Shown here: piece after piece, positions 1 to 64,000 of the stretch
Layout: each line of letters opens with the position of its first letter
How positions within the stretch are numbered: the stretch's first letter is position 1
Assembly: GCA_963843375.1 (NCBI GenBank)
Contig: CAWJKT010000015.1
Span: forward strand, 102,396 to 166,395
Length of the DNA: 64,000 bases
Source: an uncultured Pseudomonadota bacterium
Lineage (GTDB): Bacteria; Oederibacteriota; Muellerivitia; Muellerivitales; Muellerivitaceae
Reading direction: 5' to 3'
Translations under genes and position numbers: made by a program
Notes under the pieces: model-generated
Seen by the model: the letters and a program-made list of their open reading frames with translations, nothing else
Told to the model about the DNA's origin: nothing
The model's database searches: none

Positions 1-1
1 C

Positions 2-58
2 CGTCGTTTGGAAAGGGTTCTTGAAAAGCTCAGTGGTGTGAAAATTGATGAAGAGTGA
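2..58 (+). CDS. 3' end of upstream gene, probably LpxD (partial)
   Basis: Open frame [18 protein letters not shown] overlapping the lpxC start; identity inferred only from the usual lpxD-lpxC-fabZ-lpxA order. Confidence 0.4.
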   Translation, partial: RRLERVLEKLSGVKIDEE

Positions 59-860
59 TTTCGGGACAAGATTCCAAAAAACGATTGATCACCCCTTCTC
101 TTTCGAAGGAGTGGGGTTGCACACAGGCGATACCTGTCGTGTTAAGGTATCCCCATTGCCAGAAGGATCAGGTATTTGTTTTTATAGATCCGACTTAAAT
201 GCCAATATTCCTGTAACGCCCGAGGCTGTTTCCAGCACAGCCCGGGGAACAACCCTCGTGGGGGAAAAAAAAGCAACTGTTCAAACGATCGAGCATTTTT
301 TGGCGACCATTCACGGGTTTGGAATCAACAACCTCAAGATTGATATGGATTCAGAAGAAATGCCCATTCTGGATGGGAGCGCCGCCTCTTTTTGCGATTT
401 TTTTAAAAAAGCAGGTGTAGTCGAACAAAAAAAACAAATATCACCCTTGAAGGTTACCGAAACCATTGAACTGAGCTATGGTGATGTTTATTTAAAAGCG
501 GAGCCGGCAGACGGACTTGAACTGGATGTGACGATTTCTTTTCCATATCCGGGTCTTGAAAAACAAAAAAAAGTTTTTCATCTTCCGGAGCAAAATTTTG
601 AAAGTGAATTATCATCTGCTCGTACCTTTTGTTTTGAGGAAGAGATCGAAGAACTTCGTCGGCAAGGTTTGATAAAAGGCGGGGATTTAAGTTGTGCCTT
701 AGTGATTGGGAATAAAGGCGTTTTAAATGGTCCCTATCGTTTTGAAGATGAAATTGTGCGGCATAAAACTCTTGATTTGCTGGGCGACTTAATGCTTTTG
801 AATCGCCCTTTGTTGGCTAAGGTTACGGTTCGGAAAGGCCGGCCACCGTTACCATGTTGA
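48..860 (+). CDS. lpxC: UDP-3-O-acyl-GlcNAc deacetylase LpxC (frameshift at ~834; corrected frame runs into fabZ)
   Basis: [27 protein letters not shown] and [10 protein letters not shown] motifs; the C-terminal KAGH segment is in the +1 frame. Confidence 0.95.
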
Positions 861-939
861 ATTAGCCAAAGCCCTCCTGGAAAAATTCGGGAATGGGACC
901 AAAAGCATAAAAACCATATCAAAATCAAAAGAGGAGACA

Positions 940-1392
940 ATGTTAGATATTCTTGAAATACAAAAAATCTTGCCACACCGATATCCTTTTTTATTGGTCG
1001 ACCGGATTTTGGAACTGGAACCGAATAAAAGGGTGGTGGGAATTAAAAACGTTACGGCCAATGAACCTTTTTTTCAGGGACATTTTCCAGGTCACCCCAT
1101 CATGCCAGGGGTTTTAATTATTGAGGCTATGGCCCAAGTCGGCGGAATTGCACTTTTGAATAGTGGGGGCGAAAATCTTGGAAAAATTCTGTATCTGGCG
1201 GGAATTGATAATGCCCGATTTCGAAAACCCATTACGCCTGGGGATCAGATCCGCTTTGAGATCGATGTTTTGTTTAATCGAGGAAAAATCGCGAAGGTTT
1301 CAGGTAAAGCATTAGTGGATAGCCAATTAGCGGTGGAAGCCGAAATTACCTGCGCGATTGTTGAGAAGAACGCCCCCAAAAAGGAAAACTAA
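940..1392 (+). CDS. fabZ: 3-hydroxyacyl-ACP dehydratase FabZ (probably C-terminal domain of an LpxC-FabZ fusion)
   Basis: [35 protein letters not shown]. Confidence 0.97.
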
Positions 1393-2178
1393 GTGCCTGT
1401 GTCATCGGTAAAAATTCATCCGACGGCCATTGTTGATGCGAAAGCTCATCTTGAGGATGGCGTCATAGTGGGGCCCTATTCGATTATTGATGAATATGTT
1501 TCGATAGGTGAAGGAACATCCATTGGACCCCATTGTGTCATTACGGGTCACACGGCCATTGGCAAAAGAAACAGGATTTTCTCGGGAGCGATCATCGGTA
1601 GCGAACCACAGGATGTGAAATACCACGGAGAAGAAACTTACCTTGAAATAGGTGATGATAATGTTATTCGAGAACATGCCACAATTAATCCAGGGACTGG
1701 AGAGGGGTCGAAAACTGTAATCGGGAACGATAATTGGATAATGATCCAAGCTCACGTTGGCCATAATTGTTTTATTCAAAATCATGTAAAGCTGGCGAAT
1801 GGGGTAATGCTGGGAGGGCACGCGGTTATTGAGGACTATGCCACCGTGGGTGGAGGAACACCGGTGCATCAATTTGTTCGAATTGGGCGTTTTGCAATGA
1901 TTGGTGGCGGGTTTCGGGTGGTTCAAGATGTTGTTCCATTTATGATGGCCGGGGATGAGCCTTTACGTATTTATGGACTAAATCAGGTAGGGTTGGAACG
2001 AAACAATGTTTCAAAAGAATCGATTGAATGGTTAAAGAAGGCCCACAAAATTATTTTTCGCCAAAAATTAACGACAAAAGAAGCGGTTCAAGTTCTTTCA
2101 ACGGAATTTCCTCCCAGTGAAGAAGTGAAGCATCTTATTGAATTTCTCTCTACCTCTGACCGCGGGATCGTTAGGTAA
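1393..2178 (+). CDS. lpxA: UDP-N-acetylglucosamine acyltransferase LpxA
   Basis: IHPTAIV, hexapeptide repeats, PQDVKY, HQFVRIG, ends RGIVR. Confidence 0.97.
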   Translation: MPVSSVKIHPTAIVDAKAHLEDGVIVGPYSIIDEYVSIGEGTSIGPHCVITGHTAIGKRNRIFSGAIIGSEPQDVKYHGEETYLEIGDDNVIREHATINPGTGEGSKTVIGNDNWIMIQAHVGHNCFIQNHVKLANGVMLGGHAVIEDYATVGGGTPVHQFVRIGRFAMIGGGFRVVQDVVPFMMAGDEPLRIYGLNQVGLERNNVSKESIEWLKKAHKIIFRQKLTTKEAVQVLSTEFPPSEEVKHLIEFLSTSDRGIVR

Positions 2179-2180
2179 AT

Positions 2181-2990
2181 ATGCTGGCACCTTCCTCCAT
2201 TGGTTTAATCGCGGGGGAAGGAGAGTTGCCTTTTTACTTTGCGCGTCGCGCAAAAGAAAAAAGGTTTGTCCTCAAGACAGTTGCGATACGAGGTGCGGCT
2301 TCCCCTGATATTGAAAAACTAAGCGACGAAATTGTATGGTTGTCCCTTGGACAGCTGGGATCACTTCTTTCATTTTTTAAAAAACAAGGCGTCAATCGTG
2401 TTGTTATGCACGGTAAAGTTCAACACTCAAAGCTGTTCAAGAATCTGCGGTTGGATTGGAAGGCTCTTTCCGTCTGGACGCGGTTGAAGGATAGGTCCGG
2501 GGAATCTCTTTTGAAGGCAGTGGCCGGTGAATTGGAAAAAAATAAAATACAACTTTTAGATAGTCGTTATTTGATGGAAGAAACCATTGCCCAGTCTGGT
2601 TGGCTGGGAACTGGGAAAATTGATTTGGATACACGAAAGACCATTTCCTATGGACTTCAAAAAGCCAGGACTTTAGCCAAATCAGGCATCGGTCAGACGC
2701 TCGTGGTCAAACGTAGTGCGGTAGTGGCGGTAGAAGGTATGGAAGGGACAGATGAAACCATTCGCAGAAGTGGAAAGTGGGCCGGGGCAGGCTGCATTAT
2801 GGTGAAGGTCGCCAGTCCTAGGCAGGATTGGCGTTTTGATGTCCCAACCATTGGCTTGAAAACAATTCAAGTGCTAAGCGGGATCAAGGCAAAAGGGTTA
2901 GTGCTGGAAGCCGGGAAAGCTTTTCTTTTAAAAAAGGAAGAGGTTTTGGCCGTCGCAAAGAAAGCCGGATTATTTATTTTTTCGGTTTGA
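2181..2990 (+). CDS. lpxI: UDP-2,3-diacylglucosamine diphosphatase LpxI
   Basis: GLIAGEGELP, IGQT, AVEGMEGTD, QDWRFDVPTIG; directly after lpxA. Confidence 0.93.
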   Translation: MLAPSSIGLIAGEGELPFYFARRAKEKRFVLKTVAIRGAASPDIEKLSDEIVWLSLGQLGSLLSFFKKQGVNRVVMHGKVQHSKLFKNLRLDWKALSVWTRLKDRSGESLLKAVAGELEKNKIQLLDSRYLMEETIAQSGWLGTGKIDLDTRKTISYGLQKARTLAKSGIGQTLVVKRSAVVAVEGMEGTDETIRRSGKWAGAGCIMVKVASPRQDWRFDVPTIGLKTIQVLSGIKAKGLVLEAGKAFLLKKEEVLAVAKKAGLFIFSV

Positions 2991-3033
2991 TTTCAAAAAA
3001 TTCATTGAAAGATCGAATTTCAATCCCAGTTAT

Positions 3034-4122
3034 TTATCGATTCTTCCAAGCGAGCATTATCGGGACAAGCAAAGCAAAGATAACGTTCACGACCCATACG
3101 GATAGAAAAGGTGAAATGACCCCCGCTTCGCCTAAGTGCTGCCCGATTTGCATTCCCCCCAAATAGACAAAACCTACGGCCATGCTAATTAAGAAACTGG
3201 TCACAACCCCGCTGTATTTTCGCATGGTCCAACCCCATGGAACCCCCAAAATGGCCAAAATGACACATCCGAAGGGAGAAGCGAATTTATAATAGAGTTC
3301 CACTAATTCCTTGTGGCAATCAGAACCATTTCGTTTTAATTGGTTGATGTATGCCACCAACTCCGTGATGTTGAGTTCGTTGGGTTCCTTTTGTTCTTTC
3401 AAAAAGTCACTGGGCTTTTCTGGAAGGGCAAGCGGCATTTTATCAAAAGGTTGGGCGGATATTTCGGCGTCGGAGTCGTCAAAGGTTCGTAAATATCCGT
3501 CGTAAAAAACCCACTGACTGTTCTCGTATTTGGCGGCTTTTGCATCTAGGCGGGATTCCAGGTGGCTATTGGGGCCGAATTCCAAAATAAGGATGTCTGA
3601 TAAGGTGTTAGTGGTTCCGTCGAAAGCACCAATGTGATAGAGCTGGCCTCCGACGCCGATCATTGAAATGTCTTGCCGAAACTTATTGGTTTCGGTTTCG
3701 GGTTGATGCAATATTTCCACGGATTTGATCCGTCGTTTCAAAGCCTCGGCCTTAGGGACCACCAGTTCATTGAATAAAATGCTTGAGACACAAATGATTA
3801 TTCCTGATAAAAATAACGGAATGGCCACGTAATAAATATTGATTCCGCCTGCCCTCATGGCAATAAGCTCGTTTCCTTTGGAAAGCCCGCTTAAAGAAAA
3901 AAGTACCCCAAACAAGCAAGCGATAGGGATGATCTGGATAATAAAACTCGGAATATGAAAAGAAAAATATTTAAGTGTCACCAAAAAATTAGGTTTGAAT
4001 TCCATGATGAGATGCATATCGTTAAAAATTTGAACTAGGAGAAAAAGCACGCTGAATCCCGCGGTGGCCAGAAAGAAAGGTTTTAGGAACTCGTTTAAAA
4101 TATATCGAGTAAGAATTTTCAT
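3034..4122 (-). CDS. lptG: LPS export ABC transporter permease LptG
   Basis: YjgP/YjgQ-family layout, NELIAMRAGG; downstream partner of lptF. Confidence 0.88.
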   Translation of the reverse strand: MKILTRYILNEFLKPFFLATAGFSVLFLLVQIFNDMHLIMEFKPNFLVTLKYFSFHIPSFIIQIIPIACLFGVLFSLSGLSKGNELIAMRAGGINIYYVAIPLFLSGIIICVSSILFNELVVPKAEALKRRIKSVEILHQPETETNKFRQDISMIGVGGQLYHIGAFDGTTNTLSDILILEFGPNSHLESRLDAKAAKYENSQWVFYDGYLRTFDDSDAEISAQPFDKMPLALPEKPSDFLKEQKEPNELNITELVAYINQLKRNGSDCHKELVELYYKFASPFGCVILAILGVPWGWTMRKYSGVVTSFLISMAVGFVYLGGMQIGQHLGEAGVISPFLSVWVVNVIFALLVPIMLAWKNR

Positions 4123-5283
4123 CTAGGCGACGGCCTTTCGATTAAATCTTTTTTTGCGGATTGAGGAAACCCGGCGTCTAAAGGCCGAGTGTTCGGAAAT
4201 CACAATGTAATAAATCACAATACCCGCGACAGCCAAAATAATATTGGCGCCCCAAAGACCTAGAAAAGGATCGATTTTTCCATCGTTACTCAAAGTCTGG
4301 CCAAACATGAACATTAAGTAATAGGCGAAAATCATGGCCAAACCCAGGACAAATCCCATAAATCCCTTGGATCGAGTCCAAAGACCCAAAGGAGCACAAA
4401 ACCAGGTTAGCACCAAACAGGCAAATGGGAGAGCAAGGCGTTTTTGGTATTCGGTTTTAAGGTAGTTCAGTCGTCCCGGATCGGTTTCGTGTGGAATCGC
4501 GCGTTCTATTTCATGCAAGTCCATTTCCTCGTAATCTTTCTTGACGTCGGTTAGTCCAGCCAATTGATTTTCCAATTTTAATCGGATGATATAATGTTCG
4601 AAGTAAAGTTGGTTGTAAGTATGATAGTGATTGTTGTCCCAACTCATGACGCCGTTATTCAAATGGAAAAAAACTTGGTAGGATTTTTGATCGGTATCGA
4701 GTGTTCCAGTCTTGGCAAGAGTGGTTTGTACTGAAGAGTTTGAAGACCAATGGTCAAAGACTTTCACGTCTGAAAAGAGGCCGTCCGGATCCCTTCGGTC
4801 GATATAAAACTTGTGTCCCTCGAACTGGTCAATAAAAACTCTTTCTCGGATTGCGACATCCGCCTTTTTCTTGACAATGTTAAATTCAATTTTTTTGACC
4901 ATAAACTGTGCGGCCGGAAGGACTTTATCATTGAAGTAAAGCATCAGACAGGTCATAAGAAGGCCAAACAGAAGGATTGGGGAAATGAGATGAAATAGGT
5001 GGCCTCCACCACTTTTGAAAGCCGTGACTTCCATGTCAGAACTTAATCTTCCGAAAGCAAGAAGGGTTCCTACCATCATGGCCATAGGAATGGTCAGCGA
5101 GAGTATCAAGGGCAGAAGGCTGACGTAGAGGAGTAAGGTCTCGGAAATAGAGACCTTTTTATTGAGGACCAAATCCAGGGACAAGAAAATTTTGTTGATC
5201 ATAAAAAGAAAAGTCAAAATAGCGACGCATAAAAGAAAAGACGGCAACATTTCCATGAGAACGTAGCGATAAATAGTTTTCAT
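4123..5283 (-). CDS. lptF: LPS export ABC transporter permease LptF
   Basis: GRLSSDMEVTAFKSGG, EYQKRLALPFACL; YjgP/YjgQ family. Confidence 0.88.
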   Translation of the reverse strand: MKTIYRYVLMEMLPSFLLCVAILTFLFMINKIFLSLDLVLNKKVSISETLLLYVSLLPLILSLTIPMAMMVGTLLAFGRLSSDMEVTAFKSGGGHLFHLISPILLFGLLMTCLMLYFNDKVLPAAQFMVKKIEFNIVKKKADVAIRERVFIDQFEGHKFYIDRRDPDGLFSDVKVFDHWSSNSSVQTTLAKTGTLDTDQKSYQVFFHLNNGVMSWDNNHYHTYNQLYFEHYIIRLKLENQLAGLTDVKKDYEEMDLHEIERAIPHETDPGRLNYLKTEYQKRLALPFACLVLTWFCAPLGLWTRSKGFMGFVLGLAMIFAYYLMFMFGQTLSNDGKIDPFLGLWGANIILAVAGIVIYYIVISEHSAFRRRVSSIRKKRFNRKAVA

Positions 5284-5411
5284 TCAAATCCTGAGCAATT
5301 CATGCCCTCTGGCGCCCGGAATAGGCCGAAGGTTTAATGTGCCTAGCCTTCAATTAAATTGATTTTCGGCATGTGATCGAAGACAAGGGGCAGACAAGGT
5401 GAATCGCCGTC

Positions 5412-5420
5412 AGTATAACA
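5412..5420 (-). promoter_or_regulatory. Extended -10 promoter for lptFG
   Basis: TG-T-TATACT on the minus strand ~125 nt upstream of the lptF ATG. Confidence 0.55.
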
Positions 5421-5511
5421 TAGGGTTTTCGCCCTTTTAGGTCCCTTTTCCGTCCATTCGAGAGTTCTCCGAACCATTCACAACCAAGATGAGATATTTT
5501 TACTTTAGGGC

Positions 5512-5604
5512 ATCAGCCCTCATCTTCCGGATTCACCCGGTGATGGAAGGGCTGATATTGGGCAACGTCCGGGCCGATTGAAAGATTGGCCCGGCGTTAT
5601 TTTT
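5512..5604 (+). ncRNA. Candidate two-hairpin small RNA or leader ending in a terminator-like stem
   Basis: Stem 5512-5520/5548-5556; stem 5569-5579/5584-5594 with GAAA tetraloop then ATTTTT; TACTTT -10 at 5501-5506. Confidence 0.4.
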
Positions 5605-5642
5605 AAAAGCGTCTCATCCTCCAAAAACAATAAGGAAATGGA

Positions 5643-6929
5643 ATGGAAAAGGTCAAAAATAGCCCATGGAACTTTCCGAGAATTGATATCATTTCAAAAG
5701 ATGTTTCTTTTCCGGGTAAGATATCCCGTTTTTCGACCCAAGATGCCGGAAACCTCATCAATCGGAAAGAATGGACCATGAACAAAGCATGGAAAAAAAT
5801 ATTTTTACTAGATTTTGAGAAATCTTTTTTTTCTTCTTGCGGAAAATTGCTTCTTATTTGGAATCCTCTTTGGACTTTGATTGTGACCATTGCTTTAGGA
5901 AACCATTCCCTTACTTCAATCCTTTTTAGGTGGGGCTGGAATTTTTTGGAAGCCTCACTCGTTTGCTTCATGGGGCTCGCGGTGATACGGGTTTATCTTT
6001 TGGTTGAAAATATTTGGGCTATTAAATCCTCAAAAAATCAACCCCGCCACGGGACAGGCTGGTACATGTTTTTCCTGGCCTTCCTGGCGCCACCTGGATT
6101 GTTTATAGCGGTTCGATTAATGGTTGCCGGAATAAATTATTTTTATGCCGGTGCGCCGATCGCTCCAAGCTTTCAATGGGAATATTACGGAACGGAAATA
6201 TTTTGGGTTTGGGCGCTTTTGCTGGTTTGCTTTTTGTTTATGTCTTGGCAGGATTTGCGCGATTCGGTCCAAAGAAATCAACTTCGAGCGGAGGAACTGG
6301 AAAAAGAGAGGCTTCATGCCTTATTAACCAAGTTAAAAGACCAAATGAACCCGCATTTTCTTTTTAATACTTTGAACACGGTGGCATCCTTAATCCCGGC
6401 GGATCCTGCCAAAGCGGAGCAAGTGGTGATTAAGCTTTCCACTCTTTTTCAAGGCGTTTTAACTGCCACAAGAAGAACCCACCACCCACTGGAAAAGGAA
6501 TTGGAGTTTTGTCGTGACTATCTTGATATAGAAAAAGTCCGTTTTGGATCGCGCTTGGAGTCCCATATTCATGTTGAAAAGGATTTGGATCCGGCGAGAG
6601 TTCTTATCCCGGTTTTGTTGCTTCAACCATTAGTTGAGAATTCTGTCAAACACGGTCTTTCATCCCGGGCGACGGGAGGTCACCTTTGGATCAACGCGTG
6701 CTTGGCCAACGGTAATATGAAATTGAGTGTGGAGGATGATGGAGTCGGTTTTGGAAATTCCCCCTATTCGGGTTCAGGAACAGCTTTGGAAAATTGTAGA
6801 AAAAGGTTGGAGTTGGGTTTTGGAAAAGACGGGAAAATGGAGATTGTCCCTAGGGATAACGGGGGAACAAGAGTGACATTGATTTTACCGGTAATGAACG
6901 TTGATCTTTCGGATGAGGTGGAAAAATGA
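5643..6929 (+). CDS. LytS/YehU-family membrane sensor histidine kinase (alternative start 5778)
   Basis: About four TM segments, QMNPHFLFNTLN H-box, LLQPLVENSVKHG, VEDDGVG. Confidence 0.92.
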   Translation: MEKVKNSPWNFPRIDIISKDVSFPGKISRFSTQDAGNLINRKEWTMNKAWKKIFLLDFEKSFFSSCGKLLLIWNPLWTLIVTIALGNHSLTSILFRWGWNFLEASLVCFMGLAVIRVYLLVENIWAIKSSKNQPRHGTGWYMFFLAFLAPPGLFIAVRLMVAGINYFYAGAPIAPSFQWEYYGTEIFWVWALLLVCFLFMSWQDLRDSVQRNQLRAEELEKERLHALLTKLKDQMNPHFLFNTLNTVASLIPADPAKAEQVVIKLSTLFQGVLTATRRTHHPLEKELEFCRDYLDIEKVRFGSRLESHIHVEKDLDPARVLIPVLLLQPLVENSVKHGLSSRATGGHLWINACLANGNMKLSVEDDGVGFGNSPYSGSGTALENCRKRLELGFGKDGKMEIVPRDNGGTRVTLILPVMNVDLSDEVEK

Positions 6930-7675
6930 TCAAGGTTATGATCGTGGACGATGAAACCCCGGCGCGTACGCGCCTCGCTAGAATGCTCTCCACTTTCAAA
7001 GATATTGAAGTTGTTTCTGAGGCCTCCAACGGATTGGAGGCTTTGCAGATTGCCGAAAATCTAAAACCGGACTTGGCTTTTCTTGATATTGAAATGCCCG
7101 AACTTAATGGTTTGGAAGTGGCAGAAGCTTGGGGGGGAGGAGGCCCGATGGTGGTTTTTGTAACGGCTTATAGTGAGCATGCTTTGAAGGCCTTTGAACT
7201 TTCGGCGTTGGATTATTTGGTAAAACCCGTTTCCACGGAAAGGCTGACCGAAACAATTGAACGGATAAGAAAAAGAAAAAATCCAACCCCATTGGGGAAC
7301 ATTCAGAAGTTTCTTGAGAAATTGGAAGAGGGAAGAGTGAAACGGCGAATGGCGGTCAAATGTGGGGCTAAGTACCGTGTTTTCGACCCAGCCCAAGTTT
7401 CAGCCGTGATCGCACGGGATCATTACGCTGTTATTTTGCTGGAAGGGCAAGAACTTTTGGCGGATGACAGTCTAGATACTTTGGCTCAAAGGCTGGACTC
7501 CGGACGTTTCTTGCGGATTCACCGCAGCGCCATTATCAATCTGGATTTTCTTAAAGAATTGGAACACGAAGGCGACCGAAAATATCTGGCGATTTTATCT
7601 GACGCAGTCAAAACACGTTTGCCTGTCAGCCGAGAACGATTGGACGAATTGAAAAAAGTATTGAACTTGGATTGA
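6926..7675 (+). CDS. LytTR-family response regulator
   Basis: Receiver VDDE..FLDIEMP..FVTAY..DYLVKP plus LytTR FLRIHRSAIIN; ATGA overlap with the kinase. Confidence 0.95.
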   Translation: MIKVMIVDDETPARTRLARMLSTFKDIEVVSEASNGLEALQIAENLKPDLAFLDIEMPELNGLEVAEAWGGGGPMVVFVTAYSEHALKAFELSALDYLVKPVSTERLTETIERIRKRKNPTPLGNIQKFLEKLEEGRVKRRMAVKCGAKYRVFDPAQVSAVIARDHYAVILLEGQELLADDSLDTLAQRLDSGRFLRIHRSAIINLDFLKELEHEGDRKYLAILSDAVKTRLPVSRERLDELKKVLNLD

Positions 7676-7784
7676 AGACGATGAAACACACTTTTTGTTA
7701 CATGTGGGGAAATTGTTCTGGAGTGAGCCCGGTTTTTTATTATGGTTATAACGTTTTCTGGCCATTTTTTAAAAGGATTAATGA

Positions 7785-10700
7785 ATGTGGTTTTCCAACA
7801 TATACTTCTATGCAATAACCACAATTAAAAGCCTCCGGCTATTATTCGCTTTTTTTCTGCTGGTTTTGACGGCTAAGGGACTTGAGGCTCAAACAGCGGG
7901 TGTAACAAATTCTTCGGGTTCCGTAACGGCAATTCAAAGCGCTTCGGCCCCTGCTACCGATTTGTCCGTTAGTCCACAGGAAGAAATCCAAATTTTGGAC
8001 GCTATCGAGGCCCAATCGAATACCATTTCGGCTGGTTCTACTGCCCAAGGAACCACGGTTTCCACAAATAACCAAGGCCAATCCATTGCGGGCCTTAACT
8101 CCAATTCTTCTTCAGTTTCGGTTTCTTCTCCGACTCCTATTGCGATGAGTTATGCTCCGCCATCCGAACCCACGGGATTGAGTTTCTTGATTCTGAAAGA
8201 AGGCATTTATCTCTCTTGGGCGGCAGCTTCGGCTAATTCAGCTGTCACGGCATATAATGTTTTCCGTTCCACAACCCCTGGGTTTGGATATAAAAAGGTT
8301 AATCTAACGCCATTGACTGCGCCTTATTTTCTGGATGGCGCCCAAAACAGCCTTTCACCCCCCCATAATGGGGAAGACTATTTTTACGTCATTACTTCCA
8401 ACGATTCCCAAGGCAATATCAGTCCTTATTCCGACGAAATAGCGGTAACGCCCGAAGGCATGGAGATACCTGAAACGGAGGAGGAAAAAGAGGCTCGGAA
8501 ACCCAAATCGAAGCCAACGCCCGAGGCTGAAAAGGTTCTTAATATACCGGATAAAATTAATATACAACTTCCTGCCGACACCTCACTTGCCATTCAGGGA
8601 TACAAAAAAGTAGACATCCTTATGGCTTTCCAGGATTTCGACCGCCCAGCAATCAATGGAGTTTTACCGGAAGTGAACACGACCACCGTCAATCAAGAAT
8701 TAGTCGTGACTTTGCAGGGAAAAGTGGGGAAAAACGTCGACGTGAACGTTGATTACAGCGATGTCAACCGGGCAGGGGGCGTGGACCAGACTAAGCAGGA
8801 TATTTCTATCAAGTACCACGGGGACACAGATAGCGCTATCCAGGAGGTGGACTTCGGAGATCTACAACTTGTATTGCCTAACACGGAATTTGCGGGTTTC
8901 AGCAAAGAGTTGTTCGGCCTCGAGGCCAAAGTCAAAGTCGACCAACTCAACCTGACCACCTTTTTCGCTCAAACAAAGGGTATCTCTGAAACGAAAGTCT
9001 TCCAGGGGAACGCTACCCAAAACGACATGTATATCCAGGATATAAGTTATGTTCCTTATAAATACTTCCTAATGACTCGAGATTACAAGGCCTATACCGA
9101 TCCGACGTCAGGACAAACGGTAAATGGGGCCGGGCCGCAAAATAGCACGGAACAGATTTGGGTGGACCCGGGAACCGGAGTGATTAATCCTCTTGGACCC
9201 AATTTCAATGGGCTTTTCGAGCATTGGCTACCGGGCCGGGATTACACGGTTGATTATTCAACCGGTATTATTACCTTCATTCGAGGGTTATCCCAATCCT
9301 CCCGGATCGCGGTATGTTTCCAAAGAAAATATGACGGGGCTTACATCGGGTTTGCCCCTGGTTCTACCACAACCATTGATCTCTCAAGCGCCAGTTTGTA
9401 TGTGCCGGATGATGGAATTGTGGGAAGGATTCCCCCGCCACCAATTGATCCTGGAAAAACGGTTGAGGGACATTTAATTAAAGATAACAACAACAGTACA
9501 GGAGGAACCTCCGCTACAGCTGTCGCCCTGAGCCCCAACTATCTGGTGAATTACTTTAATTTGGGAACCAACAAAATCACTCCCCCTCAAGAGGATCCCA
9601 ATTTCATGTTCCAAGTCATTTCTCAGGGCACCAATAACGTCTTACAAACGGGACAAGGGGTCACGGCAGTGGGGGCCACTAATCCCTGGGTATACACCGT
9701 GAATTTGGATTTTAACTATCTGACGGTCACTAATTCGAACTTTTACATAGCCCCTGGAACCATTCCCCCGGTGCCGAATGCTGCCACCTCCTTCCTTTGG
9801 CCTGAACGGCCTTTCGCCAATTTGGATACGACCGGCGGTTCCAGTTCAAGCAACACCCCCACGGACGTTTATGACCAGACCACAAGTCCAACCAGCCTCT
9901 ATTCGATTCACATCCGATATAAAACCCAATTAAATTTCTACCAGATGGGTCGCTTCAATATCATTCGTGGAAGCGAGTCGGTTTATCTCGACGGTCGCAA
10001 ACTGCAAAGAGACGTGGATTACACTTTCGATTACACCTCGGGATTTCTGGATTTTGTCAACAAGAGCATCCTGACGCCCGCCAGTCAGGTTGTCGTTACC
10101 TATGAATACGCTCCCTTTGGTACTTTCAGCGCCGATAACATCCTAGGAGCCCGGGCCGAATATGACGTTAACGACCATTTTTTTATTGGGTCCACTTTTC
10201 TGGAAAGTGACGCTCAACAACCTATTGATGTCCCGCAAATCGGTTCCACACCTGATTCCCTAACTCTCTTCGATGCGGATGCGAAATTAGATCTTTTGTC
10301 GGAGGATGTTCAATCTATTACCGGCATTATTCCGGGTTTGGAAAGCTGGAAGCCGCCTCTGACCATCAAACTATCCGGAGAAATCGCCCAAAGTTTTTAC
10401 AATCCCGATACTTTCAGCGCGGAAGGAGAAAACGGCGTGGCGATGGTGGATAACATGGAAGGCATCGACAGCGTTTCGGGACCATCCATGAATCAAACAA
10501 GCTGGTTGGTCTCATCTGCGCCACAGCCTGTTTTCACGTTCCTCCCGGGTTTGGTACCGGTTGCAGCTTCGGGTCCAAGCAATAACCGAACCCGGTTTTA
10601 TAACGCGGGCGACGTCTAATCCCACCATGACCATTTTCCAGACGATTGGGACCACAAATGCGGTTGGCGGCACATATCAAAATTTCCCGAGTGTTCCTGC

Positions 10701-13700
10701 CTACGGGGGAGAAACCTACGCCAATACCCAGCAGGCGAACGACGCGGTCGCTGTTCTCCAATTTCCCTATACGAATTTAACCAACCAGAAGTGGGCCGGT
10801 CTGAGGTCGGTCATTTCCGCCAATGGAACCGATTATTCGAACGTCACCTTTTTGCAATCTTGGATTTATAACGACGGCAATCCGAAATGGGTCATGGTGG
10901 ATTTTGGGGTGATTAATGAGGATTCAAATGGTAATGGGGTGTTGGATTTTGATCCGGGAATGACGGCGGTTCCGCAAGTTGCGGCTAATCCGAATTATGG
11001 AATTCCCACATTTTATTTTCAGGGTAACCCTTGGACCGGAAGCGATACAACGCCATTCGCTTCTCTTTTTGGGGGTGAGACCACTTCACAAGAGGGAGTC
11101 AGCGTTGGAAACGGCACCAGTTATGTGACGGAAAACATGGATGGCACTGGAATATTAAACACCAGCGATGCTTACTATGAATATGGTTTCCAAGTCAATT
11201 GGACAGGTTGGAAACAAGTAAAGGTACCTGTGAGTTACACCTCGGCAGACAATATGACCACCACTCCGGACGGGACCACTTATTTTTTCCATACGCAGGG
11301 CTCTGCCAATCCGACCATTATCCGATCGGTGAGGGTTTGGACCACGGGGGAAAGTTCAACCCCGATCAGCGGCGATTTTTACATGCAAAATATCAGTTTC
11401 AGCCACAACCTTTGGGTGTTGTCCGTGGACCCGACGGTAAATGCAAATGAGGGCATCACCGTTAATACCTCGAAGTTCGACGTGAATTCCATCAGCCAGA
11501 ACCAGAATTCGAATTACGTACCCACTTTGCGTTTCATTACCGTTCAGGCGGGTCAGGACCAATCGGCCCTTCTATACCAGGAAAAATCTTTGGAGCTCAC
11601 TTATAACCTATCCAATGCGGATATTTATAACGGCCTTCCCGCTTATTACGCCACCCGGAGTTTCAATCCGGGGCTGGATTTCACCAATTACGATGATATC
11701 CGGATGGATCTTTACATGCTTTCTTACCAGCCCGGGGAAGTCCTCTTCGTCAGGATCGGGAACGACCAAGCGGACTATTACCAATACAACATACAATTGG
11801 ATGCTGCGGCCGTCAGTTGTTTGGACAATTGGGGGACCGTTGACCTGCCTATAAATGGTTCGGGAGGAAACCGGCTACAGGTGGGAACACCTTACATTAA
11901 CCGCGCCACCCAAGTCAGCTTTGGTATTCTTTCACCAAACGCCCCCGCGGCGGGGCACACGGGGGATCTTTGGATCAACAACCTCAGGGTCGCTAATGCC
12001 AACGTGCGAAGCGGTGTTGCCAGGCGTGTTGATGCGGCTTTTGTTTTTGGAAAAAACTTTGCCACCATCAATACCCGTTATCGGGAAGTGGACTCGGGTT
12101 TCACCGAAATCGACCAAACCTCCACCCACTTCCAGCATTCCACCCAATGGGGCGCGGATTTTACATCAAGCGGCGTAACCCTATTTTCCCAACCTTTGGT
12201 CACCCAAGCCTCGCTCACCAGGCAGGACCTCTATACCGAGGCCGCCTTACTGGACAACCCTTACTATATTAATCTTCCGGATAGCCTTATTGACAATTTC
12301 ACCGGAAGCATCAGTTACACCAAAGATCTCGGCCCCAGTTTAGGGAGATTGACCGCCGTGCGTCTTTCCGGAAGCACCAACTATGAGACGGATGTCTATG
12401 AGGAAGCCTATCTCAGCCAGCCAGGTGTGCAGGGCAATACACAAAAGGGAGAGGCAATCGAAACCTTGGCCTCCACCTATGACGCTCCGAAAAAATTATT
12501 TTTTATCTCCTTGGGTGCGAACCAATTCACGGAAAGCTACAGTTTAACCCACGATACCCAGGAATTTGATAACACCTCCTTTGCTCCTTATGACCGGCTT
12601 ACCCGGTCTCAAAATTATTCATGGACGAACACCACGGAATTGTTGAAAAATCTCGTCTTTACCCCCGGTTATACTTTGACCTTGGTGGACGCGACGGGAA
12701 ATACCAATTCACCCGGCGTTCCCGGCAGTGTTCTCGGGCTATACCCCTTTCAATCAGCGGTACCAGCCCAAGTTGGGTTTGGTTTATCGGGGCATACCGG
12801 GAATGATTCCCGCGGTGGATTTTACCGGTAGCAACCAGTACGATTATGTTTCCTATCCGGACGGAACCCGGTTCAACAACGCCAATAACCTGAATTATTC
12901 CCTCAACCTGACGCCGGGCAGCTGGTTTTCCTTGTTCCAGAAAATGAACCTGACGATATTTGGCGGGATCACCGAAAGCGGTACAGCCGCTATTCCGGAT
13001 ATTGCCAGGATCAGCACCCCTGAATTTTCGGCATCGATGGTCTGACCAGCCCTGTATTGCCCCTCAATGGTTTTAACCCTTTTGACTTGCCTTAACCGGC
13101 AACCAGTCCATAGCCCATCAATTGAACGCCAGTTTCCGGCTTTTCGACGTCTGGGATTTCCGGCCTACGGGTTCCTGGACCGACCAGTTAAGTCTTTTGT
13201 CCCAGGGCACCTACCCCGTCAAACAGGATGGAGAAACACTTGGGGTTGACGACCATTTACAACAAAAAGATATTTACCCTTCCTTTCGTGAATTTCTCAC
13301 TTAACTCCGCCCAATTTCAATATACCCATACGGGCACCATCCAATACGACAGCTCGGTTGCACCCGTTTCGCTGACATCGCTAATATTTCCAACGATACC
13401 ACGAGCGATACCTATGGGATCACCTTGCCTTATGACATCAATAAAAAAGCCCAGGGCACCATCAAATTCCAACGCACCGTCGGTTACTCAGGATGGATTG
13501 TCCACCACCGATATTCCCACTTATCAATTGGATGACCAGGCTTCCATCGAATATGACCAGAAATTCGCGCCCAATGGAATCATCCATATTCCTTTCACTC
13601 ATTTGAAGATCAAACTTCAGGACGCCATCGAATTACAAGCGATCTTCCTCATGGAGTTAATCAATAACCAATCGACCTACATTTACAACAAGTCCAATCC

Positions 13701-13855
13701 CAAAGGTACCGTGCTACAATTAATCTCAATTATAACGCCCTCAAGAATTTACGAGTCGGAATCGGCTTGGTGAATGAGTATTTCACAAATGACCTAAATT
13801 CCCAGTTGAGTTATACCTTGTGGCAGGTGACGTTTCCGCGGAAGCGCGGTTTTGA
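7785..13855 (+). CDS. sprA: SprA/Sov-like giant outer-membrane beta-barrel (T9SS translocon homologue), split by indels
   Basis: Signal peptide; LQGKVGKNVDVNVDY, IQEVDFGDLQLVLP..LFGL, GSESVYLDGRKLQRDVDYTFDYTSG, MVDNMEG, DFGVINED, TENMDGTGILNTSDAYYEY, GDLWINNLRV in SprA order; ends VSAEARF* at 13855; pieces 7785-10619, 10561-12831, 12728-13045, 13122-13304, 13228-13773. Confidence 0.8.
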
Positions 13856-13972
13856 GGATTGTGGCCGTTAAAATGATCGGAGCTATTTTGAGATCACCTT
13901 GAGACTTCTCCATCTTGTGGCGTTAAAATTCATTATGAAGATGCGTTATTAAAGAGGCGAGGAGACACTGAT

Positions 13973-16900
13973 TTGAAAGTTAGTTTTTTTAGGCGACAAG
14001 CATGGATGTTTTCGATGTTCTTGCTCATCTTCATCCAATCGGTTCCGTGCCCGTATCGGCTCAGGCCCCAGCGCCTAGCGGTTTAAGTGTTTTGCCGCCT
14101 TATGACGGTCAGGTGAACCTGGCAATGGACACCGGATATTTCCGAAACCCCAGCTGAAACGGCTTACGCGGTTTCCCGGGAATTGGTGAATTTGACCTGC
14201 TACCCCGACCCCCACATCCACCGGACCCATCACACCAATCCTTACTTGTACACCCTATTGCGACAGTACTTTTATCTGCTATGCCTTCATCGCGGGAACT
14301 CCTGTTTACCAGGATTTCCAGGTTACCAACGGCCGTTTTTACCTTTACCAAGTGCAGGGAATGGACGTAAATGGCCCAGGGACCGCGGCGCTGTGACTAT
14401 GGCACCCTTATCTTGCCCCCGCAGCCGTCCAACCTGTGAGCGTCTTGAACATCCACTCAAACGCCTTGGATCTTTTTTGGGGAGTACCAGTTTCCAGTTT
14501 TCCTGTTTCTTTTTACCAGGTATACCGGTACGAATATATTGCCACAACAGCCATGCCGACGCCCACATTCACCAACAGTCCCACGATAACACCAACTATA
14601 ACTTCGACCCCTACTGGAACATGGAACACCTCAACGGCAACTTCCACTCCGACGCCCTTTACACCTACTCCCACAGCAACCACCGCATTTTCCACAACAC
14701 CTCCCGTTTCCGTGGCCACGATTTTAACTAACGCGACTCCAGTAGCGACCGTCTTCGGAACGACCTACAGTGACCTATTTTCCTACCCCCACCGGAGCAG
14801 AGGCCTACTATTACGTTGTAATGGCGGTTGATAGCGACACACCAGGAAATTTAAGCGCCCAGCCGACGCTTCCTTCCAATCCTGCATTGCCTCAAAACAT
14901 GGCGCCGCCGGGCCCCGATAGCCTTACGGGAGCTACTCTCCACCACTTCCTATGGGGTAAGTCTTTCCTGGACGGGATCGTTGTCATCGGAGCAGGTAAC
15001 GGCTTATCAGGTTTTGCAGAACGGTGTAACTTTGGCGACGATTCCATATTCAAATTTGGCACCGTAACCTATTTTGACAATACGGTTCCGGGGACAGGTT
15101 TACCGGTTACTTATATAGTACAAGCGACAAACAACTTTGGGACGACGCCTTCCAATTCTATCTTTGTAACCGTCGTGGAGTGCAATGAAGGGAGGGATTC
15201 AAGTAACCCCTAACGCGACCACGAACTGCCGTGACCATAACCTGGCAACCGGCCACGGCCGGAATTTATGGATTGGGGGTTATCAGGTTTATAAGAGCCT
15301 ATATGGGGTACCGACCGCCAATTCAACCCCACGTTTCGGGGGAGACTGCGACTCCGACGCCTTTTTATGCCGTCACCTTTAACCCCACAGTTGGTTTTAC
15401 GATCACTCCCGTAATTGATTCACCGATAATAAACCATATGAATTATTGGGTCCAACCGATGGATTCGAGCGGGCACGGAGGAGTGGTGGGAGTGGCTTTT
15501 CCGCCCGCTTTGAACTTGGCGCCAACGCCACCCTCCAATGTGGGTGCCGCAGCTCCCGTGGGAAATGATCAGATTGCTGTTTCCTGGACGGCGGGTGCTC
15601 CTGGATTTTATGGGTCCACGCAGAATAACGTGATATTTCGGTTGAACTTTACCACGCCAACTCCAACTCCCCGATTTATCGCCAAGGTGCCAGCCAGCCA
15701 GCTTAGCTATAATGACATTGCCCCAGAATTGACGCCAGGCACTCTCATCGGCTATCAAGTCGAGCTGTCCGACGCGTTAGGAAACACCTCCGATGCGTCC
15801 CTTTCGTCCAATGGAGTTAATACTTCCGCATTAACGAATCCTCCGGCCACACCCCGGGTATTACCCTTTACAGGAACTGTCAACTCAATTGTCTTTTCTT
15901 GGGCCAATAATCCCCGAGCCGATTGCGTGACCAATTACCAGGTTTATGGTTTCGATTGGCTTACTCCGGTACCCCTTACTCCGACACCCGTTTTGGTTGT
16001 GCCGGTTACAGGTTCTCCCACCTTCGTTTTTACTTTTGCTCCTACACCAACCCCCTGGGCCCCCAATGATTATTATCTTGTTGCTCAAAATAGCATTGGC
16101 AATAGCCAGCCAGCGACCATGAATGGTATCCCGGTGCCAACCTACAATGTCACGGCCGTAATTCCAACTGGAACCCAGCAAGTTTCGGTCAGTTGGAACC
16201 TGGTTCCGGCGCTAACGGTCACTCCTGTAATTGATTCTTATGGAGTCTACCGATCCCTGACACCGGACGCGAAATTTACATCCATTGCGACTGTTCCAAT
16301 TTCAAGCACTAGTTATTTGGATGTACCTCCCATCGCCACTGCTGGGGTAACTTATTATTATCGGATCACAGCAAGGTCGGGCCAGTCGGCGGAAAGTCCA
16401 ATTCTTTTCCCAACGATGACGCCCGATCCACAAGCAAGCCTGTTGATTTGGCCCAATGCGCCTTCGGGAGTAACGGCCTTGTCATCCTCGTATAATCAAA
16501 CGACTCTTTATTGGGCGGGGAACGCCAGCCAGGAAGGGGTGACGGGTTATTCAATTTATCTGGACGGATCACCAACACCGGTTGCCACAGTTGCGGCGTA
16601 TTTAAGTCCTTCCCCAACTGTTTCTTATATTGCCCAGGAAACCCCAGGAAATCTTTCTTATTACAGTGTCCAGGCCAATAATCCCTCAGGGGGCAGTAAT
16701 TTATCCCAATCGGTAAGTGTCTTGGTGCCTCCTGCCATAACGCCCGGCATAAACTTAACACCGCCGCTTTACGTGTCCCCAACTCCCAACCAAACTCCTG
16801 CATTTTCACCAGGGGTTTGGATTACGGGTATGAACTATTTCCCTTCGATGACCCCCACATGGGTTACGGGTTATTCCATTTACAGATTAAGCGTTCCTAC

Positions 16901-18644
16901 CCCCAGCACCACACCCACGTTTGTTTCGGTGGGTTCAGTCGCGGCTCCCGTTTCCTATTTTGAGGACACCGGTTTTGTTCCCGGATATGTAAATTATTAT
17001 CAAGTCGTGGCAAGTAACACGGGATTAGGGATCAGCGCAAATCCGGCTGTTTCGGCCCAATTAGGGGTCACCCTTTGGCCCGAACCACCCAATTTTACAT
17101 TTACAGGGAACGCCACATCGGTAACCCTGTCCTTTGCCACCCCAACGGGCAATAACGTTGCGATATCGGGGTATGACATCTACCGCAGCCTTTATCCAAC
17201 CACTACTCCCAACCCAACCCCTTATGCTCAAATCACTCCGCCCATTTCGACTTATTCGGATTCGGGAGTCAGCACGGGGACGGCTTATATTTATTGGATG
17301 GATGCTCAAAACTCCCAGGGGAATAGCGGTTATTCCGCGCCACAAAGTTTTATTCCTGTTCCGGTGCCGACCCTGTACCTGACTCCGCTTCCTGAACGAA
17401 ATCAGCTTTTTTGGGCTCCCATAACGGTGGCAACGGCAAGTCCCGTGACCGGATATGCCGTTTACCGTGCGGCCGTTCCGACACCAAGCTTGACACCGAA
17501 TTTCGCTCAAATAGGCTCGATCGTGGAGCCTATTTCTAATACTAATTATGTTGATACGACTGTCACCGATGGGGTTTCTTATATTTACGAGATCGCCCCC
17601 AGTTCACAAAATAATATGCTTGGTCCCTTTTCAAATACCGTTACCCAATATGTTTATCCCCAACCGGTGACCAACTTCATCGCCGTTTCGGGGGATGATT
17701 TGGTCCAACTGCGGTGGGCTTACCAGGGAATCGCCAGCAATACGGTTTACATCCAGCGGAAGTTGGGGCCGGCCCCTGGATCTACTTTCCAAACCATCAC
17801 AACTGGATATCAGGGCGTGAATTTCACGGATACAGGTGTTGTCGACAAAAACTTTTATATTTACCATATTTATTCCGTGGATGCCCTGGGACTGACCTCA
17901 ACTTCTTATGCGTCGGCTATTGCTTTGCCGGCAAAGCCACCAATACTCCAAATTCCCTCGGGTGCGACCGGGCCGCCAGTGACATTGACCCAGAACGCAA
18001 GCAACGCGCAAACTTTGATTGGAAATACACTCTCCTGGGGAGGGGCCGATCTAACGGGCTTCGACCCGACCACCATGTATCCATTGGGGGGATACTCTAT
18101 TTCAAGGTCATCGGATGGTGGAGGGGTTTATCAAAACATTGCCATCGTTCCGGTTACTTTTGTGAACGGACTCCCCACGGCTGCCGCAAATTACTTCGAT
18201 CAGGTTCCTTTGATCAATGGTTCGGCTTATACTTATTTAGTCCAAGCCTTTGACAATCCTCCTAACCTTCCGGTAGGGTTTTCCGAAGCCGTGACGGAGG
18301 GGTTGGTCCACCTCAGTACTTACAATCCAGTGACGGGTTTCCCCATTAGTCCCAATACAGCGTTGGACCGAAACGCAATCCATCCCACAATCGCTAATGA
18401 AAATTCCGTAAATATCCGTTTTATAGTCACCACTCCTGGCAACGTGACGATCAAGGTCTACACCTTGGACGGGACTTTCGTTATGCAACTAGTGAATCAG
18501 TATTATTCCCAGCCAGGTATTTTTTGGACAAATTGGAACGCCCACAATATGTTCGGAAACCTTGTGGCGTCAGGGGTTTATCTCATTACCACGGAATCTC
18601 CAGGTGGGCATCAGGAATTTGAAAAAGTAGCGGTTATCAAATAA
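13973..18644 (+). CDS. Large secreted fibronectin type III repeat, Pro/Thr-rich protein with C-terminal FlgD-Ig/T9SS-like domain (5' third split by indels)
   Basis: GAGGAG RBS, TTG at 13973, hydrophobic signal, repeated Fn3 motifs (VSW..YxVYR..YxD..YYY); ends IKVYTLDG..WNAHNMFGNLVASGVYLI..KVAVIK*. Confidence 0.8.
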
Positions 18645-18855
18645 TCGTAAAATAAGCGATGATTGTTCAACGGGTTATTCCTTCATTTGGAACTGGCATG
18701 GAGGCTTTGATTCCCACTGCCTTAAGCACCAACCGGAAACTTTACAAAGCCGGGTTCATCGGGTTTGGTGCCATTGTTTCTAGCCGAACGCCACGGCATT
18801 TCAGTAATTCGTTATGTTGAATTCTCAATCTCGAATTATATTTGCCCTTATGTGA

Positions 18856-19933
<1,078 letters not shown>

Positions 19934-19951
19934 AGCCTTTCTGGGGGGAAT

Positions 19952-20377
19952 ATGCATCCAGTAGTTTGGTGGATAGCGACGGCGGTTGTTTTTTTTATTC
20001 TGGAATTAACAACCGCTTCTTTTTTCTTCCTTTGGATTGGCGCTGGTGCCGTTGTAACAGCCCTCTTGAGTCTCTTTGTCTCCACGGCCTGGATTGAATA
20101 TGCGACCTTTGCTGTATCTTCCATTCTCTTGGTTATCTCAAGCCGCCGCTGGGCCCCCCGTTTTTCTGGAAAAATTCAGCGTCTCTCCAATATCGACGCC
20201 TTAATCGGCCAAAAAGCCATCGTAACCAAAGTCGATGACCATAATTTGCTCATGGGTTACGCGAAAGTAGACGGGGAAATTTGGAAAGCAGAATCCGAAG
20301 ATCAGGGGCCCTTGAAAGTTGATGCGAAAGTAAGTGTTGTTGCTGTGAAAGGAAATGTTTTAGTCGTTAAAATTTAG
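19952..20377 (+). CDS. NfeD-family (NfeD2/YbbJ-like) membrane protein
   Basis: Hydrophobic N-half, LIGQKAIV..G.AKVDGEIWKA OB-fold; next to an SPFH gene. Confidence 0.88.
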   Translation: MHPVVWWIATAVVFFILELTTASFFFLWIGAGAVVTALLSLFVSTAWIEYATFAVSSILLVISSRRWAPRFSGKIQRLSNIDALIGQKAIVTKVDDHNLLMGYAKVDGEIWKAESEDQGPLKVDAKVSVVAVKGNVLVVKI

Positions 20378-20401
20378 CGATCATTTGAAAGGAGTTCTTC
20401 C

Positions 20402-21328
20402 ATGGATTTCATCGCGGGCCCGGCCCTATTTGTTCTCGCTGTTTTGGCCTTGATCTACGCTTTTCGCGCCATCCGAATTGTCAGGCAATATGAAAAGGGG
20501 TTGATCGAAAGGTTTGGAAAATATACCCGTACCGCCGATTCGGGTCTTACGATCCTAATACCACCTTTTGAGAAAATGAAGAAAGTGGACATGCGGGAGC
20601 AATTCATTAGTGTTCCGCCCCAGGAAGTCATCACAAAGGATAATGTGGTGGTGACTGTTGACGCGATCATTTATTTCCACGTAACGGACCCTTTTAAGGT
20701 CGCTTACAACGTGCTTTATTTCGAACAATCGGCCATGAAATTGGCTCAAACCAATCTTCGCAATACTATTGGGGAATTGGCATTAGATGAAACCTTGAAC
20801 AGCCGTGAGCGGATCAACACCCAGCTCAGGGAGGTGTTGGATGAGGTGACGGATAAGTGGGGTGTAAAGGTGACCCGGGTGGAAATCCAGAAAATCGATC
20901 CTCCGGCGGATATTGTCAATGCCATGAGTGCCCAAATGAAAGCAGAACGGACTAAACGAGCCGCCATTATTGAGGCGGAGGGTGTCAAACAGGCCGCTAT
21001 TACGCGCGCTGAAGGTGATAAGCAATCGGCCATCTTGAAAGCTGAAGGTGAAGCCGGAGCCATTCAAAACGTGGCTACGGCTAATAAATTTCAGAAGATT
21101 GCCTTGGCCGAAGGAGACAGTCAAGCCATATTGACCGTGTTCAAGGCCATTCACGACGGCAACCCAACCCAGGATCTTTTGGCCTTGAAATATATGGAGA
21201 TGCTGGGCAACGTTGCGAATGGACAGGCCACCAAAATTTTCCTGCCTTTGGAGGCTTCCGGAACCTTGGGCGCCCTCAGCACGATCGCCGAAGCCTTTAA
21301 GACAGACCTAAAACCAAAATCCAAATAA
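20402..21328 (+). CDS. SPFH/band 7 (stomatin, QmcA-like) protein
   Basis: [38 protein letters not shown]. Confidence 0.93.
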
Positions 21329-21366
21329 GCGTAATTTTAAACCAGCCAGTTCAGAAAGGAATGGGA

Positions 21367-22572
21367 ATGGCTTCTTACAATAAATTGACAGTTGAGGACT
21401 TAAATCCGTCTGGAAAAAGGGTTTTAGTTCGTGTTGACTTCAACGTGCCTTTGGATGAGAACTTGAAAATTACAGACGATACCCGTATCAGGGAATCATT
21501 GAAAACAATTCAATATTTGTCTGACAAAGGGGCAAAGGTCATTCTTTGCTCCCATTTAGGAAGGCCGAAAGGAATCGATGAAAAACTTCGCTTGAAACCT
21601 GTGGCCGATCGCCTCTCGGAATTATTAAAGAAGCCAGTGAAGGGCTTGCGGGAATCAGTCGGGCTGGAAGTTGAAAAGGAAGTTTCTTCCATGAAGAATG
21701 GCGATATTCTTCTCCTCGAAAATGTCCGCTTTCACGCCGAGGAAGAGAAAAACAATCCCGAGTTCGCAAAGAAACTTGCGGTCTTAGCCGATATTTATGT
21801 CAATGACGCTTTCGGAACAGCCCATCGGGCTCACGCCTCGACGGAGGGTGTTACTAGGTTTGTTTCCCAATCGGCTGCGGGGTTTTTGATGATGAAGGAA
21901 ATAAAATACATGGGTGGGGCCTTGTCGAATCCTGCCCGACCTTTTGTTTCCATTATTGGTGGGTCCAAGATTTCGTCCAAGATCGACGTCATTAAAAATC
22001 TCATGAAAATAGTGGACGTGCTCATTATCGGTGGCGGCATGTCCTATACCTTTTTGAAAGCCCGAAAATTTGAGATAGGTAAGTCCTTGGTGGAAAACGA
22101 TAAATTGGATTTGGCCAAGGAGTTACTTAGTCAATCAATAGACACGGATGTTCCTCTGCTCTTACCTATTGACCATGTCATTGCAGATAAGTTTGATGCC
22201 AAAGCTAACGTGAAACTCGTCCCGCGAGGTGGAATCCTTCCAGACTGGGAAGGGGTCGATATCGGTCCCGCCACTGTTGAAAAATATGCTAATTTTATTC
22301 AGACCGCTAAAACCCTTTTTTGGAACGGACCTGTGGGTGTTTTTGAAATGGAACCTTTTGCCAAAGGAACATTTGCCATTGCTAAATTGTTGGCCGAGGC
22401 TTCAGAAAGGGGAGCCATAACGATTGTGGGTGGAGGTGATTCTGTTGCCGCCGTAACCCAAATGGGGTTGGCTTCAAAGATGTCCCATATTTCAACCGGG
22501 GGCGGAGCATCTTTGGAATTCATGGAAGGAAAAGAACTTCCAGGGATTGTGGCCCTGACGGACAAAAAATAA
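21367..22572 (+). CDS. pgk: Phosphoglycerate kinase
   Basis: [37 protein letters not shown]. Confidence 0.98.
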
Positions 22573-22591
22573 ATAAAAAGGATTTTATAAA

Positions 22592-23345
<754 letters not shown>

Positions 23346-23437
23346 GTGGAAACCAATTGAGGTTTCAAAGATTTATTGGCATATTGGGGTTGGTTTCATT
23401 TAAAATAAACGAAATTTGAAAAGGTTAAAGGAGTTAC

Positions 23438-23842
23438 ATGAGCTTCTTCGTCACGCTTCTTTTCGTTTTGACAGCCATATTTTTGGTGGGAGTGGTTTTG
23501 ATTCAACAGCCCAAAACAGCGGGAGGATTGTTTTCCGGAACGGGGCAAAGCCTTTTAGGAACCAGCGGTAAATCTTTTTGGACTAAATTCACCACTATTT
23601 TGGCTGGTTTTTTTATGGCGCTTTGCTTGTTGATGGCGAATTTGCCAAGATTTCAACAGCCGAAAAGTTCGGTTACGGACATCATTGAAAAGCAACAACA
23701 ACAAGCTGCGCCAGCACCCGCGCCGGTAGGATCTTCTGCAGTTCCATCAGGCTCGAATTCTAAAGTTCCATCTAATCCCGCACCACAAAGTGTCCCAGGT
23801 GTTTCAAAAAATGTTGAGCCAATTTCTGGGAGTACAAAATAA
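23438..23842 (+). CDS. secG: Preprotein translocase subunit SecG
   Basis: Two TM helices, VLIQQPK..GL; follows tpiA. Confidence 0.88.
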   Translation: MSFFVTLLFVLTAIFLVGVVLIQQPKTAGGLFSGTGQSLLGTSGKSFWTKFTTILAGFFMALCLLMANLPRFQQPKSSVTDIIEKQQQQAAPAPAPVGSSAVPSGSNSKVPSNPAPQSVPGVSKNVEPISGSTK

Positions 23843-23889
23843 TTTCTTTTCAGACAAATAAATTAAATTGAGAAGGGCATGAAAACGAT

Positions 23890-24960
23890 ATGATAAGTGG
23901 AAGTAAATCTCGGGCGACTCTTAAACAAATAGCAAAGTTTTGCGGTGTTTCTCACACCACGGTTTCAATGGTCATTAACCAAAATCCCAGAATCTCAGCG
24001 GAGACTCGGGAGAAGGTTATGGCGGCAATCAAGAAATTTAATTATTACCCCAATGTGGCCGCTCGCAGCCTCGTGATGTCCCGAACCAATACCATCGGAA
24101 TTTTTGGGACCATGTTTGATTCTCCGTATTACAACGAGATCATCCGCGGTATTGAGATGGAATGCCGGCATGCCAACGTAGATTTGAAAATTTACAACTG
24201 CAATGGAAGCTTGGAAGATTTTAACGATTTCTATGATCGAATTTTGGGGGAAAGGCGTATTGATGGGGTTATCGCCTTATCCGTTCCGATGGAAGATGCG
24301 GTACTTGAACGGTTTCAAACGGAGGAACTTCCTCTAATCATTCTCCAACCGGTTTCTATTGAAGGACCGAACCATCTTTTAGAAAAAATCCCAACATTAC
24401 ATGCGGAAGACCGAAAGGGAATTTACAAAGCGGTCAATTACCTTATTTCACTTGGACACAAAAAAATCGGTTTTGTTAATGGCCCGGAGCATCTCAAAAT
24501 TTGTCAAGACCGATTGGCGGGTTATCGTGACGCTCTTCGGGACAACAACATCCCGTATCAGGAAAATCAGGTGGGATATTCCCATGTGAAACCCGACGCC
24601 TTTACAATGGATGCCGGTTACCAAGTTGCGAAGGAATTAATGGAAGGGTTTCCAGACTTAACCGCGATTTGCTGCGTTTCGGACACCATGGCCATTGGAG
24701 TGATCAAGGCAGTTCGTCACCGGGGTAAGTCAGTTCCAGAGGACATGTCGATCGTGGGATTTGATGATACCTATGTCGCCCGGTTGGCTGATCCCTCTTT
24801 GACCACACTTCATCAACCACTGCTCGAGATGGGAAAGGCTTCCGTGTCCTTAGCGCATGCCTTTTTGAACAAGAAACCTATTGAATATCTCCATCGAGGG
24901 TTTGATGTGGAATTAATTATTCGCGAATCCACTGGAAAGCCACGAAAATCCCCGAAATAA
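23890..24960 (+). CDS. LacI-family transcriptional regulator
   Basis: TLKQIAKFCGVSHTTVS HTH, YYPNVAARSL, VPEDMSIVGFDD. Confidence 0.95.
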   Translation: MISGSKSRATLKQIAKFCGVSHTTVSMVINQNPRISAETREKVMAAIKKFNYYPNVAARSLVMSRTNTIGIFGTMFDSPYYNEIIRGIEMECRHANVDLKIYNCNGSLEDFNDFYDRILGERRIDGVIALSVPMEDAVLERFQTEELPLIILQPVSIEGPNHLLEKIPTLHAEDRKGIYKAVNYLISLGHKKIGFVNGPEHLKICQDRLAGYRDALRDNNIPYQENQVGYSHVKPDAFTMDAGYQVAKELMEGFPDLTAICCVSDTMAIGVIKAVRHRGKSVPEDMSIVGFDDTYVARLADPSLTTLHQPLLEMGKASVSLAHAFLNKKPIEYLHRGFDVELIIRESTGKPRKSPK

Positions 24961-25035
24961 AATTGAATTGAAACTCGTTTTTTTGAAACTTGGATTCCGT
25001 TATTCAATGCCTTTTGGAAATCCTTTTTACCAACC

Positions 25036-25044
25036 TGTTATAAT
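25036..25044 (+). promoter_or_regulatory. Extended -10 promoter of lnt (predicted leaderless)
   Basis: TG-T-TATAAT; predicted +1 is the ATG at 25051. Confidence 0.6.
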
Positions 25045-25050
25045 ATTTCG

Positions 25051-26649
25051 ATGAAACCAGGTCTTTCCCTCTTCTACCGAATCCTTTTATGTTTATTGAG
25101 CGGATCCCTCGTCTGTTTTTCCTTTCCGAATTTTATAGCAAGAACCCTAAACCCTCCCACGGCATTTTTGGGATGGTTTGCCTTGATACCCCTTTTCGTG
25201 GCCTTTAATAAAACTTCCCCAAAGCAAGGGGCTTTCCTCGGGTGGTTTTTTGGATTTGTCCAATTCGGAGGAATCCTCTATTGGATTGCTTTTCTGGAAG
25301 CGGCCCAGTCGTTAAGTGGCTTAGCATGGTTTGCGTTAGTTTTATATTTGAGTTTTTATTTTTTCCTTTTCGGTTTGATATACCGGATCTTGGACAAGAA
25401 ATCGGGATGGGGTGTTTGGAGCGCCCCTTTTCTTTGGGTGGCTTTGGAATACATTCGCGGAAGCCGTCCCTGGGGTGGCTTTTCGTGGGGAGAAATTGGT
25501 TATAGCCAAGCTCCGTATCCCTGTTTGTTGACCTTGACTTCCTTGGCCGGTGTTTATGGTCTCACTTTTATGATGGTTTGGTTTAATGCCTGGCTTGCAC
25601 ATTGGTTTGTTACTGTTTTGGAGGGCCCAACAGAAACCTCGAAAAACTCTTCATCCGTTAAATGGCTATCTTTTGCATTTCCCCTTTTAGTTTTGATGTT
25701 TGTCATTATTTCCGGTGAAATTAAAATCAAAACTACCAAACAAAAAAAAGCTGGTTCGGTAGTTTTATTACAGCCGAGTATTGACCAGGATGTTAAATGG
25801 AGCAAAGCGAATGTGATCGCTACTTATAATAGAATCGAAAAGCTTGTAATGGGGACAACCCGCTTGCATCCAAGCTTGATCATTTGGCCGGAAACTGCGG
25901 CCCCCTCCTATCTCTTACGAACTCCCCAAGACTTAAATCGTGTCGAATCGATCATTCGGCGGTCACATGATTCCAACCTAGTTGGTTGCCTTGACGCCCC
26001 AATAGAGAAAGATAGAGAAACCCATTATTACAACGCGGCAATTTACTTCACCCCGAACGGCAAACCCGAGGGTATTTATCACAAGCGTCATTTAGTGCCG
26101 TTTGGTGAATTTGTTCCTTTCCAGAAATACCTTACTTTTCTGGGTCCCGTTGTGGGTGATTTGGGTAATTTTGATTCCGGACGAAGTTACGAAAAATTCA
26201 ATGTTCCGGATTTTTCTTTTACTCCCATGATTTGTTATGAAGTTATTTTCCCTGGAGATGTTTATCAGGCCTTTAGAAGTAATGCCGATGCCTTAGTGAA
26301 TATCAGCAATGATGCATGGTATGGGCGGACTGCTTCCGCCTATCAGCACGCAATGATGGCCGTGGTGCGGTCAGCAGAGGAAAGAAAACCGCTTTTAAGG
26401 GCCTCAAATACCGGGATATGTCTGGCGACCGACCCATTTGGAAGAATTCTTAATTCAACCCGGTTATTTGACGAGACAACCCTAGATGCGGATGTCTTTT
26501 TGATTGAAGATTCCCCGACACTTTATTCACGATGGGGAAACTGGCTACCCTTGCTTTGTTGGGTGATGGTGATTTTCTTTTGGTTCCGGGTACATCAAAA
26601 GCCAAAACAATCGGTAGCACGAATTGAGGTTAAAAGTTTTGACCCCTAA
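25051..26649 (+). CDS. lnt: Apolipoprotein N-acyltransferase
   Basis: WVALEYIR, IIWPETA, KRHLVPFGEFVP, ICYE, SNDAWY, RASNTG. Confidence 0.96.
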   Translation: MKPGLSLFYRILLCLLSGSLVCFSFPNFIARTLNPPTAFLGWFALIPLFVAFNKTSPKQGAFLGWFFGFVQFGGILYWIAFLEAAQSLSGLAWFALVLYLSFYFFLFGLIYRILDKKSGWGVWSAPFLWVALEYIRGSRPWGGFSWGEIGYSQAPYPCLLTLTSLAGVYGLTFMMVWFNAWLAHWFVTVLEGPTETSKNSSSVKWLSFAFPLLVLMFVIISGEIKIKTTKQKKAGSVVLLQPSIDQDVKWSKANVIATYNRIEKLVMGTTRLHPSLIIWPETAAPSYLLRTPQDLNRVESIIRRSHDSNLVGCLDAPIEKDRETHYYNAAIYFTPNGKPEGIYHKRHLVPFGEFVPFQKYLTFLGPVVGDLGNFDSGRSYEKFNVPDFSFTPMICYEVIFPGDVYQAFRSNADALVNISNDAWYGRTASAYQHAMMAVVRSAEERKPLLRASNTGICLATDPFGRILNSTRLFDETTLDADVFLIEDSPTLYSRWGNWLPLLCWVMVIFFWFRVHQKPKQSVARIEVKSFDP

Positions 26650-27019
26650 AAAATCACCGAAACTCTTAAAAATTGCGTCGATAAAAGAACTCAAAAATGG
26701 ACAATCCAAAAAATTCATTCTTCAACGTTCCGACCGTAAAACGAAAGCGTTTTTAATCAAAATAAACGATGATTATCACGCTTATTTAAATTTATGCCGT
26801 CATTGGACTGTGGGGTTGGATTTTGATGACAATGATTTTTTTTCGGAAGATTCCCAATGGATTATTTGTAAGAATCACGGGGCTCTTTACAATCCATCAA
26901 CCGGCCAATGCGAAAGTGGGCCATGTGGTGGTGTTTCTTTATATCGGGTCCCACTCGTGGAAAAAGACGGGTTTCTCTACGCCGATGTGATGAAGATCGA
27001 CTGGGGCGATGCGTTCTGA
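26624..27019 (+). CDS. Rieske [2Fe-2S] domain protein
   Basis: CRH and CKNHGA motifs, GPCGG. Confidence 0.85.
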   Translation: MRLKVLTPKKSPKLLKIASIKELKNGQSKKFILQRSDRKTKAFLIKINDDYHAYLNLCRHWTVGLDFDDNDFFSEDSQWIICKNHGALYNPSTGQCESGPCGGVSLYRVPLVEKDGFLYADVMKIDWGDAF

Positions 27020-27047
27020 GATCTTTTGTTGAGGGTAAAAATAATAA

Positions 27048-28110
27048 TCAGATGGGATGAAGCCCGCGGCGGGTTAGCCCGGTCGTTTCATCTAAACCGA
27101 ACATGAGGTTCATGTTTTGAACCCCCACATGGGCTCCACCCTTGCCTATGCTATCCAATACGCTGAAAACCACGATCCGCCCCCGGTTTTCATCCACATC
27201 CAGTCCAATGAAACAGAAATTTGTTCCGGAAACGCTGTTTACCCACGGATAAGGTTTGTATTGCCAGGAGGCGCCTTCTTCTTTGGGCAAATCGTAAAAT
27301 TTCACGAAATACTCGTTTTTATAAAATTCCTTATAAAGTTCTATTAGTTGCTTACGGGTTACTTTGTGTTTTGGGAAAGCATGGCAGATATCCAAAATCC
27401 CCCGAACTATAGGGACATAGATTGGAGTAAAGCCAATTTTCACTTTTTTCTTAGTCTTAGAAAGAAGGCTCAATTCCTGTTCCGCTTCAAAGGTATGACG
27501 GTGTCCTGTTACGTTGTAGGGAATCAAATTATTGCCAATTTCAGCATGGTGCGCGGGCCGAGATAGGTCCGCCCCGATACCTGCAGTTCCGGAAAGTCCA
27601 TCCACCGCAATTTTATCCGTGTCAATAAGATTGGCTTTGACGAGCGGAGCCAAACCCAAAATTGCGGCGGAAGCAAAGCAACCGGGGTTGGCGATTACAC
27701 GGGCATTTTTAATTTCATCGCGGTGTAATTCGGAAATCCCATAAACAGCTTCCTTGGCCAGGTTCCAACTTTTGTGTTTTTTATTGTAAACTTTTTCCCA
27801 AGTAGGGCGGTCGCTCAGGCGGAAATCCGCGCCCTAAGTCGATAACCTTAGCGCCTTCTTTTAAGAATTTGGGTGCTAATTCCATTGGGACACCGGTTGG
27901 AAGGGCCATGAAAACGACATCGCAAGGAGTGGTTTGTTCAGGACGAATGAACTGAATTCCGGTACCAAATAAATTTGGATGGTAATCGGCGACTTGAGCT
28001 TCGCTGCGGCTGGTAGCCCAGGCGATTTCTACTTCGGGATGATCCATGAGCACGCGCAAAACTTCGCCACCCATATATCCTGTGGCGCCATAAATTCCGG
28101 CTCGAATCAT
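27048..28110 (-). CDS. argC: N-acetyl-gamma-glutamyl-phosphate reductase family (ArgC/LysY), frameshift ~27833
   Basis: GATGYMG, HPNL, VIDLG-ADFR, IANPGC, QNMNLMFG; RBS GAGGA. Confidence 0.85.
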
Positions 28111-28184
28111 ATTATCCTCGCTTTTGAAGTGTCCATTGGTGAGGTTTGCAACCCTTTGGTATCCATGGATTTTCTGGTTGTAAT

Positions 28185-28260
28185 TGGCGACCCCAACGGG
28201 AGTCGAACCCGTGTTACCGGGATGAAAACCCGGTGTCCTAGGCCTCTAGACGATGGGGTC
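28185..28260 (-). tRNA. tRNA-Glu(TTC)
   Basis: Cloverleaf GACCCCA..., anticodon arm CCGGG-TT TTC AT-CCCGG, encoded CCA. Confidence 0.97.
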
Positions 28261-28298
28261 GACTAGATTTTTGAAAAAAGCCCTGGAAAAGAGAGCAA

Positions 28299-28327
28299 AT
28301 TCTAGGGGACGTGGCTTGGGAAGTCAA
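28299..28327 (-). promoter_or_regulatory. sigma70 promoter for tRNA-Glu
   Basis: TTGACT-17-TAGAAT. Confidence 0.7.
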
Positions 28328-28473
28328 GAAAGGAAGGACCTAATTGGAATGAAATGCTAACCTTTATAACCGTAAAGAGATGAATTTTTGGGGTTGGGTT
28401 TTAAATCCAGAAAAATTTAGAAGTTGGATGATTCGGAAGGAAGTTGCCCATTATGATCGATTCACTCGAATCT

Positions 28474-28503
28474 TTGACACGGGAAAGGATTCTGTTTTAC
28501 TAT
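28474..28503 (+). promoter_or_regulatory. sigma70 promoter for the cyclophilin gene
   Basis: TTGACA-18-TACTAT. Confidence 0.55.
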
Positions 28504-28532
28504 TTCACTGATAATTTATTTGGGAGGGCGAA

Positions 28533-29013
28533 TTGAAGAAAAAAAAAAAAAACGAAAACGATCGGCAAGACAGTTAAAAAAAATACCGGGATTACAAAAA
28601 TTCATTTTGAAACGACTCGAGGAATCTTTACCACAGAAATTTTTTCAGACGTGAAAGCACACGCGGAAAATTTCATCAGTCTGGTATCCTCGGGTTTTTA
28701 TGATGGACTCATCTTTCACAGGTATGAACCCAACTTCGTCATCCAAGGGGGCGATCCCACTGGAACCGGAATGGGAGGGTCGGGTAAAACGGTTCCGCTG
28801 GAAATCACAAGCCATCGACATGTAAAAGGAGCATTGGGAATGGCTCGCTCACAGGACCCTAACTCCGCCTCCTGCCAATTTTACGTTTGTTTGACTGACG
28901 CTCATTTTCTGGATAATGAATATACCGTTTTTGGTCAGGTGGTTGATGGCATGGATAACGTTTTGAAACTCAGAAAAGACGACAAAATGATTAAAGTAAC
29001 TTTAATGAAATAG
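28533..29013 (+). CDS. Cyclophilin-type peptidyl-prolyl isomerase (TTG start out of frame across an A14 run)
   Basis: FYDGLIFHR, FVIQGGDPTGTG, GALGMAR, SASCQFY, YTVFGQV; GGAGG RBS before TTG 28533. Confidence 0.92.
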
Positions 29014-29279
29014 ACAAGACACGGTTGTATTTGTTTTGAGAAACTATGATTTTTTTTCAAATGGGAGTGGATAATGTTTCGTAGGTTTGACTTGTTTCAA
29101 TTATGCGGATTGGGGCAGGGGGCTGCGCTGTAAAGGCCGATACTAACGGACTGTTGTGATAACATGATGGAAATGCCTTGATGAAAGTAAGTAATTGATC
29201 AAAAGTTATTGAAACTCTAGGTGGAGTAACGATTATAATGATCACTGAATTTACTATTCGAGAATAGGGGCGAAATTAA

Positions 29280-30320
29280 ATGGCGATTACCATTAAGGAT
29301 GTTGCTCAAAAAGCCGGAGTGTCCGTCGCGACCGTTTCTCGAGTCGTGAATCAAAAAGATATCCATAAGGTAGGCGTAAAGACTCAACAAAGAATCGAAA
29401 GAATTTTAAAAGAACTTGGATATTACCCGAATAGCATGGCCCGGGGCCTTAAAACCCGAAAGACTTTTAACATTGGAGTGGTTTTCTTTTGGTATGAAAA
29501 GCCGTCTTTAACCGATTTCTATTTGACCCGTGTTCTCGACGGTGTGATCAGTTATATCAGTGAGAAGCGTTACAACATCCTAATGAATACTTTTAGTCGG
29601 CAAGTTCAAAATGAAGGAATTTACGCCAGCTTTGTAAATTCAGGTCTTGTGGATGGAGTTCTCGCAATCGCCCCACCCGTTGAATCTCGGTTTTTTCAAG
29701 ATCTTAAGCAAGGGGCTTTGCCTTATGTTTTAGTGAATTATCAAGTCAATGACCCGGATGTTTGCTTTGTGGATTGTTTGAATACCCAGGGAATTATCGA
29801 TGTGGTTGATCATCTTGTTTCTTTGGATCATAAACACATTGGTTTTATTGCCGGGGATATCCAATATTCGAAAAATTCACTAGATCGCTTTAATGCCTTT
29901 AAATATATCCTCAAAAAACGAAATCTTCCTTTTCATGAGGAGCATGTTTATTTCGGTAATTGGACTGAACAAGCAGGCGCCAAGGCGGTTGAGGCCTTTT
30001 GGAAAACCAAACATCCTCCAACAGCCATAATCGGCTCCAGCGATATCATGGCTTTAGGAGCGATCCGGCAACTGCGAAAGCAAGGTTTAAGAGTTCCGCA
30101 GGATGTTGCCGTTGTCGGGTTTGATGATATTTCCAATGACAATAATTTAACCACAGTCCATCAACCGGCTTTTGATATGGGTTATGAGGCCGCCAAGATG
30201 CTTTGGAACCAAATCGAAAAAAGGCCGTTGGAATATACACACAGGTTTTTCCCAACTAAATTGGTAGTACGTGAAAGTTGTGGTTATTATTTAAAAAATT
30301 CCCACGATCAAAAAAGCTAA
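29280..30320 (+). CDS. LacI-family transcriptional regulator
   Basis: TIKDVAQKAGVSVATVSRV, YYPNSMARGL, VPQDVAVVGFDD. Confidence 0.96.
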   Translation: MAITIKDVAQKAGVSVATVSRVVNQKDIHKVGVKTQQRIERILKELGYYPNSMARGLKTRKTFNIGVVFFWYEKPSLTDFYLTRVLDGVISYISEKRYNILMNTFSRQVQNEGIYASFVNSGLVDGVLAIAPPVESRFFQDLKQGALPYVLVNYQVNDPDVCFVDCLNTQGIIDVVDHLVSLDHKHIGFIAGDIQYSKNSLDRFNAFKYILKKRNLPFHEEHVYFGNWTEQAGAKAVEAFWKTKHPPTAIIGSSDIMALGAIRQLRKQGLRVPQDVAVVGFDDISNDNNLTTVHQPAFDMGYEAAKMLWNQIEKRPLEYTHRFFPTKLVVRESCGYYLKNSHDQKS

Positions 30321-30332
30321 AAAGCGCTTTTT
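30319..30332. promoter_or_regulatory. Putative LacI-family operator
   Basis: Perfect palindrome AAAAAGCGCTTTTT with central CG, between lacI and the glycoside hydrolase. Confidence 0.5.
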
Positions 30333-30436
30333 GTTTCTCTTTACAACAACTCGCTGAAAAGGCGTTGAAGGCCCTTGGGAATGATGTTATAAATGCCTGC
30401 CGATCGAATCCGTTCTGCAAAAAGGAAAAATTCAGT

Positions 30437-33400
30437 ATGAAATCCTTGAGATTTTTTGTTTGGATTTTTTTGGCATCTCTTTTGGGTTACTTCCCAACAA
30501 AGATTATCGCAGCCCCGACGGTCACGATATCCGATACCTCCACTCCAATTCAGATCGACGGGGATTTGTCCGATTGGACGGCTCAACCGGCGATCACATT
30601 AGATAAAAAAGAAAATGTGGTTATTGGCCAAGGAGATTGGACCGGGCCTGATATCGCCAGCGCCAGGATTTATCTTACCTATGATCAGACAAATCTTTAT
30701 ATTGGGGCGGATATCACCAGCAAAACTCCCCAATTCAATAGCATGAACGCGAGTGACATTTATAATGGCGACGCTCTGGAAGTTTATGTCGGGACCGACC
30801 TTTCTAATCCCCAACGAAAAGCTTATTCCCCCACCGACGTCCAATTCGTCATTTCCCCTGGAAAAAACGGGGACGGAGCCGAAATTTATAGCATGACCGA
30901 TCAGGCGGATATTCCCAATGCCAAGGTCGCCACCAAAATGACAAAGACCGGTTACACCATTGAGGCTTCAATCCCCTTATCTTTCTTCTATAAGATCAAT
31001 GTTGGCCCCGGGAAAACCATTGGGTTCGATATCGCATTGGATGATGTGGGCGCCACCGGTAAAACCCGAACTCTTCAATTATCGTGGTCCCAAAGCGATA
31101 AAAGCTGGCAGGATCCATCCGGTTGGGGAACTCTCCAATTCAACGGACAGACAGTTTATGTAAATACGTCCCCTAAACAAGCCATGCCAGGATCTCAATC
31201 GACTGAGATGGATCCCACGGTAGGTAAGAAAGAGGCTTCCACCGAAGGAACCCTGATTTGGGGATTCAACGGTGATGTGGGAGGGTTCGAAGGAAAAGTG
31301 TCTCCTGAGGCTACAACGGTTACAGAAGGGACTGGAGCTTTACGTATCGATACGGATGGGTCACAAGGTTGGAACCAAAGCCTTGCGATTTGTTCTGCCG
31401 TTCCAATGGGGGATAAATGGGAAAATTTCAAGGCGCTTACTTTTGATATTTACTTTCCACAAGGCAGTTTGGCCAAGGCCTCTTATGGAGAACTTTACAT
31501 TATTACGCAGAGCCCGGCCAACAGCTGGTACGAGATTAAAATGAAAATGAGGGAAGGATGGAACCATGTCAAACAAGACGTAGATTCAAGCCAATTTAAG
31601 GGTGGTGTAACCAAGGTTTATCTTGTTTTTAATTCCGGTGGGCCTATCACTGGTTCGGTGGTGTTAGACAACATACGCGGAATCTTGAAAGGCGCCGCTT
31701 CTTCTTTGTTGGGTAAAATTACTAATAAAGTTACTGGAAACCCCGTTAAGGGTGCAGAAATAGCCATTGCAAAAAAACTGGTAACTGCTGACGATACCGG
31801 TTCTTTCAAAATGGATTTGCCGGAAGACACCTATACCGCTGAGGTTTTCGCAACCGGATACAAGCTGGATAAAGAGAGCGTCACAGTTTCAGCTTCCAAA
31901 GAAAATAATTGGACGGTGGCGTTGGAACCCGAAGCGACCCTGGTGAAAAAGGCCGTGGTGGATGTCTTCTTTGATAAGAAAATTCGGACCATAAATCCAC
32001 ATTATATGTTTGGAAATAATATTGCCGCTTGGCATGAACCGAAGTGGTTCACCGATCCAACCGCTATGAAAGAAATGACGGATATTACTTCTTACGTCCG
32101 AATTCCTGGTGGGGAATACGGTAACATTTGGCAGTGGAAAACAGGTTCTACCCTCCAGAAGGATGGAAAAACAGTCCAAACCACCTGGCCCTTTGGATGG
32201 CCCCAGATGGTTGATTTCATTAAAAGGTTGCCAAACGGGGAGTTCCTTTATATTGCCAATATCATGACCATGGATGTCCAAAACACATTGGATTGGATTG
32301 CGGATGCCAAAGCTCAAGGACTCAAGGTCAAATATGTCGAACTGGGGAATGAACCGGATTATGAAGCGGACATGCAATATAACGGGCAAACCCAATACTG
32401 GACAGTCATCGACAATTATTGTCAGCATTTTATAGAATTCGCCAAGGCCATTAAGGCGAAATATCCGGACATCAAAATTATGGGTCCGACTCCCGCTCAA
32501 TTTCAGAACCACGAAAGAAAAGAGGGTTCACCTTGGCTGGCTCCTGAAACCGCCCCCTGGTGGGTCGAGAAGTTTTTGGAAGAATGTGGTCCCTATGTTG
32601 ATGTCGTTTCGATTCACACTTATCCCTATTGGAGCAATGATAGCGATTCCAACTTGCTGTCCAAAACAAGTTTATGGGCGGAGTACATACCTAAAATCAG
32701 GGAAGCCATTGCAAAAAATATTCCGGATCGTGCGGACAAGATTGAAATCGCTGTAAGCGAATGGAATTCGGGTGATGAACTTCCCGCTACTGCCAAGCTC
32801 ATCAACGGTATTTTTTGCGCCGATTACCTGGCTCAAATGATGGTTTGGGGAGTGAACCAAACAAATATTTGGGATATGTTTACGCAGAAACCGGGACAAG
32901 GTGGGGGACACGGGTTGATCGATCCCAATAATGATCCGGAACGTCCTTTTGCCCCAAGAGTTCATTATTGGGCCTTATACATGATGGAACATTACTTTGG
33001 GACGACGTTATTCCAAGCGGTCTCTGATTCGGATGAGCTTTCTGCTTATGCCAGCTCGGGACAAGGGAAAAAATATCTCTTGGTAATCAACAAAACGCCT
33101 AAATACGCATACCAAACGGCGATTAATCTTGGTTCACCTCTAAAGTATAGATTCCATCTAGACTTTTATGAGTTGAGTTCCAAGGAATACCAATGGAGCG
33201 AGAACCTTTATAGGGCTGTTATTGACTCCGGGCCCTCCCACTTAACAAGCTCAAAAGTTGTTAAGGGGAGGTTTGAATATACTTTCCCCCCTTATTCCAT
33301 TACTTGTATTGTAATGACACCCGCCCAAATAGTTAGTGACATCATACGCCGGCCAAACCTTCCGGACAAAGCCCTTGGCCCCACCAAAAGGCTGTGTTAA
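30437..33400 (+). CDS. Secreted multidomain glycoside hydrolase: CBM9/DOMON-like + beta-sandwich + CarboxypepD_reg-like + clan GH-A catalytic domain (true stop may be 33332)
   Basis: Signal peptide; IQIDGDLSDW, GDALEVY, GYTIEASIP; RIPGG, ELGNEPD, IAVSEWN; YTFPPYSITC. Confidence 0.82.
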   Translation: MKSLRFFVWIFLASLLGYFPTKIIAAPTVTISDTSTPIQIDGDLSDWTAQPAITLDKKENVVIGQGDWTGPDIASARIYLTYDQTNLYIGADITSKTPQFNSMNASDIYNGDALEVYVGTDLSNPQRKAYSPTDVQFVISPGKNGDGAEIYSMTDQADIPNAKVATKMTKTGYTIEASIPLSFFYKINVGPGKTIGFDIALDDVGATGKTRTLQLSWSQSDKSWQDPSGWGTLQFNGQTVYVNTSPKQAMPGSQSTEMDPTVGKKEASTEGTLIWGFNGDVGGFEGKVSPEATTVTEGTGALRIDTDGSQGWNQSLAICSAVPMGDKWENFKALTFDIYFPQGSLAKASYGELYIITQSPANSWYEIKMKMREGWNHVKQDVDSSQFKGGVTKVYLVFNSGGPITGSVVLDNIRGILKGAASSLLGKITNKVTGNPVKGAEIAIAKKLVTADDTGSFKMDLPEDTYTAEVFATGYKLDKESVTVSASKENNWTVALEPEATLVKKAVVDVFFDKKIRTINPHYMFGNNIAAWHEPKWFTDPTAMKEMTDITSYVRIPGGEYGNIWQWKTGSTLQKDGKTVQTTWPFGWPQMVDFIKRLPNGEFLYIANIMTMDVQNTLDWIADAKAQGLKVKYVELGNEPDYEADMQYNGQTQYWTVIDNYCQHFIEFAKAIKAKYPDIKIMGPTPAQFQNHERKEGSPWLAPETAPWWVEKFLEECGPYVDVVSIHTYPYWSNDSDSNLLSKTSLWAEYIPKIREAIAKNIPDRADKIEIAVSEWNSGDELPATAKLINGIFCADYLAQMMVWGVNQTNIWDMFTQKPGQGGGHGLIDPNNDPERPFAPRVHYWALYMMEHYFGTTLFQAVSDSDELSAYASSGQGKKYLLVINKTPKYAYQTAINLGSPLKYRFHLDFYELSSKEYQWSENLYRAVIDSGPSHLTSSKVVKGRFEYTFPPYSITCIVMTPAQIVSDIIRRPNLPDKALGPTKRLC

Positions 33401-33500
33401 ATTGTTTTTCACTTGATTTTAACGAATGAAAAAGTTCCCATCATCCTGGAGTTCCGAATAACCCATTTTCAAGTCTTTCCCCTGAAGGAGTCCTTCCCCG

Positions 33501-35727
33501 GTGGCAGAAGATAAAACCGTACTCATCAAGACGGCCTATTCCTATTACCAAAAGGGAGATTGGGACCGAGCGATTGAGGAATACCATAAGCTAGCCGAAT
33601 TAGACTCCAAGGACCTAAACGTCCACAATATGTTGGCCGATATTTACGCCAAAAAAGGGCGATGTCCAGGAAGCCCTCCAACAATACGACCTTGTGGCGC
33701 AAGGGTTCGATCAAAAGAACCAAGTCGACAAAGTCCTCCAAGTTTACAAGCGGATGCTTAAACTCCTCCCGAACGATCCCGAGTTATTAAACTCTGTTAA
33801 AAATCTTATTGATAAATATCTTTCTCGGGCCTCTCAACTGGAAGAATCGGAACCGGATAAATCCATCGAAATATATCGGTCGGTTTTGAAGGCCGAACCC
33901 AATCGGATCGACGCGAATCTTTCCGTTGCCAAACTCCTCACTAAAAAAGGTCAAAAGTTCGAGGGCGTGGAAATTCTTATGAACCTTGCCATGAACTTGG
34001 ATGAAGAAACCCAGACCGGCAAGTTGGTTGAGGTTTTGCAGGCGGCAACGGAATTGGATCCTTTAAATATTGAAGCCAGGGAAAAAATCATCAGTCTTTT
34101 TATTAAAGCTAAACAAACGGCTGCAGCGGCGAAAAGTCTGCAGGACTTGATTGAAATTTATATCAGTAAAAATGACTTTTCAAATGCCGAAACTGCGGCG
34201 CAAAAGGCGATCGAATTAGGTGATCCGAACACTTATTACCATTTAGGTGTCATTTATTTTAACCAGCAAAAATACCCGGAAAGCCGAGCCGCATTTGAAA
34301 AGTTTTTGAATCAGCAGGATGGCCATGTGGGAGCCCTGAAATACCTGGCACTTGCCTATTTACGCTTGAACCAGATCCCCGAAGCCGTCCAAGCTTATTT
34401 AAAAATTTTGGATGTTTATTTCAATGAAAATCTACTGGATGAAGCCCGCGAAGTCAGGCAAACGATTCTCGAATTAGACTCGAATAATGAAACCGTAGGG
34501 AAGTATCCATTGGATCAAAATGTTTTGGCCGCGGAACATCCCCCGGAGGCTCCAGTCCCCGCATTGCCGACTGCTGAGGAAAAGACCCGACTTGAAATGG
34601 ATGAACAACAGGGTTTTTTGGTGCAGGCACAAGTTTTTACGGATAGGGGTCTCTACGAACAGGCTATTGATGTTTATTTGGAAATGTTGAAGCGTTGGCC
34701 CCAATCACCCGAGGTCAGGATGCGCCTCCAACAGGTTTACGCCTTAGTTGCGCGGGCGATGGAACCGGCCGAAAAACATCTCTCTGCCGAGGATATAAAG
34801 TCTGAATTGGAAAAAGAACTGCGGGAACAGATGCGCAAAGAGCTGGAAGAACAAGCGCGGGCAGTTCAAGAACGACAGCGAGAATTGGAGCATAAACAGG
34901 AGATTGAGCAGATTCGGCTTCGCCAGGAATTGGAATCTAAACTTTTTGAACAAGTTCAAAAGTCAAAAGAAGAGGAATTTCGTCAAAGAATCGCTAATGA
35001 ATTTGAAGAAAAGCAAAAATTTTTGGCGGTTGAACGCGAGCGGATTGAAAGAGAAAAAAACCAATCCATGATTTTGGCCCAAGCAAGCCGTTCCAAAGAG
35101 GAAGAATTGCGTCAACAATTCGCCAGGGAATTCGAGGAAAAGGAGCGGCGGCTGTCTCTCGAAAGGGAAAAAATAGAAAAAGAGAGAGTGGAGTCCCTTG
35201 GGCGTCTCCAAACTGAACTCGAAGAAACCAAGAGCTCATTGGAAAGCAGCATTCGTAAGCAAATCGAAAGGGAAATGCAGGAGAGAATCGAGAAGGAATC
35301 CCTGTTGAAAGAAGCCTTGAGACAGGGGGAAGAGAAACAACATCGCGAGGACGAAGAAAGAAAAAAATATACCGAACAAAAGAAGGCGCAAGAAGCCGCG
35401 AAAGCCAAAATCAATCAGGAAATTATGCAGGGTATGGAAAGGCTTCGGGGAGAAAAAGAAAAGGAGGGAAAGGCAAGCACTGCACCCGTACCGGCCAAGG
35501 TTCCTGCCGGGCCTTCGCAAATATCTTCACCCCAACCTTTGAAGAGTTACGAATCCCAGGATTCCTTGGAGGATCCCTTTGTACGCCAAACTTTGGCCGA
35601 GATCTATGCCAAACAAGGTCTTTACTTGGAGGCATTGAAAATTTACGAAAGAATACTGACAGAGGAACCCGCTAATGAGGAGGTCCGTGAGAAATTAAGG
35701 GATATATTGCGGTTGAAGGGGATTTAG
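33501..35727 (+). CDS. TPR-repeat protein with long coiled coil (frameshift ~33658)
   Basis: Multiple TPR helices, E/K/R/Q-rich heptads, terminal TLAEIYAKQG TPR; AAGGAG RBS. Confidence 0.85.
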
Positions 35728-35976
35728 AAATTATTCTTATTTTTTCAATGGATCGGGAATATTAACGCCGAAACTTTGTTTTTGAGGTAAGGATTATAAA
35801 CCTCTGAATGGGTATATTCTTTATTGACTGGATTGGAATTTTTGAAAAAAAGAGAATTTATCTTTAGGATTTTGGGTCATGTCAAAATCCAAACTGATTT
35901 CTCGTTAAAGTGGCAGTTTTAGCTCTAATTGCCGTTGATTTAAGAAAAATTAAGTGTTATTTTAAGGCGCTTTAAT

Positions 35977-35992
35977 TGGCACCCAATTTGCT
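35977..35992 (+). promoter_or_regulatory. sigma54 -24/-12 promoter
   Basis: TGGCAC-CCAAT-TTGCT, exact consensus, ~40 nt before ATG 36033, AT-rich upstream region. Confidence 0.8.
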
Positions 35993-36032
35993 GTTTATAT
36001 TGAAACTTACTTAAACTTTTTAGGGGGCGAAG

Positions 36033-37511
36033 ATGAATTCATGGCGTATTTGGTTGGTGGGAGTCGTTTTAACCGGGTTAGCGGGAATGGGTTTGTTTGT
36101 GGGTTGTACGAGAGATATCTCGGTTCCCGTCAGTCCAGCCCTCATTGCCAATACTCCAACGCCTCTCGTTACTTCAACTCCTACATCTTCGCCAACAACA
36201 ACTCCAACTCGCACACCGACGCTTACGGCGACCCCGACTATTTCTCCCACTCCGATTGGTCCGACGAGTACCCCCACTAATACTGGTACAAGCACGGCCA
36301 CCCCAACGATCACTAACACCTTTACAATTACTCCTACACCAACAATTACGAACTCCCCAACAGTGACGCCCACGTCAACTCAGACAGGCACTCCGACGGC
36401 TACGCCGGCGGGTTGCGTACCCACCTTCCAAGCGACTTACACTTTCCCAACTGACAATCAATGTTGGTCGGCTTGGGGAAGTTTCACGCCAACTGTGAAC
36501 TGGGACAACGTCGATACCTACAATGGTTCCAATGCGATACAGGTAGCCGTTACCTTCACCTCGGAAACACAGTCCGAACTCATTGGTCTTAATTTAGGAA
36601 CGCCTGTCAACCTACCAACTGGCAGTGTGATTTCCCTTTATTATGAAGTTGTGGGTACGCCAAATCCAAACGGTCAAATTGTGATTAGCGGAACCACCGG
36701 CGGCACCACCGGCGCATGGCAAAATAGTCTTGCCGGAACTTATACCCAAGAGGCGGTCACATTGGCTTCAAACGCCACGGGGGTTTCCCAGATTGGATTC
36801 CAGCTTCTTTATGGCGGCACACCCAATGCGGGTGGGCCGGAAGCGGTAACAGTAAACATCGCGGCAGTTACGATTACGGTGAACATGTCAGGTACGCCCA
36901 CACCCGTTCCCGGTTATAGCTGGACTTGGACTGATGGTTTGGCGGATTACTGGTCTTCTGTCTACCCTGCGACGGGTGCCAGTGCGGCCGCTACATCATT
37001 AAGCGCGGCTGGGGTAACAAGTTGCGGCGATAGTAGCCTCTATGCCTTGGATATTACCTTTATGCCCACCTCAAGCAATAATGACATTCAAACACAAGTA
37101 GGTGGTCCAACATCCGGTACCCCACCGCCACCTGTATTTCCACTTAACTTCGTCACACTTGGGGCGACGGGAGTGCGGTGCAATGTGATGGTGTTGCCCG
37201 ATGCCTACAGTGTAAGTACAAGCGAATATATCGGCGGTGCCTTGTATGTAACGAGCACAGCCTATGGGAGCAGCACCAGTGACGCCGACATATTCGGAGG
37301 AACCTATGAGGGTTGGACCGGTGGCGGGTCTCCGACCAATCTTGACGCTTATCCAGCCGATACCTGCATTCCTTTGAATATCACACCCACCGGAGGCAAT
37401 TGGACTACCGATGAAACTTCAATTGCGGCAATTGGTGTTGATTTTAATATGAGCACTGCCAACATGCCGACTCAAGCGGATTTCTTGGTTGATAACGTCG
37501 TCATTTATTAA
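36033..37511 (+). CDS. Lipoprotein with Pro/Thr-rich linker and two putative CBM-like beta-sandwich domains
   Basis: Lipobox LFVG-C, ~90-aa TPT repeat region, aromatic-rich domains, ends FLVDNVVIY. Confidence 0.8.
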   Translation: MNSWRIWLVGVVLTGLAGMGLFVGCTRDISVPVSPALIANTPTPLVTSTPTSSPTTTPTRTPTLTATPTISPTPIGPTSTPTNTGTSTATPTITNTFTITPTPTITNSPTVTPTSTQTGTPTATPAGCVPTFQATYTFPTDNQCWSAWGSFTPTVNWDNVDTYNGSNAIQVAVTFTSETQSELIGLNLGTPVNLPTGSVISLYYEVVGTPNPNGQIVISGTTGGTTGAWQNSLAGTYTQEAVTLASNATGVSQIGFQLLYGGTPNAGGPEAVTVNIAAVTITVNMSGTPTPVPGYSWTWTDGLADYWSSVYPATGASAAATSLSAAGVTSCGDSSLYALDITFMPTSSNNDIQTQVGGPTSGTPPPPVFPLNFVTLGATGVRCNVMVLPDAYSVSTSEYIGGALYVTSTAYGSSTSDADIFGGTYEGWTGGGSPTNLDAYPADTCIPLNITPTGGNWTTDETSIAAIGVDFNMSTANMPTQADFLVDNVVIY

Positions 37512-37530
37512 TCGAACAAAAAATTAAATC

Positions 37531-37566
37531 AAAAGCGGTTCGCTTCCAAGCGGACCGCTTTTTTTA
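37531..37566 (+). terminator. Rho-independent terminator
   Basis: AAAAGCGGTTCGCTT-CC-AAGCGGACCGCTTTTTTT. Confidence 0.85.
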
Positions 37567-37697
37567 TTTGGGGATATGGTTGAGATCGTGATTTCCACGA
37601 TCATAAAAATTGTGGCGCAATGGAGTTAATGATTTTTGTTGGGAATTATTAAAATATGAACCTTGAATAATAGGTTTGGATATCCCACAATCCATTC

Positions 37698-39688
37698 ATG
37701 CTCTTCGAACTTACATCCAATTTCAAACCCACCGGGGACCAGCCCCAAGCCATAGAAAAGCTCACTCGGAACATTGAAAAAGAGATCGCTCACCAAACCC
37801 TTTTAGGGGTAACGGGGTCGGGAAAAACCTTCACGATGGCCCAGGTCATCCAGAAACTCCAACGGCCAGCCCTTATCGTTTCGCATAACAAAACCCTTGC
37901 GGCGCAGCTTTACAGCGAATTCAAGGATTTTTTCCCCAAAAATGCCGTGGCCTATTTCGTGAGTTATTACGACTATTATCAGCCTGAGGCTTATATTCCC
38001 CACACAGACACATTCATTGAGAAGGACGCTTCGATCAACATGGAATTGGATCGTCTCCGGTTGGAGGCCACGGCTCTTCTGCAGGAAAGGCGGGACGTCA
38101 TTATTGTGGCCTCGGTTTCGTGTATTTATGGACTGGGGTCACCGGAAAACTACAAGTCGATGCACTTGGTGATTCGGGAAGGACAGGAAACCCCGCGGGA
38201 AAAATTACTGAAGGAACTGGTCGAAATCCAATATGCGCGCAATGACATTGATTTCAGCCGCGGCAAGTTCCGGGTGAAAGGGGACGTGGTTGAGGTTTAC
38301 CCGGCCTACGAAGAGAACCCATTCCGAATCGAATTTTTCGGGGACGAGGTGGAAAAAATATCTGAGATTGATCCGGTGACCGGAAAGGCCCTCAACCGCA
38401 GAACGGTATTTCCGATTTATCCGGCCAAACATTATGTCATGCCCGAATCCGTCATCAAGCGGTCCATCGGTGACATCCGGGACGAACTTCGGGAGCGGCT
38501 CCAGGAACTGAAAAAAGCCGAAAAACTGGTGGAAGCCCAGCGGCTGGAACAGCGCACCATGTTCGACCTGGAAATGATCGAGGAAATGGGCTATTGCCAG
38601 GGCATTGAGAATTACAGCCGTCATTTTGAGGGTCGTAAACCGGGGGAACCTCCCTATACTCTTTTGGACTATTTCCCCAAGGATTTCATCACTTTTATCG
38701 ACGAGTCCCATGTGACCCTGCCCCAGCTTCACGGGATGTTCAACGGGGATTATGCCCGCAAAAAGAACCTTGGTGGATTTTGGCTTTCGGTCTGAAATGC
38801 GCTTTCGACAACCGGCCCCTGAAATTCGAGGAATTGCAAGAAAGAATAGACCAGGTCATTTACGTTTCCGCTACACCTTCCAAAGAAGAGCTGAAGTACT
38901 CGAACGGTGAAATGATCGAGCAAATTATCCGTCCTACTGGATTGATGGACCCTGAAATCGAGGTGAGGCCCGCCGTGACCCAGGTGGACGACCTCATAGG
39001 TGAAATCCGAGAAAAGGTCAAAAAACAACAGCGGGTATTGGTCACCACCCTCACGAAGAAGATGTCGGAGGATTTGACCAATTACTTGAAGCAAATCAAC
39101 GTCAAGGTGGCCTATCTTCATTCGGATGTCGAAACCTTGGACCGGATCAGGATCATCCGGGATCTCCGGCTGGGGGTTTACGACGTTTTGGTGGGGGTAA
39201 ATTTGCTAAGGGAGGGCTTGGACCTGCCCGAAGTCAGCTTGGTCGCGATCATGGACGCGGATAAAGAAGGGTTTTTGCGCTCGGAGGTATCCTTGATGCA
39301 GACCGCCGGGCGCGCCGCCCGGAACGTGGAAGGGAAAGTCATTTTTTACGCCGATAAGGAGACCGAATCCATGCGGAAAACCCTTGTGGAAACAAAACGC
39401 CGGAGAACAGTGCAAAATGAGTACAACAAAAAACATGGGATCACTCCCGCCACTGTAAAAAAACAAATTCGGGAAATATTGACGACTGTTTATGAGGCCG
39501 ACTATTACACCATTCCTGTATCCGCTGAAGAAGGGGAGACCTACTTGGTACCCGAAGCTATTCCCCGCAAAATCGTGGCTTTAGAAAAAGAAATGGTCGA
39601 ATACGCCCAAAAATATGAGTATGAAAAGGCCGCCGAATTGAGGGACGAGATCCGAAAGTTGAGGGAACGGATCAAAAGTCCAAACTAA
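37698..39688 (+). CDS. uvrB: Excinuclease ABC subunit B (frameshifts ~38770-38790)
   Basis: [42 protein letters not shown]-terminal UVR domain. Confidence 0.98.
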
Positions 39689-39801
39689 GTGACCCTGAAA
39701 AGTCAAAAAATATTTTCAATATCAAGATGTAAATTACTCTGAAAAAGGGACACTAATAATACCAAGCTTGAAAGGGTTCGGAATTAATACTGAGGTGGAA
39801 A

Positions 39802-41616
39802 TTGGTTGATGAGGATTTAAGTAAAAAAATCGAGGTGCTGAAAAAAACTGCTGCGGGTTTCCCGGATTCGCCCGGCGTTTATTTGTTTAAAAACCCCAAA
39901 ATAACGTTCTTTATGTTGGCAAAGCCATTTCGCTGAAAAAAAGAACGGCTTCCTATTTCAACCAAAATGCCCTTGCCAGTCCTAAAATCAGTTCTCTGTT
40001 GGAACAGGCTTCTCAAATTGAATACGTCATGACGGAGGATGAAAAACAGGCCCTTTTACTTGAAAGCAACCTCATTAAGCGCCATCGTCCGCGATATAAC
40101 GTGGTTTTGCGGGACGATAAAAGTTATCCCTATTTAAAGTTAACGACACAAGAGGATTTTCCAAGGATTTTAATTTCCCGCCGGCCCTCGGCGGATGGCG
40201 CCAAATATTACGGCCCCTATCCCAATTTGAAACTTCGAGAAATCATGAAAATGATCTACCGGTATTTCAATATCCGGGATTGTAATATTGAAATCGACGG
40301 CAAAGCCGATAGGGCCTGTTTGAGTTATCAGATCAAACAATGCCCCGCGCCTTGTATCGGGCTCATCCAAAAGCAGGCCTATGGGGAATTGGTGGATAAG
40401 CTCCAATGGTTCCTGGAAGGAAAGCATGACGACCTGATGGAGCATGTTCAAAAAGAAATGTTAAAGCCGCGGAACGGCAGGAATACGAGGAAGCCGCCAA
40501 ATACCGGGATCTATTGGAGACCATCCGGCAAATGCAAAGCGGATATACGGTCATCATACCGGTAAAAAAGGATTTGGATGTTTTCGCCTTTGCCCAAGGG
40601 CTAGCGAAAGTCTTGGTTTCGGTCCTTCAGGTTCGGCAGGGAAAAGTAATCGACCATATCAAACTGACTTTGGAAAACGAAATGGAAATGGGTTTGGAAG
40701 AAGTCGCCGCAGCCTTTTTCCCGCAGTATTACGTTAAGGGTGTTTTTATTCCGGAGGAAATGTTGATTTCTTCAGAATTGACGCTGGAATCCGATGTTGA
40801 AAATATTCTTACCCTTCAAAAGGGCAATCGGGTTCAGGTCAAAAATGCCAAAGAGGAATGGCGGCTTAATTTAATGAATATGGCTGAAAAAAACGTTCTG
40901 ACGGCCTTAAAGGAGGATCTCGCCCAGACTGCCTTATTGAAGGAAATCCAAACCTTGTTGAATTTAAAAAACATTCCACGAAATATTGCCTGTTTCGACA
41001 TCTCAACCCTCCAAGGGGCTTTCACCGTAGGTTCGGCTATTTTTTTCAGGGATGGAGTGCCGGAAAAAAGCCGATACCGGAAGTTCAAGATAAAGGAAAT
41101 TGCGGGACAAGATGATTTTCGCTCCCACCAGGAAATGATGCGCCGTTATCTGCGCCTATTGGAAAGGGAGGGTAATCCCATACCCGACCTGTTTTTGATT
41201 GACGGTGGGAAAGGACAGTTAAGCGCGGTAGAAGCGGTTTTGGAAAGTGAACTGGGAAGGAAACTTACGGCTTGGCATCCTTGGCAAAAAGAGAAGAGGA
41301 AGTTTTTGTTCCGGGCCAAGGTAAACCCGTTGACTTCACTGGTCATTTAAAAGCAAGGCATCTTACTCCAGCGGATTCGGGATGAATCCCATCGTTTTGC
41401 CGTTGGATATCATCGGATCATCCGGGATCGACAAGCGGTAACTTCCATGCTGCAAAAGGTCAAAGGTATAGGCCCAACCCGACTTGAGATCTCTTTTGAA
41501 TCGCTTTGATTCCGATCAAAGAGATAGAAAAGGCCCCCCTTGAGGAATTGGAGACGGTTCCGGGATTTTCAAGGGAATTGGCCCACCAATTATTCAAAGC
41601 TTTCCATTCGAGATAA
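39802..41616 (+). CDS. uvrC: Excinuclease ABC subunit C (several frameshifts)
   Basis: [53 protein letters not shown], HhH tail. Confidence 0.95.
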
Positions 41617-41895
41617 TTGAGTCAAAAACACTTTAAAAAATTAATCGTCAAGAATTTTACAAAATGCTTCCATTGATGTTATAATTCAATCATCCAGTCA
41701 ATTAAATGACAGGCGTGGCTTTCATTGTCAGATTTTAAAACATCGGAAAACCATATCTAGAAGAATAATTTCGATACCGCGGTCCAAAATTGGGCTGGCG
41801 GAAGGGATTCGAGGCTAGAGCACGAAACCGACTGGAAAATCGTTTTAAAAGATTTGCCAAAGACCTAATCGATAAAGTCAACTCGCGGAATTTCA

Positions 41896-43774
41896 ATGAA
41901 AACATCCTCACCCTATTTTCACGGAAGTATTCTGGCCGAATTGGTGAGTCGGACTTTGTTCGTGGGGATTGTTATTCTTTTTGTTTACGGTGGATTCGCC
42001 TATTACGTTTCTAAAAGAACATTCGATGTAGAAATGGGAGACCGCCTCTTAGCCATTGCCAGGTTATCTTCGGGGCAAACCCGTGCGGAATGGCTCCCCT
42101 TTCCTTGATGGAAAGGGAGAACTCTATGAGAAATTTCGTGATTTTTTGACCGAGAAAGAAAGGGAAAGTCAGGCTAAAAATATATTTATCTTAGACCTTT
42201 CCGGTCGTGTCCTTGTTGACGCCAATGGACAATATGATTTTCAGGAGAATAATTGGCTCCGTGACTTGGATCCGGAGCCTTTTCTCCGGGCCAAAAACGG
42301 TATTCCCTCGGCGTCTATTTTGTTTCCGGAAAGTGACGGGGGAATTTATAAAATCGGATATACGCCCTGTTTACAAAATAAAAAAATTATCGCCGTATTA
42401 GGGGTTGAAGCCAGCGCCAAATTCATTGATGGACTCAATCAATTTGCAAAAGTGCTCTTTGCGTTTGGACTTGTCTGCCTAATTCTCATGGGCGGACTTC
42501 TTTTCGCATTTGGAAGGCGTTTTATTTCACCGATTGAGGCAATGGCTAAAGCCTCCCAAAAGATCGCAGAAGGTGATTTCAGCCGCCGTATTCCGGTCAC
42601 CTCCACCAATGAACTCGGCGCCTTGGCTTACGCCTTTAATGAAATGACAAAACGTCTTCAAAGCCACAACGAATACATTTTGGAAAGCATGTCGAATGGG
42701 TTATTAGTCTTGGACCTGAATGGAACTGTAACAACATTCAACCAGGCTGCATCCGAAATTCTTGAGATCCCAAAAGAAGCGGCGATGGGCCAAGATTTTG
42801 AGACCGTATTCTTGAAATTTCCAGATTTTTTGAACGCAGTTAAAACCGCCCATCTAACGAATCATCATCTCGAAAACCAGGAAATCAATCTTTCCGAAGA
42901 AAACCCCAAATTCATTCGCCTTCGAAGCGCGCCGTTATTAGGCGCGGATTCCCACGAATTGGGGACTGAAGTGCTTTTCACGGATGAAACCCAGCTGCGA
43001 CGGCTTCAAACGCAGATCAAAAATACGGAAAAAATGGCAACCATCGGTGAATTGGCGGCGGGAATCGCCCATGAAATACGAAATCCACTCGGCGCCATGA
43101 AAGGCTTTACGGAGATTCTTCAGAAAAAACTCGTCAAGATTCCTGAGGCCAAAGAGATGGTCGCCGATATTGCTTCGGAAATCGAAATTTTGAATAAGAT
43201 CGTGACCAATTTCTTGGTTTTTGCTAAACCGACTTCTCTGGAATCTCAGGAAACTAATTTATCAGAGGCGATTCAAGGCGTCCTTCCTCTTATTGAAAAA
43301 GAAGCGGAAGTGAAAAAAATAAAAATAATTTTTAACAAAAACAAAGAATTATTTTTACAGCTCGATGTTGAGCAGTTTCGAAGGGCCGTCTTAAATTTAG
43401 CTTTGAACGCCATACAGGCTTCGTCCCAAGGTAAGGTAGTTGAAATCGAGATGGAAAATTTTACTCGCGTGGAATTATGTGATTTTTTAAATGAAAACGG
43501 ATTTTCGGATTTGGTGCCAGCCGAAACCGAAGGGAATTGGGGAGGCGTTTGGGTATTAGATCAAGGCACTGGAATTGATTCTGAAAATTTTAAAAAATTA
43601 TTTAACCCGTTTTTCACAACAAAAACGGAGGGGTTTGGTTTGGGTTTGTCGATTACGCGGAAAATTGTTGAGTCAATGGGGGGGAGTGTGTCGGCCGCAA
43701 ACCGCCCGGAAGGTGGCGCCATGTTTTTAATCATATTACCTATTCGAAAGAAAGAGGAGGAGGCTGTTTCATGA
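41896..43774 (+). CDS. NtrB/AtoS-like sensor kinase with HAMP and PAS domains (frameshift ~42100)
   Basis: Two TMs, HAMP, PAS, AGIAHEIRNPL, FFTTKTEGFGLGL. Confidence 0.92.
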
Positions 43775-45162
43775 GCACGATATTATTGGTGGATGATAAA
43801 TCCAGCATGCGAAAAGTCTTGCGGCAAACACTTGAAAGCGAACAAAGAAATGTTTTGGAAGCTGAAGATGGGGAAAAAGCAATGGAAACTATCAAAACTA
43901 AACATGTGGACCTTGTTATTACCGACATCAAGATGCCGAAACTAGATGGGATGAGTCTTCTTAAAATGATTCGAGAACTTGATACGGAAATTGTTGTCAT
44001 CATTATGACGGCCTACGGCACCATAGAAACGGCGGTTGAAGCCATGAAATTAGGAGCTTATGACTACGTCACCAAGCCCTTTTCTACCGAACAAGTAAAA
44101 TTGACGGTCGAAAAGGCCATTGAACGCCAGAAACTGCTTTATGAGAACAAATACTTACGCGAAAAACTGAACGACCAATATAACTATAAACGAATTGTTG
44201 GAAACAGTCCTTCCATGCAACCGGTTTACGAACTAATTGAAAAAGTATCTCCGACTGATACTGCCGTTCTTGTTCGTGGAGAGTCAGGGACAGGAAAAGA
44301 ACTGGTAGCCCATGCGATTCATTTTAATAGCCGACGAAAAGAGAAGCCCTTTATTAAAGTAAATTGCGCGGTTTTGGCGGAAGGTGTTTTGGAAAGTGAA
44401 TTATTCGGGCATGAAAAGGGGTCGTTTACAGGGGCCGCGGGGAAAAGAATTGGTAGATTTGAATTGGCCAATGGGGGATCCATTTTCTTAGACGAAATTG
44501 GCGATATTAGCCTTTCCACCCAAGTGAAACTTTTACGCGTATTGCAAGAAAAAGAGTTTGAGCGGGTGGGGGGAACCGAATGCATCAAAGCGGATGTACG
44601 AGTAATAGCCGCCACTAACAAAAACCTGGAGGAAGCTATCAAGAAGGGGCAATTTCGGGAAGATCTTTTTTTCCGTTTGAATGTTGTTCCCATCAACGTT
44701 CCTCCCCTTCGGGAGCGAAAAGAAGATGTTGAACGGATGAGCTTTCATTTTCTAAACCGATATAGCATGGAAGCGAATAAAAAAATTGGCAAAATCGAGA
44801 AGAAGGCGCTTGAATTGATGACTCGATATAACTGGCCAGGAAATGTCAGGGAATTGGAAAATGCCATTCAACGAGCTGTTGTTCTGGCCGACTCGGACAC
44901 CATCTATCCATCGAATTTGCCTTTGGATATCCAAACTTTTCAAAAGGATGAATACCTCCATTATTTAAAGGAAGACGCAAGTCTCACTGAAAAGGTTGAG
45001 AATTATGAGAAGGAACTTATTTTGAAGGCGATGGAAAAAGCCAATCATGTTCAGACGAAGGCGGCCAAACTTTTAGACATCAACCGGACCGCCTTGATAT
45101 ATAAACTTAAAAAATACGGTTTGCTGACAGATGGAAACGACGGTAACAACCCAGAGGCATGA
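43771..45162 (+). CDS. sigma54-dependent NtrC-family response regulator
   Basis: Receiver + GESGTGKE, ESELFGHEKGSFTGA, WPGNVRELEN + Fis HTH. Confidence 0.97.
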   Translation: MSTILLVDDKSSMRKVLRQTLESEQRNVLEAEDGEKAMETIKTKHVDLVITDIKMPKLDGMSLLKMIRELDTEIVVIIMTAYGTIETAVEAMKLGAYDYVTKPFSTEQVKLTVEKAIERQKLLYENKYLREKLNDQYNYKRIVGNSPSMQPVYELIEKVSPTDTAVLVRGESGTGKELVAHAIHFNSRRKEKPFIKVNCAVLAEGVLESELFGHEKGSFTGAAGKRIGRFELANGGSIFLDEIGDISLSTQVKLLRVLQEKEFERVGGTECIKADVRVIAATNKNLEEAIKKGQFREDLFFRLNVVPINVPPLRERKEDVERMSFHFLNRYSMEANKKIGKIEKKALELMTRYNWPGNVRELENAIQRAVVLADSDTIYPSNLPLDIQTFQKDEYLHYLKEDASLTEKVENYEKELILKAMEKANHVQTKAAKLLDINRTALIYKLKKYGLLTDGNDGNNPEA

Positions 45163-46136
45163 AAAAATCATTTTTAATATTCATTTTAATTTCGTATCTT
45201 GCGACAACAAGTCCTGGGTATCCTCAGCAATCCACAATTCCGGAGTCAAGCACCGGGGCTGTTCTGTCTGAAACTCAATGGAAAACGGTTGTTACGGAAT
45301 TTGAAAAATCGGTCATGGATCTTTCAACCACTCTTGAAAAATACAAATCTGATTTCAATTTATTGCAGGAGAAAATTCAACATCTTGAGGACACGATTAC
45401 GGAACTTCGACAAAAGAACGAAAAAGGTTCGAATGTTTTCGATGAAATCAGGCTCAAGGGCCTTTTGAATGATTTAAAAGAAGATTTGGAAAAAAGTTCT
45501 GATCTTCAACACCAACAGGATGATATGCAGAAAGAATTTGAGCAAAAAGCACTATCCCTTGTCGCGCTTTACAATGATCGAATTGAGAGTGAATTACAAA
45601 CGAATGGTGTTTCTCTTGGGCCGTCCGAGCTTCAGTTTAAGTTGGATTCATTAGCCATTTTGATCCAAAAGCGAAATCACCTTCAATCCTTGTTGAAAAA
45701 GTATCAAAAAAAGACCAGAAATGCGGAACCGCTCCCCGTGGAATCGTTGAATTCACTCAAAACAAATGATCGGGAAAGTCTTCAACTAACCCTGGATTTA
45801 ATTCAAGACCGAAAAAAAAGCATGGATGAACAACTCGAAAAATGGTCGATAGAGGAAGAAGAAATCAAGAACGAATTAAAACTACAAGGCAAAATGCAGG
45901 AGTTTTTGGATGGTATCCGACGGATGAACGAAGACTCCGATTTCCCCAGTGGAAACCTAAAAAAGAATGATTTGGGAAACGCCATGGGCGGGAAAGAGCA
46001 CATCAAATTAGAAACACATTTAAATAAAGTCCAAGGATTGATTCAACAAGGCCAGGAATCATTGGCCCAACTAAATCAACTTATGGCGAAAATTCAAAAT
46101 CAATTAGAGAATTTTGGAGAGAGGAAATCCAAATGA
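45159..46136 (+). CDS. Exported all-helical coiled-coil hypothetical protein
   Basis: Signal peptide, heptad-rich; ATGA overlap with the regulator. Confidence 0.75.
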   Translation: MKKSFLIFILISYLATTSPGYPQQSTIPESSTGAVLSETQWKTVVTEFEKSVMDLSTTLEKYKSDFNLLQEKIQHLEDTITELRQKNEKGSNVFDEIRLKGLLNDLKEDLEKSSDLQHQQDDMQKEFEQKALSLVALYNDRIESELQTNGVSLGPSELQFKLDSLAILIQKRNHLQSLLKKYQKKTRNAEPLPVESLNSLKTNDRESLQLTLDLIQDRKKSMDEQLEKWSIEEEEIKNELKLQGKMQEFLDGIRRMNEDSDFPSGNLKKNDLGNAMGGKEHIKLETHLNKVQGLIQQGQESLAQLNQLMAKIQNQLENFGERKSK

Positions 46137-47224
46137 ACAATATTCGTTTTTATCTTATTTTTATTTTATTCCTAATTCCTTTTTGGAGCGTGGCACAGGA
46201 AACCACTCATCCGGATCCGTTCCAATTAGAGGCGGTCCCGGAGCCGGTGGAAGTGGGTTTGCGTTATGATGACAATGTTTTCCGGGAAGTTTCGTTGGAA
46301 GACCGCTTGCCAGACGAAGTCTATTCATTAAATCTCGGCGGGGAAGCGAGCCCAAGTTATGATGTTTTTAAAGGCGACCTGGAATATCATTTGGGAGCTG
46401 ATCAGTATGAACTTTACACGGTTCTTAACAATTTAATAAATGATTTTAATCTTTCGATCGCGATTGCTCCAACGGAATGGAGTTTTTCTTACAAGAAAGA
46501 GTTTTATTTACGAACCAGCGATTATTCCGATTTTAATTATTTTGATGACAACAATTTTTTTGAAGTTCAATGGGCTCCCTCCGGATCAAGGGAATATGAA
46601 ACCGGCTATAAATACTATTCACGAAATTATTACGATACGAGTTACACTTACCAATCCAGGAATTTCGTGGATCAGGAAATACTTTTGAGCGTGCAACAGG
46701 AAATAAACGACAAATTTTCTTTGAAATTGGAAGGAAATTACAATAACCGCCAATTCGACCGAAACCCGGTTGGAATGGAAGACGGAAATCTTGTTAATTT
46801 GACTGGAATTCAAACCGATCAAACCTGGTCCGGTATTTTAACCGCACATCTTTATTTTGACTCTATATTTCAGGACATTAATTTTGAACATCAAAGAACC
46901 AATTCGAACAGCTACGGATTTTCCAATACGGTTGAGAGTGTTTCTTGGGCTGCCGTCATCCGGCCTGCTTCGTCTTTATACCTTCAATTGTTTTTCAGGT
47001 TATATTCCAAAATTTACGATGTGGCGCCACTTATCAATCCCTACCTGCAAATAGGTTATGTGGATGAGGACAGTCAGGATCTTCTTTCCATCAAAGGAAG
47101 TTGGGAATGGACTTCCCAGTGGGTGGCCAACCTCAGTTTGAGTCGCCTTCGGGATGAATCGACCCAACCTGGCGAATTTTATATCAAGGATATCCTTTCG
47201 CTTGAAATACAAAGAAAGTTTTAA
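46133..47224 (+). CDS. Putative outer-membrane beta-barrel protein
   Basis: Signal peptide, YDDNVF N-terminal motif, amphipathic Tyr-rich strands, C-terminal Phe. Confidence 0.7.
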   Translation: MNNIRFYLIFILFLIPFWSVAQETTHPDPFQLEAVPEPVEVGLRYDDNVFREVSLEDRLPDEVYSLNLGGEASPSYDVFKGDLEYHLGADQYELYTVLNNLINDFNLSIAIAPTEWSFSYKKEFYLRTSDYSDFNYFDDNNFFEVQWAPSGSREYETGYKYYSRNYYDTSYTYQSRNFVDQEILLSVQQEINDKFSLKLEGNYNNRQFDRNPVGMEDGNLVNLTGIQTDQTWSGILTAHLYFDSIFQDINFEHQRTNSNSYGFSNTVESVSWAAVIRPASSLYLQLFFRLYSKIYDVAPLINPYLQIGYVDEDSQDLLSIKGSWEWTSQWVANLSLSRLRDESTQPGEFYIKDILSLEIQRKF

Positions 47225-47340
47225 AAATGGTGAGGTGGATTAAAAACTTCATGAAACTGAATATGTGGTTAATCAAGAGCCGTTGACAAGATTCGACGGC
47301 ACTTTATATGATGGATAAATAGTAATCGGAAGGCGAATGG

Positions 47341-48285
47341 ATGCGGAAGCCGGATGATGAGTTAAAGATTAATATCTCTGAACTCTTTGGAGGGGATTTA
47401 CCGAGCCCTTCTGAAATCTTGGAAGACATTACAACCGACGAGCCTTTCACTGTTTCTCCAGCACAATCGGGAATTCCTTCGGAAATAGAAAATCAATTTC
47501 ATGAATGGATGGATCAGCGCAACCAAAAACTGGAAGCTCACACTTTAGAATTAGAACGAAAACTGAAAGAAGCGACTCCTCCTGAAGGTCCCCCTATTGA
47601 TACTCTTGAACCCCTTACGATCCAAGAGATCACAAACAATACTGATGCGCCACCTGAAACAAAACGCGTCTTATCCGATTCGCCAGTTGATTTTGACGCT
47701 CCCATTGCTGCTCCTTTTATGGGCGCGGCAGCAAGTTCAGGAGTTTTGCAAAATCAATTGGTCGAAACATCGCAACCCACCGTAGAGGATCCGGCTCTAA
47801 AATCAGTACAAAACAATGATGATTTAAGAAAAGTCCAAGCGGAGCATGAATTCTTGATGCTTTATGATGAATTTCGAACCATTATCCTATACGAGTTGAA
47901 GAACTTGGTTGGAGAAAAGAAAACTTTGACGATGCTTGGAAGAACGGTTGAATTGGCCCGAGAAAAGTTTCCGGAAATATTAAGAAACGTCAATTGGGAT
48001 TTTAAAGGCAATTTGTTGGAAGATGGCTCGATGGAAGGGCAAAGAATTATTGAGAACAAAAAAACCATAGATCCGAATAAAGCTGAAGAAGTTGTCGATG
48101 CCGCCTTGTCCGGATTATTAAAGCTTCGACTTCAGGCGATAGAAAAGGGTTTGGGTACTGGACTCAAAAATAAGGTTCGTGCCCGTATGTATCAATGGAT
48201 AAGCGAAAAAACTCAAAAAGCCGCCAGTGAAGGCAAGGATGGGTTGATTTTAAAACGCTTAAGTGGTTATGTGGCCGCAACTTAG
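47341..48285 (+). CDS. Hypothetical protein (acidic Pro-rich N-half, helical C-half)
   Basis: Intact 314-aa ORF with RBS and upstream TTGACA-18-TATGAT. Confidence 0.75.
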   Translation: MRKPDDELKINISELFGGDLPSPSEILEDITTDEPFTVSPAQSGIPSEIENQFHEWMDQRNQKLEAHTLELERKLKEATPPEGPPIDTLEPLTIQEITNNTDAPPETKRVLSDSPVDFDAPIAAPFMGAAASSGVLQNQLVETSQPTVEDPALKSVQNNDDLRKVQAEHEFLMLYDEFRTIILYELKNLVGEKKTLTMLGRTVELAREKFPEILRNVNWDFKGNLLEDGSMEGQRIIENKKTIDPNKAEEVVDAALSGLLKLRLQAIEKGLGTGLKNKVRARMYQWISEKTQKAASEGKDGLILKRLSGYVAAT

Positions 48286-48292
48286 GTCGAAG

Positions 48293-48321
48293 TTGACAAG
48301 GTGAAAAACCAAAGATAAAAT
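48293..48321 (+). promoter_or_regulatory. sigma70 promoter upstream of rph
   Basis: TTGACA-17-TAAAAT. Confidence 0.75.
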
Positions 48322-48355
48322 TCAGTCCACTTTTAATCTATTCGGTTATGCCCCG

Positions 48356-48396
48356 ACCCCGTCTTGTCAGTGAAAGCAAGATGGGGTTTTTTCTTT
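48356..48396 (+). terminator. Rho-independent terminator or attenuator before rph
   Basis: ACCCCGTCTTG/CAAGATGGGGT stem followed by a T run. Confidence 0.75.
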
Positions 48397-48421
48397 ATTG
48401 TTGGAGAAGTGAGGAGAAGTT

Positions 48422-49144
48422 ATGTCCGTAATGATAAGACCAATTCAATTTATCCGGAATTTTACGAAATACGCCGAAGGTTCGGTTTTGGTATCGATGG
48501 GAAATACAAAAGTCCTTTGCACGGCTTCCGTTTCCGAAGAAGTTCCGCCGTTTTTAAGAGGGAAAGGCAAAGGATGGGTAACAGCCGAATACTCAATGCT
48601 TCCCAGATCCACGATTGAAAGGATTCCTCGAGACGCCGTAAAAGGAAAAATTAACGGGCGAACACATGAAATCCAAAGACTGATTGGCAGGTCCTTGCGA
48701 TCCATTGTTGATCTTCAAAATTTAGGAGAAAGACAGATCCTGTTGGATTGTGATGTGATTCAAGCCGACGGAGGTACCCGAACGGCTTCGATTAATGGAG
48801 CCTATGTGGCCTTGGTAGATGCTTTGGCGGGGTTGGAAAGGAAGAAGCTGATCGCTCAAACGCCCCTTCGGGAACCCGTTGCGGCCATTAGCGTTGGAAT
48901 CGTAGATGGGAAACCCGTTCTCGACTTGTGTTATGAACAGGATTCAAACGCGGATGTTGATTTTAACGTAGTTATGACGGCTTCTGGTAAATTTGTTGAA
49001 TTACAAGGTACGGCGGAAAAAAATGCCTTTTCGCGAAAGCAGTTGGACGCTCTTTTGAAGTTGGCGGAAAATGGAATCAAACAAGTCATGAGGGCACAGG
49101 TTAAAGCCTTAAAAAATGAAAAAATTAGTCATCGCCACGCATAA
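48422..49144 (+). CDS. rph: Ribonuclease PH
   Basis: [41 protein letters not shown]. Confidence 0.98.
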
Positions 49145-49709
49145 TCGGGATAAGTTTGCTGAAATGAAAGTAGCCCTGTCTGGAATTGGCTGGGATATTA
49201 TTCCGGCTTATGATTTTTTAGGGGTTCCGGAAGTAATAGAAAATGGACGAACACTTGAAGAGAATTCTCTAAAGAAGGCCCTGGAAATTTCGAAATTTAC
49301 CCAATTGCCATCGCTGGCGGATGATACGGGATTATTTGTCGATGCCCTCCAAGGCGCTCCTGGAATTTACGCGGCCCGTTTTGCGGGCGAAAATTGTACC
49401 TATTTGGATAATGTCAACAAGCTTTTGTTTTCTTTAAAAGATGTACCGGAAAAAGGGAGAAGGGCCGTTTTTCGAACTGTTATCACTATTTTTTATCCTA
49501 CTGATGAAATGGACCAGGTTGTTGGAGAAGTCGAGGGTTCGATTACGTTGAAACCGATGGGGAAAGACGGTTTTGGTTACGATCCGATTTTTTTACCCGT
49601 GGGAAATAAGAAGGTATTTGCAGAAATGAAATTGGAAGAAAAAAACAAAATAAGTCACCGAGGGAAGGCCGTCCAAAAAGCAAAGGAGCTGTTAACGAAA
49701 AGGGTTTAA
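49116..49709 (+). CDS. rdgB: Non-canonical purine NTP pyrophosphatase RdgB/HAM1
   Basis: [29 protein letters not shown]. Confidence 0.96.
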
Positions 49710-49835
49710 AATACTTACGCGAGTTTGCAGAAGCCTGTGTTGCAATGAGAAAAATATTCAATTCTAGCCGACAAGTTAAAGTGTAGATTTCAAATCGGGT
49801 TTATTGTTGAATGAAATACTAAAGATGTCATGAGC

Positions 49836-49907
49836 CGGGGCGTAGCGCAGCGGTAGCGCACTTGGTTTGGGACCAAGGGGCCGTGAGTTCGAATCTCACC
49901 GCCCCGA
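49836..49907 (+). tRNA. tRNA-Pro(TGG), CCA not encoded
   Basis: CGGGGCG/CGCCCCG acceptor, CTTGG-TT TGG GA-CCAAG. Confidence 0.93.
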
Positions 49908-50016
49908 CTGATGACATCTAATAGACGGATCAGTTTCTTCGAAATTAATAAGATGAAACAAGGTTGACGAGAATTGTTTTCCAGAGGCGATTTATGGGGC
50001 CTCATTGGATTTAAAG

Positions 50017-50093
<77 letters not shown>

Positions 50094-50288
50094 TCTATCG
50101 TTTTTTTCATAAGATTGTCCTTGGCAAAAGTCTTTAAAGCCCTTTCAACCTTGGCGAAAAAGCCAAATAAAACCTTTACATTTTTCAATCAGACTTTTAC
50201 ACTTTTAGGGCTTTTCGCCCGAAATATTTTTCCTTATTGATGGGCGCTAAAGTTGCCCCTGAGATGATCCGGCGGTGCGGAAGCGTAT

Positions 50289-50366
50289 GGTGGGAGTAGC
50301 TCAATTGGTTAGAGCACCAGATTGTGGATCTGGGGGTTGCGGGTTCGATTCCCGTCTCTCACCCCA
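50289..50366 (+). tRNA. tRNA-His(GTG)
   Basis: G-1, CCAGA-TT GTG GA-TCTGG, CCA end. Confidence 0.96.
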
Positions 50367-50472
50367 TTTGTCATGGTGAAAAAAGTATGCTGGCAAGTGA
50401 GAACTCCTTTATCCATATGCTGTCTGATGGACCGAGAGGCAGGCCTGGTTTTTGGTCGGGTGAAAGGCAAAT

Positions 50473-50549
50473 GCGCCTGTAGCTCAGTTGGATAGAGCGA
50501 CAGATTCCGGATCTGTAGGTCAGAGGTTCGAGCCCTCTCAGGCGTACCA
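50473..50549 (+). tRNA. tRNA-Arg(CCG)
   Basis: ACAGA-TT CCG GA-TCTGT, CCA end. Confidence 0.96.
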
Positions 50550-50588
50550 TTTTTTGTTTTTAATAGGCAAATTGTTTGGCAACGTAAC

Positions 50589-50664
<76 letters not shown>

Positions 50665-50761
50665 TTTTTAGTTCTTGCTGAATCTAAGTTTTTTTGGTGG
50701 CGTTATTTGTCGGTATAAGTGGATGAACTCAAGCCGAATTTCCATGGGACAAAGGGGAATT

Positions 50762-53101
50762 ATGCGTTACGGTTATTTTGACGTTGAGAACAAAGAATAT
50801 GTTATCGAACGGCCAGACACGCCAGTGCCCTGGATGAATTATCTCCATAATGATGAATATTGCGCCTTGATATCAAACAATGGGGGTGGATATAGTTTTC
50901 ACCTTTCAGCCCGGGATAAACGCATTCTGCGATACCGTCTTAATAACATTCCGATGGACAGGCCTGGACGTTACATTTATATCCGCGACGAAAAAACGAA
51001 GGATTTTTGGTCCGCCACATGGCAGCCGGTACTAAAGGATCTTTCTGAGTATCAAACCGAGACCCGGCATGGTTTTGGTTATACTCGTGTCACCTCCACC
51101 TACCAGGGAATTACTTCGGACACCCTTTATGTTGTTCCAGTCAATGACAATTTGGAATTATGGAACATCACATTAACAAACCGTACTTCCTCCACAAAAA
51201 CGCTTACCTTAATCTCCTATGCGGAGTTATGCCTCTTCTTCGCCCAAAACGATATGATTAATTTTCAATACACATATAACATCGCCAAGGCCTATGAGAA
51301 AGGCGGTGTGATTCATCACACAACGATGCTTGAAAATGCCGGCCATTATGCCTTTTTTTCAGCGGACAAAAAGTTCACTTCTTTTGATTGCGATCGTGAA
51401 GCCTTTATGGGCTTATATCACTCAGAAGCCAATCCTAAATCTGTCCTGGATGGAAAATGTTCAGGTTCGACCGCTGACGGGGGAAATCCAATTGCGGCAA
51501 CAACTATCCCGATAATTTTGAAGCCAGGTGAAACAAAATCCGTAACCTATATTTTGGGCGTTGCTTCTTCAGTCGCTGCAGGATCCAAGCTTATCGCCGC
51601 CTATAGCAAAGCGGGAACCGTCGATAAGGTAATGAAAGACCTTAAGTCCCATTGGGAAGGTAAACTAGATTCACTTCAAGTCAAAACACCGGATAAAGAC
51701 GTGAATCTTTGCTTGAATCAATGGAATGCGTACCAAGTCCATACCACGTTCAGTATGTCCCGCGGCCCCTCGATTTATGAGGGCGGTATTGGCCGGGGAA
51801 TGGGATTCCGGGATAGTAACCAGGATGTTCTCAGCGTCATCCATAGCGTCCCCGGGAAGGTCAAAAAACTCATAACAGATTTGGCCAAAAACATGTTTAA
51901 AGATGGGACGGCTTACCATCAATTTTTCCGGTTAACTGGGGAAGGCGATGGGAAAGGATATTCGGACGATCCTCTTTGGATCATTCTTTCGACAACCGCC
52001 TATGTAAAGGAAACGGGTGACTTTAAATTTCTGAATGAGAAAGTGAAGTGGGCCGACGGAGGTTCGGCCACTATGTATGAACATTTAAGAGCGCCCTTGG
52101 ACTATACATATAAGAATGTCGGCGCCCATAAGATTCCCTGCATGGGTTTTGCGGATTGGAATGACACTTTACATATCAACGGGCCTAAGCCCGGTGAAAG
52201 CGTTTGGGTAGCCGAATTTCTTGTTAAATGCGCCCGGGATTTCGCGGAATTGGCTGAAACCCTTGGAAAAACCGCCGATGCAAAAAAATACCGACATATT
52301 GCTGATGACATGGCTGCCCGGACAAACAAAGTTTGCTGGGATGGCGATTGGTATGCCATGGCTTTTGATGGATGGGGAACCATGTTGGGGTCTAAAAAAC
52401 AAACCGATGGGAAAATATATTTAAACACCCAAACTTGGGCGGTCATATCAGGGGTGGCCGATTCTAAACGAGGTCCTGCCTGCATGGATGCCGTTAAGGA
52501 ACATTTGGATTCCAAGTATGGCGTCGCTTTGATGTATCCCGGTTTTAAACATTTTAGCTCACGGCTTGGCGGGGTAAGCACCTTTCCTCCTGGGCTCAAG
52601 GAAAATGGGGGGATTTTCTCCCATGCTAATCCATGGGCGGTCATCGCCGAAACGATCTTAGGGCGGGCTGATATTGCCATGAAATATTACAAACAACTGC
52701 TTCCTACGACGAAGGATCAAATCCAAGAGATTCATAGGGCGGAGCCCTATATTTACGCCCAGGCAATCGCCTCGCGAGAACACCGGGATTTCGGTTTTGC
52801 CCGTAATTCTTGGTTAACTGGTGCAGCTAGTTGGAATTTCGTCGCCGCAACCCAGTATATTCTGGGTATTCGCCCAACCTACTCCGGGTTGATGGTTGAT
52901 CCTTGTATCCCCAAGGATTGGGGCAAGTATGAGGTGACAAGGAAATTCCGGGGTTCCACTTACCATATTGTCGTTAAAAATCCACATCATGTCAGTAAAG
53001 GTGTATCATCAATCTTAATCAACGGAAAGAAAATTTCTGGGAATACAATTCCTGCTCAACGCTCACAGAAATTGAATGAAGTCGAAGTCATTCTGGGATG
53101 A
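50762..53101 (+). CDS. GH94 glycoside phosphorylase, cellobiose phosphorylase-like
   Basis: MRYGYFD..TPVPWMNYL, GIGRGMGFRDSNQD, SDDPLW, ADWND, KENGGIFSH, SWLTGAASW. Confidence 0.92.
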   Translation: MRYGYFDVENKEYVIERPDTPVPWMNYLHNDEYCALISNNGGGYSFHLSARDKRILRYRLNNIPMDRPGRYIYIRDEKTKDFWSATWQPVLKDLSEYQTETRHGFGYTRVTSTYQGITSDTLYVVPVNDNLELWNITLTNRTSSTKTLTLISYAELCLFFAQNDMINFQYTYNIAKAYEKGGVIHHTTMLENAGHYAFFSADKKFTSFDCDREAFMGLYHSEANPKSVLDGKCSGSTADGGNPIAATTIPIILKPGETKSVTYILGVASSVAAGSKLIAAYSKAGTVDKVMKDLKSHWEGKLDSLQVKTPDKDVNLCLNQWNAYQVHTTFSMSRGPSIYEGGIGRGMGFRDSNQDVLSVIHSVPGKVKKLITDLAKNMFKDGTAYHQFFRLTGEGDGKGYSDDPLWIILSTTAYVKETGDFKFLNEKVKWADGGSATMYEHLRAPLDYTYKNVGAHKIPCMGFADWNDTLHINGPKPGESVWVAEFLVKCARDFAELAETLGKTADAKKYRHIADDMAARTNKVCWDGDWYAMAFDGWGTMLGSKKQTDGKIYLNTQTWAVISGVADSKRGPACMDAVKEHLDSKYGVALMYPGFKHFSSRLGGVSTFPPGLKENGGIFSHANPWAVIAETILGRADIAMKYYKQLLPTTKDQIQEIHRAEPYIYAQAIASREHRDFGFARNSWLTGAASWNFVAATQYILGIRPTYSGLMVDPCIPKDWGKYEVTRKFRGSTYHIVVKNPHHVSKGVSSILINGKKISGNTIPAQRSQKLNEVEVILG

Positions 53102-53117
53102 GTGAGGAGGGGCTTGA

Positions 53118-53146
53118 TTGACAGCCCCTGGCGCCCGTGATATAAA
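53118..53146 (+). promoter_or_regulatory. sigma70 promoter for spoVS
   Basis: TTGACA-17-TATAAA. Confidence 0.65.
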
Positions 53147-53190
53147 AATTCGGGTGATGTGGTTGAGAGCGGGGAGAGAAGGAGCCGCGC

Positions 53191-53472
53191 TTGGTCGGGA
53201 TAATGACGCTCAAAGTCGCCGCAAAAAGTAATCCCTCCACCGTGGCTGGAGCCATTGCCAACAACGTGAGAGACGGAAAAAGCGTAGAAATTGTGGCGAT
53301 GGGGCCAGAAAGTATTAACAATACCGTGAAAGCGATCGCGATCGCCCGTGGCTTCTTAAAAGGTGACGGAATGGATGCGAACTTTAAGCCTGAATTTGTC
53401 CACTTGACGATTGAAGGTGAAAAGAAGAGCGCAATTAAATTTTTCTTGAATGTCGAGAAAATCTCAAAATAA
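53191..53472 (+). CDS. spoVS: SpoVS-family protein
   Basis: LKVAAKSNPSTVAGAIA, VKAIAIARGF, IEGEKKSAIKF. Confidence 0.9.
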   Translation: MVGIMTLKVAAKSNPSTVAGAIANNVRDGKSVEIVAMGPESINNTVKAIAIARGFLKGDGMDANFKPEFVHLTIEGEKKSAIKFFLNVEKISK

Positions 53473-53495
53473 CGCAATAAACATTAAACTCTTCT

Positions 53496-53533
53496 AACCC
53501 TAGCCGTTTTTTACGAGCTAGGGTTTCTTTTTT
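53496..53533 (+). terminator. Rho-independent terminator
   Basis: AACCCTAGC/GCTAGGGTT stem followed by TCTTTTTT. Confidence 0.7.
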
Positions 53534-53546
53534 GTGGCGGAATTTT

Positions 53547-53623
53547 GGGCGAATAGCTCAGCTGGTTAGAGCACCTGCTTTACACGCAGGGGGTCACAGG
53601 TTCAAATCCTGTTTCGCCCACCA
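53547..53623 (+). tRNA. tRNA-Val(TAC)
   Basis: CCTGC-TT TAC AC-GCAGG, CCA end. Confidence 0.96.
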
Positions 53624-53687
53624 TGTTTTTCAACAATTTTACGATTTTGAATCTTGGCCTAGAAAAACCCGTTTCAAGGAATGTCCT

Positions 53688-54329
53688 ATGTCTAAAGTCA
53701 AAGTGGCCTCCATCGGGGTTTCTGTCGATGGTTTTGCCGCCGGTCCGGACCAAAGCCTGGAGAATCCTCTGGGGGTTCGTGGCCCGGAGCTGATGAGCTG
53801 GTTCTTCCCAACTAAAGTATTCAAGGATATGCATGGGAGCGGTGGTGGAACGACCGATTTGGACAATCAGTTTGCCGAGAGGTCATTTCAGAACATCGGG
53901 GCGTGGATCATGGGCCGTAATATGTTCGGGCCCATTCGCGGGCCTTGGGTGGATGAATCCTGGAAAGGCTGGTGGGGAGTCAATCCTCCTTATCATGTTC
54001 CAACTTTCGTCCTGACGCACCACTCCCGTCCACCGATTGAAATGGAAGGCGGGACCAAATTTATATTCGTTACAGACGGCATACAATCGGCCCTTAAACA
54101 GGCCCAAAAGGTAGCGGGGGATAAGGATATCCGGATCGGCGGGGGTGTTTCGACCATCCGACAGTTCTTGAAGGCCGGCTTGGTCGATGAGATGCATCTG
54201 GCCTTGAGGGCGGTTATTTTGGGAAACGGCGAAAACCTTTTTTCGGGGCTCGATTTACATGAGTTGGGTTATAAATGCGTTGAGCGCGTTTCCACCCAAC
54301 AGGCAACCCATGTGGTCTTTAAACGCTAA
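53688..54329 (+). CDS. Dihydrofolate reductase-like (RibD C-terminal domain) protein
   Basis: SVDGFAAGP, IMGRNMF, FVLTHH, IGGGVSTIRQFL..LVDEMHL. Confidence 0.9.
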   Translation: MSKVKVASIGVSVDGFAAGPDQSLENPLGVRGPELMSWFFPTKVFKDMHGSGGGTTDLDNQFAERSFQNIGAWIMGRNMFGPIRGPWVDESWKGWWGVNPPYHVPTFVLTHHSRPPIEMEGGTKFIFVTDGIQSALKQAQKVAGDKDIRIGGGVSTIRQFLKAGLVDEMHLALRAVILGNGENLFSGLDLHELGYKCVERVSTQQATHVVFKR

Positions 54330-54452
54330 GAAAAGTATTTAGTTTTCCCCGAAACGGCCGATACCCTCCTGTAAAAGGGGGCCTAGGAACTTATTGTGGC
54401 ACAAGTTTGAATCCACTTTGTTAACCATTTCGGGTTAGTTAATGGCCCGAAA

Positions 54453-55271
54453 TTATTTATTTCTTTTGTCCGATTCCAAAATCTTAAGAGATTTTTCTAG
54501 TTCCTTGACTTCTCGGTTTACAGGTTCTATTTCCATCAAATCCGCATGGTGTTTCAAAAGAGAAACCGCAATCTCAAGAACTCGTTTACGGGCGAAATGT
54601 TTGTGTTCCGCCGCTACCAGATTCCAGGGTGAGTGTGAAGAGTTGGTCTTTTCAAACATTTCCTCGGCGGCTTCCACATATTGATCCCATTGCCTCCGGC
54701 CCTCGATATCCTCAGGAGTGATTTTCCATTGTTTGTATGGGTCCTTTAGTCTTTGCTCAAAACGGCGCAGTTGTTCCTCGGGACTGATGGCTAGGAAGAA
54801 CTTGATTAGGTCGATCCCGTCCTCCACCAGCATTTTTTCAAAACGATTGATTTCCTCAAAAGCCTGCGACCATCGATCCTTGGGAGTAAGCTTTTCCACC
54901 CTTTCCACCAAAACTCTTCCGTACCAGCTTCGGTCGAAAACACAGATATCTCCCGGTTTCGGCAGAACCGTCCAAAAGCGGTAAAGGTAATGACGCCCCT
55001 GTTCTTCAGGCGAGGGAGGGCCGAAGGAATGGACCCGTACGCTTCGGGGATCCAACATGGAAGTCAACCGCCGGATGGTTCCGCCCTTGCCGGATGCGTC
55101 GAATCCCTCGAACAAGACAATGGCCCGCCGTTTTCCATGCCATACCCCCTGTTGCACACGCAACATTTTTAATTGGAGTTTTTCAAGTTCCAATTCGGGT
55201 TCCTTAGAGTCATCCGAGGGGAAATTCTTAGAGGAGAGCAAATCTTTCAAACTTGGATAGGTTTTAGGCAT
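54453..55271 (-). CDS. ppk2: Polyphosphate kinase 2 family protein
   Basis: FEGFDASGKGG, FDRSWYGRVLVERV, KQWKITPED. Confidence 0.93.
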   Translation of the reverse strand: MPKTYPSLKDLLSSKNFPSDDSKEPELELEKLQLKMLRVQQGVWHGKRRAIVLFEGFDASGKGGTIRRLTSMLDPRSVRVHSFGPPSPEEQGRHYLYRFWTVLPKPGDICVFDRSWYGRVLVERVEKLTPKDRWSQAFEEINRFEKMLVEDGIDLIKFFLAISPEEQLRRFEQRLKDPYKQWKITPEDIEGRRQWDQYVEAAEEMFEKTNSSHSPWNLVAAEHKHFARKRVLEIAVSLLKHHADLMEIEPVNREVKELEKSLKILESDKRNK

Positions 55272-55329
55272 GGTAAACCCCCTGTGTTAAGTTTCGGATA
55301 AGAATATCCAAAACCTAGCCCGAGGAAAA

Positions 55330-55361
55330 GATCTCCGGGCAGTCGACGATGCCCGGAGATC
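55330..55361 (-). terminator. Hairpin between adh and ppk2, terminator-like
   Basis: 12-bp inverted repeat GATCTCCGGGCA/TGCCCGGAGATC followed by TTTT on the minus strand. Confidence 0.55.
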
Positions 55362-55372
55362 CTCGTCGATTT

Positions 55373-56453
55373 TCAAGCCTTCAAAATCACCTTCAAAGCG
55401 TTTTCCTTGGCGGCGTTGCCGAAAGTGTCGTAGGCTTTCATGATGTCCGAGAGGGCGAACTTATGGGTTCCCATCTTCTTGGCGTCCAGTTTTCCCGATT
55501 GCAATACCTTTAACAGCATGGGCGTGGTCACCGTATCCACTAGCCGGGTGGTGATGGCCATGTTGCGGTCCCAGAGTTTTTCCAGGTGCAGCTCTGCGGG
55601 CTTGCCATGGACCCCGATGTTGGCGATCCTTCCGCCCGGCGCGATGATGCTTTGGCAGGTTTCGAAAGACGAGGGAACGCCAACGGCCTCGATCGCCACA
55701 TCCACCCCCTCGCCGTTGGTCAACAATTTCACCCGCTCCTCCACATTTTCATCCTTGAAATTGATGGTGTGGGTCGCGCCGAAAGTCCGGGCCACCTGGA
55801 GCCGGTTTTCGTCCTGGTCGATCAGGATGATTTGGGCGGGGGAATAAAACTGGGCGGTCAAAAGCGCCGCCAGTCCGATGGGGCCGGAGCCCACGATGGC
55901 CACCGTGTCTCCCGGCTTCACCTGGCCATTGATCACCCCGCACTCGAAACCAGTGGGAAAAATATCCGAAAGCATGACCAAGGCTTCCTCGTCCATGCCC
56001 AGGGGCGCGTGGTAAAGGCTGTTGTCCGCGTGGGGGATGCGGACATATTGGGCCTGGGTCCCGTCGATCATGTTTCCTAAAATCCACCCGCCGTTCCGGC
56101 AATGGGAATACATCCCCTTCTTGCAATAATCGCATTTCCCGCAGGAGGTGATGCAGGAGATGAGAACATTGTCCCCCTTTTTGAAATTGAGAAACCCCGG
56201 TCCGCATGTCCTCCACTATCGCCGACCGCCTCGTGGCCCAGGATGCGTCCGTCGGTCACGGTGGGCACATCCCCTTTCATGATATGAAGGTCGGTTCCGC
56301 AAATGGTGGAAGTGGTGATGCGGACGATGGCGTCTGTTGTTTCCTTCACGACAGGCTTGGGTTTATCCTCCCAGGACCTTATTGGCCGGGACCGTGATAA
56401 ACCAAGGCCTTCATGATTGTTGTTTTTTTCTCTTCCTTGACGATAGTGGCCAT
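55373..56453 (-). CDS. Zinc-dependent alcohol dehydrogenase (MDR family), frameshifted
   Basis: KALVYHGPG, ICGTDLH, GHEAVG, GSGPIG; GAGGAGG RBS before ATG 56453. Confidence 0.92.
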
Positions 56454-56519
56454 TTTTATCCTCCTCTGTTTTTGCTCTTTTCCTACATCTTTAACTTACG
56501 GTTAAAAAGCTTGGTTCCA

Positions 56520-56535
56520 TATGACCGGAGTCATA
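56520..56535. promoter_or_regulatory. Crp/Fnr-type palindrome serving divergent adh and ppsA promoters
   Basis: TATGAC-CGGA-GTCATA; -10-like TAAGTT (minus, 56498-56493) and TAGGAT (plus, 56557-56562) symmetrically placed. Confidence 0.7.
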
Positions 56536-56709
56536 CCTTTGGGCACCCCGATTACTTAGGATGAAATTGAGGTGATTTTAAAGAGAGTCCCATGAAATCA
56601 TTCGAAGGAAAAATCTAATTAATCACCGGAGCGGGTTAAGGTTTCAGACAAACCACCGCCTTTCCGCCAATTGATGGGGTTATTTGGCTAGATAGTTAAG
56701 GAGATTTAA

Positions 56710-59125
56710 ATGAGAAGCGAAATATCTTGGGTGAAAAAATTCGAGAAAGTGGGCATACAGGACATTCCCCTGGTGGGGGGCAAGAACGCCTCCCTTGGGG
56801 AAATGACCCAAAACTTAGCCCAGGCCGGGGTCAAGGTGCCCGAAGGGTTCGCCATCACCTCCAAGGCCTATTGGGACATCCTGGAACAAAACCACCTGGC
56901 TGGCGCGCTGGATCACCTGGCCGAAGAAGCGGAGAAGAGCCCAAAAAAATTAAAGACCGTGGGAAAGGCCGCGCGGGGGCTCCTGCTTCACGCCCAATTT
57001 CCCCATGGAACTCACCTTGGAGATCCGTCGAGCCTATCGTGAACTTTGCGAGAAGGCGGGGGACGGGAACCTGGCGGTGGCCGTGCGGTCTTCCGCCACC
57101 GCCGAGGACTTGCCGGATGCCAGCTTCGCCGGACAGCAGGAAACCTTCCTTAATGTAAGGGGCGAAAAGGCGCTTCTGGACGCCTGCCGCAAATGCTACG
57201 CCTCGCTCTTCACCGACCGGGCCATCAGTTACCGAATCGAGAAGGGCTATTCCCACACCAAGGTGGCCTTGTCCATCGGCGTCCAACGCATGGTGCGCTC
57301 CGACATCGGAAGTTCCGGCGTCATGTTTTCCATCGATACCGACAGCGGGTTTCCCAAGGTGGTCCTCATCAACGCGGCCTTCGGATTGGGGGAGACGGTG
57401 GTGCAAGGCGAGGTGGACCCGGACGAATACATGGTCTTCAAACCCCTTTTGGAAAACCCAGACCTGATTCCCATCCTGGAAAAAAAACGCGGGGGCAAGA
57501 AGGTCAAGATGGTTTATCGCCCAGGGGGTGAAGGCACCCGGCTTAAAAAAACAAGCCCCAAAGAACAAACGAGCTATCGTTTTGACCAACACGGAAATCC
57601 TCCAACTGGCCAAATGGGCCGTCCTGGTGGAAAACCATTATGGCAAACCCATGGACATGGAATGGGCCAAGGACGGAAAGACCGGGGAACTTTACATGGT
57701 GCAGGCCCGGCCTGAGACGGTGCAATCCCGCAAAAAGGTCGGGGTGTTGAAGAAGTACAGTTTGAAGGAAAAGGGCCAGGTTCTTCTGACCGGCATGGCG
57801 GTGGGGGACGGCATCGCCGCCGGGCCCGTTTGCCGGGTCAAGAGCGCCAAGGAAATCGGAAAATTCAAGGAAGGCTCCATCCTCGTGGCCGAGATGACCG
57901 ACCCGGACTGGGTGCCCATCATGAAAAAGGCGAAAGGCATCATCACGGACCATGGGGGCCGCACCTGCCACGCCGCCATCGTGAGCCGGGAACTGGGCAT
58001 CCCGGCGGTCGTGGGAACGGCCCGGGCGACCCATATCCTCAAAAGCGGCCAACCGGTTACCCTTTCCTGCGCCGAAGGGCTGCAGGGCGAGGTGTACCAG
58101 GGGGAACTGCCCTTCGAGGAAAAGGAAATCCGGCTGGACCAAATGGCCGACACCAAGACCCAGATATTGATGAACATCGCCAGCCCCGACGCGGCCTTCC
58201 AATGGTGGCACCTCCCGGTCAAGGGCATCGGCCTGGCCCGGATGGAATTCCTGGTGAGCGACACCATCAAGGTCCATCCCATGGCCCTGGTGAATTTCCA
58301 AAAACTCAAGGACAAGAAGGCCAAGCGGCAAATCGCCGAAATCACCCAGGGCTACAAGGACAAGACCGAATATTTCGTGGATAAGCTTTCCCGGGGGCTC
58401 TGCCAAATCGCGGCCACCCAATATCCCTATCCGGTCATCGTGCGCTTGAGCGACTTCAAGACCAATGAATACGCCAACCTCATCGGGGGGGCTCCCTTTG
58501 AGCCGAAGGAAGAAAACCCCATGATCGGCTGGCGGGGAGCGTCCCGTTACTACAGCCCGGGTTACCAGCCGGGTTTTGAGCTGGAATGCAAGGCCTTAAA
58601 GCGGGCGCGGGAGGTGATTGGGCTGGACAACATTATCGTCATGGTGCCCTTCTGCCGGACCACGGGGGAAGCGGACAAGGTTTTGGCGGTAATGGAAAGC
58701 CAGGGCTTGAAGCGGGGAGAGAAGGGTTTGAAGGTTTACGTGATGTGCGAGATTCCCGCCAATGTCATCCTGGCCGAGGAATTCGCCAAGCGCTTCGACG
58801 GTTTTTCCATCGGTTCCAACGACTTGACCCAATTGACCCTGGGAGTGGACCGGGACTCGGGGGTGTCTGAGCAAGCTTTTCGACGAGCAGGATGAGGCGG
58901 TCAAGCATTCCATCGCGGAAGTCATCCGCCGCTGCCGGGCCACTGGCACCAAGATCGGCATTTGCGGCCAGGCTCCCAGCGACCATCCGGATTTCGCGGC
59001 TTTTCTGGTGCGAGTGCGGCATCGATTCCATTTCGCTTAATCCTGATTCGGTAGCGGCGGCTTTGAAAAGCGTGGAGGAACAGGAGGCGAAGCAACAGAA
59101 GAACCAGGGTAAGGAGTCAAAATGA
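56710..59125 (+). CDS. ppsA: Phosphoenolpyruvate synthase (several frameshifts)
   Basis: VGGKNASLGEM, AVRSSATAEDLPDASFAGQQ, GGRTCHAAIVSRE, FSIGSNDLTQL. Confidence 0.96.
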
Positions 59126-59268
59126 ATAAACAATGGCACTTGCGAAACAAAATTCCGAAAAATGCAAATGCCCAACGAAGATGGCATGAAAAACACGCCG
59201 AATATTGTGGTTGCCGGCCCATTCCCAAAAGTTTATTAAAGGAGGTTGAAAATAAAAAAGAAAAATGA
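59122..59268 (+). CDS. Small His/Cys-rich hypothetical protein (48 aa), absent from the ORF track
   Basis: AAGGAG RBS, ATGA overlap with ppsA; MNKQWHLRNKIPKNANAQRRWHEKHAEYCGCRPIPKSLLKEVENKKEK. Confidence 0.7.
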   Translation: MNKQWHLRNKIPKNANAQRRWHEKHAEYCGCRPIPKSLLKEVENKKEK

Positions 59269-59317
59269 TTTTTAGAAACTAGAAGGAGGATGCCATGAAA
59301 ACCAATGTCGGAAACAA

Positions 59318-60085
59318 ATGGGCCAAGCAGTTAACCGAATGGATCGGCGATGCTTGCTTTGGTTGTTTGGAAAATTCTTATATTCCTCGCTGGTTGCGAA
59401 GGAAAACATCCACGATGTTCGAAAAAAGCGGACCCAATCTTCGCCTAAACCCGCCCATACTCCCAATGGAACCCGCGAGCCCAAAAATTCAAGATGGGGA
59501 ATCGGTGTTTTTTTGCTGGTCGCGCTTTTACCAGTCTTCCCGGCCCTGGCCCAGGACTTGGCCCCCGACCAAAAGTGGATTGAGCAGGCCGATGCCGGTT
59601 TTGCCATACCCGCAAGTACAAATGTCGCCTCGGTTTTCAATGTCGGCATAGGCGGCGATATTCTGGTGGGTTACCGTTTCGATCGCAATTTCAGTTTATC
59701 CACTGACTTGGGTTATTTCCAATGCGACCAAAAAGGGGGTGATGGAGCATGGGTGTATGTGCCGTTAATGGAAGTGGCCCGCTACAACTTCGGTTCCGGA
59801 AAAGTACGTCCATATGTGATTTTGGGAATGGGGGCGGTTTTCAATAGTTACACCCAATCCCTTCTAAATATGAGTCAGGCTTTGAATTTGTCCCATCAAG
59901 AAACCGATTTTTTTCTGTCCCCTGGCGCGGGGGTCTTGTTTGTCGTTTTCAGTGACGCCGCCGTTTATCTCCAAGCCAGGATGGATTTGAATTTTACGTC
60001 AGGTAACCCCATGAACAGCCCAGCCATGGACAACCCTTCCATTTTCATTCCTTTGAAGGCTGGCATGAGTTTTTTTGTACTGTGA
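59318..60085 (+). CDS. Small outer-membrane beta-barrel (OmpA/OmpW-like); start uncertain, possibly 59295
   Basis: Signal ..PVFPALA-Q, VRPYVILGMGA, amphipathic strands. Confidence 0.7.
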   Translation: MGQAVNRMDRRCLLWLFGKFLYSSLVAKENIHDVRKKRTQSSPKPAHTPNGTREPKNSRWGIGVFLLVALLPVFPALAQDLAPDQKWIEQADAGFAIPASTNVASVFNVGIGGDILVGYRFDRNFSLSTDLGYFQCDQKGGDGAWVYVPLMEVARYNFGSGKVRPYVILGMGAVFNSYTQSLLNMSQALNLSHQETDFFLSPGAGVLFVVFSDAAVYLQARMDLNFTSGNPMNSPAMDNPSIFIPLKAGMSFFVL

Positions 60086-60105
60086 AGGAAGAAGAAACAA
60101 AACCC

Positions 60106-60121
60106 TATGACTGTGGTCATA
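60106..60121. promoter_or_regulatory. Second Crp/Fnr-type palindrome
   Basis: TATGAC-TGTG-GTCATA with -10-like TAACAT at 60143-60148. Confidence 0.7.
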
Positions 60122-60174
60122 AAGGGTTTCCTTTGAACGACCTAACATAAAGTTGAATAGATAAGAGGTGCCTC

Positions 60175-60516
60175 ATGGCGTATCCAAAAGAATCCTCAGA
60201 AAAGAACCAAACAGGTTTTTTTCAAGCGGCGGGAAAAGCATTTGATTTCCTCACAGCAATTCGTCTTTTTTTTGCTGAAATCAAGGAATCTTTCGCGCGG
60301 CATTGGGATTGGTTCCTTCGACGAGTGGAGTATCTATTCGTCGTTTACTTGTGGATTTCAGTAGGAATTCTTTTGATGGTCTTGGGAATATTCGATCTTC
60401 TTATTGACTATTGTCGGATTCCGCGGGGAGTGGTTTTTTCTTTTGGCGGGTTGGTGATTCTGTTGGTTGCGGTTATTTTTTTACAGGCGGCTAAAATGAA
60501 AAGACAAGGGAAATAA
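60175..60516 (+). CDS. Small two-TM membrane protein (YqjE/holin-like layout)
   Basis: Two hydrophobic segments, basic tail, GAGGTG RBS; next to a YqjD-like gene. Confidence 0.65.
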   Translation: MAYPKESSEKNQTGFFQAAGKAFDFLTAIRLFFAEIKESFARHWDWFLRRVEYLFVVYLWISVGILLMVLGIFDLLIDYCRIPRGVVFSFGGLVILLVAVIFLQAAKMKRQGK

Positions 60517-60534
60517 AATAAAAAGGGGGAAATT

Positions 60535-60885
60535 ATGGCGCTCAAAGATAAGGCTTCGGCAGCGTGGAGCGATCTGAAGCAAAAATTACAGGATAAGGAG
60601 AACCAACGTCGGGTGAAGGAAGAAATTGAAAGACGACTGAAACAAGGCCGGGAAGCTTTTGACCGCATCGAAAAAGAACTCAAAGATCCCGAGAATGAAG
60701 CTAGGGTAGAAAATAAAATATTTGACGCTCGGGAGAAGTTGAGAAAAGCGAAGGCCCAGTTCAACGAAAAAAAGGCACGGGCCGTTGCCTACACCAAAGA
60801 TAATCCCGAAAAGGCCTTGGTGATTGCGGCGGCGGCGGGTGCTTTAGCCGGAACCCTATGGACTGTTTTCAAAAGCAAAAAGTAG
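60535..60885 (+). CDS. DUF883/ElaB/YqjD-like tail-anchored protein
   Basis: Charged helical body ending YTKDNPEKALVIAAAAGALAG. Confidence 0.7.
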   Translation: MALKDKASAAWSDLKQKLQDKENQRRVKEEIERRLKQGREAFDRIEKELKDPENEARVENKIFDAREKLRKAKAQFNEKKARAVAYTKDNPEKALVIAAAAGALAGTLWTVFKSKK

Positions 60886-60897
60886 GAAGGTGGAAAC

Positions 60898-61092
60898 ATG
60901 AGAAAAACCCAGACTAAAAAACAAAACGGGTTTTTGGATCCCAAACAGTCAAATCCTTCTCATGGTCAGTTGAGAGAAGCGGCATATTATCGCTGGTTGG
61001 AGCGGGGGATGCCCGAAGGGGAAGGGTTGGAAGATTGGTTTGAGGTGGAGAATAAGTGGAGGGACAATATTGTTCCTTCCCGAAATGATTGA
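60898..61092 (+). CDS. DUF2934-domain protein
   Basis: REAAYYRWLERGMPEGEGLEDWFEVE. Confidence 0.8.
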   Translation: MRKTQTKKQNGFLDPKQSNPSHGQLREAAYYRWLERGMPEGEGLEDWFEVENKWRDNIVPSRND

Positions 61093-61149
61093 AATCACCC
61101 TTCGAACCCATTGAAAAGTTCAGGGAAAAATGCAAGTAAGGAGGATGAG

Positions 61150-61362
61150 ATGACAATGACGAAGGAAAGTAAAAAGGTGTCCAAGCATTCAGGGGCGAGG
61201 AAGCCGGTTGAACTAATGACTAGGCAAGACCTTGAAATGGCGGCTTATTTCCATTGGCTGGGCCGGGGATGCCCCAGCGATGACGCCCTGACGGACTGGA
61301 TCGCGGTTGAGAATAAATGGGGTTTGGAAGCTATTTCTGACAAGATGGATGTTCAGGCCTGA
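61150..61362 (+). CDS. DUF2934-domain protein
   Basis: MAAYFHWLGRGCPSDDALTDWIAVE; AAGGAGG RBS. Confidence 0.8.
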   Translation: MTMTKESKKVSKHSGARKPVELMTRQDLEMAAYFHWLGRGCPSDDALTDWIAVENKWGLEAISDKMDVQA

Positions 61363-61382
61363 AAGCGAATAAAGGAGGGCTC

Positions 61383-61721
61383 ATGAAAATCGAATTGATG
61401 GATAAATTCAAATGGCGCATGGCCAAGTGGTTGTGGGCCCCGCCGGGGGATATGCCCGTGTCCGACAAGAAATACGCCGATTGGATCAAACCTGCGGGAA
61501 AACCGGTCAAAAACAAACGGCAGCGCCAACCGTTGACGGGCCGTGGAAATCCTCCAGGTGGAACAAAGCCCATTGAGGAATTTTACCACCGTGGGGCCTA
61601 CTCCCAGCATGAAGTACGGGCGCACCATATGCCCAAAGTGGCATTACCTTACCGGGGCAAGGGAGCCAAAATCGAAAGGCGTTCCACCCGAAGCCGAAAC
61701 CGACGGGCGGAAGGGAAGTAA
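61383..61721 (+). CDS. Basic hypothetical protein
   Basis: AAGGAGG RBS; fills the gap in the operon. Confidence 0.55.
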   Translation: MKIELMDKFKWRMAKWLWAPPGDMPVSDKKYADWIKPAGKPVKNKRQRQPLTGRGNPPGGTKPIEEFYHRGAYSQHEVRAHHMPKVALPYRGKGAKIERRSTRSRNRRAEGK

Positions 61722-61724
61722 GTT

Positions 61725-62330
61725 ATGCATCACATCATGGCAAAGTTCTGGTGGATATTAGCTGCCCGTGGAATTTTAGGGATACTTTTGGGATTGGCAG
61801 CCATAGGGTGGATCATAACTTTGAATGGATATTATCCCGATGGTTTCGGGTTGTCTCTATTCGCCAAATGGGCGACGATTGTCGCAACATTGGTTTTGGT
61901 TTTGGGCCTTTACGCCTTTTTGGACGGACTCTTCGCCATTCTTTTGGGAGTCCAGGATTATGGCGATGGCCGTCGCTGGTGGGCCCTGATTATGGAAGGG
62001 CTTTTGAGTATAGAATTGGGAATTCTCGCCTGGCTTAAGCCTGAATCGGCTGTATTGGTGCTTCTCTACTGGGTGGCCGGCTGGGCTTTTTTCACTGGTT
62101 TCCTTGAAATCTTTCAATCCGTTGACCTGAATGAATATAGAGAAAGAAGGCGCCCCCTTCTTTTCGCAGGACTCTGCTCGGTGGTGTTTGGGGTTTTGAT
62201 TTTGGTATTCCGCGAGGGTGGAATAACCCTTGTCTGGCTTATGGGAGCTTATGCTTTCTTATTTGGCATTCCCCTCCTTTCTTTTGCCTTCCGTTTGCGT
62301 GGTTTTACACGAGTTCCACACCAGGCCTGA
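61725..62330 (+). CDS. HdeD/DUF308-family membrane protein
   Basis: WWILAARGILGILLG, GLYAFLDG, WLMGAYAFLFG. Confidence 0.85.
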   Translation: MHHIMAKFWWILAARGILGILLGLAAIGWIITLNGYYPDGFGLSLFAKWATIVATLVLVLGLYAFLDGLFAILLGVQDYGDGRRWWALIMEGLLSIELGILAWLKPESAVLVLLYWVAGWAFFTGFLEIFQSVDLNEYRERRRPLLFAGLCSVVFGVLILVFREGGITLVWLMGAYAFLFGIPLLSFAFRLRGFTRVPHQA

Positions 62331-62455
62331 ACTTATTGCGATTCCCCAAAACCAGGGTTTATTCCAATTTTTTTCATCTTTCCCTTGTGAGATAGCAAAC
62401 TAAAACAGTAAAATTTTCACTCTGTTTTATAGTCCTGTCCGGGAAAGTCCTGCCA

Positions 62456-63661
62456 TTGAAGAAAAAAAAGATCAAAAAAACGGCTCTTAAGCACACAGCC
62501 CAACCCAAAGCCTTTTTCGAGGCTGATAAAAACCTGAGAAATGAAGGCCAAGTGGACCGGTTTAAGGGTGTCCTCGAAGCTGCCCCTGACGCCATGGTTA
62601 TTGTGGGAAAGGATGGAAAGATCATCCTAGTGAACGCCCAAACCGAAATCCTTTTCGGTTATAACCGGGAAGAATTGCTTGGTAAGCCCATCGAAGTCCT
62701 TATCCCAGAGCGTTTTCGGGCTCATCATCCCGGCCAACGGAGCGGTTATTTCGCCTCTCCCAATGTAAGGCCTATGGGCCTCGGGCTTGATCTTTACGCT
62801 CTTCGAAGGGATGGCACTGAATTTCCAGCGGAAATCAGCCTGAGTCCAATAGAGACACCGGATGGAATTTTTGCCACCGCCGCCATCCGAGACATTACCG
62901 AGCGCAAAAGGCAAATGGAGGAAGAAAATCGACGTATGCAGGAGGCAAGCCGGCTCAAGAGCGAATTTCTGGCCAATATGTCCCATGAGCTCCGCACTCC
63001 CTTGAACGCCATCATCGGGTTTTCTGAACTGATGTACCATGAAAAGGTCGGACCGATTTCGGAAGAACACAAGGAATATCTGGGTGATATCCTCACCAGT
63101 GCCCGTCACCTTCTCCAACTCATTAACGACGTCTTGGACCTGACCAAGGTAGAAGCTGGTAAGATGGTGTTCCGCCCTGAAATCCTAGACCTTGCCAAAG
63201 TCACCGGTGAGGTGAAAGATATCCTGAGGGGATTGGCCAGCCCGAAAGGCATCCAGGTGGATGTTCAAATCGACCCCCTCCTCACAAAAGTGATTTTGGA
63301 TGGTTCGAAATTCAAGCAAGTGCTTTACAACTACCTGTCGAATGCCCTCAAATTCACCCCTGATCAAGGTCGTGTCACCATTCACCTGAAACCCCTCGAA
63401 AAAACCATGTTCCGCCTCGAAGTCGAAGACACGGGTGTCGGGATCAAACGGGAAGACCTCCACAAACTTTTTGTCGAATTCCAACAATTGGATGCGGGTT
63501 CAGCCAAAAAATATGCCGGAACAGGACTTGGCTTGGCCCTCACCAAACGAATCGTGGAAGCTCAGGGAGGAAAGGTGGGTGTCCGAAGCGAGTTTGGGAA
63601 AGGAAGCGTATTTTTCGCAGAATTCCCCTTAGAAATGAAGGGGGTGTCAGGTGGCCGGTGA
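62456..63661 (+). CDS. Cytoplasmic PAS-domain histidine kinase
   Basis: [39 protein letters not shown]. Confidence 0.93.
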
Positions 63662-64000
63662 AACTATCCTGATCGTGGATGACAGCCCTATTAATTTGAA
63701 GTTGGTGAAGGTGTTACTGATCAGGGAAGGATACCAGGTCCTAACCGCCACTGACGCGGAGGAGGGTTTAAAAACCATCCAGGTCTCCAAGCCCCGATTG
63801 ATCCTCATGGACATTCAGCTACCCGGCATGGATGGACTGGAATTGACTAGGAGGCTCAAAGCCTCCCCTGAAACTTCGGACATTAAGGTGGTGGCCTTGA
63901 CCGCTTACGCCATGAAAGGTGACGAGGAAAAAGCAAGGGCGGCGGGCTGCGATGGTTATATTACCAAACCTATCGATACTCAGGCCCTACCGGGGTTGAT
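63651..64000 (+). CDS. Response regulator receiver (DivK/CheY-like), truncated by the window end
   Basis: [50 protein letters not shown]. Confidence 0.92.

Follow-up and report, generated by a model that had tools for sequence, protein, structure and literature searches.

The locus described here lies in a window (the whole stretch of DNA analysed, 64,000 nucleotides) from an uncultured soil bacterium judged to belong to the candidate phylum FCPU426 ("Ca. Luxamiota"), whose genome is 80% complete. It raises the question of whether a diderm outside Bacteroidota exports proteins by a type 9-like secretion system, and with which parts. In the sections of the reviews and surveys drawn on here, the T9SS (type 9 secretion system) is placed in Bacteroidota or the FCB superphylum, and the GldLM motor is treated as the power source for cargo release from SprA (PMC4793230, PMC11205867, PMC10994853, PMC7906972). 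An earlier note, made from the window's letters, had proposed that a SprA-like translocon sits here beside a cargo protein bearing a C-terminal domain (CTD), and that the pair may represent a divergent or reduced system. The features of the locus are collected in Table 1.

Table 1. Features of the SprA locus and their positions in the window
Feature	Position	Strand	Remarks
LytS-type sensor histidine kinase	5643..6929	+	Pfam His_kinase PF06580 (85.5 bits) and HATPase_c
LytTR-type response regulator	6926..7675	+	NCBIfam BtsR/LytR-type; orthologue has Response_reg and LytTR
SprA/Sov-family outer-membrane translocon gene	7785..13855	+	~2020 codons; intact in relatives
Predicted additional N-terminal fn3 domain in the SprA-like protein	8180..8480 (approximate)	+	inferred from profile positions
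Secreted fn3-repeat protein with C-terminal sorting domain, putative partner or cargo directly behind SprA	13973..18644	+	fn3 PF00041
CTD, last 110 residues, type-A-like T9SS kind	18312..18641	+	motif WNAHNMFGNLVASGVYLI...KVAVIK

The SprA-like gene and the gene behind it

The first piece of the translocon gene (944 aa, 7785-10619) matched the NCBIfam model TIGR04189 (T9SS outer membrane translocon Sov/SprA) with 198.3 bits (E 1.4e-58). This equivalog model has a curated cut-off of 200 bits for the whole protein, and the window copy could be scored only in fragments because of its frame errors; the intact orthologue from the same genus (2028 aa) scored 226.6 bits, above the cut-off. That orthologue is 82% identical and spans 7785-13826 by tblastn, and three stretches of the profile are collinear in the window (model positions 95-262 at 8574-9092, 579-789 at 9888-10526, and 1389-1483 at 11869-12150). 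The predicted protein starts with MWFSNIYFYAITTIKSLRLLFAFFLLVLTAKGLEAQT, which is hydrophobic, includes LEA-QT and resembles a signal peptide as judged by eye; it ends with GDVSAEARF at 13852, followed by a TGA stop codon (13853-13855). The C-terminal Phe is invariant in all 25 full-length SprA homologues from the phylum, and intact orthologues of 1697-2190 aa were found at 25 loci. A profile of these 25 homologues matched Flavobacterium johnsoniae SprA (6H3I_A) with an E value of 2.2e-49; a profile was needed, as the same-genus orthologue used as a single-sequence phmmer query gave no matches in the PDB. In the ESM Atlas, the best clusters reached only 0.87 and carried SprA_N on 12-20% of their members, and they serve as a lead only.

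The fold was assessed with an AlphaFold (AF2) model covering the final 1190 aa (pLDDT 78.9). The top four Foldseek matches were the SprA entries 8GL8, 8GL6, 6H3J, and 6H3I (E 3.8e-34 to 3.0e-29, TMq 0.51-0.55), and the next match followed at 5e-6. In the structural alignment, 1055 residues (model 14-1190 against SprA 820-2401) were collinear to the C terminus. The fold assignment covers these C-terminal 1190 aa; the barrel of F. johnsoniae SprA is described as having 36 strands (PMC10994853). By family profile and predicted giant-barrel fold, the window protein is a member of the SprA/Sov family, and the earlier note's identification of a ~2000-aa SprA-like translocon ending in Phe is thereby borne out. 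Its count of five open reading frame pieces was too low; the gene falls into nine frame segments (frames 3, 1, 2, 3, 1, 3, 1, 3, and 2), corresponding to at least eight frame changes. Positions ~77-250 of the phylum SprA alignment matched fn3 domains of titin and fibronectin, consistent with an additional N-terminal domain. The SprA-like protein and the product of the downstream gene fall into one blastp cluster.

The downstream gene starts with a TTG codon at 13973, preceded by GAGGAG, and maps by tblastn onto residues 17-1545 of its counterpart P0002. The encoded protein ends with ASGVYLITTESPGGHQEFEKVAVIK. The proposed CTD-bearing cargo next to SprA is present as an fn3-repeat protein with a type-A-like CTD. 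Type A sorting and FlgD_ig HMMs had been suggested as checks in the earlier note. The type A sorting model TIGR04183 matched at 18402-18629 (21.9 bits, E 5e-4), slightly below its cut-off of 23 bits and stopping four residues before the stop codon, while neither Pfam Por_Secre_tail (PF18962) nor FlgD_ig matched at an E value of 0.01. The PorZ model NF052228 also matched the CTD (22.4 bits) through its C-terminal positions 695-757 of 757, and a CTD HMM built from the genome's own sequences scored 40-69 bits on orthologues of the cargo. The structure model of the CTD is a seven-strand β-sandwich (pLDDT 93.6). Foldseek placed a domain of streptococcal C5a peptidase first, PorZ (5M11) second, and PorU (6ZA2) fifth; generic Ig-like domains ranked equally with PorZ and PorU, and the fold is that of a generic Ig-like sandwich.

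Upstream of SprA, the kinase and response regulator genes share 4 bases, and the latter stops 110 bases short of the translocon gene. Clustering of neighbors placed this LytS/LytTR pair upstream of SprA in 8 of 25 loci, all of them from the family to which the window belongs. Shine-Dalgarno-like words precede 13 of the 31 genes in the window (background 0.135).

Putative export components across the phylum

SprA was detected in 92 of 99 phylum genomes and in 58 of the 60 of high quality; in a six-frame search, only 7 of the 99 passed the TIGR04189 cut-off. PorV-family barrels occur in every high-quality genome (60/60). The earlier note had also suggested searching for PorV, and the Pfam PorV model matched in 61 of 61 phylum genomes, in 48 of them over the cut-off. 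Two proteins of the window genome reached 32.8 and 29.9 bits with this model (cut-off 27), and the NCBIfam PorV model NF033710 gave only 64.9 bits against a cut-off of 250. Among the PorV-like barrels, which are of a PorV/FadL/UPF0164-like kind, C-terminal TPR or fn3 domains are frequent. The CTD is likewise common to many secreted proteins, as had been anticipated for a genuine sorting domain: TIGR04183 yielded 45 matches in the window genome (22 over the cut-off), all lying 2-26 residues from the stop, and the genome's own CTD HMM identified 82 frames, all at C termini and none internal only. Two details of gene arrangement are new. In 19 of 25 loci from across the phylum, the gene that immediately follows SprA in the same orientation encodes a CTD. 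Of 13 PorV-like loci, 10 abut a CTD gene.

The complete T9SS core of Bacteroidota is defined, for example in the TXSScan model, as GldK, L, M, and N together with SprA (PMC4793230). In searches run on phylum genomes alone, without a GldKLMN-carrying genome as positive control, GldM was found in none of 99 genomes (TIGR03517) and its first domain in none of 46 (GldM_1st, PF12081); GldL (TIGR03513) gave matches at chance level in 5 of 99 genomes (best E 6.9e-4), none over the cut-off; none of 61 genomes had GldN (TIGR03523); and GldK (TIGR03525) exceeded its 350-bit cut-off in 0 of 46, the best match (86 bits) covering only the generic FGE-sulfatase half. GldK-like matches on contigs C4 and C29 were rejected as generic FGE-sulfatase proteins without gldLMN neighbors. 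By these counts, the genome does not come from a lineage in which the T9SS is ordinary and complete. The earlier note's statement that no porK, L, M, N, or V is visible in the window held: among the other window open reading frames scanned (43 with NCBIfam, 14 with Pfam), none encoded a T9SS motor component or PorV. Around SprA (25 loci) and the PorV orthologue, only housekeeping genes were found, and none resembling a stator is conserved there.

Peptidase_C25 (PF01364), representing the PorU-type sortase, was absent from the window genome, from the phylum genome G054, and from all 17 genomes searched in the window's family; the domain occurs in 8 of 60 high-quality genomes, all from other families of the phylum. 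The PorU model NF033707 matched only via its own CTD part. In five genomes, neither the type B CTD (TIGR04131) nor PorP/SprF (TIGR03519) matched over the cut-off. A literature search turned up no account of a SprA system lacking GldKLMN outside FCB.

Proposed route of export and its alternatives

The SprA match, the absence of Gld matches and the widespread CTDs support the earlier proposal of a reduced T9SS-like system outside Bacteroidota. SprA and its CTD cargo probably form a phylum-wide, reduced type 9-like export system without recognizable GldK, L, M, or N, the frame breaks being artefactual. Under this reading, the window gene would be a genuine SprA/Sov-family gene for a giant outer-membrane β-barrel, functional in nature, and the gene downstream in the same operon would encode a Sec-exported fn3-repeat surface protein with a type-A-like CTD. 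The predicted system comprises SprA, one conserved stand-alone PorV, about a dozen PorV-like barrels, most of them with a CTD gene immediately in front, and some 80 CTD cargo proteins. Binding and transport are modeled here on F. johnsoniae, as described in PMC10994853. By that analogy, cargo would cross the inner membrane via Sec; inside the SprA pore, its CTD would bind loops on a PorV-type barrel that sits at the lateral opening, and the cargo would exit CTD-first together with that barrel. Without a sortase, the barrel probably keeps the cargo at the cell surface. According to the same source, the motor is needed in F. johnsoniae for substrate release from SprA (PMC10994853), so that the energy step of a pore lacking the motor is left unexplained.

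That energy requirement is one argument for an ordinary, fully powered T9SS in which GldL, M, K, and N are too divergent for Bacteroidota-trained HMMs, or have been replaced by nonhomologous parts (e.g., an ExbBD/TolQR/MotAB-type stator). The divergence of SprA itself points the same way, given its failure to match as a single query and the few genomes over the TIGR04189 cut-off, as does the missing positive control for the Gld models. However, the five independent models TIGR03517, PF12081, TIGR03513, TIGR03523, and TIGR03525 gave no credible match in 46 to 99 genomes, although the same genomes yielded divergent SprA, PorV, CTD, and C25 sequences, and the surroundings of SprA and PorV hold no conserved stator candidate. 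A concealed motor is thus considered unlikely.

A different role for the barrel, in outer-membrane or LPS biogenesis or in uptake of large substrates, with the Ig-like CTDs anchoring proteins exported otherwise, was also weighed. The lptFG genes adjoin SprA in 15 of 25 loci, the PorV orthologue adjoins LptF/G-type and LptD_N genes, the CTD fold is generic, and neither motor nor sortase was detected, all of which would fit such a role. The lpt surroundings are, however, ordinary housekeeping synteny (lpxC-fabZ-lpxA-lpxI). The recurrent CTD gene directly behind SprA, the phylum-wide co-occurrence of SprA, PorV, and CTD, and a barrel collinear with SprA to its C terminus make this role quite improbable.

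The preferred reading of a reduced export system includes the claim that the frame breaks in both genes are errors of assembly, not biology. This is concluded from the intact orthologues and from the indels that short-read contigs show where the breaks lie. The cargo gene contains at least five frame changes between 13973 and 15228. Contigs from four public runs (three studies) were 100% identical to the window over long stretches flanking the breaks and showed consistent indels at 14037, 14121, 14202, 14256, 14290, 14777, and elsewhere; over 11963-14409, 22 gaps separated read contigs and window. Only 8-9% of the words sampled occur in the runs used for this comparison. Splits likewise affect housekeeping genes of the window. 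At least 13 frame changes within 11 kb and a bin contamination of 4% might suggest the remnant of a pseudogene in decay or contaminating foreign DNA of Bacteroidota origin, but the otherwise identical read contigs from three studies, the equally broken housekeeping genes, and the intact, syntenic orthologues at 25 phylum loci leave that explanation with a negligible chance of being right.

Comparison with known type 9 systems

The window protein resembles SprA of F. johnsoniae (6H3I, 6H3J, 8GL6, and 8GL8) and Sov of Porphyromonas gingivalis in its TIGR04189 family, its predicted giant-barrel fold (C-terminal ~1050 residues), its signal peptide (by eye), its terminal Phe, and its co-occurrence with PorV-family barrels and CTD cargo. 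It differs from F. johnsoniae SprA in length (~2020 versus 2403 aa), and structural alignments give 13-17% identity. Unlike SprA and Sov, it has a predicted extra N-terminal fn3 domain, its gene shares an operon with that of a CTD protein and, in the window's family, follows the LytS/LytTR pair, and its phylum is without detected GldKLMN.

At the level of the whole system, FCPU426 shares with the canonical Bacteroidota T9SS the pore, the carrier barrel, the type-A-like CTD tag, and a large CTD secretome (82 frames in the window genome). In contrast to that system, with its GldLM/PorLM, GldKN/PorKN, and PorU/PorZ components, no motor or ring was detected in FCPU426, the C25 sortase was not found in the window's family, and type B CTDs and PorP/SprF were not over the cut-off in five genomes; the host is also judged to belong to another phylum and uses Shine-Dalgarno-like sites. 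In the Flavobacterium SprB-SprF type, a cargo gene is paired with a PorP-family barrel gene. The 10 of 13 PorV-like loci resemble these pairs in placing a cargo gene beside a dedicated outer-membrane barrel gene, but they combine a type-A-like tag with barrels of a PorV/FadL/UPF0164-like kind rather than PorP/SprF.

More tentatively, and with somewhat less than an even chance of being correct, SprA, a PorV-type barrel, and a CTD tag could constitute a self-sufficient, ancient export core without GldLM or GldKN, spread over many diderm phyla outside FCB, with the Bacteroidota motor a later addition for gliding and high-throughput release. In FCPU426, this core might be hard-wired to one conserved fn3-CTD surface fiber encoded behind SprA, with cargo tethered to dedicated PorV-like barrels and no sortase. 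A whole phylum that has retained SprA and PorV along with dozens of tagged proteins, with no motor or ring seen and mostly no sortase, raises the question of what, if anything, drives the pore. It would also offer a simpler natural version of the T9SS for structural and reconstitution studies, and in uncultured soil phyla the system is likely the main route by which large surface proteins and enzymes are placed on the cell.

Identity and integrity of the SprA-like gene

The ORF list of the window resolves 7785–18644 into consecutive pieces, all on one strand. The 944-aa first piece of the SprA-like gene matched the NCBIfam model TIGR04189 ("T9SS outer membrane translocon Sov/SprA") with 198.3 bits (E 1.4e-58), and a six-frame search of the window's genome (4.05 Mb in 32 contigs; completeness 80%, contamination 4%) with this model returned a single locus comprising three collinear profile stretches. 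The gene is unbroken in public relatives, where it encodes 2028 aa in a same-genus MAG (G054, locus L009) and 1968 and 1969 aa elsewhere; the gene 3' of these intact copies encodes 1545–1635 aa. An intact orthologue scored 226.6 bits against TIGR04189 over four stretches (curated cut-off 200). A Pfam search of the SprA-like protein gave no match at E 0.01, and a single-sequence phmmer search of the PDB gave none for the orthologue. A profile of 25 full-length homologues (alignment A1), drawn from 19 of the 23 family codes of the phylum, aligned with Flavobacterium johnsoniae SprA (6H3I_A) at E 2.2e-49 and 170.9 bits (profile 474–1245, chain 424–1406). Its titin and fibronectin matches indicate an additional N-terminal fn3 domain, and the C-terminal Phe is invariant in all 25 sequences. 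Sequence similarity is weakest in the C-terminal 1190 residues, for which a model was built from a separate alignment (A2; pLDDT 78.9). Foldseek placed the SprA entries 8GL8, 8GL6, 6H3J, and 6H3I at ranks 1–4 (E 3.8e-34 to 3.0e-29; TMq 0.51–0.55), with the first non-SprA match only at 5e-6. Judged by profile matches and predicted structure, the protein is a true, though divergent, member of the SprA barrel family, in agreement with the translocon assignment of the earlier note.

Frame breaks were mapped by tblastn of the intact same-genus orthologue (82% identical) against the window and by reading of three frames. The SprA gene is spread over frames 3, 1, 2, 3, 1, 3, 1, 3, and 2; it was rightly described before as split, but into five pieces, and at least eight frame changes were seen, seven of them in the final 1.2 kb. 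The protein ends in ...GDVSAEARF at 13852, followed by TGA. The downstream gene has a TTG start at 13973, with GAGGAG 5' of it, and at least five frame changes before 15228. Three lines of sequence evidence say that the breaks in both genes are assembly errors: GAPDH, UvrB, and UvrC are also split in the window, the reading frame is open in all phylum SprA homologues examined (n = 25), and Logan contigs from four public runs (three studies) have indels at the break points. These contigs equal the window over long stretches (e.g., 7860–8563 and 16268–18111, 0 differences) and show consistent substitutions and indels precisely at frame-break positions. One contig differs from window 11963–14409 by 167 letters and 22 gaps; indels lie at 14037, 14121, 14202, 14256, 14290, 14390, 14410, 14777, 14914, and 14933. 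The first SprA frame change falls in 10330–10700, where the Logan comparison has a single gap. Over ~11960–15200, the four runs differ from the window by many substitutions besides indels and the long flanking stretches are 100% identical, which looks like a local patch of low-quality or strain-mixed assembly. Indel errors are abundant all through the assembly.

Features of the window and of other loci in the phylum
Feature	Position	Remark
SprA-like gene	7785-13855 (+)	
TIGR04189 profile stretches	8574-9092, 9888-10526, 11869-12150	
Downstream fn3/CTD gene	13973-18644 (+)	
lpt genes near SprA	3034-5283 (-)	
GAPDH, triose-phosphate isomerase, argC, uvrB, uvrC, PEP synthase	18859-19933, 22592-23182, 27048-27659, 37698-39688, 39999-41350, ~56700-58900	split or truncated
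CBM9 + CarboxypepD_reg protein	30278-33400	1040 aa; 3' of LacI regulator
Sensor kinase, sigma-54 response regulator, then three ORFs	42056-48285	ORFs of 325, 363, 314 aa; no family in Pfam or NCBIfam
GH94 gene	50675-53101	cellobiose/chitobiose phosphorylase type
LptF/G-type permease and LptD_N near PorV	L085 2649-5959, 8983-9957	
CTD gene, then own PorV-like barrel gene	C15:31545-35145, C12:8157-11188, C16:26440-28154, C4:266024-272118, C28:13434-17812	window's genome; others also present

T9SS components in FCPU426, the probable phylum of the host

The host is probably a member of FCPU426, a candidate phylum in NCBI. Pallen 2024 identifies the GTDB phylum FCPU426 with 'Ca. Luxamiota' and describes its genomes, from soil and groundwater, as 2.2–4.1 Mb with 47–57% GC, a range that includes the window's genome. 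The set for the window's phylum comprised 99 genomes, including a high-quality subset of 60 (completeness ≥90%, contamination ≤5%). The genome search proposed earlier for PorV, PorK/N, and PorL/M (GldKLMN) found PorV in every genome searched and no GldK, L, M, or N match above cut-off, a negative for which the 14 control genomes were all without T9SS. The same pipeline picked up divergent SprA, PorV, CTD, and C25 in phylum genomes. Matches to the full PorU model arise solely from the model's own C-terminal domain (CTD), and Peptidase_C25 was not found in the window's genome or in G054. PorU-type C25 genes lie at L061–L064 (genomes G032, G033, G027, and G098), in frames of 883–1508 aa; this sortase is patchy (five families), while SprA is kept across the phylum.

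Matches to T9SS models among phylum genomes
Component	Model	Genomes	Remark
SprA	TIGR04189	92/99	58/60 high-quality
PorV	PF19572	61/61	48 above cut-off; 1-13 matches per genome
GldM	TIGR03517	0/99	
GldM_1st	PF12081	0/46	
GldL	TIGR03513	5/99	E 7e-4 to 7e-3; 0 above cut-off
GldN	TIGR03523	0/61	
GldK	TIGR03525	0/46 above cut-off	match confined to FGE-sulfatase half
Peptidase_C25, PorU type	PF01364	8/60 high-quality	families f6, f8, f9, f15, f23; 0/17 in window's family

Neighborhoods were compared across the phylum. Among 25 SprA loci, 15 have lptFG 5' of the gene and 12 have comF 3' of it; a LytS-type kinase and LytTR regulator stand immediately 5' in eight, all from the window's family. No conserved ExbBD, TolQR, or Mot-like gene adjoins SprA or PorV. 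SprA and the stand-alone PorV orthologue both have lpt genes nearby, which may connect them to LPS export or may simply be synteny of housekeeping genes. Contig C4 of the window's genome (564 kb) has 56% GC, compared with about 50% in the bin, and many overlapping ORFs at ~502–520 kb; its FGE-sulfatase match has no counterpart in G054 at E 1e-10. The contig could be an accessory region or a contaminant. The CBM9 protein and GH94 gene hint at a polysaccharide-degrading lifestyle.

Cargo domains and carrier barrels

The downstream protein has a signal peptide, fn3 repeats, and Pro/Thr linkers. Its last ~110 residues scored 21.9 bits against TIGR04183, below the cut-off of 23, and 22.4 bits against the PorZ model, on the model's C-terminal positions 695–757 of 757. 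The predicted structure of this tail (A3) is a seven-strand sandwich (pLDDT 93.6); PorZ (5M11) and PorU (6ZA2) ranked second and fifth in Foldseek, and streptococcal C5a-peptidase and FlgD Ig-like domains were likewise among the best matches. The modeled fold is therefore consistent with a T9SS CTD, yet not diagnostic. A CTD is borne by the same-strand gene immediately 3' of SprA in 19 of 25 loci across the phylum, and the tail of this gene is strongly conserved (WDGxNxxGxxVASGVYLI..E..KVAVIK). The pairing of SprA with CTD-bearing cargo claimed in the earlier note recurs at most of these 25 loci. That other secreted proteins share the domain is borne out by 45 TIGR04183 matches in the window's genome (22 above cut-off), all ending 2–26 residues before the stop codon. 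An HMM made from these matches found 82 six-frame segments with the domain ≤30 residues from the stop and, within this genome, no segment with an internal copy alone. The CTD is therefore a tag common to a large secretome.

PorV-like loci number 13 in this genome, two passing the Pfam PorV cut-off; the remaining barrels are PorV/UPF0164/FadL-like, frequently with C-terminal TPR or fn3 domains. Of the 13 barrel genes, 10 adjoin a CTD gene, and nine of these follow the CTD gene immediately on its strand. The stand-alone barrel at L048, neighbored by LptF/G-type, LptD_N, and uvrA genes, is taken to be the general PorV; its orthologues are 57–81% identical within the family and about 30–38% across the phylum.

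Novelty and a proposed mechanism

Excerpts of PMC4793230, PMC7906972, and PMC10994853 place the T9SS in Bacteroidota alone, and excerpts of PMC11205867 and PMC12398890 in the FCB superphylum. The literature search returned no account of SprA systems without GldKLMN or of a T9SS in FCPU426. The SprA annotation is not new, as an intact protein would already receive this name from NCBI's model; the system-level pattern (SprA, PorV, and CTD without detected GldKLMN) is, as far as searched, new to print.

According to an excerpt of PMC10994853, PorV of F. johnsoniae docks where the 36-strand SprA barrel opens laterally, PorV loops and the SprA cavity bind the CTD, and "energetic input forces PorV away," the motor being GldLM. 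By analogy, cargo in FCPU426 would first be exported by Sec, and its CTD would then be captured by a PorV-type barrel at SprA. These steps would be common to both systems. GldLM was not detected in FCPU426; release would proceed without power or be driven by something unrecognized. With sortase absent, PorV-like barrels would hold the cargo on the surface, which would account for the cargo–barrel gene pairs.
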